A stretch of DNA of 63,159 bases, filler included, from Chrysochromulina tobinii (Eukaryota): assembly GCA_001275005.1 (NCBI GenBank). It is 11 parts of 11 records of this genome, joined end to end, with 100 filler letters (N's around TTAATTAATTAA, not from the genome) between each part and the next. Parts side by side here need not be neighbours in the genome. Positions count along the whole stretch, not along the records: positions 27,813 to 36,197 come from JWZX01000061.1; positions 36,298 to 40,869 come from JWZX01000062.1; positions 40,970 to 47,243 come from JWZX01000063.1; 8 more parts are not named here. One strand, 5' to 3'. Shown one piece after another: positions 1 through 63,159 of the stretch (its first letter is position 1; each line of letters starts with the position of its first letter). The notes beneath the pieces are model-generated. The model saw nothing but the letters and a program-made list of their open reading frames with translations, was not told the DNA's origin and made no database searches. A program made the position numbers and the translations under genes.

Positions 1-1
1 G

Positions 2-1144
2 GGCAAGATCTCGAAGTTCGGCCGAGGCACCAAGTTCACATCCGACCATCTGGATGGCACGGGCGACGACTGCACCACTGGTGCTCTCGTCGGACCGGGA
101 TCCTACTCACCAGTCCGCAACAAGTCGGGCGGCCACGACAGCATCGAACAGGAGGGCGGTTCCCTTATCGATCGCGGCAAGAAGTACAAGATCGAGAACA
201 AGGACGGCGACAAGCTCGCGTTCAACGCGACCGGCCCGCAGCGCGAGCTACCCTTCGAGGCACGCTACGGTGTCGCCTCCAAGAAGATTACGAACACGAA
301 AACCGCTCCCGGCCAGTACGATCCCAAGGTCACCGAGAAGGGCGACGGTCTCGCAGCGAATGCGCACACAACCGAGTCGCACAACGTCAGCGCCAAGAAG
401 GGCACCGCTGCATTCGGCATCAAAGTCGAAGCTCGTCAGTCGTTCGAGCCTGGCAAGGTCCAGCCTGCTGGCTGGGCCGTGCCTGGTACCTTCGACTCGG
501 GCATCTACAACCCGAACGTCAACCGCGAGATCGCCCACGACGCGAAGAAATCCTTCCAGAAGAGCAACCAGGGCGGCCAGGGCAGCTTTGGCAACGTCAG
601 CAAGCGCGATCTCAGGCTCGAGGCTCTGCAGAGCACGACCAAGCCGCTCCGCGCCGGCATGCTCGTCCAAGGCGACGAGACGCCGGCCGGCGCCGCGTAC
701 AATCCACTGCAAAACGAGACGGGCACCGAGTACAGCATGGCTGTCATGTCGTCGGGCGAGAAGATGCAGTCGGCTGCCTTCAAGTCGACGACGAGCCGTC
801 CCGGCTTGGCCGCTCCGCACGCCAAGACCAATCCTGCGCCGAACGCGTACGACGTCAAGTTCGAGACGCAGGACTTCGGCGGCAACAAGGGCAAGATCTC
901 GAAGTTCGGCCGAGGCACCAAGTTCACATCCGACCATCTGGATGGCACGGGCGACGACTGCACCACTGGTGCTCTCATCGGACCTGGATCCTATACACCA
1001 TACCGCAACAAGTCGGGCGATTTTGACACCATCCTGATCAAGGCCGACGTAGAGGTGATCACAGGTGTGGGCACGAACGCAGTCTTCACATCAGGATCGC
1101 TCCGCTCGCCTGTGAAGTCACCAACGTCGGTAATGGCGTGGTGA
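2..1144 (+). CDS. SHIPPO/sperm-tail PG-rich repeat protein (ODF3-like axonemal), 5'-partial
   Basis: The frame of ORF 479..1144 is open back to position 2. Recurrent PGPGxY-like motifs (VGPGSYSP, TAPGQYDP, PAPNAYD, IGPGSYTP) alternate with SAAFKS/FG motifs. There is an internal DNA repeat, 1-~128 versus 889-~1016. Confidence 0.6.
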   Translation, partial: GKISKFGRGTKFTSDHLDGTGDDCTTGALVGPGSYSPVRNKSGGHDSIEQEGGSLIDRGKKYKIENKDGDKLAFNATGPQRELPFEARYGVASKKITNTKTAPGQYDPKVTEKGDGLAANAHTTESHNVSAKKGTAAFGIKVEARQSFEPGKVQPAGWAVPGTFDSGIYNPNVNREIAHDAKKSFQKSNQGGQGSFGNVSKRDLRLEALQSTTKPLRAGMLVQGDETPAGAAYNPLQNETGTEYSMAVMSSGEKMQSAAFKSTTSRPGLAAPHAKTNPAPNAYDVKFETQDFGGNKGKISKFGRGTKFTSDHLDGTGDDCTTGALIGPGSYTPYRNKSGDFDTILIKADVEVITGVGTNAVFTSGSLRSPVKSPTSVMAW

Positions 1145-1734
1145 GCACATGCTGTAAGAGCCTCCTGTGCAAGGGTTCATGCAAAAAGGGGGAGCGTCGC
1201 GCTGGTACATTGTTGCGAGCGATGGGTGCATTCTTCATGGTTCGATGAATGCTACACGTATACGCGGCCTTCGTGACCTCTGGGATTGATGTTCGCGATA
1301 GGGGAGTGTGAATTTGTGCGGCCGTGTTTTGTGAGGGGGTGTATTGTTCTTTGGGTTGGCCGCGCGTGTCTTTGATCGGATGTGGAGAAGTGTCCTCCGA
1401 GCTCCGACAAGCCGAACGGCCGGCGGGTTAATTCTTAATACGGTTTCATGTACGGTTTGCGCCTCCCGGCTCCCGCCTGGCGACCGTGCCATGGTTGCGA
1501 CATGCGGCGTAGAGAGTTGTTTCTCTATCCCTACGAGCTACGTTAGTGACTTCGTAGATACCGTACGCGGAGCGCTAGGTCCTGTGTATGCGATGCGCGG
1601 GGTGGCACAACTAAAAGCGACCCCACTCCTTTGCGGCCCAGGCTGTCGTGTGACGACCAGTTCCGCGCTGATTCCGCGTGGGGCCTCTCCCTCCCATGAT
1701 GGGAACTATGGGATGGCTATGCTAGGCTATGCGC

Positions 1735-3786
1735 TTAGCCGATGCGTCTGCTTTCGATACTCGAGCTACTCTCACCGATCTTCCGGAACTGGTCAATGTA
1801 CCCGTAACGGGTGCATTGGTCGTATGGATCGAGGAAGGAAGGGCCAGTACGGGAGAGTGCTGGGGGGGGCTGTCGATGCTGCCGTCCTGAGCTCGCAGTG
1901 CTGGTGCTAGTCCCATATTGGGGTGCACTAGGGTGCACTACCCCAAAGCATCGATGAGAGCGAGGTCGATGGGGCGCGCAAGGCGGCCACACGAGCAGGT
2001 CGCTCTCTGCGCGGCCTGCCAGCCGGCCTTCCCATGGGATCGCAGCTGGCTCGAGGGTCAGCAGTGGAGCCGATCGGTGCTGTCCAGCCAGGGCGCCATG
2101 CCGGGTGCGACTTGTGGGACGTCGAGTGGTGGTGCAACCCTTTGGGATGAGTGCTTTGGAACCCTTTGGGATGAGTGCTGTGGAACCCTTTGGGATTAAA
2201 GCTGGCTTGTATAGGATAGCATCGAGCAGCTCGTGCGAGGTGTAGGTAGCGCCTATTTGCAAGCCTGGCCGATGCGCTGCTGGAAGGGTGGGGGCTGATC
2301 GTGCAAAGAGAGTACCGGAGTGCTGCCGCCGCTGCTCTTGCAGCCGCTCGGCCTTTGCATCTTTTGCCTGTGATGATCGTGCAGCCGCCGATACCTGCGC
2401 CCCCATTTCCGGCTCGAGCCTTCGCTGCTGCTTACGCACCTGCTGCGCCAGGACCGCCTCGTGCTCTCGCATGCCGGCTTCGGAGGAGGCAGGCCGAAGG
2501 TTCTTCAGGAGGTTATCGCACGTGCCGCAGGAGAGATCTGGATGCGGGACTGGGAGGACACGTGGCTGCGAGCAGGGGGGGCTAGGTTGCACCGGCGTGG
2601 GAGGACGCACCGGTCCTGGTCCCTGTACCCTCACCGGGACCGGTCGTTGACGAAGCTGCGGGCTGCTCCGCTGCTGCAATGCCGAAGCTTCGTATCGGGG
2701 CGTCGAGGCACGAGTATCCTGAGCTTCGTATTGTTGACAACTAGAGGGCTCATCATTGGCTGCACCCGGTGCGCAGCGAGCTTCGGTATCCGCCTGCTCG
2801 CTGACTGGACTATCTCGCTGACGATCTCGCTGACGATCTCGCTGACTATGTCGTTGACTGTCGACAAGTCTGCTCACTCTGGGCAGCCGAGCTAACATAA
2901 GCAACGAGCGCAGATGTGCGCGCTGACCAGGCTCAGGACTCGGCGGGGCGGCGGCGTACAGCTCGAGGGAGGCGGAATCGGCCACCGCTGTGAGGGTTGG
3001 CGCTTCAGAAAGTGCAGGCACTGCCTGGCCCAGACTTGCGTTGGTGCACTCGTCTTCACAGGCGCAGCTAGTCCGCATCACGCCGTAACAGCTCCGTGCC
3101 ACGCCGTCACACTTGCCAGCTGTGGCATCCTGACTCAACCCCGCCGCTACGGAGGCTCCCACCCACATTGCAGCGTGCTCCATAATGCCGCGTGTCATGT
3201 CGTCCACAACCACCCAAACTTCCGCATCTTCCCAGGCGCAGCCTTCATTTCCGCGTAAAGACCGCATCACTTCGTCACAGCTCCGTACCACGTCGTCGCA
3301 CTCGCTAGCCGTGGCCTCCAGACTTGACCACGCCGCTACGGCGGCGTCGGCCGCTACGGCGGTACCTGCCCACATTGCTGCGTCCTCCACAAAAATCATG
3401 TCGTCCACAATGCTGCGCACCGCATGTCGTAAATCCAGGTGTTTCATTGTACATGTAGCAAAACTGTCAAAAACTTCGAACAGGCCACGCCTAGAATGCA
3501 TGCAAAAAGTGCCGTTGCATGGAGCACGGTCACGAAGTGTCGTTGACTGCGGCCTCGACAAGCCGATCGAGAGCCCTGATGGAAGCTTCGAGGGGACGAC
3601 GACCCGAGGCTCGACGCAGCAGCTCGAGCGCGCCGACCGGCGGGGGGTGCGTCGCGGCCCCGGAGCCGCGGCATGGACCGCGGACGGCTTCGAGGGCGGC
3701 CGATTCCATCGGGAGTGGCCGCGTGCTAACGGCATCGCCGTACCCGGAAGCCGCCGCTTTGCGCCGCATGCGGTCCTGCCAAACAC
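1735..3786 (-). CDS. hypothetical protein (true boundaries uncertain)
   Basis: 683-aa ORF with an internal duplication (ECDDVVRSCDEVMRS / KCDGVARSCYGVMRT), a short coiled-coil stretch and ALIPKGS x3. No recognisable domain. Confidence 0.35.
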   Translation of the reverse strand: MFGRTACGAKRRLPGTAMPLARGHSRWNRPPSKPSAVHAAAPGPRRTPRRSARSSCCVEPRVVVPSKLPSGLSIGLSRPQSTTLRDRAPCNGTFCMHSRRGLFEVFDSFATCTMKHLDLRHAVRSIVDDMIFVEDAAMWAGTAVAADAAVAAWSSLEATASECDDVVRSCDEVMRSLRGNEGCAWEDAEVWVVVDDMTRGIMEHAAMWVGASVAAGLSQDATAGKCDGVARSCYGVMRTSCACEDECTNASLGQAVPALSEAPTLTAVADSASLELYAAAPPSPEPGQRAHLRSLLMLARLPRVSRLVDSQRHSQRDRQRDRQRDSPVSEQADTEARCAPGAANDEPSSCQQYEAQDTRASTPRYEASALQQRSSPQLRQRPVPVRVQGPGPVRPPTPVQPSPPCSQPRVLPVPHPDLSCGTCDNLLKNLRPASSEAGMREHEAVLAQQVRKQQRRLEPEMGAQVSAAARSSQAKDAKAERLQEQRRQHSGTLFARSAPTLPAAHRPGLQIGATYTSHELLDAILYKPALIPKGSTALIPKGSKALIPKGCTTTRRPTSRTRHGALAGQHRSAPLLTLEPAAIPWEGRLAGRAESDLLVWPPCAPHRPRSHRCFGVVHPSAPQYGTSTSTASSGRQHRQPPPALSRTGPSFLDPYDQCTRYGYIDQFRKIGESSSSIESRRIG

Positions 3787-4210
3787 CGCACGTTTTCATC
3801 CAGCACCGTGCAGATACACGTAACACACATACAGAGACAATGACCGACAGACGGTGTCACACAGTCAAAGGCCACCCCTTGGTCCCTCCACACGAGGTCC
3901 AGCACCCCGCCTGCGCCCGCTTCGAGTACGTCGCTGGACGGGCATCGCGTATCCCTGATCGCGCTCGCGCGCCCTGTATGCTCACCGCCACTACCGCTCG
4001 GGCACAGCATCGCGCGCCGTCTCGTGCGAGGCGCCAACAACCACTGAGCCCGCTGCATGCTGCCCACCCCTGCGCTGCCACCCTACTTTGCTGCCCGTCG
4101 CGGCAACAAACTCCGTTGCGCGTGCTCGCGCGCGCGCGCTCACGACACGCCGCGCGCGCGACACGCCACTCCCCTCCCGCAAGTGCACAGGACTCAGTGG
4201 TACTCGCGTC

Positions 4211-7200
4211 TCATCCGAGGAACTCGAAGGGCGCAGGAGGCTCAGGCTCCTCCTCATCCGCCGCGCCCCCCCCCGCCGGCTGCAGCGTGGTCGCCGTGAG
4301 AAGATCTTCGGCCTCGGAGGGCGTCGTGTCCTTGAGCAGCACGATGCCCGCCTTGCGCCCCGCCGAGATGGGCACGTAGCGCGAGCCTGGGAGCGCCGTA
4401 ATGAGCCTCTCCTGCGCGCGCAGCACGCGCGCAGGGTTCTCGAGCACCTCATACTCGAGCTTGGGCATCGGGTCTTCCTCTCCTTCCATGAGGGGCAGCT
4501 TGTGCGCGAACGCGGCCATGAGCGTCGCGGTGCTGATGACGCCCTCTGAGTGCACCTCGACCAGCGCGGCGTACAGCGCGGAGAGCGCGGGCTTGTCCGC
4601 ATCGTCCGTCTCCATCGCGTCGGCCTTCGGCGCGGCGGGCTTCGCCTCCGTCTTGGGCTTCTTACCGTCCTTCGCCTCCTTGGCCTTCGCCTCCTTGTCT
4701 GCCTTCTCGGCCGCCTCCTCGGCCTTGGTCGCGTACGGGCCGAGCACGCGTCGGTATAGGTCCACAGAGAGGACGTGCCTCTTCTTGAGGTCCGCGAGCG
4801 TCGCGAGGGTCGCGTCGCGAGCGGCGAGCATCGCCGCCTTGCGCTTGCCCGCCTCGAGCGCCTTGCGCTCGGCCTCCTTCTCGGCCTCCTTCTCCGCCTC
4901 CTCCTTCTTCTTCTTGCTCGTGGTTGAGAGGACTGCCTTGGCCAACTTGACCTCCTCCTCCTTCGGGGGGGGGCCGCTGGGCGGGTACGCGAATGTCGAG
5001 GGCGCCGCCGTCGACTTGAAGCGCCAGGTGGGCATCTGCAGCGAGGCGTTCACTCCAATCGCGGCCGTTGGAGTGAGCGCGAGGCTCAAAAAGTGCAGCA
5101 GCGGGTGCCAAAACCAAAAGTGGGTGAAGACGGCACAGCCAACGATGGCGGGCATCACCTTGTGCGACGTCTTCGAGAGCAACGAGATTGTGCAGTTTCG
5201 ACCGCCCGCGTCGAGCAGCCCGGTGGCGAGGATGGAGCCAAATTTGGCCATGGTGTCCTCGTGCTTGTCGGCGATCACCTTGGCGAGCAGCTTGCGGTGC
5301 TCGGTCAGCCGCGACGCCTCCGAGTGGTCGGCGTTCTGCATGAGCACCATCGAGGTCCCGATCAGCGCGCCCTGGCGCACGTAGTCGACCGGGTCGGTCA
5401 ACATGGGTTGGAGCAGGTCGAGCGCCTCTTTGAGGGAGGTGCCCGCGCACGAGATACCGACGGCGAGGGTCGCGCCATATCGCACGTGCGGGTTGTAGCT
5501 CTCGGAGAGCAGCTTGACCACCTTCGGGCACTGTGCGGGAGTGCCCGCGAGCACAAAGCCGATCGCGGTGACGGCGGCGCGGCGCACGTCGTCCGACACA
5601 TCCGAGACGGCCACGTGCAGCAGCCGGCGCAGCGCCGAGTTGGAGCCCGAGCACGCGAAGGCGAAGGCGATCGTGTACATGGCGCCGTAGCGAAGGATCG
5701 GGTCCGCATCGTGCAGGAGCGTCGAGACGAGCGCGTCGCTCTCCTCCTCGCGCCCATACATGGTCATGCCGAGCGCGAGCGCGAGGCCGCGGATGATCTT
5801 CTCGTGCTGCGTGTCGTGCGCGTACCCGAGCATCTCCTCGATGGCCTTTTGGTCGCCGCTGCCGAGCATGATCAGTCCCATGCCGATCGCGGCCGCCTCG
5901 CCCGCGACGGCGCTGTCGTTGAAGAGCACGCCCTTGAGCTCGTCGTACAGCTCCTCGTCCTCGGTGGCCATCATCGCGAGCCCCAGACCGAGGGCCGCGC
6001 CGTGCTGCACCACCTCGTTCGAGCCGCCGTTGCGCAGCGCCTCTAGCAGGTACGAGCGGATGGGCGCGCCGTGGTTGGCATGGATGAGCCCGAGCGCATA
6101 GAGCGAGCCACCCTCCGAAAAGGGCGAGGCGGACATGCCCGGCTGCGGCAGATACGGCGCAAGCAGCTGCTTCGCTTGCTTGACGTGTCCCTTGTTGATC
6201 ACGCCGAGGGACGCGGTCGCCGAAAACTTGGCCCAGTTCATGGCGCGCGCGAGCCACTCGAGGTTCTCGCGCAAAAATGTGTCGGAGGTGGTGCCCGCCG
6301 ACATGAGCGCGTGCGCCACGACAATGCCGGAGTGGCAGAGCGCGTGGCGAGCGTCGACCGACTTCTTCATCGTGGTGAGGATGCTGAAGTCGGCGTGGTT
6401 GGCGCGGAAGAGGAATTCGAGCGTCAGCCCAATGGGCACTTCGCCCGACAAGATGGTCAGCAGCAGTGCGCGGTTGGCCACCCGCGCCTTGTCGGCGTCG
6501 CTCTGCTCAGGCTCGGGCGCGGCGCCCTCGGGCGCGGCGGCGGCAGCGTCGGCGGAGGCGTCCGTCTTCGGGCTGAGCAGCTCGAGAAGGTTCGCCAGGA
6601 AGGACTGCGTCGTGTTTTCGACGAGGTCGAAGGCGACCTGGAAGGCCATGAGCAGGTCGTCGCGCGTGCCGCCCAGCAGCCGGTTGAAGATGTCCACCAC
6701 CGCCGCCGCGTCGTTCAAGTGCGCGAGACAGCGCGTGAGGCCGATCGGGTCGGGCGACGCCAGCTGGTTGTACACCGTGGTGCACATGGCGAGCACCTTC
6801 TTTCGAAAGGGTCGCGAGCTGAGCGCGGTGGTCGCGAGGGTGAAGGTGTACGAGAGCATCGCGCTCGTCGACTCCTCGTGCTCCGCCGCGCCCGGCGCCA
6901 CGTCGCACAGCCGCATCACACGCTCCATGATGTCGAGACGGCGTGCCTCGAGGGCGATGCCCATGACCGACTGGTAGTGGCACCGCCCGATGGACGACTC
7001 GACCATGCGCTCGACGAGCTCGCTCAGCCGGCGGTCGATGACAACCTCGGGCTCGGTCGACGCCTCACCCGCCTCAGCCTTGATCTGCTGCTCCGAGCGC
7101 GACACGTGCTGGGCGCAGTACTCGTCAATCGCCTTGGCCAGCAGCGTCTCGACGTACTCGGAGCGCTCGTCGACGTTGAAGAGCTTGCCCGCGCCGAGCG

Positions 7201-7627
7201 CGTAGGTGAGCGCGTCGCCGAGCTCGCCCAGGTAGTAGTACACCTTGCTTGCCACGAGCGCTGCGAGCGCGCGCTGCGGGAAGTCGACGTCCTCGTAGAG
7301 CGACTCTATGTCGGGCAGCGACTCGGAGACTGTACGACGCAGCGGGAGGGAGGGAGGCGGGGCGGCGGCGAGCTAACACGTCAGGCTGAGACGATAGCGG
7401 AGCGGGGGCTGGTGCGATGCTAATCGGCGCGCCAAGTGCGCGCGCGCCGCGCCCGCGGTGCCAGTGCAGAACTCACTCTCAGCCCAGAAGTCGGGCACGA
7501 CGGCGTTGATGTTGGCGAGCGCGTGCGCCTTCAACTGGTTGTCCTCCTCGTCGAGCATGGCGAGGAGGCCCGTCGAGGACGAGAGAAACGATACTGCCGC
7601 CGGCTGCATCACGGCCGTGGCCGCCAT
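4211..7627 (-). CDS. RPN2: 26S proteasome regulatory subunit RPN2/PSMD1; 2 exons (7627-7477, 7329-4211)
   Basis: The N-terminus LSSSTGLLAMLDEE..DFWAE|ISESLPDIESLYED is joined by a GTGAGT..CAG intron at 7476-7330. PC repeats (FLRENLEWLARAMNWAKFSATASLGVI, ESYNPHVRYG) and a C-terminal EPEPPAPFEF are present. Confidence 0.97.
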
Positions 7628-7702
7628 GGCTTCGGCGCGCGCGCGCCGCGTCACAGATCGGTCGACACGCTCGCAGCGGCGCTTGTTTGTAATGAGCTTA
7701 TG

Positions 7703-7741
<39 letters not shown>
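7703..7741. repeat. (AAGC)n microsatellite
   Basis: Perfect tetranucleotide run upstream of RPN2. Confidence 0.95.
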
Positions 7742-8015
7742 TTTGATCCGCCATGGCGACTGCGCTCGCGCCCCTCGCGGCGCCGACCGTCGGAGCGGCG
7801 CGCTAGCGGCGCGCACCCATCGCGCGCGCGCGCGCGCGACCTGGCATCGCGCGCGCGCTGCCGCCCTCGTCGCCTGCGCCCTCGCCTGCGCCCTCGCCGC
7901 CGCGTCACCGTGTGCATGCTGCATGCCATCACTGTGTCCAAGATGTCATTCCATCGTGCATGCCACTCTGTGCGCGTGTGTGTACGCTCGCATCTCGCAT
8001 GCGTGCATGTGCTTG

Positions 8016-8088
8016 GAGAGAGAGAGAGAGTGAGAGAGAGAAGGAGAGAGAGAGAGACGAGAGAACGATGAGACGAGAGAGAGGAGAG
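8016..8088. repeat. (GA)n-rich microsatellite
   Basis: Imperfect GA run. Confidence 0.9.
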
Positions 8089-8164
8089 CGCGCAATCATA
8101 GGCATGGCAAGCAGCCGATTCCAGGCGCAAGCTCAACAACAGCGGCAAGATGATAAACGACCGG

Positions 8165-8728
8165 ACGGGGCACGCGAGGCATGAGGGTCCGGTACTGCCC
8201 CCTTCGGGGAGCGTGAGCTGAACTCAACTGCGCGCGGGCCTCCGACCACGAGCACCTCGGCCGAAGCTCATCGACTACAGCGAGGCGGAGCCCCTCGGCG
8301 GTCTTCTGCTGCGGCGTTCCCTGACCTGCGCGTGGTGCGGAGGGGGCATAGCTCTTTCCCACCAGCGCGCGGGCAGCAGTACTGTATCCGCGGGAGGCAC
8401 CGCCCACGCGCGAGGAGCCTGTGTGCTCGGAGCGCGTGGACCGGAGAACCGCGGCAGGCTGGGCCGGGACGTCGAGCGGGGGCTTGCCTGAGCGCGAGGG
8501 GTGAGGTGGCGCAAGCCGAAACCCCTCGCGACACTACGGTGTGGAGCGCGCGCCGAGCCAACCTCCCGGCATCTTTTTGATTCCCATCGTTCCTGAGTCG
8601 AGCGGATGGCCGCTCCTCTCTTCGGTCGGACCACTGCACCCTGCCTACCGGCGAGTTGCATCACAGTGGGCCTTTGACATCGCGGGGGGCTCGAAACCAG
8701 CTTATCCACCCGGGCCTGCGTTCCTCCG
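8165..8728. mobile_element. interspersed repeat family, copy 1 (second copy at ~54030-54845)
   Basis: 8172-8415 matches 54040-54365 in the same orientation, and ~8446-8725 matches 54583-54842 inverted. The copies lie on different contigs. Confidence 0.75.
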
Positions 8729-8828
8729 NNNNNNNNNNNNNNNNNNNNNNNNNNNNNNNNNNNNNNNNNNNNTTAATTAATTAANNNNNNNNNNNNNNNN
8801 NNNNNNNNNNNNNNNNNNNNNNNNNNNN
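8729..8828. other. artificial contig linker N44-TTAATTAATTAA-N44 (also 11220-11319, 19671-19770, 27713-27812, 36198-36297, 40870-40969, 47244-47343, 48901-49000, 57317-57416, 61249-61348)
   Basis: Identical 100-nt spacer with stops in all six frames, present 10 times. Confidence 0.99.
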
Positions 8829-9033
8829 CGTCAGGTGCTGCAGCGAGCTCAGGAAGATGCATTCGCTTTGGTATTGGCGAGCGTCCACGAGTGGGCAGCG
8901 CACGAGGGGGGTAGGCATGGGCACGTGCGTGTCGAGCAGCCGATTGCATGCGACAAAGTGGCGCGCGGCGTTGGCGCTGAGGCTCTCGAGCATCGCTTCG
9001 TCGTCGATCAGGGGAGCCAGCTGGGCGCTGAGC
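8829..9033 (-). CDS. internal exon of an unknown protein (VLSAQLAPLIDDEAMLESLSANAARHF...), partial
   Basis: A CAG|GTG acceptor follows TGATTGC-type repeats, and the frame is open to the contig end. Confidence 0.5.
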
Positions 9034-9130
9034 ACCTGCCAATCAGGTGCCATCAGGTGCAATCAGATGCAATCGGGTGCAATCAGGGGAGCCAGCTGGG
9101 CGCTGAGCACCTGCCATCAGGTGCGATCAG

Positions 9131-9363
9131 GTTTCGTCACGGAGGCGGAGTGCAGGGTGCAGACGGTCGTCAGAGGCCTTGCGCCGTACGCCGGCGGCTT
9201 CGCGCAGGCACGCTGATGACCTCTGATGACCTCTGATTACCCCTGATTACCTCTGATTACCGCCGTACGCCGACGGCTTCGCGCAGGTCGGCAACGACGG
9301 CGTCCTCCGTCTCTGGGCGCTCAACACGGCGCTCGCAGCTTGCGCGCCGCGTCTCGGGTGCAG
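9131..9363 (+). CDS. two exons of a WD40-repeat-like fragment (...VVRGLAPYAGGFAQ|VGNDGVLRLW...)
   Basis: Removing GC-AG intron 9208-9286 gives a WD40-like G-x-D-G-x-L-R-L-W motif. The next donor is GTGCGC at 9364. Confidence 0.55.
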
Positions 9364-9369
9364 GTGCGC

Positions 9370-9932
9370 TGATGACCACTGATGGCCACTGATAATCACT
9401 GATGACCTCTGATGACATCCGATGACCACCGATGACCTCTGATGACCACTGATGACCTCCGATGACTTCCGATGACCTCCGATGACTTCTGATGACCTCC
9501 GATGACTTACGATGACTTACGATGACTTACGATGACTTACGATGGCCTCTGATGACCTCTGATGACATATGATGACATCTGATGACTTCCGATGACTTCT
9601 GATGACTACCGATGACTTACGATGACCACCGATGACCTCTGATGACCTCTGATGACCTCGGATGACCTCCGATGACCTCCGATGACCTCTGATGACCTCT
9701 GATGATCTCTGATGACCTCCGATGACCTCCGATGACCTCTGATGGCCCCTGATGACTTCCAACGACCACCGATGACATCGGACGACCTCTGATGACCTCT
9801 GATGACCTCTTATGACCTCTGATGACCTCCGATGACCTCCGTTGACTTCCAATGACCTCTGATGACCTCTGATGACCTCTGATGACATCTGATGACCTCT
9901 GATGACCTCCAATGACCACTGATGACCACTCA
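9370..9932 (+). repeat. intronic 10-bp tandem array (TGATGACCTC and variants), ~55 units
   Basis: Directly visible. It begins right after the donor at 9364. Confidence 0.97.
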
Positions 9933-10585
9933 TCACCGTGGCCGCGCTTCGTGTACAGCACGCAATCAGGTGCAATCAGGTTCAATCAGGTGCAATCAGA
10001 TGCAATCGGATGCAATCAAGGGAGCCAGCTGGGCGCGGAGCACCTGCCAATCAGATGCAATCAGGACCGCATCGCTGCACGGGCTACCCGGTTGGCATCA
10101 GGACGCTAAGTTGGGGCCTGTGTGTGGGGCACGTGTTAAACGCGTTTACACGCATCTTAGATAAAATGCGTAAACGCACCTACCCGCGTATACGCACCCC
10201 CCGGGTATACGCACCTACCTGCGTATACGCACCCGACGCTGCGTTTACGCAGGGACGCGACGAACGTCATGTAACCTCCGCTGCCGGACAGAGGGGCTCA
10301 CCAAGCATGAGCACCGGAGCACCGCTGCGGAGTCGGCAGCTCGCTTCGCCACACGTCGGCAGTTCCGTCGCTGTTGACCTCACCTGAGCTATAAGTAGCA
10401 GGTCACCTCTCGAGCACCGTGCTCATGTTCGGGCGCTCCGCTGCGCGCTGCGCCCAACACTCACTGCCAAGCCCCCCCCGCACATGCGCCCTCTCTCTCT
10501 CTCTCGCATGCTCTGCGCATCCGCAAGCGCCCGGGACGGCGTTTCCCTGGGAGCGCAATTCCGCACGCATCGCCCGGGACGGCGC

Positions 10586-11219
10586 TTAGGTATCGGCATG
10601 CTCGCCGTTAGCGGGTACGTAAGGCAAAAAGTCGTCGCCCAACTTGGCCGTGCTCTCGCGGTCTGCGGGTACGTAACTCAAACAGGCGTCGAAACCGAGC
10701 TTGGAAAGCGTGGCCGAATTCGCCATGGGTACGGCGTCAAAGTTGGAGGAGGAGGTTCCACCTGAAAGTGAGGGCTCCGTCGATGCCGAACGTTGGGTCG
10801 CCGAGAGGGCTTGCATGCACGTTTCGAGCCTCTCGAGCACGGTGCTCATGCTCGGGCGGTCCTCTGGGCGCTGCGCCCAACACTCACTGATGAGGGCTAC
10901 GTAATTGGGGGGCAGCGCGATCGTTGGCCGATCCCCCCGAGAGGCGCTGAGGCAGGCTTCTACCCCTGTCATCCCCTCAAAAGCGCGGCGTTGATGCGTA
11001 AGCTCCCAGAGCAAGAGTGCAAAGGCGTAGACATCCGCACGGTCCTCGAAGTTGACGAGCGTGCGGCCCAGGCTGAGGCTGCCGCTGCTGCCACCACTCC
11101 CAGCGCCACGAGCGCGGCTCTCGCGCGCCTGACGTCGCGACACCTCCGCCACCCTCTCGGGCGCAAGATAACGCAGTGTGCCCCCCACTGTGGCCTTGTA
11201 CTCCTTGTTTCGATCCCGC
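10586..11219 (-). CDS. TKL-type protein kinase, C-terminal part (5'-partial)
   Basis: GTLRYLAPE, ADVYAFALLLWEL and LISECWAQRPEDRPSM correspond to subdomains VIII-XI. Confidence 0.9.
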
Positions 11220-11419
11220 NNNNNNNNNNNNNNNNNNNNNNNNNNNNNNNNNNNNNNNNNNNNTTAATTAATTAANNNNNNNNNNNNNNNNNNNNNNNNN
11301 NNNNNNNNNNNNNNNNNNNCAAATATCGCGACACGACACGACATTTTTCAGTCTTCATTTCTGGCAAATGTTGCAAAAACTGTCGCGACATCTATACAAA
11401 GGGCAACTCGTCCCTAACT

Positions 11420-11880
11420 TGGCTGGTTCAGACCATATTTGCTGGTCTGTTCCATCCCAAAGTGGTTTCATCCAGTCCGCTGGTTCGGACCGCTTTGAGC
11501 TGGAACGGACCAGCAAAAGTGGTCTGAAGACTGAACCATCCCAAAGTGGTGTGAACCAGCCGCATAGTTCATACCACTTTGGGATGGTTCAGACCAAAAT
11601 TTCTGGTTCGTACCAGGAAAAAGTGGTATTCACCAGCAACGCGCGGTTCGAACCACACTGCTGGTCCAAACCACGTGTTCCAGGTTCAAACCGGAAATTC
11701 AGGTTCAAACCAGCCAAAGTGGTGTGAACCACGAAGCTGGTTCATACCACTTGTTTCTGGTTTGTACCGGCAAAGTGGTTCAAACCACTAAACAGTGGTA
11801 CGAACTGTCGGTGGTCCAAACCACTTTGGGCTGGTCCGGACCGCTTTTACTGGTTCAAACCACGAAAACCTGGTCCACCC
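11420..11880. repeat. array of direct/inverted short repeats (CCAAAGTGGT, TGGTTCAAACC) forming hairpins; MITE/foldback-like
   Basis: 11531-11556 versus 11567-11592 is a 26-bp inverted repeat with 1 mismatch. A similar pair lies at ~11708-11762. Confidence 0.7.
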
Positions 11881-12449
11881 CTATTTTTTCCCGGTTGCTA
11901 AGAGGGCGGCGGTGTTGCGTCTCAAAGTGTATGTCCGTACTTGCATGTGTGTGTGAACTGGTACATAGCATGTCCATAGGTGCATATGTGTGATGAACCG
12001 GTATTGGGGCGCAAGAGTGCCCCGAGACCGGTATCGTCAAAGTTGGGTATCGTCCCGAATCTGTGTGTTTAGTCAGTTATTAGCATCGAGGAATACAGTG
12101 GCCGACATCATCGTCCCTAAGACCCGAGCTCGTGTCAGTCCCTACTGACCGGACCGGAGCGAGTGGGCGGCTCCAGCCCGTCAGGCGGGGCGAGTGCGAG
12201 GGCGGTGGCGGTAAGAGATAGTTAGTATACGGGGCCGCCGTCGTCGCAGAGGGAGTATTACGCCTGGTTGTACGAGTTACGGTCATGCCAAACATACACA
12301 CGAAATATGCACGCGATTTCAACGCCACAATCCCGGCGGTCGGTCGTGGTCGTGCCACAAATACGCACACGAATCCAACACGCATCGACGCTTGCCCCCC
12401 CTGGCTCACCCTCTTATCATAGGCAACCGAGCATATATGGGTAAATGAC

Positions 12450-13040
12450 TCACGAGTATGCTACGCGGCGAAGGAGGGCCGCCTGCTGCTCCGTGAGTTC
12501 CAAGCATCCAAAGATGCACGCCGAGCACCCAGTGCAAGGCGGTGGCGCCCACGCTGGTGGGACGGCGCCGTAAACTCCCGCGTCACCGCCAAGATGGCGG
12601 TGCGCGTACTGCAGCGCCGGGTCGTAGAGCGCCGCGCAGAACTTCGCCACCGTCTCGACCTTGATCATGGTGAGGAAGGCCGCCTCGGACGGCTTGCACT
12701 CCTCGGCACGCGTAGGCACTATGAAGTTGTCGATCATCTCCACCATCTGCGCCAACTCCGCCTTGAGCTTCTTGGCAGACCGGGTCTCTCTTGCGTCATC
12801 CTCAACCGCTGTATCCCCCTTCTTGGCCTTCACCTTCTTCTTCGGCGCTTTCTTCTCGTCGGTATCGCTCACCTCCTGCTCCCCTCCTGCGTGCACCCTC
12901 TTCTTGTTCGGGGGCCGGGCCTGGAATTTGGCCAGCTCGGCCTTCATAGCTTCGTCGTCGAGGCCTTCCGCGGCCTTCCGCTTCGGCCGCTTCAACGGAC
13001 TGCACGGCGGAGTGATTTGCGTCGTCGCGTGCCACGACAT
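12450..13040 (-). CDS. hypothetical Lys/Glu-rich protein with C-terminal Cys cluster
   Basis: Plausible ATG at MSWHATTQ within ORF 12450..13403, NLS-like basic tracts and CTGCSACIFGC. Confidence 0.4.
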   Translation of the reverse strand: MSWHATTQITPPCSPLKRPKRKAAEGLDDEAMKAELAKFQARPPNKKRVHAGGEQEVSDTDEKKAPKKKVKAKKGDTAVEDDARETRSAKKLKAELAQMVEMIDNFIVPTRAEECKPSEAAFLTMIKVETVAKFCAALYDPALQYAHRHLGGDAGVYGAVPPAWAPPPCTGCSACIFGCLELTEQQAALLRRVAYS

Positions 13041-13201
13041 GGGGAATCCGAAAAGGCCAACTGGACCCGAGAGCCCGAGAGACGAAACCCACAGAATCGT
13101 CTTTTGAGTGTGTTTTTGATGCCGCGGACTTCCGCAACATGGGTGCTTCCGGTTTCCGATAACCAAATAAAGCTCCACGTCCCGAAAAGGCCACGCGGAA
13201 A

Positions 13202-13948
13202 ATGGTTCCGCCTCCTTACGGAAAGAAGATCGCGGACCTCGCCAAGTCGCTGAAGTTGCCGAAGCCACGCAAGGGCACCATCCGCAAAGGCATCTCCAAG
13301 AAGGACGCGACGACGCATGGGCCCCCTGGCAACCCATGGAAGATCCACGAGTTGATAGGACCAGAAGATCGCAGTTTAAAAGGTGTCGTGAACCTGGCGG
13401 CACAACGAATGTCGATTATGACCTCCCATATGAAGACTAAAGACAAGGCCTCGAAGCTCGCCACGCACCAGTTCGGCCACGAGCCCCTCGACCTGGAGGC
13501 AATCGTCAAGTTGTTCTGGGCACTGGACGGCCGTGGCGGCGATGCGATGTGCTGCGAGGATCCAAATCACGTCGGGAACCGCCGCCTCCACCTAGTCAGT
13601 GACAACACGCAACTGTGCGCGCGATGCAAGCGTGCGAACCAGCCCCTGATTTGAGTGCCACACTCACTTGTATCGCCATGTGCTCGCAGTCGCTCGCAGA
13701 TGCTCTTGGACCAATGGCAGAGCGACAACTCGATGATCACGGCTGGCCGCAGCCGGGCGGCCGAGGCGATGGCCGCCATGCACACGCCCAAATCGTGTAC
13801 ACGCCAGTGCCATAGCTGCAATATGGCCCAGCAGCACAAGCGGGCCAGAGGTGCCTTAACCCTGACACACCACTGTCCTACCCCTAACTGCACCCACGTT
13901 TTCAAGTTCACGGAGTCGCAGCTCCGCAAGCTGCTTGATGCGGCTTGA
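13202..13948 (+). pseudogene. Cys/His-rich, possibly HNH-like protein interrupted by one in-frame TGA (13652-13654)
   Basis: ORFs 13202..13654 and 13655..13948 are in the same frame. Motifs are CARC ... SDN ... H...C..QCHSCN ... CPTPNC. Confidence 0.35.
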
Positions 13949-14156
13949 AATGCAGTTTGAGTCGATTTGTACATGTATGTGTTGAACTGGATCATCTGTG
14001 GATTCACAGCAGTAAGTACTTCTGGCTTCCGGAGCACATTCAATAGGCTTCCGTATATGTTTGTCTGTTGTTTTTGCGATTATAGACTTCTGACTTGACT
14101 CGTGACTAGGACTTCAAAGTTTAGTCTTAGGAATGTTACCCACAGTCATTCAGAGA

Positions 14157-14380
14157 TGGAGCTTCGCGGAGGCAAGAAGATTGGGGGTGCGACGACGCAC
14201 GTTCCGTTCCGCTCGTCGGTACTCACACGGCTGCTCTCGGATTCCATCGGGGGCAACTGCCGCACCGCTCTCATCTGCTGCTGCTCGCCTGCCGCCGCCG
14301 ATCTCTCGGAGACCCTCTCGACGTTACGATTCGGCAGCCGAGCCAAGCTCGTGCGCTACGAGGCCATGGTCAACGCTTGC
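14157..14380 (+). pseudogene. kinesin motor-domain C-terminal fragment
   Basis: HVPFRSSVLTRLLSDSIGGNCRTALICCCSP...ETLSTLRFGSRAK. No upstream motor exons are visible on the contig. Confidence 0.75.
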
Positions 14381-15180
14381 ATGCCCATGCACAGATCGCC
14401 GAGGCGAATCGGCGGCTACTAGAGAGGCTCTCGTCAGCCCTGCCTCGGACGGAGTATCGAATAGACCGAGTAGCTGCGGCCGAGGCGCGCGAGGAGGCGG
14501 CGGCACCGGCGGCGGCTCGTCGATGGGCGGAGGAGCAGCGCATCGAGGGCGAGAACGCGATGATGAAGGAGCGGCTGCTTCATCCGAGGCGTACCAGCTG
14601 GGTAGGATGGGCACTCGACGGCGAACAAGGCGACGAGGTTGACGTGAACGAGGAGGCGGGCGGGCACGATGAGGAGGAGCGCCCGCATTTGCTGCTGCAC
14701 CTTGTTCAGCCCACACTCGAGCCCGCACCGATGGCACCAGAGGCCCTGTTGCAAAAGGATGGAGCACAACTGGACCCCGCTTGCTTCCACCCCGTCGACA
14801 TGCTTTCGTTTGTCGTGCCGAAGGATGCCGCATAGTCCGTAGACGAGCAAGCCCTGCGATACATTTTGGTTAGAACGTTTCGGCAACGTTAGATGTTGGA
14901 TAAACTCGACGTAACGCCGGAACAAAAAACCGGAGCGTACCGGGCTACCGCGCCGGACAACGCGTCAACGACGCGCGCGGTTTTGCGGTATAAAACCGCG
15001 CACAACTAGAACTACGTCGGATACAATTCGTAAGACCCCATCCTCGCTCTGGCCTCAGCCACTGTGACATCTCTATGACATCTCCTGAGTCCTGTCGTCT
15101 CCTAACCTACCCGTAACCGTGCGCGGGGGCGGGCGCACTGCGCTGTGCTGGAGGCTTGTGGGGCTATCGTATCGTGTGGG

Positions 15181-16509
15181 TCAAAGTAGGGTCAAGCTCC
15201 GGTCACCCGGTAAATTCCGGTGAATCCCGGTATGGTTACGCACCAGACCCATCGTGTGGTTGCTCTTGTCATGGCCCTTCAGGTTTCCCAGAGTGATCTG
15301 CCTGCAAGTATGGCCGCCTTTGGCAAGCTTGCTGGCCTCCTTTTCGTGCAGGTGTCGAATGCGGCATGGGGCGCCCTTTTGGCTGCGGAGTGTTTTCATA
15401 GAAGAGTAGTGCCGACAGTTCCATTCGGTACCAACCATGCGGCTATAGATGCCACCCACGAGCTCGATGACCTGATTGTCGCCCAGCTCCTTGACCCGGT
15501 CCAGCGGCCCGAAAATTCGCGACATGGTCGCGTGATGGTGCGTCAGATTTCTCATCCGTCCCCAAATGTCGGCTACGCAGTACGGCAGCAAGTTCATCAT
15601 CATCACGCCATTGTTGAACATGTGGATTTCATCAGTGTTGTTCCTGGACGGTCCCCAGGGAGCCATGAAGCCAAAGAGCTTCCTGGCGACCTGCAAGTCG
15701 GTGAACTTCTCGTCGAGCCAGAATCGAAGTTTCCACGTCGGCACCGCCCGGCGAGAAACGACGAGCGGCACGCTCTCGTCGATCGCGAAGATGTCGACGA
15801 CCTCCGGCCGTATCACGCACGTATCCGCATCTAAGTAGAGCGCCTGCTTGATGCCGACTGGCAAGAGTACGAAATGCGCCAGGTAGCGAAGCCATGCACC
15901 AATGCCAAGGGACTCGCCGTAGCGGAACGGCGCTTTCCCGTACGGCCCGATGCGACTGGTCTGATTGGCGAGAACTTTTCTATCGGGCTTCTTCCAGATT
16001 CGGGCCTTTTGCTTCGGCGTAATCGTATCGTCCCGTTTGTACGAGAACAGTTCCTCGTGCACTTGCTCCAGATCGTATTCGGACGCGTTGATGCGTACAA
16101 GATACATGCGCTTCCTCTCGAGCACCGAGCTTCCAAGCTCACAACGCCCTGTGCGAACAGCGACCTCGTCAAAGGGTCGATGCTCTTCCTTGCACCGAAG
16201 ACTTTCGAATATCTTGATCGAAGAGCAGTTCAACGCACCGTCGTGAAGCAGGACAAAGGCCGCATTGTGCACCACCACGTATGCGGACTGGATTGAGTCT
16301 CTTAGGTTCGCCAGCTGCTCAGCGCTGGCAGATGCGGATTGATGTCGCTCACGGCCGTAGCCCCACAGCAAGGCCCTATCAGCGAGCGCAGCAAGCTGAC
16401 CGTTTAGCATGGCGTCGCGGGCTGCGCCAACTGGAGATGTTACCAAAAACGGCCTAGGTGCTAGGATCTGTAACCACATCAGCACCCGCGGGGGCGGTAC
16501 ACAGTGCAT
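15181..16509 (-). CDS. glycosyltransferase family 8-like protein
   Basis: ALYLDADTCV (DxD), FNNGVMMMNL, GDNQV and WNC..IRHLH. Intronless. Confidence 0.8.
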   Translation of the reverse strand: MHCVPPPRVLMWLQILAPRPFLVTSPVGAARDAMLNGQLAALADRALLWGYGRERHQSASASAEQLANLRDSIQSAYVVVHNAAFVLLHDGALNCSSIKIFESLRCKEEHRPFDEVAVRTGRCELGSSVLERKRMYLVRINASEYDLEQVHEELFSYKRDDTITPKQKARIWKKPDRKVLANQTSRIGPYGKAPFRYGESLGIGAWLRYLAHFVLLPVGIKQALYLDADTCVIRPEVVDIFAIDESVPLVVSRRAVPTWKLRFWLDEKFTDLQVARKLFGFMAPWGPSRNNTDEIHMFNNGVMMMNLLPYCVADIWGRMRNLTHHHATMSRIFGPLDRVKELGDNQVIELVGGIYSRMVGTEWNCRHYSSMKTLRSQKGAPCRIRHLHEKEASKLAKGGHTCRQITLGNLKGHDKSNHTMGLVRNHTGIHRNLPGDRSLTLL

Positions 16510-16725
16510 TTAGATGCTAAGATCGCAGGCTGATATGTGAGACATGGACTGGCCACACTGCGTCTCGACACACTTGGTACGCAAACCGAGTCCGAGAATA
16601 ACTAACCGTGCTCCAAGTTGACCTCATACAATCCGAAATGCATAGAGTAATAAAGGCGAGAGATCTTCATCATCGGCCTGGGCGCTGTCGGCTGTCACTG
16701 CTGCCGAGCTCGTGCACAGGCGCGT

Positions 16726-17729
16726 TCACCACGCCCCCCACGCCCCACTTCCTCGGCCGAGGCCACCGAAGCCATTGGCGAGGCCTGGCACGGTCCCCGG
16801 CGGCGGCGTGGCGGACGCCGACGGCTTGGACGCCCCCGGCGTCACCACTGAGGACGCGCGCCCGCCAAGCCACGCCTCAAAAGGCAGCGGCAGCGGCTCT
16901 CTCGACAGCCCCGACGGCCCCACGGGAGGCGGCACGGGCGAATAGCTGAGCGCGGCAGCGCCCCCGCCATTTGGGCTGAAGAGCTCATCGAGAGCAGCGA
17001 GGAAGTGGGTGTCGTCGCCAGCTGCGGCGCAGCCTCCGAGCACCTCGCCGCTTGCCAACGAGGCACAGCCCCCGGCGGCAAGCGCCGTCGCCATCTGCCA
17101 TCGGCCGTCACCGAAGGCGGCTGCAGAGGCCCGCTGCTGTGCGCTGATGCCCGAGACGGCGCCCGAGGCGGACGCTGGGTGCAAAGGCTGGGCTCCGATC
17201 TGCGCCGCGGCAGCCGCTTGCGCCTGCGCCTGCGCCGCGGCCTGCGCCTGCGCCTGCACCACGGCAGCCGCTTGCGCCTGAGCCTGCGCCCGTGCCTGCG
17301 GGTGCGCCACGGCCTCTCTCGCGGAGGCTGCGGGGCCGGGGGTAGAGTCCGCCTTGGCCCGGCGCCTTGCCTCCTCGGCTGCCGCCTCGCGCGCCGCGCG
17401 CTCAGCCTCCGCGCGCTCGGCTTCTGCCTCCGCCTTGGCCTTGGCCGCCGCCTCCGCCTTCCGCTTGGCATCGCGCCGCGCAGCCTCTTCGAGCTTTCGA
17501 GCCTCCTCTGCTGCCTCGCGACGCGCTTGCACCTCGGCCCGATGGCGCTCCTCTTCGACGCGAGCCTGCTCGGCACGGCTCGCCGCGCGCGTCGCCTCCT
17601 CGCGCTTTCGAGTTTCCTCCCGTGCGACCTCCTCGCGCCGCCTCTGCTCGCGCGCCACCGCCGCTCTCTTCGCCTCGACCTTTTCCAGCCGTTGCCTCTC
17701 GGCCCGTTCCGCCGTCTCGGCCGCCTCGG

Positions 17730-17780
<51 letters not shown>

Positions 17781-18051
17781 ACTCGCGTCTTACCGAGACG
17801 TTTTTGCACGCGCTCACTGGCGGTGGCTCAGCGACGATGCTTGCGCGCGCGCCCTTCGCTTGCGCCATGTCCGCGACGACCTCCGTCTCGTTTGGCTCCG
17901 TCTCGGCGCCCGCCGTCCTCTGGAGGGCCGAAGACGATGCCGAGTTTGGGGCGATGACGGGGCTCGCACCGCTCCCTCCGGACACCGATGCGGCGATCGC
18001 GGAGGCGATGGCTGCGCGACTGCGGCGGCAGAGGCGCCATCGGGCCGACAC
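16726..18051 (-). CDS. Ala/Glu/Arg-rich coiled-coil protein, probably 5'-incomplete
   Basis: Long charged helical tract (EEARKLEEAARRDAKRKAEAAA) followed by Q/A repeats. Confidence 0.6.
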
Positions 18052-18054
18052 CGA

Positions 18055-18146
18055 TGGCGCTCGGGACGACGCTCGGGACGACGCTCGGGACGACGCTCGG
18101 GACGACGCTCGGGACGACGCTCGGGACGACGCTCGGGACGACGCGC
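18055..18146. repeat. 12-bp tandem repeat (GCTCGGGACGAC) x7
   Basis: Directly visible. Confidence 0.97.
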
Positions 18147-18149
18147 GGG

Positions 18150-19619
18150 CAGCCTTAGGCTCCCTCCGTGCTGCGAGCGACGGCCTGAGAAGCCCCTGCA
18201 GCTCCTCCCCGGCGGCGGCTACCAGTCGCGCTCAGCAGTTCTCTTTGAATTTGCCGCTCAGCGCTCAGCAGCTCTCGAGCACTTTCGCGCCAGCCGCCGC
18301 CACCGCCGCCGCTCACGACGACGCGGACCTGGCGATGGCGGCGCTGCCTGCATGGGCTGCGTCACTCATGGCGCCCAACACGACGCCCAACACGACGCCC
18401 AACACGCTGCCGGCATGGGTTTCGTCACTCGTCCATGGGTGCATGCAGAGCGTCCACTTCGAGGTAGCCGCATCCTGCGCCCTCACGCTCGCGCACACGC
18501 TCTCAACCATGTCGGCCGCGCCGCCCTCAGCGCCGCCTGGCCCTCCGATGGGCGTCGTGTTGGGCGCCACCACCAAGTCGGTGCTGCTGCCGCTGCTGCT
18601 GCTGTCGCCGCCCAACACGACGCCGCCCCCGCCCTTGCTGCCCCCTGGAGCCATCGCCGCCGTCTTCGAGGCCATGTGGCAGTTCCTCGGATGTGCCGAC
18701 GGCCGCACGCAGCACACGGCCGCCTTCGTGTGTGCATCGCTCCTGCGCCTCTGGCCTTCCATTGGCGCCGTGGTGGTGGCGGCGCAGCTGCGCGCGGCCG
18801 CCCACGACGACGCGGTCGCCCACGACGACGGCGAAGGCCTCGCGGCGCATCTGGCTCGTTTCTCGTTGCTGTGGAGGGCGATGCTCATCGGGCGTGCCTC
18901 CGCGTCGTCGTGGGCGCCCCCCACACGACCCTGCGCACCGCCCGCCACGACGCCCGCAGTGCCCGCACCCGAGGCCACGAGCGCCGCGTCGGTGTGGGGT
19001 TTTGGGATGGCGCCGACGCCCGTCACGGCGCCCGGGGGACCTTCGACGGTGGCCTCCGCAACGGCCTCCGCAAAAGCAAGCGCGGCGACGGCGGCAGCGG
19101 CGCCCCCGATGCCCGAGACGGCGCCATCGACGACCGAGACGGCGCCCCCGACGCCCGAGACGGCGCCGCCGATGCCCGGTGTGGGCATGTTGCTCGCCCT
19201 GGACGCGTTGCATCATCCGACGGGCAGCGTGCGCGCGGCGGCTCGACAATGGCTCGTCGACGTCTCCGGCGCGCCCGCCTCTGTGATCCTCCCTCTTCTC
19301 CACATGCTCCTCTCCCCACACACCAAGCAGCGCGTCGGGCTGTACGCCCTGTCCAAGCTGCGTGCGCTCCTAGCGTGCCTGCCCGAGGGCACCCTCTCCC
19401 TCCTCGCCCAACAGCCCGCCCCCGCCTCGCTCGTCCGCTTGTGCGCCCTCGCCCTCGACGACTCGACCAGCCGCTCGGGCGCCATCTCGCCACGCATCTC
19501 GTTGCTCGAGATCTCAATGATGCGTCCGTCGCCTCCGCCCACCAAGTCGCCCACCAAGTCGGGCGCGAGCGCTTCCCTGAACGAGGACGAGGTTGGCGTC
19601 GTCGCCGCCGGAGGCAGCA

Positions 19620-19656
<37 letters not shown>

Positions 19657-19670
19657 CGGCGGCGGCGGCG
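18150..19670 (+). CDS. DOP1/Dopey-like protein, central fragment
   Basis: ARFSLLW...LLALDAL......RAAARQWL......VILPLLHMLLSPHTKQR resembles, from memory, the Dopey central motif (KFAVLW..MLDSL..QAWL..VLEPLLLLLLHPKTQR). Confidence 0.55.
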
Positions 19671-19770
19671 NNNNNNNNNNNNNNNNNNNNNNNNNNNNNN
19701 NNNNNNNNNNNNNNTTAATTAATTAANNNNNNNNNNNNNNNNNNNNNNNNNNNNNNNNNNNNNNNNNNNN

Positions 19771-22700
19771 CGGCGCCAGCGGCCGACGTGGCAAGCGCCG
19801 AGGGCGAGGAGGAGGAGAGCGGGAGCCGCCCTTCGTCCCAAAAAGGCAAGAGGCCCAAAAAGCCCAAGGCGGAGAAGGGGACGCCCCAAGAAGAAGAGGA
19901 GGCACGCCTGGCGCTGCAGTCGGCCGCACGCACGCGCCTGGCCAAAAAGGAGGCGCAGAAGCAGCGTGAGAAGGTGGAGGCGCTTCGCGCGGCGGCCGAG
20001 GTGCGGTACAAGAACGAGGCGGAGGAGGCGGCGATGAGCCCGGAGGAGAAGGCGGCGCTCATCAAAGTGCAGGCGGGCGCGCGCGGGCGCAAGGCACGCA
20101 AGGAGAAGAAGGAGCAGGACGAGGCCGCCGCCAAGATCGGGAGCAGCCTGCGCGCCAAAAAGGCGAGGCAGGCCGCGGGCGACGCCAAGGCGCGAATGGA
20201 GGCCGAGGAGGAGGCGACGATGCTCGAGCTGCACGAGGCGCAAGCGGCCCACGAGGCCCGGCGGTTGGCCGCGGAGAGCCTCGAGCAGAACTCGGCCGCT
20301 CTCTCGCTCCAGTCCGCCAAGCGCGCCAAGCAGGCGCGGCGCGAGACCCAACAGAAGCGTCTCGAGTCCCGAGCGGCGACGACGATCCAAGCGCGCCGCA
20401 AAGGGCTCGTGACGCGCCGCGAGACCGAGGTGCTACGAGAGCAGAGCGACGCGGCGCGCGCCGTGCAGGCCGCGATGCGCGGCAAGCTGTCGCGCCTGCA
20501 GTACGCGGTCGCGCTCCAGGAGCGCGACGCGGCCATCGTGTTGCAGGGCGCCGCCCGCATGCACCTCGCCCGGCACGCTCTCGAGCACCAGAGGGAGGCG
20601 CAGAAGGCGGCGACCGTGGTGCAGTCGGGCGTGCGCCGGCGCCTCGCGCGTCAAGAGCTCAATCGACGCGCCGAGTACCGCGACAAGCGCGAGCGGGCGG
20701 CCGTGTACATCCAGGCCTTCGTGCGCCGCCAACGGTCGCTCGCCGCCTTCCGCCTCGCCGTGTTCGAAAAGTACCGCGAGTACGCGCGCCAGCCCGGGAC
20801 GCGCCTCTTCATGACCATCCGGCTGCAGGCGCTGTACCGGGCGCGCAAGGCGCGGCGGCGCGCCGCCAAGCTGCGGCGCAAGCGCGCCGAGCGCGCGCAA
20901 CGGCTGCTCGAGTTTCGTCAACTGCCGCTGCTCGAGCGCGAGGCACTCGGCACGCTGCGGCTTCAGTGCTTCGAGCGCGGCCGGCAGGTGCGCCGTCGGG
21001 TGGCTCGCATGCGCGCCCGGTACAGCGCCGAGGCGTCCGAGTGGGACTCGCTACGTACGGGGCTCGAGCGTGTGATCACGACCTCGTTGCAGCAGTCGGG
21101 CTCCCTCGGCGCGAGCGGGAGCGGCGCCGATGCCGAGTTCGTGCAGACGGCGTTGCATGCAGCCCTCGCGACCACCGCCGCCATGTGGCGCGTCTCGCAG
21201 CCGTCGGCCACCGCCTCCGCGCGCAAGGGGCGCGCCCAACACGGCGGCGGCGCCCAACACGGCGGCGGCGCCCAGCACGGCGCGTTCCCGGCTAAGTGGA
21301 TCCGGGGCTTCGACCCGCCTCCCAAAACGCTTGAGCAGCCGGGCAAGGGCCTCTTCGGGCTCCCCGCGCCCCCGCGACCGCAGCGCCTGCACAGCGCCCA
21401 CCACGGCGCGCACCCTGCGCCCGCGGCGGCGCCGCCCGCGCCCGCGCCCGCGGCGGCGCCCGCGCCGGGCTTTGGTGTGGATCAGGAGCAGCAGGGCGTG
21501 TCGGTCGCGGTCGCGTCGGGTGGCCCGCTGCTGATGTCGATGCCCGCGGCGATGCAGGCGAGCGCAGCGGATTTGTCGGCGCGCGAGATGTCGCACTCCC
21601 TCCTTCACTCCGTCTCCATGTCGGCCACGTCCCCCTTCCACAAAAAGGGGCCGATCGCGCGCGTGCCCACGCTCACGAGCGTACCCTCGTTTGACGGCGA
21701 GGTCGTCGTGCTGCCCGAGGTGGACGCCAACCGCCGCCCCGCCGCCACCGCCCAATCGCTCGCGGCCCTCGGGCGGGTGGGCAGGGTGTCGCCGCCCGAG
21801 ACGGCGCGCGCCCGAGAGGGCGCCCTACCGGCCGAGGCGCGGCTGACGGCGCAGCTCGCGCGCGCGGACTCGAATGCGCAGCACCGTCTCTACCTGCCCG
21901 ACGGGCTCGAACCCAAATATGGACAGTATGGGAGATCCGCCGAGCTCGCGCCCTCCTCGTCCCTTCCGCAGCTCATCGGCGCCGCGAGCGCGCAGCTCTC
22001 TTCACAGCTCTCTTCACAGGTCCGCATCCCGCGCCAGCTCAGGCAACCGACCGCCGAGCAGCGCGCCGCCGCCGCCGCGTCGCGCGAGGGCGCCGTCGCG
22101 GGCGGCCCGCGCTCCGCCGACCTTGCCATATTAGGCAGCCCGCCGTCGTCGTCTTCACACCTGCCGCAGATCCCCGCCGGCGTGAGCGCCGTCGTGAGCG
22201 CAGAGGTACCGAGCACCATCGTGGTGGGCGTCGTGGTGGGCTCGCCGGTCGACCTCGACGCCGAGCACTTAGCGACCCTCGCGGCGCTCCGGGCGCAGCA
22301 GCGTGCTGGGGGGAGCGAGGGAGCGGGCACCGGCGGCGGCGGGGGCGGCTTGGACAAGTTCGGGGGGGATGAGTCGGCCGAAGCAAAGGAGGAGCGGCTC
22401 AAGAGGAACGTCGCGCTGCTCCGCCGGGCGCTCGCGACGCACGTGAAGCGCGTGATGAAGCTCTTCGAGGAGTGGGACGAGGACGGTGATGGCACCGTCT
22501 CCAAGGCCGAGTTCCGCCTGGCGATGCGCTCGCTGACTGCCCAGTGGGGGCTGCGCGTCTCGCGTGAGGACATCGAATGTCTCTTCGACTCGCTCGACGA
22601 CAGCGGCGACGGGCTGATCTCGTACTCGGAGCTCAAGGAGATGGTGCGCGAGGAGCGCGCCCTGCTCAAGGCGGAACGAGAGGGCGGCGCCGACGGGAAG

Positions 22701-23705
22701 CAGAAGAAGCGTGTGCACACGGGCGCCGATAAGCAGAAGCCGAGCGTCATCAAGTCATTAGTGGTGCCCGTGGGCGGCAAGCTGCTGGACGCGCTGCGCG
22801 AGGCGCTCGAGCGCTCGGGACGGCGCGCAATCGACCTGTTCCGCGACTGGGATGCGGATGGCACGGGCATGCTCTCGCGCGACGAGTTCAGGGTGGCCCT
22901 TTCCAAATTAGGCATCCAGCCGCCCGCGGTCGCGCTCGCCGACATCGACGCGCTGTTCACAGCCATGGACAAGGACGGCAACGGTCACATCGAGGCCTCC
23001 GACATGTCGCGCGCCCTCCGGAGGTCGACCGAGCCGCTGCCCACCTCGGCGCCCTCGGGCGACGAGAAGGGGAGTGGCGCCGTGCCGGGCGTGCCGCCGC
23101 TGCAATTCCCACAGCCTCGTCAAGGGCTGATCCATCCGCTGCGCTCCAAGTCGAAACCGCTCCCGCAGCTCTTCGAGCTCGATACCGGTATGGGACCGGT
23201 GATGCCCATCTTTGATGGCAACGGCGCGCAGGCCGCGCTCGCCGCCGCCGCGGTGGGTCGACGCTCAGCGGCGGTGAATCTGGGTAAGCTGAGATCGCAG
23301 CTGCGAGGCCATTCGATCGGGCTTGATGCGCAGCTCACGCCGCGCTCGAAGCCGCCGCCGCTCTCCCAAGTCTTCAAGTCGACCGCGGGCATCTACGCCG
23401 ACGTCCAGCTGCCCGCGAGCTTTGGCGCCAAGGGGGGGCTGCGCAAGTCCGCCTCAGCACCAATGGGTCTCGCCTCCTCGGCGCCGCAACCGTCGTGGCG
23501 ACGTGCGCCCGGAGGCGCCGTGGTGGGCGCCGAGCCGCAGCTGCCCCCCACGAATGACGGCGCCCTCGTGGGCGACCTCGGCGCGCCGCCGCCGCCGCGC
23601 CCGAAGCGCGTCAAGCCGTGGACCGAGGACAAGCGCTGCGATCCGGCGAGCCGCTTCTTCAAGACGCCGAATTTGGACCACCTGCTGTATGCGGAGGAGG
23701 CCTAA
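19771..23705 (+). CDS. IQ calmodulin-binding repeat plus EF-hand protein, 5'-partial
   Basis: Many IQxxxRG motifs and four EF-hand loops (DEDGDGTVSKAEF, DDSGDGLISYSEL, DADGTGMLSRDEF, DKDGNGHIEASDM). Confidence 0.9.
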
Positions 23706-24503
23706 TTAGCAAGACTACTTAAAGACGCCCCGTTCGGACCACCTGCTGCGGTATGCGGAGGAGGCCTAATCACGTGGGGTCCCGAGGGGGGTCCCCCCAC
23801 CCGTCGACCTGCTGAGTGCTGGGTTGAGGAGGCCGTAGTAGAGAGAGAGACACACAGAACGGAAGTGAGAGACGCACGTCTAGCGTGCGGCGTGCGGGGC
23901 CTGTGCATTCTGCATACCGAAAATGAGGCATGTGCCATGCGCCCATGGCATCGTCGTTAACTTTGTGCATGATCACGACCGTATGATGTCACCTGTCAGA
24001 GTTCCGTTCTTCGGGAATGATGAAACGCACGCACGACGAATGATTCGGTTCGAAAACAGACACCGAGTCTCACACATACACTCATGCATACATACACATA
24101 CCCCTAACGCGAAACGCCACCCTTAGGTTAGCACGATTATGCATTATCCGGATAGCATCTAGCTGCTTGGGTCCCGTAATTATCGTATACTCGCCAGGTC
24201 GGAGTCGTTGCTCCTACATCGCCGCGAACGTTCATGTCTCGCAGTATGAAATTCATAGCTTTCCTATTTGTGTTTCGTTCGTGCCACGTTTTCCCCTCGG
24301 CGGCCCCCTCCGTGAGCACGATTTGCCGCACACGATCCTCTTGGGTGCGCCAGCGGGACGCGCAGCCGCGCGGCTCTCGCTCGCACATGGGCCGAAGGAG
24401 ACCGCCTCGGCATGGGCGCCCGCAGGCCTGGCTCGGGTGCTGGCTTAGGCTTGTGCGGGCTTCCTGCGGCGCGCGCACAAACTTGCTGTTCCTCTGACCA
24501 CGT

Positions 24504-26831
24504 GTGCCGCGCTGGCTCGTTCGCTGCGCAGGGCGAGCCTGGTCGAGGAGCATGGAGAGAGCAGCTAAGAGGTGCGACGCGCGCTCTTCTCCCTGCTGCT
24601 CCCTCGCCCCGCACCACCCCATGGCTCGTGCGGGCCTCGTGCTCTGCCCTTGCCCCTCGTCTGACTGTCGTCGTCGTCGTGCTGTCGATCGTCATGACAG
24701 TGAGGGTCTCCTCATGCGTGAATTCCGGCCTTTGGAGGGGGTTGAGGTTGTGATACAGCCAACTAAGCAAACGCCGCCGGCGGCAGACCGCCAACGCGAT
24801 CCAGCGCCCAGAAGCCGGTCGCTCTTCAGGTGCATTCCGTGCGACTGCCACACGACGCTGGTCCATTCGCCACTTCTCGTCTTCGCGTGTTTGCTCAGCG
24901 CCGGCTACTTCGGCGTGTCGCTCGCGTTCGACCTTTTGCTTCTCGCATTCGGTGATCTTCGCAAAGATAACTTTTTCCTCGTGCACTGCTCGGACATCTT
25001 CAATGCCCAACGCCAAACGTGTGTTGTCGAAAAGGAAGTCGCCCAAGCCGAATCAGCAGCCAACTCTATCCACCTCACCGCCCTCATCCTCGCTCTTCTG
25101 ATCAACAATAAGTGGCTCAAGTGCCAGCTCACGACGCTTCCAAAGACGTCACTTTGCGCCGAGGTCGCCGTGTGCCTCCTCACTGGAATCATGGGATTTG
25201 CCGCTTTCATCGCGTCGACGGTAGAGGTCTCGGCATGCTTCTCGTGCGAGCTACATGTCAACCCCCTCCCAGTGATGCGCTTCGACTCCTTCGACTCCTT
25301 CATCACGAGCCTCTTCGGCGTCATCACAAGCCTCATTTGGAACCTCATCTTCGGCTTCTTTATCAAAGGTGTGAGCCCCCTCTCAGTGCTGCGCTTCGAG
25401 TCATTTCTGGGCGTCATCACGAGCCTCTTCCTCTTGATTTCGGTTGCCTGGATGGCGCTCGGGCGCGTGCCATGGATTGCAAGCACAAAGCTCTTTCGCG
25501 GGCACGCCGACCTCACGGATGAGAGAGCGTCGACGATTCGCCACCTACTCACGTCGCGCGTCTACATCGGCCTGCTCGTCGGCCTGCTGGTCAACATTGC
25601 TGTCGTCATCTACTTCGGGTCTTGGCTGCATGGTTGGCTGGCGAGCCTGGAAGATGGATGGAGATCTTGGCTGCCTGATCGGCTGGCGAGCATTTTGTTC
25701 AGCCTAATCGGCGCGGGGGTGAATCTCATCAACGAACAGGTTAACGAACAGGTGGGCGTGGCGATAACCTCTTTGTCCAGCCAATTAAACAACACGGAAT
25801 TGGAATGGGTGGTAGATGGCATTTTATCGCCATTGTTCAGCCTATTCTTAAGCCTATTCGGCGGCGAGCTCGAGGACGGCGCGGCGTCGGCGCGCGAAAG
25901 GGTGGACTCAAGTTTAATTCTGCTCGAGGCGGAGTTCGGTGGGACGATAGACTCATTTCTGGAACTGCCAAAGACAGCCATTCTCTTTCTGCTCATCCTG
26001 CTGTACGTGCAGCTCGCCGTATGCGTGCTCGCCTCCGCCTTCAACGGCTGGAAGCACCTGCAGCGATGGCGCACCGTCTCGAAGGTGGCGCGCGCACAGG
26101 TGACGCCCGCTCCGGCGGAGGGCATCAGCCCCGCCCAGCCCGACGGGCTCGATGCTGAGCACTCGCGCCTCTTAGACGTCGGCTCGAAGAGCCTCATCTC
26201 GGCCTCGAGGCTTCCAGCACTCATGTGCTCATCGCTCGCGTGCGGATCTGTCATCATCGCCCTAGTGGTGAGCACCATTGTCACCGCTCTGTACACGTGG
26301 TCGACACACGGGCTCGTTCGTCGCCTCCTCGCGCCAATTGTCAAAGTCATCGGCGGCTTCCTGGCCTTCCTTATCGCGTGCATACTCTCACGCATGGTCC
26401 TCGCCCGTTGCCTGTTCGATCCGAAGCAACTCAAAGGCGGCGGCGAGGTGTGGCCCATGCGGCGGCCCATTTGCTTTGCGTGGTACGAGGCCGTTTTTCA
26501 GGTCGTCGCGATCGCCGAAGGCCTCTGGATTGGCGCCAGCCGGTTGTTGATCGCCTTTGCCCAAGCCGTCGCCTCGCTGCTGCGCACGGACCGCCCGTCG
26601 TATTCCGAGGGGCGTATCGTGAACGACGTGGTGTTCCGCTCGTATGCAGCTGTGCTCTGCCTAGAGCGCGACGCCGAGGCGAGCCGTCGGCAGGCCGGCG
26701 CGACGCATTTTGAGAGCGGCGTACTTGCTGTCGAGTCGGACGTGAGTCTGAAACATTCGGCGCTGTGGTGCCTGGGGTGGCTTGCGGCTTTGATCGCGCC
26801 GTTCTTAATATTCTTGTTGATGGTGTCGTGA
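24504..26831 (+). CDS. multi-pass membrane protein with STRA6/RBP-receptor-like C-terminus (start uncertain)
   Basis: About 10 hydrophobic segments. The C-terminal RRPICFAWYE..GLWIGASRLL..LLRTDRP..NDVVFRSYAAVLCLE resembles the STRA6 family signature. Confidence 0.55.
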   Translation: MPRWLVRCAGRAWSRSMERAAKRCDARSSPCCSLAPHHPMARAGLVLCPCPSSDCRRRRAVDRHDSEGLLMREFRPLEGVEVVIQPTKQTPPAADRQRDPAPRSRSLFRCIPCDCHTTLVHSPLLVFACLLSAGYFGVSLAFDLLLLAFGDLRKDNFFLVHCSDIFNAQRQTCVVEKEVAQAESAANSIHLTALILALLINNKWLKCQLTTLPKTSLCAEVAVCLLTGIMGFAAFIASTVEVSACFSCELHVNPLPVMRFDSFDSFITSLFGVITSLIWNLIFGFFIKGVSPLSVLRFESFLGVITSLFLLISVAWMALGRVPWIASTKLFRGHADLTDERASTIRHLLTSRVYIGLLVGLLVNIAVVIYFGSWLHGWLASLEDGWRSWLPDRLASILFSLIGAGVNLINEQVNEQVGVAITSLSSQLNNTELEWVVDGILSPLFSLFLSLFGGELEDGAASARERVDSSLILLEAEFGGTIDSFLELPKTAILFLLILLYVQLAVCVLASAFNGWKHLQRWRTVSKVARAQVTPAPAEGISPAQPDGLDAEHSRLLDVGSKSLISASRLPALMCSSLACGSVIIALVVSTIVTALYTWSTHGLVRRLLAPIVKVIGGFLAFLIACILSRMVLARCLFDPKQLKGGGEVWPMRRPICFAWYEAVFQVVAIAEGLWIGASRLLIAFAQAVASLLRTDRPSYSEGRIVNDVVFRSYAAVLCLERDAEASRRQAGATHFESGVLAVESDVSLKHSALWCLGWLAALIAPFLIFLLMVS

Positions 26832-27826
26832 ACGACGTGGTGTTCCGCTCGTATGCGGCCGTGCTCTGCCTGGAGCGCGACGCCGTGGCGAGCCGTCGGG
26901 GCGCGACGCATTTGAGCGGCGTGCTTGCTGTCGAGTCGGACGTGAGCGGTTTGATCGTGGGGCTGGTGGGGGTTGACTCTCTGACTGATGAGCGCGGCGG
27001 CGAGGTGCGTAGCGGTGGTCTCTAACGCTCAGGTAACGCCGAGGCGCTCCATCAGTCGTCTTCAGGGTCAAGCAACAGAAGGGTGATGGGGCGCTCGCTC
27101 CGGCACTGAGTGGCGCTCGCGCAGCCGAGCGGGCAGGCTTCTGCGTGCGCAGGTGTGGTTGTGGTCAGGGTGAATGAGACGTGCATCGGGCTCGCAGAGC
27201 GTGCGCACCGATACGGCGCCGCTTTGCACGTCTGCGGTCAGGGCCATATTCATACAGTGTGCGGGACGAGTCATTCCCGGGAAAATGGAATCTACGGAAT
27301 TAGTTGGGGTGGTAGATCCTGATCGTGCGTCCCGTCCGCCCACGTCGCCGCTCGCGACGCGACCAACCGATTGGTCGAAGATGGCGTCTAGTCTTCTACA
27401 CGCTGAGCGTCTTCGGTCTTGGTATGGTGTTTGTTGTGGCGTTGTGACTCAGACGAGATACACGCCCCTGGAGTGTGAGTACTCAGCACCCTCCCTCACC
27501 GGGGGGGGAAGAAGCAAAGAACGTAGGGGAAACGTGGCATTGGGAGGATGTCGTGGTTCGTAACACGAATACAACCTATATACATTCAAACGCTGTGTCA
27601 GGGAGGGTCCTCCCACATTCGCCCTGCTGGTCACAGCGCTGAACAGCGCCCCAGTTATCTTTTACCCGACCGACACGTTTGCGGAACTCGAACCCCGGTT
27701 CTTTTCCGGACGNNNNNNNNNNNNNNNNNNNNNNNNNNNNNNNNNNNNNNNNNNNNTTAATTAATTAANNNNNNNNNNNNNNNNNNNNNNNNNNNNNNNN
27801 NNNNNNNNNNNNCCCCTCCCCCCCAG

Positions 27827-28186
27827 GTGGTGCAGCGAGCGTTGGGTGAGACGGACTCACTGCGAGCGCGCTTTGCGGCGGCGATGATCGGCGGTGTGAT
27901 GACTTCGCTGGCGGGCACGCCTTTTGACGTCGCCAAGACACGTATGATGAACGAGCACATTACCGCTCATCACGACCTCATCATGGCGCGTCCTGCCCTC
28001 ACGCCCGTCACGGCGCCCACGTACCCAAACATGCTTCGTTGTATGTTGAGCATCGTGCGCATCGAGGGACCGTTGGCGCTGTGGAAGGGGCTGCTGCCGG
28101 TGTACGTGCGCAACGCGCCCTTCACCATGGCGAGCTACCTTCTCATGGAAAGCCTCACGCTCACCTTCCTTGGGGTAGGAGTGTAA
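27827..28186 (+). CDS. mitochondrial carrier (SLC25) protein, last exon
   Basis: PFDVAKTRMM, EGPLALWKGLLPVYVRNAP, and a pyrimidine-rich CCCAG acceptor upstream. Confidence 0.92.
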   Translation: MVQRALGETDSLRARFAAAMIGGVMTSLAGTPFDVAKTRMMNEHITAHHDLIMARPALTPVTAPTYPNMLRCMLSIVRIEGPLALWKGLLPVYVRNAPFTMASYLLMESLTLTFLGVGV

Positions 28187-28262
28187 AAGTTTATCTTTGA
28201 TGCTTGGTTCACACGACTCTCTTCCAGCAAAAACCCGGAACACGTCGACGCGGCGTCGGTCG

Positions 28263-29006
28263 ATGTACCGTGGCCATTTCCTGTCCAAGCCAGCCGCCGC
28301 GCTCGCGACGCGTGTCACGGCGCATCATGCGCCGCTGCGCACGCGTGTCACCGCGGCGTCATCGTCGCTGACCGCCGTGCGCCGCGCGACGCGTGCGCTC
28401 TCGTCCACCGCGCAGCCGCCGCCGCCGGACGATGCGAAGGCAAAGGATGGAGCAGGCGCAGCGAGCGAGGGTGCCGCCGCGGAGCCTGGGGCGGAGGGCG
28501 CGGCAGCGGCGGACTACACCAAAGAGCTCGAAGCGCGCATCGCCGAGCTCCAGCAGCAGCTCGAGGGTAAGCACGACCAGGTGCTGCGCTCTCTCGCGGA
28601 GGCGGAGAATGCGCGGCGGCGCGCCAAAATCGACGTGGAGGAGGCGCACAAGTTCGCGGTGGGCAGGTTCGCCAAGGAGCTCATCGGGGTGGCCGACACC
28701 CTCAAGCTCGCGCAGGACGCTGTGCCCGCCGAGCTGCGCGCCAGCGACGAGCATCCGCAGCTGAAGGCGCTCTACGAGGGCGTCGTGATGACGGAGACTG
28801 TGCTGCAGACTGCCTTCTCAAAGCACGGGCTGAAGAAGATCTGGCCGATGGACGAGAAGTTCGACCCCAAATTCCACGACGCCCTCTTTGAGATGCCCAG
28901 TCCCGACAAGGCGCCCGGCACCGTCGCCCACGTGGCGAGTGCCGGCTACGTGCTTCACGAGCGCTGCATCCGGCCAGCGGCCGTAGGCATCGTCTCGAAA
29001 CCCTAA
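28263..29006 (+). CDS. grpE: mitochondrial GrpE nucleotide-exchange factor
   Basis: Arg/Ala/Ser-rich presequence, LRSLAEAENARRR, KFDPKFHDALF and GYVLHERCIRPAAVGI. Confidence 0.96.
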   Translation: MYRGHFLSKPAAALATRVTAHHAPLRTRVTAASSSLTAVRRATRALSSTAQPPPPDDAKAKDGAGAASEGAAAEPGAEGAAAADYTKELEARIAELQQQLEGKHDQVLRSLAEAENARRRAKIDVEEAHKFAVGRFAKELIGVADTLKLAQDAVPAELRASDEHPQLKALYEGVVMTETVLQTAFSKHGLKKIWPMDEKFDPKFHDALFEMPSPDKAPGTVAHVASAGYVLHERCIRPAAVGIVSKP

Positions 29007-29821
29007 GCGACGAACCCCGGAGCGACGAACCCCGGAGCTCCGCCTCGCGGCGGTAGTCCACCCAGCGCCACGGGCCGTTGGAGCGCTGCGGTGTGGCCGG
29101 TCACATGGACCCTTTCCAGCGTCGTGCCGGGCGGCGTGTTACGGTCTCGGAGTGACCCGGTCTGACACTGACCGGCTCGTGTGTTTCTTAAAACAGTATA
29201 CTAGCCCCGCGGGCCGTGTTCCGCGCGTGAACGTGTGCCGCAGCGCCGCCCAGGCGGGTCGTAGGGGACTAGGGGTGCAACGCCAACGGCTATAATGTGG
29301 CATGGCCTCTATGCTCAATACTGCTGCACCGAGCACTATAATTATGCTTCAACGCAAGTTGCTCCAGCGGCTCGCGCGGGGCGGGCGCGGGGCTCGGGCG
29401 GCCGCGCCCGGTGGGTCGCGCGATGATGGAGCGGCGTGGCGCGCGTGCAGTGGGGAGTGGCCGGACCGGCACACCACAGCCGGTGTGGGGTCAGTGCGGA
29501 GTGCGCCTCTGGCCCGCACTCCAATGTGATCATCGCGATGAGCCAAAACGATCGAAGTTGCAATAAGGGGAACACCAGACACGCAGGTCTCACAGCCTCA
29601 CATGATCACACACACGGGCACCAAGTCGCCCGCGGACCGGCGCGACAGCACATGAGAGCGGAGGTCATCACATGTGCTCACCCCAGCGCCCCTGCTCTTG
29701 TGCGCGGTGGCGATACGCGGCCCACGCCGCACTCGCCAGCCGCTCCCCCACGCCCCCCGCCGCCACCACCGCGCCTGGCGAGGACATCGTAGTCTCTACC
29801 CCCCAAATATGGGCACGTGAC

Positions 29822-30574
29822 TTACTTGCCCATCGACTTCTTGTAGGTCAGCTCGGGGATGGCGGCGGTGATGCCGGCAAAGGCCATGCCGAGCGACACG
29901 AGCACGAAGGAGCCCACACGGGCGGGCCCCTTCTCCACGTCGTCGAGCGCCGCATCGAGCACGGGCTGGGGCGGGATCGGGATGGGCCACACCGGGTTGC
30001 CCGTGAGTGACTCGTGGATCCCCATGCCCGTGATGCCCATCATCGCGGCGCGGCCGTTGTTGCGCTCGGCGTTGAGCTTGAACTCCTTGCCGGCGAAGCC
30101 GGGCACGTCGGGGTAGCGAGCCCAGAAGAAAGGGATCACGTCGCCGGGAGCCTTATCGGGCCGCTGAGCCAAGACCGAGTTGTCGAACAGCGCGACGATG
30201 AGCACAATCTGCGCCCACGCGAGGTTGGGGAGCGCCGCCCACGAGGCAATGGTGCCGCCCGGCATGTCCGAGAACTTGATGTCCTCGGCGAACGACAGGT
30301 AGCCCGGCCAGCGGACGCCGCCGGTGGTCAGAATCACGTGCAGCGTCGCCGCCATGGCGATGCGGCCGTGCTTGATCTCCATCTCCTGCCACCGGCGGTA
30401 CTTGTCGGGCATCTTGGTCATCAGGCCGAGCGGGTCGTACACGCCGAGCGGGCGCGTCGTGCCAACGTCACCCGGCGTGATCGCCGACATGGCGACCGAC
30501 GGCGCGACGCGGCTGGCAGCGAGAGCGGGGGCGTTGAACGCCATCGGAGCCATCATCATCATCGAGGCAGCCAT
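29822..30574 (-). CDS. light-harvesting chlorophyll a/c (fucoxanthin-type) protein with C-terminal extension
   Basis: AFNAP targeting motif, YDPLGL, EIKHGRIAMAA and ERNNGRAAMMG. Confidence 0.93.
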   Translation of the reverse strand: MAASMMMMAPMAFNAPALAASRVAPSVAMSAITPGDVGTTRPLGVYDPLGLMTKMPDKYRRWQEMEIKHGRIAMAATLHVILTTGGVRWPGYLSFAEDIKFSDMPGGTIASWAALPNLAWAQIVLIVALFDNSVLAQRPDKAPGDVIPFFWARYPDVPGFAGKEFKLNAERNNGRAAMMGITGMGIHESLTGNPVWPIPIPPQPVLDAALDDVEKGPARVGSFVLVSLGMAFAGITAAIPELTYKKSMGK

Positions 30575-30984
30575 TTGTGACCTGCGGAGCACGCACAAGG
30601 CTCGGAGGGTGAGCGACGTGGGCGCAGGCTGCCCGATCCACCAGGCAGCCGCGCGGCCAGAGGCAGCAGCCGCATGCGCATCGCAGAGATTCTCGATGGC
30701 CGAGCCGTCCGGAGCCCGCACTCCTCGAGCCGACAGCGCTGCCGCCGCTGTGCGGCAGTGCGAGTCGCCAGGAGCCGCGCCGTACGCAGCCGCGGCTGGC
30801 GTCAGACGCGAGGCGCGTGGCGTCCACAGGCACGCGCGACGGCGCGGGCCGAGGCGAAGGTGGGCAGCGATCGCACAGAGAGAATAGCTCTATCTGCGTT
30901 GGATCTGCGCAAATTGTTGCGAACGAACTTTTCGACTTCACAGACCATCGAAACCGGGCGCAAAGGGTCGGCTCAACCTGCCCC

Positions 30985-33900
30985 CTAAGAATCGAATTCG
31001 CGGCCACGCTCGTTCAGCAGGCCTATCACCTCCCTTTCCACCATCCTCTCGCCAAATGTCTCTCGCTTGCGCTTCGGGTCGAAGACGCGGCGCAGAACCC
31101 CTTCCGCAAACTGGCGAGGCTGGTGCGCGGTGATGCGGCGCGCGGCCAGGCCGCGCGCCATCGCCATCCGCGGCGGCGGCGGCACCTCGGTCGAAATCCC
31201 TCGCTGCAGGTAGCGGGGGCTCGGCCTCCGCCCGGGCTCCGTGGAGAGCGCGCCGTCGTGGGCGCCGGCGCCGTCGTGGGCGACCGGCTGAAGGACGCGG
31301 TCCGTGCGCGTCGTGTCGAGCGGCTCGGCGCCGGGCGGCGCAGGTGCCCACGACGGCGCAGGTTTCGGCAGCTCGCCGCGCGCGAGCGCGGCGCGCTGTC
31401 GGAGATCATCAATCTCCGCCGCCGAGAATGCGTGCCCATTCCGCACCTGCGCGCAAGAACAGCGCAATCATGCGGTCATCAGAGAGGCAATCCGAGGCAC
31501 TCCGAGGCAGTCCGAGGCAGCTCCGCATGGTACGCAGACCTTTTCGGCGGTCTCGGCGGGGACGGAGTCGATGAGCCTCAGGTAGCCCTCGAGGAGATCT
31601 GTAGGGAGATATGGGGAGATATGGGGAGATATGGGGAGATCAAGGGAGATCAGATGGGATCAAGGGAGATCGCACCTGGGCGCACGAGGAGCTCGAAGGG
31701 GTCCTTGCCTGCCTGCTTGAGGGCTGTAACCGCTCCTTTGACCTCTATTTGACCTCGAGGTCCAGATTGGCCTTCCACTGCGCGATCTGGCGCTTGCACT
31801 GGGCCTGCCGGGTCCACACTTTGAGCATCTTGCCGTGCTCGAGCTTTGCGATCTCGTCCACATTCTGGTAGGGAGAACAAAGGAGATCAAGGGAGATGCT
31901 CGAGCTTTGCGATCTCATCCACATTCTGGTAGAGCGCCTCGTCCTTGATCGTCAGGCTCATCAAGGGCAGTCAAGGGCCATCAAGGGAGATCGCACCTGG
32001 CAGAGCGCCTCCACCTTAATCTCCACCTTCTGATTGCGCCGCTTGACATAGAAGCGATCGCGTAGCTTTTGGTTCCAGTAGCCCGGGATGGCATGGTCGA
32101 GGTGGGCGACGGCCAGCAGCGCGCGCTCGCCGTACGGTCGCCAGAGGGACTCGGACTCATCGAGTGCCTTGAACTGCTCGACACTGAGCACCTGCCAAAT
32201 ATGGAGATATGGCATCAGGCCGCATTTGGGTTGGGGCGACGCGCGCCGTGGTGAGCGCGCGCACCTTGCCGTCGCAGACTGCCTCGAAGGCCGCCATGCC
32301 GCGCAGCAGCAGCAGGTTGACTTCACTCAGCGCGTGCCCATGTGCGAGTACCTATGGCATACGGGCGTGGGCATCAGAGAGGCCCTCAGAGGGCTCATCA
32401 GAGAGGCCATCAGTGCTGATGATGGAGGCCATCAGCGCTCATCAGAGAGGCACTCAGAGCTGATGATGGAGGCCATCAGCGCTCATCAGAGAGGCACTCA
32501 GAGCTGATGATGGAGGCCATCAGCGCTCATCAGAGAGGCCATTAGAGCTGATGATGGACGCCATCAGCGCTCATCAGCGGGCACCTTCTCGACCTCGACC
32601 TCGAGCACACACTGGAGAGCGCAGAAAAGGAGCTGGATCCGCTCGTCCTCATCGGCCATCGAGCCGAGCATCTGGCGCACGAGATCGGCGGCCTCGCGGT
32701 TCGTTAATTGGTCCGCGGCCGCTCCGAGATCGAATCTGGGCGAGCTCGGGCGAGATCGCTCCTCGTCGTGAGCTCGCGCCTCGCCCGCGTCGTCCTCGGC
32801 GCTCGGGACGGCGCGCGACCAGCGCACGCGCGAGGAGGCGCTCGGGACGGCGCCCGCACGGAGCGCGTCTGCCGGCGCCGTGTCGAGCGCCACCCGCATC
32901 CCGAGCCGCTCGCTCCCCGGTGGGCGCCGTGTTGAGCGCCGCGTCCTCTCGGGCTTGAGGCGGGAGGCGCCCGTGAGGAAGGTGACACGTGGCGCGGGTG
33001 CGACGCCCTCCTGCCATCAAGGCTCATCAAGGCTCATCAAGGTCAATCAAGGCTCATCAAGGCTCATCAAGGCTCATCAAGGCTCATCAAGGCTCATCAA
33101 GGCTCATCAAGGCTCATCAAGGCTCATCAAGGGCAATCAAGGGCCATCAAGGTGACACGTGGCGCGGGTGCGACGCCCTCCTGCCGCGCCCCAAGCTCTT
33201 GATTGTCAGGCTCATCAAGGTCAATCAAGGGCAATCAAGGGCTCATCAAGGGCAATCAAGGGAGATCGCACCTGCCGCGCCCCAAGCTCCTCACGCAATG
33301 CGAGCGCCCATTGCCTGCGGCGTTGCTCGGCCTCGGACTCGGCGAGGCGACGGACCCAATGAGGGAGTTGGGGTCGGTCGTCGGACACCACGTGCGCAGG
33401 GCGCACCTGGGCGGAAGGGGGGGGGCGTGGGCGCCGTGGTGAGCACTTGCATGCGCGGGGGGGACTGCGGGCGCGGGGCGCCGTGGTGAGCACCTCGATC
33501 GCGTTCGGCGCGGCGTGGTAGTACAGCGACACTTGGGAAGGCACCTGTGGGGAAGGGAAAGGGGGGGGATGGGTCGCGCTCTGGTGAGCACTTGCATGCA
33601 AGGCGACGTCGAGGGGCACTTGTCAAGCGCCGTCGTGGGCACTATTCAGCGCGCCGTCGAGGGCACTCTCTGTAGCGCGCCGTCGTGGGCGCACCTCGGA
33701 AGGCACCAGCCCGTCCTTGAGCTTCTGCAGCCACACCGGCGTCTCCTCCCCCGCCGCCCCTCCGCCCCACCAGTCGGCCGAGCGCGTCAACGGCTGCTCG
33801 GCACGGCGCGCCCCGCCCATGGGCGTCGTCGTGGGCGTCATCGGGCTGCACAGCCCACTCGCAGCGAGCGCGCTCGGGTGTGGAAAGAGCGACTCGCGCA

Positions 33901-35988
33901 TCGCGCCGAGCTGGGCGCTCTCCTCCCTCTCCGCCTCCCTCTGCGCCGCCGCCTCCCTCTGCGCCATCGAAGGCGGACGAGGCCACGCGGGTGGCTCCTC
34001 GCCGCCGCCGCGCAACCCCCACGCCGCCCAACGGTCGCCTACCGGTAAGGCGGGCGCCGTCGTGGGCGCCGTCGTGGGTGGCGCCGTCGTGGGCGCCGTC
34101 GTGGGCGCGCCCTCGATCGAATCGTACCGCAACGGCGCGGGCTCGGTGCCCACGACGGCGCCCACCCGCCCACCGCCCGCCGCCTGCGCCGCCGCCGCCG
34201 GGGTGGCGCTGTCGTGGGCGCCGTCGTCGTCGATGGCCGACGTAGCCGAGTAAAAGGACGCTTGCTCGGCGAGTGTGGCCCGGTGGAAGAGCAGCGCCGC
34301 GGCGCCGTCGTGGGCGTCCATCGCAGAGGACGACGGTGCGTACGGGGGCGGCTGCGCGCCGTGCTGAGCACTTGCATGCGAGGCGGGGGGCGGGGCGGGG
34401 GCGGCGTCTGGAAGGACACGTGCCATGTACCTGTGGGAGAGGGAGGTCGACGCGCCGTGATGAGCACTTGCATGCAAGGCAAGGCAAGGGAGATCAAGGG
34501 AGCTCAAAGGAGATCGATGGAGATCGATGGAGATCGATGGAGATCGATGGAGATCACGGGAGATCACGTACTGCTCGAGCGCCTTTTGCTCCTCCGGGCC
34601 CCAACTGAACTGAGCCTGGGCAAGGCCACGGAGGAGGCGCTGCGGATGCTCCCACGCGAACCTGCGGGAGGGAGCAGCGCTGTGATGAGCACTTGCATGC
34701 AAGGCAAGGCCACGGAGGAGGGTTGGGGATGCTCCCACGCGAACCGAATCGAGGCGGGCGGGGGCGCCATCTCGGGCGCCGTCTCGGGCGCCGTCTCGGG
34801 CGCCGTCTGGTACGCGCCCGAGTCGACTTCGTCGTCGTCGGTCGCTGTGTTGGGGCGGGCGGTGGGCGCGACACTGGCGGCCGTGCACTGGGCGGTGGGC
34901 GCGACACTGGCGGCCGCCACGTGCGCGTTGCGATCCGTCAGACTCGACTGCTGCGCGCCGTGAGGAGCGAATGCATGCGCGCCGTGATGAGCGCATGCAT
35001 GCGCTGGCTCCACCGTGATGACGGCCTGATGAGGCGTGATGAGAGCGCCACCCGCCGCGGGGATCATCTTAATGAGGGCGCCATCCGCCGAGGGGAGCGA
35101 CGTGGGCGGCGGCATCGACTGCCGCGCCGCGCGCGCTGCGATCCGTGCAAGCCGGCGCTGCTTGGCGACTTGGACGCCGGAAGAGGGGGGCTGGGCTAGG
35201 GGGTTGGCGGCCACCCGCACGAGCGCCGCCTCGAGCGCCGCCTGCCTCGCCTCCTCCGCCGACGCCCACCGAGCGGCGCCATTCACGTGTGACGAAATCG
35301 CGTGTGACGAGCAAGGGCGTGCCGAGGCAGGGCGTGACGAGGCAGGCCGCGAGCGCGCGGAGGTGGGGCGCGATGGGCGCAGCGAGGCGTGCGCGCGGCC
35401 AAGACTCTGGCGCTCAGCCTGGCGCAGATTCTCGCTGCTGCTCTGCAGAAAGCGCTCGTCCCACACGGGAGGGACGGCGGCGATGGCGGCGGCGGCCGTC
35501 GGAGGCGTCGCGTCGTCGGGCACCATCTCGGCTCTCGTCGCCGAGTCCTCGCCGGGCACGGCGCTCACGGAGCGGCAGGCGTCGGGGGCGGACTGCGGGC
35601 GTGGTCCACGGCGCCACGTCGCGCCGCCCGGCTGCGGTCCGCCGATTGCGGACACGACCTCCTCCCAATCCTTCGCCTTCCGTCCCACCTCGCCGCCCGC
35701 GAGGCGCTTGGAGAGCATCGAGGCCGCGAGCGCAGCCCTGCGACCCGCGTCATCGAGCAGAGGGCGCGCATGCGCCGACTGCGGCCGCACCGGCTCGTGC
35801 GCCTCTCGCTTGGGCGGCGGCCGCCGATGCCGCAGCTCCTCGGGCAGCAACGCGTTGAAGTTCGCCCGATCTATCGCTTTCAAGGCGGGCCACACCGGAT
35901 CGGCGGTGAGACCGATCGGCTTCTCCGGCAGGTGATGAGGCCACGTGCGGAGCTCGCCGTTGGGCTTCACGATCAGGCGCAGGTCCAT
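30985..35988 (-). CDS. hypothetical multi-exon protein; predicted introns 34744-34662, 34571-34431, 33706(or 33694)-33545, 33493-33407, 33271-33011, 32584-32352, 32264-32192, 31996-31865, 31675-31599, 31539-31447
   Basis: Removing these GT-AG introns joins the ORF-track fragments in frame from ATG 35988 to stop 30985, apart from one 11-nt insertion at ~31743-31753. Confidence 0.75.
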
Positions 35989-36297
35989 CCTGGACGGTCG
36001 AAGTGAGAGGATGCCGTCCGTGCCGACCGCCTTCGCTCCGGGGGGGTTGTGAGCCCGGCGAACAGCCGAAAAAAGGTCAGCTCAACCCTGCCCATCCTCA
36101 TTCGTGTATATGTTTAGAGTGCTACCGCCGGCTTCCCCACCCCCGTTTGTCGTTTGTCGTTTCGGTGGTGAGGTTCTCTTACTTTAGTCACTTTAGTNNN
36201 NNNNNNNNNNNNNNNNNNNNNNNNNNNNNNNNNNNNNNNNNTTAATTAATTAANNNNNNNNNNNNNNNNNNNNNNNNNNNNNNNNNNNNNNNNNNNN

Positions 36298-39200
36298 GGC
36301 GAGGGAGGAGGAGGTGGCGTAGATAGAGTCGATAAAGTGCCAGATGGTGGCGGGGCCGATGCCGCCAAAGGTGGTGATGACCCACGGGAGGAAGAGGCGG
36401 CCGCGCGCGGCGGAGCCTGAGGCGTGTTTGGCGGTTTTTTCGGCGGCGCGGGCGGTGATGATGGCGTGGGCGTCAAGGGCGGCGGCGGCGGCATAGGAAG
36501 GGAGGAGGGGGCAGCTAATGGTGAAGTCGATGGCGGTGGAATGTTCGGAGGCGAAGGAGGAGAGGACGAGGTCGACTTTGGTGCCGGAGGTGAGGGAGGA
36601 GTGGAGGTTGGTGGAGGTAGAGGCGTCGAGGCCAGCCTCGGAGCCGAGGTGGTGGGCGACGAGGCGGGCAAGGTCGTCGTGGCGGCGGTGGCGAAGAGGG
36701 CTGGCGCCGCAAGTGATTTGGTGGTAGCAGTGGCGGTGAGTAGGGTAGAGGCAATGGTTGGGGGCGATGGGTTTGGCGACTGTGACGGTGGTGCATTTTG
36801 GGCGGCAGCGGAGGGAGGCGGCCGGGGTGATTGAGGGGGGAGGGATGCCTAGGCGGTGGCAGATGAAGAAGGTGAATTCGGCGTTGGTGAGGAGGGCGCC
36901 CTGGGGGATAGAGTGGGCGGTGAGGAGGGAGGAGGCGCCTCGGAGGGCGCAGGCGCGAAGGCGAGCGGCGGCGAGGGGGTTAGAGCACGTGGCGAGGCGG
37001 GTGGAGAGGAGGTGCCGGGAGAGAGCGTGGGAGAAGACGGATTGTGTATGGCGGTGTGCGAGGAGGCGAATATTGGCGATGGAAGGGAGGTTGGTAGATG
37101 GGTCGAAGAGGAGGGAGTGGACGGTGTCGTGAAGGTCGGAGTCATAGGGAGGTGGGACGGCGAGAGTGGGTGTGGAGGTGATGGCGGAAAAGACGGCGTG
37201 GAAGGCGGCAAGAGTAGGAAGTTGGGAGGCGGCGAAGGTGGTGGGGTCCGAGACGAGGGGGCGGAGGAGCGGGTTGAGGGAAAGGGCGGGGAGGCTGTCG
37301 ATGAGGGAGGCGGCAAAGGCGGCAAAGGCGAGGGTGGTGGGATCGGGGAGGGAGATGCCGCCGGTGGTGGTGGGGAGGCGGAGCTGGAAGGCGGTGAGGA
37401 GGTGGCCGTCGGAGAGGAGTTTGGTCGGGTTGATGCGAAGGATGGTGGCGATTGCAGTGGCGGCGGCGGTGTGCGCGGCGTCGGTGAAGGTGGGCTCGTT
37501 CGGGGTGGAAGGATGGGGGGTGGCGGTAATGGAAGGGGGGGTAAGGCGGAGGTGATGGTTGAAGTTGGTTTGGGGTCGGAGGCAGAGGGTGATGATGAGG
37601 ACGGCGCCGTGGGCGTGAACTGCGGGGATGGAGGTGAAGTGAAGGAGGCGGGCGCGGTAGGTGGCGGTTAGGTCGGCGAGGAAGGCGCGGCGGCCCTCTG
37701 GTGTGCCAACGGGTCCGCCGGCGAGGCGGTAATGTGAGGAGGTGACGGTGGCTTCGGGGTGGAAGTGGGCGGCGGAGTGGCGAATGTGGAGGGGGCTGTC
37801 GTTAGGGAGGGGGGGTTGGAAGTGGGCGCCTTTTTTCGGGGCGATGCTGAGGCGGAGGCGGGAGCGGAGGAGGTCGGAGATGGCGGCGGCGGCAATGGGA
37901 TAGAGAGGGTCGGTGGCGGCGGAGAGGGAGGGAGGGAGGGTGATGGTGGTGTCGTCGTGGATGAGGACGGGGGGTGGGAGTGGTGGGTGGGAGGGCGGGA
38001 GCCGAATGGAGAGCAGTGCGTCGCGGATGGCGATGGAGAAGGTAAGGTTGAAGGCGTAGCCCGCGATGCCGCAGCCTTGGTCGAGGCCGTCGGTTTGGTA
38101 GTAGGTGGTAAAGGTGGAAAGGGTTTGGACGAGGGTGGGGCCGGGGGTGGAGTAGAAGAGGAGGAAGTAGGTGAGGGCGTCCGCATCGGAGGCGGAGGCG
38201 TGCTCGTCGTGAATGTGGTGGAGGAGGGTGGCGTGGACGGCGCAGCGGGCGATAGAGGTGTGGGCGTTGACGACGTCGAGTAAATGGTGGATGAAGTGGG
38301 GGTAGCGCTCGTTGATGAGCTGCATTTGGTGGACGGCGGTGTCGCAGCCTGCAGGGGAATTGCCGAATTGACCTAGGGATTCGAGGAGGGGTCGTCGGTG
38401 GCGGGTGACGGCGCGGGCGATGCGGCGGGCGAGGTGGCGGCGGAAGACGTTGTGGCGGCAAAGGGGTCGGACAGCCTCAATTTGGGCGACGGAGGTGGGG
38501 TAGGTGCCATCTGAGAGTTGCTTGCACTGGCCGGACGTGGTCTTGGTGGTAAGGAGGCGGCGGTGGGCGGGGGAGAGAACGCCGCGGCGTATGGAATCGA
38601 GGAGAAGGGCGAGGAGGGGAAGAACGGAGGGGGAGAGGAGGTAGGCGGTGCGGGTGCCGGTGCCATCCGGTGCGCCGCCAGGGTGGGCTCGGATGGATTT
38701 GGACCAGGTTTCGATGACGGAGGCGCGGGTGGTGGGGTCATAAATGCGGGCGGAGGTGCGGTGGTTCGGGCGAATCTGGGGTAGGACGTCGGCGGCGGTG
38801 TTGACGAGGTCGGAGGAGAGGTTGAGGTCGGGGTTGGGGCCGCAGGGGACCTTGGCTAGGAGGAGGGGCGCAATGGCGGGGAGGGGGGGGGCAAAGGGGA
38901 CGGAGTAGATGCGGTGGAAGGCCTGGGCGGGGGTGGTGCGGGCGAGGTGGTCGTTGATGATAGAAGGGAGGCGGTCTTGGTGGATGGTGTGAATGGTGGC
39001 GTCAAAGGCGCGTTTGGAGTTCCAGTCGTGGGCGAGCCAGAGCTGAGAGGCGCGGCCAAGGCGGAGGTGGCGGGAGCGGGTGGAAAGGGTGTTAGGGAGG
39101 GCGGAGCGGGGTTCGGAGGGGGGCGGTGGGAAGAGGAGAAGGCGCGGAATGGCGTAGAGGAGGGAGCAGGCGGCGTCGTTGGTGACGTCGGAGAGGAGGG

Positions 39201-40560
39201 CGTTGAGGGCGACGATGTAGATGGCGTCAATGGCGGCGGCAGCGGCGGAGGGGATGGTGGGGAGGGCGGCAGAGTGGACCTCGTGGAGGAGGGCGCGTGT
39301 CGGGGGGGGTGGAGGCGAGGAACGGGAGGTTGGCGGTAAGGGCGTGAGAGGGAGGTGCGTCGTGGGCGGTGGGGTCGGGCGCCGTGGCGGTGGTGAAGTC
39401 GGTGGTGACGTGGGCGTCGGTGAGGTCAGTGGCGGTGGCTGCGGGCAATGGAGCTGGAGAGGGCGCGTGGGCGCAGTTGCGTGCGTGTTTGGCGAGGGAG
39501 GCAGGGTTGGAGTAGATGGCGTCGCGGCAAAGTTTGCAGCGGAAGAGGTAGGGGACGAGGGCGGAGGAGGGGATGTTGGTGAGCGGGAGGTGAGCGGAGC
39601 GGTAGTGCTGGGCGAGGGCTGAGGCGGAGGGGAAGAAGAGTGGGCCGGAGCAGGGGCGGAGGAGGCAGGGTATAGGAAGGTCGGGTGGCGGGTGTGGACT
39701 GAAGAGGCGGGGATTACGGTGGGAGGGGTAGGGGGTGATCCGGTGGGTGCGGGGGTGGCGCGGGCGGGGAGGGGAGTGGTGGGGGCGGCGAGGGTGTCGT
39801 CATCGGGGTGCCACCTCCCCCCGAGTGGGCCGACGACGACTCCACCCACCCCATCTCCGACCAACCCGCCGTCTGCGTCCTCACCTGCGGCCACCACCTC
39901 TGCCACCCTTGCATCTCCAACACCATCACCCTCCTCAATAACAACCCCCAGCACCCCGACCTTTCCCGCCCTTGGTGCCTCCGATGCCCCCAACCAGCAC
40001 CACCCGGCCTGTACACCTCCAACCCGCCCTCTCCTATTTCCAGCCACCGCGCCGCCTCGAGCGACGTCCCGCCCTCCACCATCCAAGCCTCTTCCCGCCA
40101 CCGCCGCTCATAGTGAAGGAGGATGTGGCCGAGGGCGGCGGTGTAGGATGTGGCTCGGCAGCCGTAGCCGGAGGCGGAGGCGGGAAGGGCGGAGGCGGAG
40201 GTGGAGATGGTAGTGGCGAGGGCGGAGGGGGAGGCGGCGGCGGGGGTGGGAGCGGTCGCGGCATAGACGGCGTCATAGGTGGCCATGTAGGTGGTGGTAT
40301 TGGCGGGTGGGAAGTAGAAGGCGGGGTTGGGGGAGGAGCGGTGGGCGGCATGGGCGAGGGCGGAGGGGGTGAAAATGGTGTGGGCGGGCTGGGTAGCGGG
40401 GGCGGTGGAGGTGGGGGGGGTGGGATCGAGACTATTCGTGTCGAGGTGGTAGAGGAGGTTACGTGAGCCATCGGTGAAGCCTCGGATGGAGGGGCCGGAG
40501 AGGAAAGGGTAGAGAGGCGCGGCGGGTTGGTCGGTGGAGGATTGTGAGGACTGATCATCT
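36298..40560 (-). mobile_element. non-LTR retrotransposon, CRE/SLACS-like (RT + zinc knuckle + restriction-like endonuclease), 3'-partial
   Basis: RT motifs VRPLCRHNVFRR, QFG, LDVVNAHTSIAR, GLDQGCGIAG, IHDD, LAGGPVGT and LRLPTTTGGISL. Then C..C..H...C, RHDDL, KVDL...IDFTI, EKTAKH and FLPWVITTFGG. Confidence 0.9.
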
Positions 40561-40969
40561 TCACCATTTTCGTCTTCGCTCGCCCGACATTCTCGCCTTC
40601 ATCGCCTCCACTGCTGTTGCCACCATTGCATCCGCTAACGCCACCGCCGCCCAGTCCTTCAACCTACCCACATTTGCCCACTTGCCCATCTCAACACCCA
40701 TCGCCTCCATCACCGCCACCATCGCCGCCACCATCGCCGCCATCCTTCCCGCCGGCGCCGCCGCAAAGACCGCCGCCGCCCGATCCGCCGCTACCGCCTC
40801 CCCCGCACCGCCACCCCCACCGCCGTCGCCCCGGTCGCATGGCAAAACTGCCGGCGATCGGGCACGGCTNNNNNNNNNNNNNNNNNNNNNNNNNNNNNNN
40901 NNNNNNNNNNNNNTTAATTAATTAANNNNNNNNNNNNNNNNNNNNNNNNNNNNNNNNNNNNNNNNNNNN

Positions 40970-43900
40970 GTGCAGGGGGGGCGAAGGGGGGGCGGGCGTC
41001 GGGGGTGGCCGAGCTGTTGGCTGTGTGGGGAAGGCGGAGGACACAGCGTAGGGCATCCTGTGGCACGTGTGCGGCGTGGCCAGTCCTGCGCCTGCGGGCG
41101 CCGCTGCCACCTCCTCGTCCACCACCGCCTCATCCACCTCCTCGTCCGCGTCCTCGTCCTCGTCCGACGCGCCAAGGTGCCCCTGACGGCGCCCCGACGC
41201 GACTCGTGACGACGGCGGCGCCGCCACCACACCGACTGCCGCGACCGTGCCCACCGCCGCCTCCGCCGCCGCCGCCGCCGCCGCGTACTCCTCGTGCGCG
41301 CCCGCGTACAGCCGCCACTCCTCCTGCGGCGCCGCGATCGCGCCCGACACGGCGCCCTGCGCGTAGTAGTAGTTGCCCGCCACCGCGGCGGCATGGTAAT
41401 AGTTTCGCGCCACCTGCTCAGCGACGGCCGCGGCGCGCCAGCTGGCGAGGAAGGCGGCGAGGGAGGGGCAGTGGGCCGTGCGGACCACGCGCAGCAGCTG
41501 TGCCAGCCTCGCCTTCTCGGCCACCTTGAGCGCCGTCGTGAGCGCCGACTGCTGCTCCTTGCCGAGGCGCTCCTGTGCGAAGCGCACGTCCGCCTTGCCG
41601 CGCTCGAAGACGGCGCGCGCCTGATGCGGCAGGCACTCGGTTGCAATGAGCGACCATCAAGGGGCACTCAAGGCAGCTCGCGCCGTCTCGGGCACATTCG
41701 GGCACGGCGCGCGCACCTCGAGCAGAGTCTGTTCGACCTTCTTGACCTGTGCCCGCGCCTCATCGCGCTCCCGAGTGAGCGTATCGAGCTTGGCGCCCGC
41801 TGTCACGCGCGACGTGGCCATCTGCCTCTCGGCCACCGTCGACCGATGTGCACCCTCATCCACGAGCGAGCGCATGTGCACCTCCGCTGCGACCGCTTGC
41901 TCAGCACGGCGCTGGAGCGCCTCGGCACGGCAGGTGAGCTCGTGCACGCGTGTACAGTACTCTCTGGAGCAGCACATGGCCTGCCAGCGGCTCCATGCAC
42001 TGTCGAGGGACGCGCGCTCCCAGTTCTTGCACGGCTCGCACGCACCGGCTGCCGCGAGCCCGCCCACGCGCCGTATCGAGCGGAGCGACGACGCCGCATG
42101 CGAGCTGCTCACCATCGTCGCGATCTCTGCCCACGTCGTCTCCGCCGCCACACGGGCCCAGCGGCCGAGCGCCGCCGTGAGCGTCGCGAGCACGAGGGTC
42201 TGGCGCACCTGATGAGGGGAGCAATCAAGAGGTGTCATCAGAGGTCATCAGAGCGCCGCCGTGAGCGTCGCGAGCACGAGGGTCTGGCGCACCTGATGAG
42301 GGGAGCAATCAAGAGGTGTCATCAGAGGTCATCAGAGCGCCGCCGTGAGCGTCTCGAGCACGAGGGTCTGGCGCACCCCCACCGCCAAGAGGACCACGAG
42401 CTGCGCGCGCGCCCTCTGCTGGAGCTGTGAAACGGCGCTGTGAACCGCCTCTTCCCGGGTCGCCTCGGCCTCGAACAGCGCCGTCTCGAGCGCTCCACGC
42501 GCCGCGATGAGCGTCTCCAGTCGCGCCGTGTGGGCCACCTCCGCCGTGTCGAGCACGCTCAGCATCGCGGCCGTCGCGCACCACTTCAAGAACGCGCCGT
42601 GCCGGGCGAGCCATCGGAGGCGCGCCTCGGCGCCCGATGCGAGGGCGAGGGCGCGCAGCTGCGCCTCCACACGCGGCAACACCTCGTGCGCGGTCACGAC
42701 GCCGAGGCGCACCTGTGGGGGGAGGAGAGGGCGCCGTGGTGAGCACATGCATGCTGGGAGAGGGCGCCGTGGTGAGCACATGCATGCTGGGGAGGAGAGG
42801 GCGCCGTGGTGAGCACGTGCATGCTGGGGAGGAGAGGGCGCCGTGGTGAGCACGTGCATGCTGGCGGGAGGGTCACGACGCCGAGGCGCACCACTCCTCC
42901 AGCGCCGACTGGCGCCGCTACCACCGCCGCCGCCGCCGCCGCCGCCACCGCCACCGCCACCGCCGCCGCTCGGCTGCACCGCCGAACGACCAAACGCGCT
43001 GGCCGGTGTAGTGAACGAAGGGCCAACGGCGGCCGAGGTGCCCTCATTGGCGCTCACGAGAAGCGCCGCCGCGAGCGCCGCGGGGGTGTGCTGCTCGAGC
43101 GCCTGCCGCTCGCGCTTCCGAGCTGCGTGCTCCGCGGCGATCCGGCGGTTTCGCTCGGCAGCCTCGCGCCGCGTGGCGAGTACAGCCGTCCGCTTGGCAG
43201 CCTCGAGCTCCGCCGCGTGCTGCTCGGCGAGATTCTCGAGATTGAGCTCGGCGGCGAGGGCCGATCGAGCATTCAGCGCGCGCGTCTCGGCGAGCGCCGA
43301 CGTGCCGCGCAGCTGGCGGCGGAGCGGCGCCAGCAGCGACAGGCCCTCGAGCGACACCGCCGCGCGTCGCCAGCGAGAGAGGGCGGAGAGGCAGGTGGCG
43401 CGCTGAGCGGCGCCCGCGGCCGCGATGAAAAAGTTAGCCGCGAGCGCCTTGCGCTGTTGCAGTGTCTGCTGGGCGGCCGTGCGGGCGGCCTCGAGGGCGG
43501 CGTCGAGTTGGGCGGCGAGCTGCGCATTGAATTGCGAGAAGCTCTCGCCGGCGGTGGAGATGGTGTGGGGACCTGTGGGGATGGTGTGGGGACCTGTGGA
43601 GATGGTGTGCGGACCTGTGGGGACCTTGCCGTCGACGGCAGCAGCTCGCGCCGTTGCCGTCGACGCGTCGCCCTTGGCGGCTCTCGCACCATCCCCATCG
43701 ATAGCGTGCGCGGCGGCCTTGGCGGCGGCATTCGCGAGCTGCAGGGCACTTCGTGCGGCCGCGGCCGACGCTTCCGCTGCGGCCGTCGAGGCTGCGGCCG
43801 AGGCGGAGACGGGGCGGCTGCCTGGTCCCCAATTTGTCATGGCGGTCTCGAGGGCGGCGCGCGCCGCTTCGGCCGCGGCCGCCTCCGCCTCCGCCGTCAC

Positions 43901-46389
43901 CGTCGCCACCTCGGCAGCGGCGTGCGCCGAGCGGAGCGCGTGGCGTAGCTTGGCAGTGTCCTCCTCGGCTCGCGTGCGGCCGCTCGCCTGCTCCGCGAGA
44001 GCCGAACGCGCTGTGGTGAGCATGTGCATGCAAGGCAGGCCCTCAGAGGCCATCAACGTGCCTGCTCCGCCAACGCCTCCTCGACCCGTCTCAGCCGTGC
44101 CTCGAGTTCCAAACGAGTCGCCTGCGCCGCCGCTGCATCGTCCGCACGCGCCGCCTCGGCAGCGCGCGCCTCCGCCCACGCGACCTCCATCTCGCGCTGC
44201 ACCTCGGCCAAGCGCGCCGCCTCCGCCCCCTTGCCCGCCGCCGTGGCGTTGCGCTCCGCGGCGAGCGCCGCCTCGAGCGCGCGCCGGTAGCCGCGCCGCT
44301 CCGCCTCCTGCATGCATGCATGCAGCGCCTCGGCGTGCGTGAGCGCGCCCGCCGCCTCCGCCCAGCCACGGAGGGCGCTGATGAGCCGTCGGGCGCGCAC
44401 GGCGCGCAGGTAGCTGCCGAGCGCCACGAGCTTGCACAGCCGGCCGAGGCTCTCGAAGCGCTGACGCTCGGCACGGCGCTCCTCGCGCCCCTCGGCTTCC
44501 TTGAGGCTCAGGGCGAGCTCCGCGCGGGCGGCGACCGCCGGCCCGACCGCCTTCTCGCGCTGGAGCACCTTAATCTTAAGCTCGAGTGCGGCACACGCCT
44601 CCTCGGCGGCGAGCCGGAGCCGGCGCTCCTCTGCTACGGAGCTCTCCTTCATGAGCGGCCGGATCTCGAGGTGCGAGATCGTCGCCTGCTGCTGCTGGAT
44701 GCGCGCGAGCACCGCCCCATTCTTGGCGTGCGCGTCCGCCGCCACGGCGCCCGCGCGCCAGCGGTGCACCGCGCGCGCGAGGCCGGTCGCACCGAGCTGC
44801 ATCAGCGTGCCCAGGATCATCTGGGCCGCACGCTCGTCGCGCTTCTCGCGCTGGTCACGGTTCACCACAAGCTCGTGCGCCTTCTGCTGCCTCACCTGAT
44901 GAAGGAGGCAATCATGGGTCATCAGTGATCATCACAAGCTCGTGCGCCTTCTGCTGCCTCACCTGATGAAGGAGGCAATCATGGGTCATCAGTGATCATC
45001 ACAAGCTCGTGCGCCTTCTGCTGCCTCACCTGATGAAGGAGGCAATCATGGGTCATCAGTGATCATCACAAGCTCATGCGCCTTCTGCTGCCTCACCAGG
45101 CCTTCGCGTTGGGCACTGAGCAGCTGCCGCTCGCGCTCGATGAGCGCACGCTCGGATCCAAGCTCCTCTGCGCGCGACTCGAGCTGCGCCGAGGCGCGTG
45201 CGCGCCAGCGCTCGTTGCCGTGCACGACCTTATTCCGCTCGGCGAGGATCAGGGCGTAGCTCTCGCGCGCGTGCGCGAGCGCGGCGCTCAGCACGATGCC
45301 AAGCACACTCCGCCGCCATGCTGCCACGCCGCGGCCGAGCCGCTCGGCACGGCGCGTGTCGAGCAGCCGCCCGAGACGACGCGTTGCCAGCCTCCGGAGC
45401 GCGTCCTCCTGGGCGCTCGCGCGTCGCCACGCCGTCAGGCGGCGATCACTGAGCAAGTCGTCTCCGGCGGCGGCGGCGGGTGCGCTGACGGCGCTAGCGG
45501 CGAGTGCGCTGGCGGCGCTGGCGGCGGATGCGCATGCGGCGGCGGCGGGTGCGGTGACCGGCGTGGGCTCAGGGACCGAGAGCGCTGAGCTGGCGGCCGA
45601 GGGCGCTGAGCTCGCAGCGTGGCCGCCGCCGCCACTCAACCCGAAGAAGCTCAGCAGCGCCACAGCAGCGGGCGGAGGCGCCAGCTGTGGCGGCGGTGGC
45701 GGCGGCGGCGCTGCTGGCGGCGGGGCGGCGGTGGCGGTGCTACCCGTACGCACCCCGTGCGTGGCAGTCGCGCCCGCACTCAGCTGCGACGCGTGCAGCC
45801 GCCAGAGGGCCACCGACCGCGCCAGCGGCAGCGCGCTGCCCTTGTCGAGTAGCCGGCCGAGCGCGCGCGTGCGCGCCGCCTGGCGCACCGCCTGCTCCTT
45901 GCGCCTCGCCTCAGTGGCCGCCAGCTCGAGGGCCTTGAAGCGCACTCCGTAGCCCTTGTGCCGAAACTCCGTGGCGGCCGAGGCGCGCTTCACGGCGTCG
46001 AGCTCCTCGGCCGCTTGTCGCGCCTGCTCCTGCGCGACCAGGGCGCTCGCCCGCGTGTCGCCGAGCGCGTTGGCTCGCCTCTCGGCCAGTGCCTTGGCAT
46101 TGCGGAGCGCCAAGGAGCTCTGCTCCGACGTGGCCGTCACTGCGAGCGCCAGCAGGGCGCGCACCCACGCGCTGAATGCTCCCGCAAGCCGCTCCTTGAC
46201 GGCCTGCCGAAACGCGCCGAGGGTACGGCTAGCTGCGAGCGCACGCTGCTGGCCCCGTTGCGCCGCCTCGGCCGCCTCGCGAGCCAGGAGCGCCTCCTGC
46301 AGCTGACCGACGAGCTCGCGCTGCATGCGATGGGGCGGGGAGACCAAGGACGTCGCCGCCGCCGGTGCCGGGCCGCCGCCGGTAGCCAT
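40970..46389 (-). CDS. long coiled-coil protein with repeated W-R helical motifs; predicted introns 45096-44896, 44061-43988 (GC-AG), ~42891-42713, 42376-42209, 41716-41621
   Basis: ORF fragments join in frame across four introns. The frame across the 42.7-42.9 kb intron next to a (GGC)n tract is unresolved. Confidence 0.7.
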
Positions 46390-46473
46390 GAAGGCCAGGC
46401 GCAATTGCAACCCCAATCAAGGGGCGCCTGCGCGCCTCGCGCAGCCTCGCGCCTCCCAGGCAGGCCCCCCGCC

Positions 46474-47243
46474 ATGTGGGGAAACGCAAATTCGTGGCTC
46501 GCTGGGCTTTCAAAAGGTCAGCCAATTCAAGAGAGAAGAGTTTTAGGCGAACGCGCGTATCACAACCACATGCACCCGCTCACCGAGCCTCTCACAGCGG
46601 CAACACGAGCGTCCATCACCTTGCCACCCTCTGAGCGGCCGCTCTTCATAGGCAAGCACTTGCTTGCGCAGGCGCAGAACGCCAAGACCCTGCCCACGGC
46701 CACGTCGGCCAGCGGCACTGCCACCATCTCTAAGGCCGCGCTGCAGCAGGAGCTCGCTGCACTGGCCAAGGTTCTCACGGCCGCGCTCAATGCGGTGAGC
46801 GGATTACCGGGCTCTTCGCTGCAGCGGCTGGCCGACCACCTCATTGTGGAATATGGTGGCGCGTCCGATACTGCCCCCGCCTATGCGATTGCCACCGCCC
46901 GGCCTAATTCCTTGGACGATGGGGACGACACCAACCTCGACGACATCGACGACGACGACGGAGCTGTGCGGCCCACCGTGGCAATTGGCCCACCGCCCGA
47001 GCAGCTCGCATCTCGGGCTTCTCCGGAATCGCCATCTCTCGCCTTGGAGCGAGGCCATAAGGCAGCACCCGAAGACAAGAAGGTTGCCGAGACAGTGCCC
47101 GTGACGACCGACAGCGCGCCTACGGAAGTTGTGGAGCCGGCAGCCGGGGCGGCGACGGAGGCAGAGTCGGCGCAGGCAGTGGCGTCGACCGAGACCAGGA
47201 TCAACCCGATCTTCGAGATCGGCAAGTCCATGGTAAACGCGAG
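46474..47243 (+). CDS. hypothetical protein with two Dpy-30/RIIa-like helical motifs, 3'-partial
   Basis: AYHNHMHPLTEPLTAATRASITLPPSERPLFIGKHLL and LAKVLTAALNAV...LQRLADHLI. Confidence 0.45.
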
Positions 47244-49000
47244 NNNNNNNNNNNNNNNNNNNNNNNNNNNNNNNNNNNNNNNNNNNNTTAATTAATTAAN
47301 NNNNNNNNNNNNNNNNNNNNNNNNNNNNNNNNNNNNNNNNNNNTCAGCTGGGGCGGGCTCGAAGGCGGCGAGAGGGAGGCGACGAGGGCGTTGAGCTTGG
47401 CTGCGCTGGGCTCGGAGGCGGCGAGGGCGGCGGCGAGGGCGGCGTGCTCGGCTACGGCGGCTCTGAGAGTGCAACTAGCGTATGTATATATTCAATATGT
47501 ATATATATTCCCTATGGGCCTCGGCTTCCTGTCGGTCTGGACGGCTGCTCTCACTCTTTTTGGCTAGGGAGGACGCAGGCCTCTGCTTGCTTCTCGTTCT
47601 TCCGTCCGCGCCTGCACACAGTCCGCGCCTGCTCACCGAGGGGCCGCCGGCATGATCACGCGCCCCTCGCGCGTCGACCGCCCGCTACGAGCGCATCAGA
47701 GGCTGAGTGCCAGTGATGGCTCATCACACCTGATCATGATTGCATCATGATTACGTCATGATTGCTCATCGAGAGGCAGAGGGGGGTCACCGTTGCTTCA
47801 TCGGCTGTCTCGCGGCCATCAGCACCGCGGCCTCCCTCGCAGCCATGATCACCGCCGCCTCCATCCGCGCCGCCGCCTCCATCGCCGCCTCCATCGCCGC
47901 CTCCATCGCTATCCATCGCCTGAAAAAGTCATCAATGGCACTCGGTTGCAATCAGCATGCTTCCGTCGCAATCAGCATGTGCTTGCAGGCGGCCCGCGCT
48001 TGACCATGAGGCGGAAGGGGCTGCGTAAGGCTCTGAAATAAGTTCCGACTCGCGCAAAAGGTGTCTCGAGCCCTCTCCTCCCTCCCCAAGCTGACTCCCG
48101 AACCCCTGGCTCCACCCTTCCTTACCCATGTATCGGTGTTTGGTCTCTGAGTGGCAGTGGGTCCGCGGGCGTGCGGTGAGGGAGGCGCTTTGCCCGTTCT
48201 CGTCAAAAGCGTCAGCTCGTCTTGCAGAGCTCTCTCAGGGTCGGTCTCCCTATTCTCGCCGAAACGAGCTAAAGCGCCAACGAGACGCTTGTGATGATTT
48301 CACGAGTGCGAAATGGAGAGGGTCTCCAGTGCAAATTTTGATCGCCGTTTCGATCAACACACGCGCGCACGCTGAGGCAGGCGCCGAGCCGATCACCGAA
48401 ACGGCCATCGAGTCGCCCGAGAGCGAGACGGCCGCCAAGCCAGGCAGCGAAAAGGTGAGCCGATCACCGAAACGACGACAGACCTTCCTTTTATGGTATG
48501 TTAAGGTGGCAGGGGTAGGTAGGTAGGGGTTATCCCGATGCTGGCAAGCTCCACCGATAGTAGGAAAGTTTGCTTTTGGTGACCGGACCATACCTATACA
48601 CGCACGCACCCGAGGGTTCGACGTATCTCCCCAAGCGATGGACGTGTACTACGGTACAGTACAGTCTGCAGTGGTGCACACTAACTAGACCCCCCTTAGT
48701 AAAAACCCACACCTCGAACCCCGCTTTCCCGACGGGGTGTGGGTTGGGAGGTTTCGTTTTTTTTGCCAGTGGCGGTGTTGGGCGTCGTGGCCACCCCTTT
48801 AGTGGGGGGTGGTCTCACTCTCCCCCTGTGGGGAAGGGTGGTGACGTAGATGATGGTGTCTTGTGTGTGGGTGGTGGGTGTGGAGGGGGTTTAGCCTTAG
48901 NNNNNNNNNNNNNNNNNNNNNNNNNNNNNNNNNNNNNNNNNNNNTTAATTAATTAANNNNNNNNNNNNNNNNNNNNNNNNNNNNNNNNNNNNNNNNNNNN

Positions 49001-51183
49001 GATGGCGGCGGCGAACTCGGCGGCGCCGAGGGCGGCGAGGGCGGCAAGGGCGGCGACGAGGGCGGATTGGGCGGCATGGAGGGCGGATCGGGGTAGATCT
49101 CGAACGAGGGAATGACGAAGCTCGCAAGGTTGCCGAGCGCGTTGCTGGCGAGCCAGTTGCTAGCCCGGGTGATCGCCCGCCGCAGTTGCGGGACGGTGCC
49201 GGCGCGGGTGACGTTGAAGTCGAGCTGACCGGCTGGGGCGAAGCCGCCCCGGTACGCGAGGTTGTCGTAGTGCCCATAGCTCACCTCACTGTAGCCGTCC
49301 ACGAGGGTGTTTGGGAGATACGAGCGATCCGCCGGAAGTGCCGACAGATCACGCGTGCCGCAGTCAGTGCAGTCGGTGCCGAGGGAGCACGAGCCGGTAA
49401 ACTCGCTGCCGGGGCCGCCGTCATCGCAGTCGCCGTCGGAGGCCCAGACGCACGTCTCGAAGCAAGCTGCGGGGTTTGGGACGAACCACTGTCCTACGGT
49501 GTTGTCGATGGCGCACAGGAAGGTTGGGCTGGACGTGTTGCCCACGTACGCGATCAGCTGATCGCCGAGGTCGCTGGCCTGGAGGATGCCGCCGGTGAAG
49601 TTCCGCGCCTGGAGCACCGTGCCCGGAGGCAAGTCCCTGCCGTCGCCGTTCGTCGCGGACCGGAAGGTGAGGTGGGGCTCTAGAGGGTTGAGCGCGAACG
49701 GGCCGGTGGGCGAGAGCCAGTTGTCGTCGGTCACGTAGATCGTCTCCGAGTAGCCGAGCGTTTCGAAGAGGAGCAGGCCGAAATTGTCAGGATTGTCCGT
49801 GACGATGGCGGTGAAGAGGCAGTCGCCCGGCATAAGCGGCGGCGGTGGCGGCGCCGCCGGTGGTCTCGGGGGCGGCCTAGGGGGGGCGGGCGGCGACGGC
49901 GGCATCATGGGCTGGGGGGTCCTCGGGCTCGGGGGCGGCCGCGACGGGGGGAGGTTGGTGATGCGGTATCCAGCCGCGGGGACGACCTCGTTCATGGGGA
50001 TCCAGAGCGTGTTGCTCGCAAACCAGTTGCTGCGCTGCCCCAAGGCCGCCAGCAGCGACTCACGGGAGCCTTGCGTGGGGGCGGCGGCTCCAAGGCCACC
50101 AGTGCTGGTGAGCACGGCGGGGCGCGTGTCGTAAATCCACTGATCGAAATAGCCCGGCTCGTTCACGGGGTTGGTGAAGTTGTGGAACTGATTCCAGACG
50201 GCACGGGGCTGGGTGGCGTAGCCCGGGATGTTTGAGAACCCACAGTCGTAGCCTGCAACAGTCGCGGGCGAAGCGCGGTTGCAGAAGCCGCACAGCATTT
50301 GTGGGTTGGCCTGCGTGCCACGGTAGACGATGAGGTCATCATAGGAAGACAGGAATAGGGAAGGGCCCGTGAACTCAGCGAGAATGAGGACGCTGCCGGC
50401 TGGCTTGAACGTGGGGGCCGTGTACGTCAGGTGGGTCTCGCCAGTGCTGAACGCCGGGGGGCGAGGGCCACAATCCGTGCAATCGGTACCGCGTGTGCAA
50501 TAGAAAAACTCGGAGCCGGGGCCGCCGTCCTGGCAGTCGCCATCGGAGGAATAGAAGCATGTGTCGGAGCAGCCAGTCAAGAACGAGGCGTCGGTCACGA
50601 AGATCTTGTCGCCAGGGAACAGGTGATCGAAGAGCACGAGCGCGAAGTCATCGGGGTCGTCGTGCTTGACGTAGATGATGGCGCACTCGCCCTGGTCCAG
50701 CTGCGGCTGCATTGGCGGCGCCGGAGGTGCCGCCGGGGGCGGCGGTGCGCGCGGCGGCGACTTTGGGGGCTGAGAAGGGGGCGGTCCCCCGGGGGGAAGG
50801 GGCGGCGGAGTCACGACGTACCGAGGACCGCAGTCTGCGCAATCGTCACCAAGATTGCACTGAGTAAACTCGGCGCCCGGGCCACCGTCGGAGCACGAGC
50901 CGTCGGAGCCCGCGAGAGGGAGGAGCGAGCACAAGTTCGAGCAACGAACGACGAAGCCCGGAGGGGCGGGCGAAGGGGGCGGGCATGTGCCGCATGCGAC
51001 TGGGCAATTGGTTCGCGAGATGTTAAAGGAAGCGCACATCGTGGGCGACGTCGTGAAGTAGCTGCAAGGCACGGGTGCGCCGTTCGAGTAGAACGCGCCG
51101 CTGTTTAGAGCATTCGAGCACCACGTGCCGACAGGCGGCAATGTCTGGCTGAGCAGGAGCGGCCCAAGGAAGCCGGCCACCAT
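49001..51183 (-). CDS. secreted/surface Pro-rich, Cys-repeat protein, 3'-partial
   Basis: Hydrophobic N-terminus, ShKT-like CPVACGTC, three DGxCxDGGPGxEF..CxxGxDCxDCG repeats, two copies of a DxPDxFxLxLF..IxVTD domain, and PPSPP linkers. Confidence 0.85.
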
Positions 51184-52020
51184 TTAGTACCCCTTAGGCG
51201 AATGCTCTCTGTACCCCTTCGTTTTCGCTCGGGTTCATGCCCAAATCGAAAAAAGTTTTGTGGGTGATTATTTAAGGTAAGTTTTGGAGCCCGTTAACGT
51301 TTAATTGCCATCTCGGCAAGACGCACACCCACAGGTCCCGTGGAGACACAACGCGGGGGGCGCAAGGGTTCGTCGCACTCCAGTCTCCACAGTTTGAGTT
51401 TCGGGCATGATTTCGGGGAACGCGGAATCGGGAATGGTGCCCCAAGAAGTGGGCAATGTGTTTTTTCGATATGGCCCTCTCCCTATACGCACCAGTCGTG
51501 CATGTCGGGCCACTGAATGCAGGTCCCCTCGGAGGGCCGCCGCAGGCGCTGACCGGACCGAGCGCTACCCGGACCCGACCGGGGGCGGGCGGCGGGGACG
51601 GGACAGGATGGGGAATCGGAGTATCGGACAGGGGCGACACGAGTGGACTATGGACGAGAGGAACTACGGTCGACGCCCCGGCGCAGGTGATCGCGCGCGG
51701 CGGGAAGCCCGGCGAGACGCGTGACAAGGCCTCGACCCTCGTGTCGACATCGCTACGACTCATACTCATACACCCGCTCGCCTTGGGCCCCGTCGAGAGA
51801 CGTAACCGCCACGGTGCATGCACCCGCTCGCCTTGGGCCCCGTCGAGAGATGTAACCGCCACGGTGAAGTCGAGAGTGCCCAACGCGACGCGTTGCCGCC
51901 ACGGTGAAGTCGAGAGTGCCCAACGCGACGCGTTCGCGCGGGCCACCCTCTGCGCTCGGCACGGCGCTCATGGCGCTCGGCACGGCGCTCGTTGCTCTGA
52001 GCGCACCATGCTCGGCACGG

Positions 52021-52213
52021 CGCTCACTGCTCGTACGCATGCACGGCGTCCACAAAGGCGCTCGGCACGGCGCTCACTGCTCGTACGCATGCACGGCGTC
52101 CACAAAGGCGCTCGGCACGGCGCTCACTGCTCGTACGCATGCACGGCGTCCACAAAGGCGCTCGGCACGGCGCTCACTGCTCGTACGCATGCACGGCGTC
52201 CACAAAGGCGCTC
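52021..52213. repeat. 50-bp tandem repeat x4 made of the hemE 3' end
   Basis: Units start at 52021, 52071, 52121 and 52171. The last unit is the real CDS end. Confidence 0.95.
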
Positions 52214-53337
52214 ACGAGCTCGGGCTTCTCTTTGCCGGAGAGGCCCTCCATGAGGTTGGCAATCAGCTTTTGGCCTCCGAGGGCATCCAGCATCGCCTTG
52301 GTGGCTGCGCGCACCTCGGCCTCAGAGCCGTCGACGAGGAGCTTCGGGTCGAAGGCGCCCTGCAGGCACACGGGTGGCAGGCTCGAGCGCACCGTCGCCC
52401 AGTCCGCGGTGCTGTCGAGCGTGAGCACGTCGAAGCCGCACTTGCCTAATGCGGGCAGCGCGTACGCGGCGCCTCTGGGGAAGACCATGAGCGGCACGTT
52501 CGGGTGGCGCGCCTTGAGCTGCGCGGCGATGGAGCGCATGTGCGGCAGCGCGTGCTGCTCGAAGGCAGGGGGCGTGATGAACTCGCCCATCGCCTCGAAG
52601 AGCTGCAGCATATGAGCGCCGTTCGCCGCCTGCAGGGAGAGATACTCCACCACGATGCGCTCGAGGGCATCGAGCACCTTGGCCGACTCGCCCGGGTGCT
52701 CGGTGAGCCAACGCTCGCCGTTCGCCTGCCCCTTTTTGGACGAGCCGCCCACCATGTAGTAGAAGAGCGTCCAGGGCGCGGCTGAGAAGCCAATGAGAGG
52801 CACCTTGCCATCGAGACTCTCCAGAATCAGCCGTACCGCTGCGAGCACGTGCGCGAGCTCGGCTTCGACGAGCGCCTTGGCGGCGGCCGCGTCGGCGGGC
52901 AGGGTCAGGCGCGCCAAGTCCGCGGGCGAGCTCATCGGGTTCGTCACGAGGATGCCCTTGCCGCCGGGCATCTCGACGTTGATGCCCATGGCCTCGGCGA
53001 CGACGAGGATGTCAGAGAAGAGGATGGCGGCGTCAACGTTGTAGCGGCGCACGGGCTGCATGGTGCACTCGGCGACGTCCGTCGGGCTCCGCAGCAGCTC
53101 GAGGAAGCTTTTGCCCGTACTCCTCTTGTACTCGTTGTACTCGGGCAGATGGCGGCCCGCCTGACGGAAGAGCCACACGGGCGTCTTCTCGGTGGCCTCA
53201 CCGCGTGCCGCGCGCACCATGAGGTCGTTGCGCAGCGCGGTGGCGGTCGAGAGCGCCGCGCCCACGTCCACGAGCAGCACGAGCAGCAGCGGAAGCAGCA
53301 GAGCCGTCGGGGCCGATTGCAGCCGGGACATTGTCAT
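52174..53337 (-). CDS. hemE: uroporphyrinogen decarboxylase with N-terminal signal peptide (likely plastid-targeted)
   Basis: [38 protein letters not shown] and LQGAFDP. Confidence 0.96.
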
Positions 53338-53484
53338 CGTTCGTCGGAGATTGGTTCTTGCGAAGTGGCAATTAGGAAAGCAATCTACATGTAAGTCAAG
53401 TCAAGTCAAGTCAAGTCCGTATGGTTGTCTGTTGTTTATGTATAGACTTCACTTGACTACATGTACGCGAATGTGCCCACGGAA

Positions 53485-55578
53485 CGGATTTGTCAATCAA
53501 CACGGTTCATTAAAACGGAAAACGAAAACTAGTAGAAATGGCACTGGTCCGTCACACGGACGCTCGCCCCGGCCATCCCTCGGCCTTCCGCTTTGAAGAC
53601 ACCTTCCGGGGTGGGGGGGGAGCCGGGACGAACTAACGAACTACATGTATATTCTGGAGGGGAAATAGACAATTAAAAGGAGCCAAAGGAGCCTCCTGGA
53701 ACACCCTCTGTGCCTGTCCTTCCCACCCTCCGAGAGTTTATGCGCTCGCCGAAGAGCCGGATTGCTTCGTCTCGAAGTTCCACAGACGATTGCCGATTGC
53801 TTTTGCCCTCGCCCAGGAGAGAAGCGGCGAGCCCTGTGTCTCGCCGGTGGGCTTGTCGAGGTGAGAAATCTGCTCCTGTGCCAACCGCGCACATGCCCAC
53901 TGCTGCCTGAGCTCAGCATGGCTTGAGAGAGAGAGGGCGGCGGTCTCGCAGGCGGCATCAAGAAGAAGAGGTCGAAGAAGAGGGCGAAGGGCGAGAAGTC
54001 TCACAAGCAGCGGCAAGATGCAGCACGACCGGGCTTGGCCCGCGAGGCATGAGGGTCCGGTACTGCCCTTCGGGGAGCGTGAGCCAGGTACTCAACTGCG
54101 CGCAGGCCTTTCGACCACGAGCACCTCGGCCGAAGCTCAACCAGGCATCAGGCTCAATCCCCTCCCCTCCCTCCCCTCCCTGCCTGCCCCTGGCAGGAGC
54201 TGCTCGACTACAGCAAAGCGGAGCCCCTCGACGGTTTCCTGCTGCGGCGTCCCCTGACCTGCGCGGGGTGCGGAGGGGTGGAAGGGGCATAGCTTTTTCC
54301 CACCAGCGCGCGGGCAGCAGTACTGTATCGTGTATCCGCGGGAGGTACCGACCACACGCGAGGAGAACGGCGTAGGAAAGGGTGGGCGGAGAGGATGGAA
54401 TGTATGCCCAGACCGCTAACGCTCACCGGGCATGCTGACCTCACGCTTCCCAACGTGATGAATGCCGCCCGACTGTGACGCGCGCCTATGGGCCACCCGT
54501 AGCAGTCGTCGACGCGGTGCACTGATCGGCGCCCCTCAGACCACACCAACAGGGGAATAGCTCGCGACCTGCCACGCTCCTCGAAGGAACGCAGGCCCGG
54601 GTGGATAAGCTGGCTTCGAGCCCCCCGCGAAGTCATAGGCCCACTGAAGCGGTGGTCTGATCAGAGAGAAGAGCGGCCATCCGCTCGACTCAGAAGGTGG
54701 GAATCGTAGTAGATGCCGAAAGGTTTGCTCGGCACACGCTCCTCACCGTGGTGTCGCGAGGGGGCTTCGGCTTGCGCCACCTCACCCGCTCGCGCTCAGA
54801 CAAGCCCCCGCTCGACGCCCCGGCCCAGCCTGCCGCGGTTCTGACGGACAGCAGCAGTAATGGGCATACTCTGAACAGCTGAGAGGAACTGTGCATGTAC
54901 TGAACAAGCATGCAATCATATCGTTAATGTCATCTCATGTGTAACGTCATACGGGGGAGAGTATCGAGAGTTGTGTCTTCGTGTGGTCGAATAAGTTCTC
55001 GCTTTCTCAAACACTCAGTCGACGATCGCGCTCTAGCTCTCGCTCTTCCTCAGGTTCTCCGGCACTCCGGGTCCTCACGCTCCGAGCCCCAGGGGCTACA
55101 TAGGGGTATTCGATTGCGCTTGTTTAGGTACTTGTGTTGTTTCGACTAATTAGCTTGCTTGCGGATTTGTCAACACGGTTCATTAAAACGGAAAACTAGA
55201 AATGGCACTGGTCCGTCACACGGACGCTCGCCCCGGCCATCCCTCGGCCTTCCGCTTTGAAGACACCTTCCGGGGTGGGGGGGGAGCCGGGACGAACTAC
55301 ATGTATATTCTGGAGGGGAAATAGACAATTAAAAGGAGCCAAAGGAGCCTCCTGGAACACCCTCTGTGCCAGTCCTTCCCACCCTCCGAGAGTTTATGCG
55401 CTCGCCGAAGAGCCGGATTGCTTCGTCTCGAAGTTCCACAGACGATTGCCGATTGCTTTTGCCCTCGCCCAGGAGAGAAGCGGCGAGCCCTGTGTCTCGC
55501 CGGTGGGCTTGTCGAGGTGAGAAATCTGCTCCTGTGCCAACCGCGCACATGCCCACTGCTGCCTGAGCTCAGCATGGC
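53485..55578. mobile_element. ~430-bp direct repeats (53485-53922 and 55162-55578) flanking a copy of the 8.2-8.7 kb repeat family
   Basis: Near-identical repeats are visible and give duplicated ORFs in the track. Confidence 0.7.
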
Positions 55579-55653
55579 CTCTGGTGCCCGCATGCTCGCG
55601 CGCGCGCTCGCGCGCCGCTCTCAACAATCGGCTCCTGCGCTGACCGCACGCAG

Positions 55654-57316
55654 GTGCTCATGAGCGGCAGCGAGCAGCCCGCGGATGGTGGCGGCAGCTC
55701 GAAGCCGGCCGCGCAGCGACAAGGTGGCAGCGGCTACGCTGAGCTCCCGGGCCACTTCCACGACGGCCTCGGCCGCGGCGTCGCGACCACCTTCCTCTTT
55801 GGTGGCTACCCAGCCTTCCCTCCAACCTCCAAGCCCACCGGAGGTTGTGCTGGCACCGATGGCAGCGCCGGTGGAGCGGCGCAGCTGAGCAAGGGGTCGT
55901 CGGGTCCGTGCTGCTCGCCACGCGCTGCTCGCCACGTGCTGCGTGCCGCGGCGTCGGCCGGCCGCCGCACGAAGCCTTCGACGAGCAGCCGAGCACCCTG
56001 TCCACTTGGCGTGGCGCTGACCGTGAATGCGCTTCGCCTCTCTCGCCCGCGCGCAGGCGCCCGCAAGCCAAAGCAGCAGCAGCAGCAGCAGCCGGCCAGG
56101 CTGGCCGACATCGGCGCGACGGAGGACGAGATCAAGCGGCGCGCGGCAGAAGAGCAGGCGGTCAAGTCAGCCAACGAGCGCGCGAACCAGGCGGCGCTTG
56201 AGCTCATGCTCATGGAAGAGAAGGACCCGAAGGCGAAGCAGCCCGCGAGTAGCGCCAAGGCGGGCGGCAAACAGAGCAAGAAGCAGACCACCAAGACCAC
56301 CAAGGCTGCCGCCAAGGACAAGTCTAGTGGCGTGGCCGCGGGCACGTCCGCCGCAGCAGCGGCTGCGAGCGGCGGCGCCAGCAGCAGCAGCAGCAGGAGC
56401 AGCAGCAGCGGCAGCGGCAGCGGCGGCAGCGGTGGCGGTGGCGACACAACCCAATCCAGCGCGGAGGCTACCGACGTGGACGGCGGCCGAGACGGAGGCG
56501 GAGGTGGCGGAGGCAGTGGCGGAGGCAGCAGCGGCGAGGGTGCGAGCGGCATGGGCGGTAGCGACGCCCAACACGACGCCGAGGCCGAGGCGCTGCCGCA
56601 GAGCGTCGTCGGGAGCGCCGCGGCGCCCTGTGCTGCCGCGTTGGCGCCGGCGTCCGCGCGAGCGGCCGCGGCCGAGCCGAGCACGGATGGGCCCTCGGCA
56701 GCTTCCTTCTCAGCAGCAGCAGCAGCGGCGCCGACGAGCGCGTCGTCGTCGTCGTCGTCCAGAGCAGCACCTTCGACGGTTTCGTCGGTTTCGTCGGCGC
56801 CGGCCGCGCCGACGGTTTCGGCGGTTTCGTCGGTTTCGGCAGCCCCGCCAGTGGCGCTGCAGGAGCCCTCCGAAGGCGCCGTGTTGGGCACCAAGCCAGC
56901 CGCGGCGGTCGCGGCGGCAGCCAGTACGTGCACGGCGAGCGCTGATGGTGCGACCGTCACGCTCCGCCTCTCAGTCTGCTCTCCAGGCTCTGAAAACGGC
57001 ACGCCGGCTGTCACGGCCTACCGGCATGGAGCAGGTTGCGACGGCGATGGCAGCGGCGGCGTTGGCGACATTGGCGACAGCACAGGCGGAGGAGCCGCGC
57101 GGACCGGCGTGCCAGCTGTGCCGGCGCTGCCGACCAACTCGGTCGACTTGCCAAATATGGTCGACCTGCAATTGAACTCGACGCCGCACGCCAGCGTGCG
57201 CCTTGCGCGCTCCCCGCCGTTCGGACGCTCAAGTACACCCACCACTTCCAGTGCGCCCTCCGCGGCCGCGGCGGCGGCGCTCACGACGGCCGCGAGCGCC
57301 GAGTCGGCCGCGAGCG
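55654..57316 (+). CDS. low-complexity Ala/Ser/Gly-rich hypothetical protein, 3'-partial
   Basis: Long ORF with a charged helix (EDEIKRRAAEEQAVKSANERANQAALELMLMEE). Confidence 0.45.
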
Positions 57317-57416
57317 NNNNNNNNNNNNNNNNNNNNNNNNNNNNNNNNNNNNNNNNNNNNTTAATTAATTAANNNNNNNNNNNNNNNNNNNNNNNNNNNN
57401 NNNNNNNNNNNNNNNN

Positions 57417-57742
57417 TTCACGACCGTCGCCACCACGGAACTAATGTTTTCCCCGCTCCCCGAAGTGATGGGCGGGAAGGGCGGGAAATAGGGCGCCGGT
57501 GGCAAAGGAGGTGCAGACGGCGGCGAAGGCGGCGACGGCGGGGGCGGCGACGGGGGCGGCGACGGCGATGGAGGAGGCGGTGACGGCGGGGGCGGCGACG
57601 GGGGTGGCGACGGAGGCTGCGGAGGCGGCGACGGGGGCTGGGGCGGCGACGGTGATGGCGGAGGCGGCGACGGTGGCCGCTCAGCGTATGTCGGATCTAT
57701 CAGGGCGATCGCGAGCAGCAGAATCGCTTTCATCGACAGCAT
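57417..57742 (-). CDS. secreted Pro-rich (SPPP) protein, 3'-partial
   Basis: Signal-like MKAILLLAIALI followed by extensin-like repeats. Confidence 0.65.
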
Positions 57743-58444
57743 CGCGGGTCCTAAAAAGGTTCTTTTTGTGCTTTTTTGCCCCGTCCCTAAATTGGGGTAT
57801 TTTCGGACTTTCGCCAATAAATTGGAGCAAGTTTCAAGCGCCGGCGAAAATGAATGAATTTGAAAACTAAATGGGCCACTCTCTGTCGGAAAGGCGGTGA
57901 ACAAAGCTTGGGGAAGGGCGTGGACTTAACGTCCGTATAATTTTCAGTAAGTTCGGCAATGTACGGTACGCCCTACGCCATCGCACCTACGCTCTCACGC
58001 CTATGCTCTCCTCGCATGTTTTAGCAGGTTTCCTGCGGCTTAGAGCACATATAGACGAGAGCAGAGCATGCTTACTGCGACCCCCTCATCGGCGATCCCC
58101 CAGCGCCCTCGTCTACCTCTCGGGGATACGAGTAGTTTTTTCGCGTCGCGCGGGGCACATTTTCTCGCAACTCGCGGGGTGCCGGCCGCACTCTTCTCGC
58201 TCGGGCGCGCTCGAGTCGGACGCGTGTCATGCCTTCTACGTATACTTCTAAGAATCCGCAGTATACACGCGCGTCCGGGATCTTCAAGGCCGACTCCTTC
58301 ACGGTCTACAAGCTGAACATCTCTCACCTTTGTGACGGCGCGTGTGAGGGCACAAGTGAGTGGACGATGCAACAAGTGCGAATAGTACTACGGCTTATAT
58401 GGTATTACGGGGCGTAGGGGGTACAGTCGAGAAAGACCGGCTGT

Positions 58445-58612
58445 ACCATACGCCCTACACCCTCAGAACACCTACGCCATCACCTCTGCGTACGCCCTAC
58501 GCCCTTACCTAGTACGCCCTCACCTCTGCGTACGCCCTACGCCCTTACCTAGTATGCCCTCACCTCTGCGTACGCCCTACGCCCTCGCCTAGTACGCCCT
58601 CACCTCTGCTCT
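58445..58612. repeat. ~40-bp tandem repeat built of TACGCCC units
   Basis: CACCTCTGCGTACGCCCTACGCCCTTACCTAGTACGCCCT x3-4. Confidence 0.9.
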
Positions 58613-58872
58613 CGCACATGTTCTAGCCGGTGTCCTGCGGCTTAATGCACATAGAGCATGCTGACTGCGACCCTGAAGCTTCATCGGCAATCAGCGCCCC
58701 TCCCCACATGCGGCTGCGAGCATGCGGCCACACACACTCCTTTTCGGTGCGCTCGACCGCTGTGCGCTCCCACCCTCCTTTTCGTGCCGAGCTCATCTGC
58801 ACTCAGCAGCCCGTCTTTGGGCCACTTTCACCGCGAAAAGCTTGGCTCTGCATCACGGTCATCAAGGTCGAA

Positions 58873-61248
58873 TCAGATTGCATCACTCGTGGCCTGGAGC
58901 TGGACGGGTTTCCCGTCGATCTTGACCTCGAGGACCTTGTTCGATGCTTGGGAGCTCGTCATGGACACACCTGCTGGGGTGGCATTCGAGGCAGACACCG
59001 AGGGCGTCTTAGGGGTGCAGCGGGTACAGAAGCCGTTCTTGACTGCGATGTAGATGAGGAGGCCAGTGAAAGTGAACATGGCGAAGAAGACCGCCGTTGC
59101 GGCGGCCGATTGTTGCCACGTGAATTGATCCGGTCGTACCTGGGCAAGCGCAGCTTCTATGGAGAGGAACCTAGGCGGCGAGGGCGGCGGCGGCGAGGGC
59201 GGCGGCGGCGAGGGCGATGGCGGGGGTGGCGATGGCGAAGGCGGCGGTGGCGATGGAGGTGGCGGCGAAGATGGTGGTCTCGGCGATGGCGGTGGGGACG
59301 GTTCAGGAGGTGATGGCGACGGTGGAGGCGGTGGAGGCCTGTAGGGCTCTGGTGGGTTGTATGGAGGTGGGGTCGGTGATGGCGAAACACGTGGAGGCGG
59401 GCTGGGCGGTGCTGATGGTGGTGGAGGTGGCGATGGTGGTGCCGGCGATGGTGGCGGAGACGGTTCAGGAGGCGTTGGCGATGGCGGCGGCGGTGGAGGC
59501 GGGTGCGGCTCGGGTGGGTTGCATGGAGCTGGCGGCGGTGATGGTGAGGGGGATGGCCGCGGTGGTTGCGACGTAGTGGGCGAGGGCGATTGCGATGGAG
59601 AAGGTGGTGGAGGCGGCGGCGACGGCGGCAGCGACGGCCGCGGCGGCGATGGCCACTGCGAGATCGCAACGGTGAGCTGTGCGGAGCTCACATAGGTGAA
59701 GTGAGCGTCGAGGCTGGTCGGCGAGCCGGCCGGCGCGGCGCAGAGCTTGTAGATCCTCGGGCCGCCAAGGCGCAGGGTGAGCGAGCTGCTCGAGATCACG
59801 CCGCCGGTCGGGAAGAGCCGGCTGGCCGCAGCGCCCACGCACGTGTCGTCGCCGGCGGGAAGAAAGGCGCACGTCTTGCCATCAGTCAGCGCGTTGCCGA
59901 CGAAGGTGATGGTCGTGGGGACGTTGTGGGAGATGGTTGCGGGGATGAGGGTGACATCGGGGGGCGAAGGTGGTGGCGGTGGAAGGGCTAGCCCTCGGAA
60001 CGAGGTGGGGCTGATGCGATTGGTATACGTGCCGTCGCCGAGCTGGCCGTAGTTGTTGTAGCCCCAGCACTTGAGGAGCGCGCCGTCCGTCACGTATGCG
60101 CACGTGTGGGAGTATCCGAGCGTCAGCAGCCCGACGGCGCCGCCGACGTTGATCGTGGTCGGGGTGTTGCGATCGGTCGTCGTGCCGTCGCCGAGCTGGC
60201 CGTAGTTGTTGTAGCCCCAGCACTTGAGGAGCGTGCCGTTCGTCACGTATGCGCACGTGTGGGAGTATCCGAGCGCCAGCAGCCCGACGGGGCCGCCGAC
60301 GTCGATCGTGTTCGGGGTGTAGCGAACGGACGACGTGCCGTCGCCGAGCTGGCCGTAGTAGTTGTTGCCCCAGCAATTGAGGAGCGTGCTGTTCGTCACG
60401 TACGCGCACGTGTGGGAGCTTCCGAGCGCCAGCAGCCCGACGGCGCCGCCGACGTCGATCGTGGTCGGGGTGGTGCGAGCGGACGTCGTGCCGTCGCCGA
60501 GCTGGCCGTTGCCGTTGAAGCCCCAGCACTTGAGGAGCGCGCTGTTCGTCACGTACGCGCACGTGTGGTAGTATCCGAGCGCGAGCAGCCCGACGGCGCC
60601 GCCGACGTCGATCATGGTCGGGGTGTTGCGATTGGTAGACGTGCCGTCGCCGAGCTGGCCGTAGCCGTTGTCGCCCCAGCACTTGAGGAGCGCGCTGTTC
60701 GTCACGTACGCGCACGTGTGGGAGTATCCGAGCGCCAGCAGCCCGACGGCGCCGCCGACGTCGATCGTGGTCGGGGTGGTGATAGTTGTTGTCGTGCCGT
60801 CGCCGAGCTGGCCGTAGTTGTTGTAGCCCCAGCACTTGAGGAGCGCGCTGGCCGTCAAGTACGCGCACGTGTGGTAGCCTCCGAGCGCCAGCAGGGCAGA
60901 CTGGCTTGAGAGCTGAGGCGATGGCGAGGGCGGCGGCGGCGAGGGTGGTGGAGGCGATGGTGGAGGCGGCGGCGACGACCGCGGCGAAGACGACGGCCTC
61001 GGCGGCGGCGAGGGCGGCGGCGGCGGCGATGGTGGTTTCGGCGATGGTGGGGGAGAGGGTTCTGGAGGTGAGGGCGAGGGCGGCGGTGGGGGGGGCGGGG
61101 ATGGCTCGGGTGGAGTGCCTGGAGGTGAGGCGGATGGCGGCGAGACGCTTGGCAGAGGGCTGGGCGGTGGCGAGGCCAAAGAGAGCGAGGATGCAACAAA
61201 GAGTCGTACGGAGCTCACGTAGGTGAAGTGAGCGTCGAGGCTGGCATT
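58873..61248 (-). CDS. RCC1-repeat, Pro-rich type I membrane protein, 5'-partial
   Basis: About six near-identical 50-aa (150-bp) repeats ALGYSHTCAY...KCWGYNNYGQLGDGT and a C-terminal TM (AVFFAMFTFTGLLIYIAV). Confidence 0.92.
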   Translation of the reverse strand, partial: NASLDAHFTYVSSVRLFVASSLSLASPPPSPLPSVSPPSASPPGTPPEPSPPPPPPPSPSPPEPSPPPSPKPPSPPPPPSPPPRPSSSPRSSPPPPPSPPPPSPPPPSPSPQLSSQSALLALGGYHTCAYLTASALLKCWGYNNYGQLGDGTTTTITTPTTIDVGGAVGLLALGYSHTCAYVTNSALLKCWGDNGYGQLGDGTSTNRNTPTMIDVGGAVGLLALGYYHTCAYVTNSALLKCWGFNGNGQLGDGTTSARTTPTTIDVGGAVGLLALGSSHTCAYVTNSTLLNCWGNNYYGQLGDGTSSVRYTPNTIDVGGPVGLLALGYSHTCAYVTNGTLLKCWGYNNYGQLGDGTTTDRNTPTTINVGGAVGLLTLGYSHTCAYVTDGALLKCWGYNNYGQLGDGTYTNRISPTSFRGLALPPPPPSPPDVTLIPATISHNVPTTITFVGNALTDGKTCAFLPAGDDTCVGAAASRLFPTGGVISSSSLTLRLGGPRIYKLCAAPAGSPTSLDAHFTYVSSAQLTVAISQWPSPPRPSLPPSPPPPPPSPSQSPSPTTSQPPRPSPSPSPPPAPCNPPEPHPPPPPPPSPTPPEPSPPPSPAPPSPPPPPSAPPSPPPRVSPSPTPPPYNPPEPYRPPPPPPSPSPPEPSPPPSPRPPSSPPPPSPPPPSPSPPPPSPSPPPPSPPPPSPPRFLSIEAALAQVRPDQFTWQQSAAATAVFFAMFTFTGLLIYIAVKNGFCTRCTPKTPSVSASNATPAGVSMTSSQASNKVLEVKIDGKPVQLQATSDAI

Positions 61249-62070
61249 NNNNNNNNNNNNNNNNNNNNNNNNNNNNNNNNNNNNNNNNNNNNTTAATTAA
61301 TTAANNNNNNNNNNNNNNNNNNNNNNNNNNNNNNNNNNNNNNNNNNNNTCCCGGCAGAACGACGCGCTCCGCCGACAGCTGCGCTCCTTGCGCCAGGGCG
61401 AGGGCGTCGAGATGGCGAATACCGACGAGCTGCGCGAGTACGCTGTGCATACATTGGTGGATCGCTGCGTATTCTGTTCCGTGTTTCCCAGGATCGTCAA
61501 TCGGAATGGTAGCATAACGCGTTAAACGCGTCTCCGCTCGGACTCGTGTAACCGAGGCAGGGGTGCGAGTCACCACAGCGAGTGCCGCCATATGCCGCCA
61601 CTCATCAGTTAAATCGACATAGTGTCAATCATCATACAGTGCACACGGTAACTAACGCACCGCGTTTTCGGGGCAGAGCGACTTGCAAAGATAAACAGGT
61701 CCTACTCGCCAGGAGCTAGCACACACACACTGCAGGGGCCGTGGCCCGTGCTATATGGGACAATGCGCCAGAAGCATGGACGGAAGCATGGACGAAAGCC
61801 GGACAGTCGACCGTCCGGCTGCGACGCTCGCGGCGGGGCGTGTTCCTGTATTAACAACTGGCTGTAAAACGTAGATACTTGTTCGAGCACCCTTTAGGCA
61901 CCCAATCAAAACCTCATCCCCGCAGCCACCACCACCACCCCCCTCCATGTCGCTCACACGTCGCCCCCCTCCCTCCCCCCACATGCCCCGCCGAAACGAC
62001 CCCCCATAATAGACCCCCCGGCGCTGCTTACGAGGCAGTAGCTTCTCTCTCGACTCGTCTCTCGAGCAAC

Positions 62071-62900
62071 CTACTCGCTGTCAGACTCGCCGAGGAGCAT
62101 GCGCTGCCACCTGCGCAAGGTGGTGACGGGCCGTGAATCCTTGAAGCAGCTCGCAAAGGGTTTCGCGCGGTACAGCTCTTCCGCCGTCACCCCCCCGCGC
62201 GCATGGTCCTTGATATCGACCGGAGCGCCGGCGCGCACAAGGATGGTGGCCAGATCCAACTGCGGGGCGTCGGCACAGTGTCAAAAGACTGGGTGGAGGT
62301 GGGCAACGTACGGGCGCAAGGGGCGGCGCGCGCGCGCACCACGTCGTTGAGATCCTCCCACTCCAAGGAGAGCGCCGCCACGAGGGGCTGGGGCTGAGGG
62401 AACGGGGCACGATCGACCGCAAAGTCCAGCGCCTCGACGCAGTGCTCGACGAGGGCGATGACCTTGCACGGCTCGAGCTCCGCACACGTAATGATCTCAG
62501 AAAGGCCACCAGCCTCGAGGGCTTTCAGGTGCTCTCCCTCGCCCCGATACTTCGGTAGGCGTGGCTCGAAGCCGATCCGGAGCCTCACCTGCAGGGCGCT
62601 GCCAGGCAAAAGGAGAGCGCCCACGAGAGGAGTCGGCGAAGCTTGCGCCGGACCCCCGTCCGAGGGCGCGGGTAAGTAAAGGATGGACCCCTGCACGGGC
62701 GCGGCCTCCAGAGGAAACGGAATCGGCGGGCCCACGCCCGCGGGCGGCAGCGCGCGCCCCGGCCCAGAAGCCACCGATGGCGATGCAAACAAATCCAGCT
62801 GCGGAGGGCCGCGACTCTGCGTCCGCTGGCGGGTCCGACGCGCCGGCCCCGCGAGGTCGGCGTCGGGAGAAGCAGCCGGCTCCTTGCCCGCTCGGCGCAT
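62071..62900 (-). CDS. hypothetical protein, 2 exons (intron 62339-62260)
   Basis: A GTGCGC...CCCCGCAG intron joins EDLNDV to LDLATILVRAGAPVDIKD in frame (weakly ankyrin-like). Confidence 0.45.
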
Positions 62901-63159
62901 CGCGCTCGACGTGCGCACACGGCCGACGAAGAGGCGCGGCTGCGGGGCGGCGGCGCAGCGACACGACGGCGGCCACCGCAGAGGTTCCAATTTGGGAAGA
63001 CTACCCAATTAGCAAGGTGGGTGTCGTCACGAACTTCGAGAGGGGATCTCAACCTCGGGGGTTGTGTCGCCGTTACGTTGGAACTTTTACAAATTTGGGA
63101 ACGAAAACCTTGCTCCCAAATTGGGTAGCTTTCTGCTGCACCCCGTGTTGGGAAGGATG

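Follow-up and report, generated by a model that had tools for sequence, protein, structure and literature searches.

The origin of new spliceosomal introns has been debated for a long time, and it is the subject raised by a window of Chrysochromulina tobinii DNA (the whole stretch analysed, 63,159 nucleotides). The original prediction held that many introns in three unrelated genes (9.1-9.4 kb, 31-36 kb and 41-46 kb) consist of a direct copy of the adjacent exon plus a recurrent module, that removal of the clear cases restores the reading frame exactly, and that they may have arisen by a mechanism different from that of known introners, such as templated repair or target-primed insertion. The question is whether such units are genuine introns, how common they are, and which process could have produced them.

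Anatomy and expression of the intron units

The window is composed of 11 contigs with N/stop-linker spacers between them. The span 30985-45100 covers two genes on different contigs, both on the minus strand, with an unrelated contig in between. Units with an exon copy occur in two mirror forms, and the list below also gives those without one; the forms are an exon copy starting with GT followed by a module ending in AG, or a module starting with GT or GC followed by an exon copy ending in AG:

44896-45096, minus strand: intron B1, three tandem units, each a downstream-exon copy that begins with GT joined to a module that ends in AG; the anchored copy is 34 nt long
43988-44061, minus strand: intron B2, module starting GC plus 9-nt upstream-exon copy ending AG; predicted from sequence, no RNA joint seen
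42713-42891, minus strand: insert B4, 21-nt downstream-exon copy plus tandem module units ending AG
42209-42376, minus strand: intron B5, two units, each with 42 nt copied from the downstream exon and a 10-mer-repeat module ending AG
41621-41716, minus strand: intron B6, GT..AG, with a weak offset exon copy only (about 11 nt)
34662-34744, minus strand: intron A2, gapped downstream-exon copy starting GT plus branch-point module ending AG; removed in the 1027-codon model
34431-34571, minus strand: intron A3, module-bearing; exact copy of 4 nt only
34352-34405, minus strand: insert A4, 10-nt duplication plus module; frame-neutral as assembled
33545-33694, minus strand: intron A5, module-bearing; anchored copy at most 4 nt
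33407-33493, minus strand: intron A6, module-bearing; anchored copy at most 4 nt; RNA contigs depart from the DNA near its boundary
33011-33271, minus strand: compound intron A7, module with 18 nt copied from the upstream exon, followed by a duplication of 37 nt
32352-32584, minus strand: intron A8, 10-mer-repeat module without exon copy; bridged by RNA contig X15 record 21
32192-32264, minus strand: intron A9, module-bearing, exon copy at most 4 nt; bridged by RNA contig X15 record 21
31865-31996, minus strand: compound intron A10, module plus degenerate upstream-exon copy, then a second duplication with local-module filler
31599-31675, minus strand: intron A11, private 5' module common to A7 and A10, without exon copy
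31447-31539, minus strand: intron A12, 10-mer-repeat module without exon copy
9208-9286, plus strand: predicted intron (GC..AG), module starting GC plus about 26-nt upstream-exon copy ending AG

Among the 15 units scored in the two minus-strand genes, with the compound units A7 and A10 entered through their first halves, seven have an anchored exon copy of at least 9 nt. These copies measure 34, 9, 21 and 42 nt in B1, B2, B4 and B5 respectively, and in the 31-36 kb gene 18 nt exact (longer with a gap) at 34662-34744, 18 nt at 33181-33271 and 25 nt, degenerate, at 31926-31996. The compound units hold two more duplicated inserts, one between 37-nt copies from 33185 and 33015, with the same local 10-mer repeat as filler, and the other between copies from 31932 and 31871. 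Modules are present in the remaining 8 units with an exon copy of just 0-8 nt; hence many of the introns, not all, are of the duplication type. B2 belongs to a daughter subfamily found at the loci L043, L067 and L099. The segment 43573-43624 is an in-frame 21-nt exon tandem and not a needed intron, and Rfam gave no match in the window.

The expected RNA junctions were exact for two introns. B1 is skipped precisely (201 nt, plus-strand ends CT..AC) in two of the four RNA runs, X13 and X15; the depth at the joint is 2-2.6 and the gene is covered by RNA only, so that an insert-free allele is compatible with the same skip. It is the sole clean duplication-type intron with a direct RNA joint, and its retention would stop the frame at codon 447. 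Likewise, B6 is skipped exactly (96 nt) in run X13, and its retention leads to a stop, as does that of B5, within which one RNA contig falls and for which no joint was seen; joints in the 41-47 kb gene were judged within its RNA-covered parts. A3 is probably spliced, as RNA contig X14 record 15 departs from the DNA at its boundary, and RNA contigs depart from the DNA at 31676, at the edge of A11, in three runs. Other units are retained, and efficient splicing of every clear case is thus not upheld: X14 record 15 runs unbroken over 34225-34426 and thus keeps A4, the start of A7 is kept in X13 record 7 and X15 record 22, and A10 is kept in contigs of X14 and X15, where it stops the frame. At A10, X13 contigs end at 31997 and others begin at 31868, a pattern suggestive of a branch between spliced and unspliced forms. 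Runs X19-X21 contained none of the searched words.

Exact restoration of the frame stood for B1, B2, B5 and B6 and for the 31-36 kb gene, which yields a 1027-codon model with its predicted introns removed, but failed for B4, where exact removal breaks the frame as assembled and retention keeps it open. The RNA retention of A10, A4 and the start of A7, together with the failure of B4, counts against the model of introns made by break repair that is favoured below.

The footprint beyond the window

The genome-wide counts refer to 130 loci (563 kb) of related metagenome contigs recruited by one module pattern; every site thus entered through a module, and other filler sequences lie outside this sample. 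The exact 24-mer pattern occurs in 134 stretches, with about 2600 estimated, and the module part alone is common to them. For one branch-point module, 88 of 109 single copies are flanked by direct repeats, whereas 6 of 600 controls are. This strong excess bears out the combination of exon copy and module well beyond the window; the 9.2-kb example is likewise real. Module filler is present in 88/88 of these sites by search design, and in 6/88 both splice sites lie inside the repeat. Acceptor-anchored copies were found at 76 of 102 GT-followed CCCACAG sites (controls 12/167) and, for a second module family, at 33 of 59 (17/92); donor-anchored copies were found at 27 of 45 (4/44). These control sets exclude chance for both anchored forms and for the direct repeats, and the two mirror architectures are upheld. 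A general splice-site-anchored repeat detector returned 780 noisy matches with no control and was discarded.

Duplication length is variable, as predicted, with copies evenly spread over 10-45 nt (the lower bound being our threshold) in introns of 64-109 nt; inserts measure about 45-55 nt, copy and insert length are inversely related (rho -0.63), and up to half of an intron is a locus-specific exon copy. The branch point is predicted to lie about 23-33 nt ahead of the AG. Perfect copies account for 28 of 85, and 107 of 2250 bases are mismatched. Third codon positions take 48 of 98 copy mismatches, which is the expectation if the intron copy drifts freely. Before the donor, AG is present in 32/85 sites and absent in 53/85, and 17/85 have no G. 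Terminal inverted repeats were indeed lacking (score 3.08 against 2.96 shuffled, 85 inserts). Once the splice consensus is allowed for, homology of at least 4 nt at the exact junction shows no excess (3/30 against 1.8 expected), a point against the break-repair reading favoured below.

Both mirror forms derive from overlapping halves of a single sequence. A common footprint is left by at least three unrelated module types, and tandem copies of whole units are common (for example B1, B5, and L028 compared with L064). Linkers and tails are common to unrelated genes; their rank correlation overall is nil (rho 0.004), and joint linker-tail matches exceed permutation (7 against 1.1, one of the seven being an orthologous pair). 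The predicted sharing of modules among unrelated genes stands, but it is more apt to regard each module as a fragment of an existing intron, with the branch-point region and either the donor or the acceptor end, than to regard them all as a single reusable element. The module pattern had no match in viral contigs, and no RNA fold is shared by four introns (z from -2.43 to 1.05). Of named organisms, Prymnesium parvum gave the closest match to the HemE gene, at 67%.

Insert length modulo 3 is random among spliceable inserts (36/36/31), and 9 of 12 unspliceable inserts are in frame (p 0.004), so that insertion is likely blind to splicing and filtered by selection. The ends of the unspliceable inserts vary on both sides, and coding sequence, too, contains the module, in inserts that are in frame, unspliceable or antisense. 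In a DHX37-like helicase (L018), three duplication-type introns break conserved motifs, one of them within Walker A; after intron removal 20 residues are left, against 19 in solved homologues.

Orthologues without the intron had been proposed as a check, and a clean present/absent insert was found in 2 of 9 compared pairs (L029 and L031, L104 and L012, about 98% identical orthologues). In one of the two, the repeat is perfect over 34 nt and could have been collapsed during assembly. Direct repeats also promote precise loss, and hence these empty sites are unpolarised. In a separate comparison, seven paralogue or repeat pairs from the sampled loci were uninformative on intron differences. Rare variants shared per pair reached 0.151 for modules on the same strand within 4 kb, and 0/2000 permutations were as high. 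The corresponding values are 0.033 for modules of different loci and 0.028 for modules on opposite strands. Similarly, the best module match lay in the same gene region for 24 of 103 (1.9 expected), but the signal counted per locus was not significant (18/32 loci, p 0.17). Such local similarity could stem from conversion among neighbouring introns.

Candidate mechanisms

In the reading we prefer, at a probability of about one half, a staggered break receives a segment templated by an existing intron, which gives inserts flanked by direct repeats. A staggered break or stalled fork would arise with a target stretch of 10-45 nt; repair would copy some of the sequence of an existing intron, frequently one in the same gene and with either DNA or the gene's own RNA as template, and then rejoin the ends, leaving an intron segment between two target copies with both insert ends free to vary. 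An acceptor-end insert landing before GT, or a donor-end insert landing after AG, would make an exact new intron, and the remaining inserts would likely persist in exons only when in frame. Each new intron would likely template another, so that unrelated module families could spread without a master element. We infer that the direction was gain, that a break-repair step was involved, and that selection shaped what remains. Variable-end junction overlaps are mostly negative because parents are rare in the sample. Plain DNA copying would sometimes pass the AG of the donor intron, and none of the inserts in the two sets inspected clearly does so, which counts against break-repair copying. The original prediction named the right pair of candidates, templated repair and target-primed insertion, either of which may hold; the footprint of Replitron-1, a third analogue, is similar.

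Target-primed insertion is the less probable member of the pair, though a possible one: a non-LTR retroelement enzyme would reverse-transcribe excised or nascent intron RNA at a nick, a second nick 10-45 nt away would duplicate the target, and truncation would give half-introns. The variable duplication matches the habit of non-LTR elements, whose insertions typically make variable target duplications in the portions of the accounts available (PMC9977147, PMC12278014, PMC2887409); inserts end at intron ends, and local similarity is confined to the same strand. A fixed 3' end with 5' truncation fits the acceptor-end form, but the donor-end form demands a template whose 3' end varies, the unspliceable inserts are variable on either side, and the inserts have neither poly(A) nor a fixed 3' tail. 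An open frame of 1269 codons (36301-40107) resembles reverse transcriptases (atlas score 0.97, RVT_1 clusters), but it has no Pfam match, sits on a separate contig and has no tie to the modules; it is truncated by the contig ends, with no second copy among the sampled loci. It is improbable that the modules are instead tiny non-autonomous copy-and-paste elements akin to Replitrons or Helitrons (HUH), in which a single end is fixed, the other is fuzzy and the duplication varies in length. Such elements would suit the donor-end form (AG followed by GT), the inherited tails and a short palindrome in the module core, selection for splice-site AG/GT confounding the fixed end. Against this, at least three unrelated module types leave one footprint, and the palindrome is absent from the 10-mer type; for the mirror form, a different target would be required and the fixed end would have to be the opposite one; neither end is constant in unspliceable inserts; the inserts measure about 45-55 nt, whereas Replitron-N1 is of about 910 bp; terminal direct repeats of the element are not evident by eye, and the four folded introns share no structure.

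Placed about equally low is the view that these are older introns whose ends were later rebuilt with exon copies by local duplication or conversion, the empty sites being precise losses. Whole-unit tandem copies are common, 8 of the 15 window units bear modules and no exon copy to speak of, and direct repeats favour precise loss; but the frequent lack of G or AG before the donor and the many perfect copies speak otherwise, and in-frame, unspliceable or antisense coding inserts are not remodelled introns. That the duplications are assembly artefacts or simply unspliced is very unlikely. The data are short-read contigs only, RNA contigs retain several inserts, and one DNA contig skips a 170-nt insert (32979-33148), which was set aside as its 37-nt repeat exceeds the assembly word length. 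Nevertheless, DNA contigs of run X4 cross 31253-32444 and 33430-34480 unbroken, so that the inserts there are not artefacts of this single assembly; the same inserts recur in different assemblies, most copies carry mismatches, and the exact RNA joints and the frame statistics also speak against this view.

Relation to known routes of intron gain

Introner transposons have been described, in the part of the literature available, as the only mechanism explaining bursts of intron gain (PMC12130899). Their described duplications are short, with a length that is constant within a family (3-9 bp; 3-8 nt in Polarella) (PMC9860276, PMC12130899, PMC11282704). Haptophyte introners include a family of a marine Chrysochromulina MAG with a 4-bp duplication and no terminal inverted repeat (PMC9860276, PMC12130899, bioRxiv 10.1101/2020.10.14.339549, PMC11282704), and Emiliania fam24 with '10bp terminal direct repeats', which co-opts the 5' site and carries the 3' site (PMC9860276, PMC12130899). 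Like introners, the present units repeat intron sequence in unrelated genes, with one splice site carried and the other taken from a target duplication; unlike them, the duplication is of 10-45 nt and variable, mirror forms occur, and templates are probably often local. The transposon introners of Micromonas, Aureococcus and Polarella differ further in their terminal inverted repeats and fixed short duplication. The consulted part of the 2025 introner screen gives no family for C. tobinii, and the module motifs are absent from the searched part of the 2022 supplement; further 2025 and bioRxiv supplements may list related families.

Closer to repair are the Daphnia pulex introns ascribed to double-strand breaks, which, in the sections available, have 4-12 bp repeats and filler mostly of no known source (PMC4202315). 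There too an exon-end direct repeat flanks filler and is read as a staggered break, and the introns are polymorphic for presence; here the repeats are longer, the filler can be recognised as intron sequence bearing splice signals of its own, and the process recurs in many genes. As in tandem AGGT duplication (PMC3443670, as partly available), an exon copy enters the intron and supplies a splice signal; by contrast, the copy supplies one site only, a foreign branch-point module lies between the copies, and a target AGGT is unneeded. The available text on Replitron-1 of Chlamydomonas reinhardtii describes insertion 3' of RG, variable duplications and a fuzzy right end whose sequence derives from past the limit of the parent, and reports one Replitron protein in Chrysochromulina tobinii (PMC10288648). 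In the donor-end form the modules may resemble Replitron-1 and Replitron-N1 in having one end at RG, the other fuzzy and inherited from the parent flank, and a variable duplication; but Replitrons are far larger, have terminal direct repeats and one orientation rule, and intron-making is not reported in that text (PMC10288648). The R-loop reverse-splicing model for Micromonas, in its available part, similarly makes intron RNA a local template at transcribed genes with same-strand bias, but yields a whole clean intron, no long duplication and no half-introns (PMC4540971). No description of a long, variable exon-copy half-intron footprint was found in the searched literature.

The footprint likely marks a route to new introns that is distinct from the described intron-making transposons. 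Introns ranging from perfect to decayed copies record their birth, including the target, the duplication, the filler and sometimes a likely parent, and failed in-frame inserts beside successful ones allow mutation and selection to be separated. The host has culture-derived DNA and RNA data, which makes the mechanism directly testable. Decay of the exon copy would erase the origin, and this route could therefore be under-counted elsewhere. More tentatively, introns may multiply with no transposon to serve them: repair would copy the donor or acceptor half of any intron, often from the same gene or transcript, into a duplicated target close by, and the daughter thus budded would take its missing splice site from the exon copy. 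If true, budding introns would constitute an ongoing, self-feeding mass gain, which would tend to escape searches based on the similarity of entire introns.

Exon copies and modules in two genes

Introns that combine a direct copy of the adjoining exon with a recurrent branch-point piece (the module), together called the insert, occur in two minus-strand genes of the window, which was joined from 11 contigs by spacers. The intron units referred to here are as follows.

31-36 kb gene
34352-34405 (-), A4
33011-33271 (-), A7
32352-32584 (-), A8
32192-32264 (-), A9
31865-31996 (-), A10
31599-31675 (-), A11
41-46 kb gene
44896-45096 (-), B1
43988-44061 (-), B2
43573-43624 (-), B3
42713-42891 (-), B4
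42209-42376 (-), B5
41621-41716 (-), B6

The exon copy plus recurrent module of the original prediction was recovered, with an anchored copy of 9-42 nt in 7 of the 15 scored units of the two genes; the remaining eight have modules with a copy of 0-8 nt. The Rpn2 intron, an ordinary control, had no anchored exon copy. Within the window, A7, A10 and A11 have a private 5' module in common. An intron-like unit at 9364-9958 (+) carries a 10-mer module grown to more than 50 copies and a decayed upstream-exon copy at its end; near it, a 35-nt duplication with an opposite-strand module (9007-9116) is repeated near 9963-10049.

Other features of the window include an open frame of 1269 codons at 36301-40107 (-), with strong GC skew and ends cut by contig limits, which resembles a reverse transcriptase of the non-LTR kind, with an atlas score of 0.97 to RVT_1 clusters, seven unnamed homologues and no Pfam match. 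The best named relative of the HemE gene is from Prymnesium parvum (67% identity), which makes a haptophyte the probable source of the DNA, and a 50-nt tandem repeat of about four copies (51940-52215) overlaps the end of the gene. Non-coding blocks seen by eye to be repeated between or within contigs (8134-8728 and 53990-54830; 53420-53915 and 55165-55575) are possibly transposon remnants. A gene for a proline-rich protein, with a paralogue at the related metagenome locus L047, contains at 59990-60900 (-) a 153-nt repeat array that may be of RCC1 type.

Duplications and empty sites beyond the window

The module, searched as a 24-nt pattern, matched at least 134 stretches (about 2600 estimated), giving 130 loci. 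The matches listed hold 150 distinct module sites, 145 with full flanks and 109 with a single module; among them, a direct repeat spans the module at 88 of the 109 single-module sites versus 6 of 600 mismatched pairs. Likewise, an acceptor-anchored copy is present at 76 of 102 GT-followed CCCACAG sites (control 12/167) and at 33 of 59 sites of a second family with 10-mer repeats (control 17/92), and a donor-module-anchored copy at 27 of 45 (control 4/44). The donor-end form (module, then exon copy ending in AG) and the acceptor-end form (exon copy starting with GT, then module) overlap in one branch-point core, like two halves of a single intron sequence, and none of the 145 sites had both ends together.

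Of the 154 acceptor sites that carry a copy, 85 count as simple (GT/GC ends, 55-110 nt, copy of at most 46 nt, no other acceptor immediately before). Their introns measure 64-109 nt and their copies 10-45 nt (median 26), a variable duplication length as had been proposed; 28 copies are perfect, and the donor is preceded by G in 68 and by AG in 32. No terminal inverted repeats were found in the inserts, again in agreement with the earlier claim. As in introners, one splice site is co-opted from the target duplication; TIR-type introners, in contrast, have inverted ends and a fixed short duplication. The inserts also resemble the break-repair introns of Daphnia, described as having 4-12 bp repeats and filler of unknown source (PMC4202315), and a general survey reports repeats of 4-30 bp close to many intron boundaries (PMC11782384). 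The copy-plus-module architecture was not found described in the literature searched, which was mainly open-access.

Orthologous copies lacking such introns, which the original prediction had proposed to look for, are seen in two of nine aligned overlapping pairs, with an insert against a clean empty site at about 98% identity and the direction unpolarised.

L029/L031, 78-nt insert present in one member, empty site in the other
L104/L012, 81-nt insert present in one member, empty site in the other

One further pair of the nine differs by tandem unit number. In a DHX37-like helicase, 270 codons of conserved motifs are interrupted by three duplication-type introns and one other, and intron removal gives near colinearity with solved homologues.

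Reading frames and splicing

The claim that splicing restores the frame exactly was borne out for B1, B2, B5 and B6, whose removal the frame of the 41-46 kb gene needs. It failed for B4, where the assembled frame is kept by retention and broken by exact removal; B3 is an in-frame tandem. A GGC-rich tract at 42900-42975 coincides with an apparent frame shift of this gene; candidate causes are an assembly error, an unrecognised intron and compensation for an insert that is retained. The 31-36 kb gene, present in 12 DNA and 6 RNA runs that carry the label mixed-culture metagenome, has 1027 codons after removal of eight units. Its stop lies inside an 11-nt mini-duplication near 31745 (31735-31756, -) present in DNA and RNA contigs, beyond which a shifted frame runs for 195 codons, only with the last two introns removed; the mini-duplication stop may have truncated the gene recently.

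Over 40970-47243, four RNA runs were examined and yield two credible joints, each exactly where predicted: one of 201 nt for B1 (44896-45096, runs X13 and X15) and one of 96 nt for B6 (41621-41716, run X13). At B1 the first repeat has an identical part of 21 nt; since this falls below the 31 letters of the index words, a graph shortcut is unlikely for the B1 joint. One RNA contig spans A8 and A9 spliced, yet retains A10, and A4 and the start of A7 are retained in other RNA contigs. Contigs of X13 end or begin exactly at the parting and rejoining points expected of spliced versus unspliced A10, from which we infer a branch between the two forms. Taken together, the exact joints and the retained forms suggest that exact splicing of these introns can occur, though perhaps with low efficiency. 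RNA contigs at 46569-47243 (depth 12-20, about 12 differences from the DNA) probably derive from a paralogue or repeat copy. Whole units of exon copy and module, head to tail with no exon between, at L047:6670-6960, near the 1640 kb end of L062 and in L092, are candidates for recursive or alternative splicing.

Origin of the inserts

The lengths of exactly spliceable inserts divide 36/36/31 by mod 3, against 9 of 12 in frame (p 0.004) for inserts without exact splice and without acceptor tail. At L016:7037-7060 (+), one such insert, an antisense module with a 19-nt duplication (69 nt), lies inside the coding frame of the helicase and has a private variant in common with one of that gene's introns. 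Hence insertion seems not to need splice sites; the precise insert ends seem at least partly a product of selection. Rare variants are shared 4-5 times more by same-strand modules within 4 kb than by those of different loci or opposite strands. With five pairs of homologous exon flanks removed and loci picked by accession series against strain effects, the best module match was local for 24 of 103 versus 1.9 expected, the per-locus test being not significant (18/32). Tails are inherited between unrelated genes, for example in the B2 subfamily. Inherited tails and local variants fit existing introns as the source of the copies better than a single master element.

These introns would have arisen by templated copying of an existing-intron segment into a staggered break, to which we give a probability of about 0.5. 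The bias towards the same strand and the fact that no insert clearly extends beyond the AG lean towards an RNA template, and the variable ends on both sides towards repair synthesis. Retroelement priming as the source of the inserts is possible but rather doubtful. Replitron-like elements are an unlikely source, the likeness being that of the insert footprint to Replitron-1 (PMC10288648), and remodelling of old introns is slightly less likely still. That the duplications are an artefact is highly improbable: contigs assembled from DNA run X4 pass through inserts unbroken over 31253-32444 and 33430-34480, and summed depth reaches 560-2290 in module-bearing bins where the rest have about 40, which shows that the inserts exist and that the modules occur in many copies. 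The phenomenon is real and widespread and probably represents ongoing intron gain; its footprint is unusual, and there is a fair chance that it represents a distinct mechanism of intron gain.
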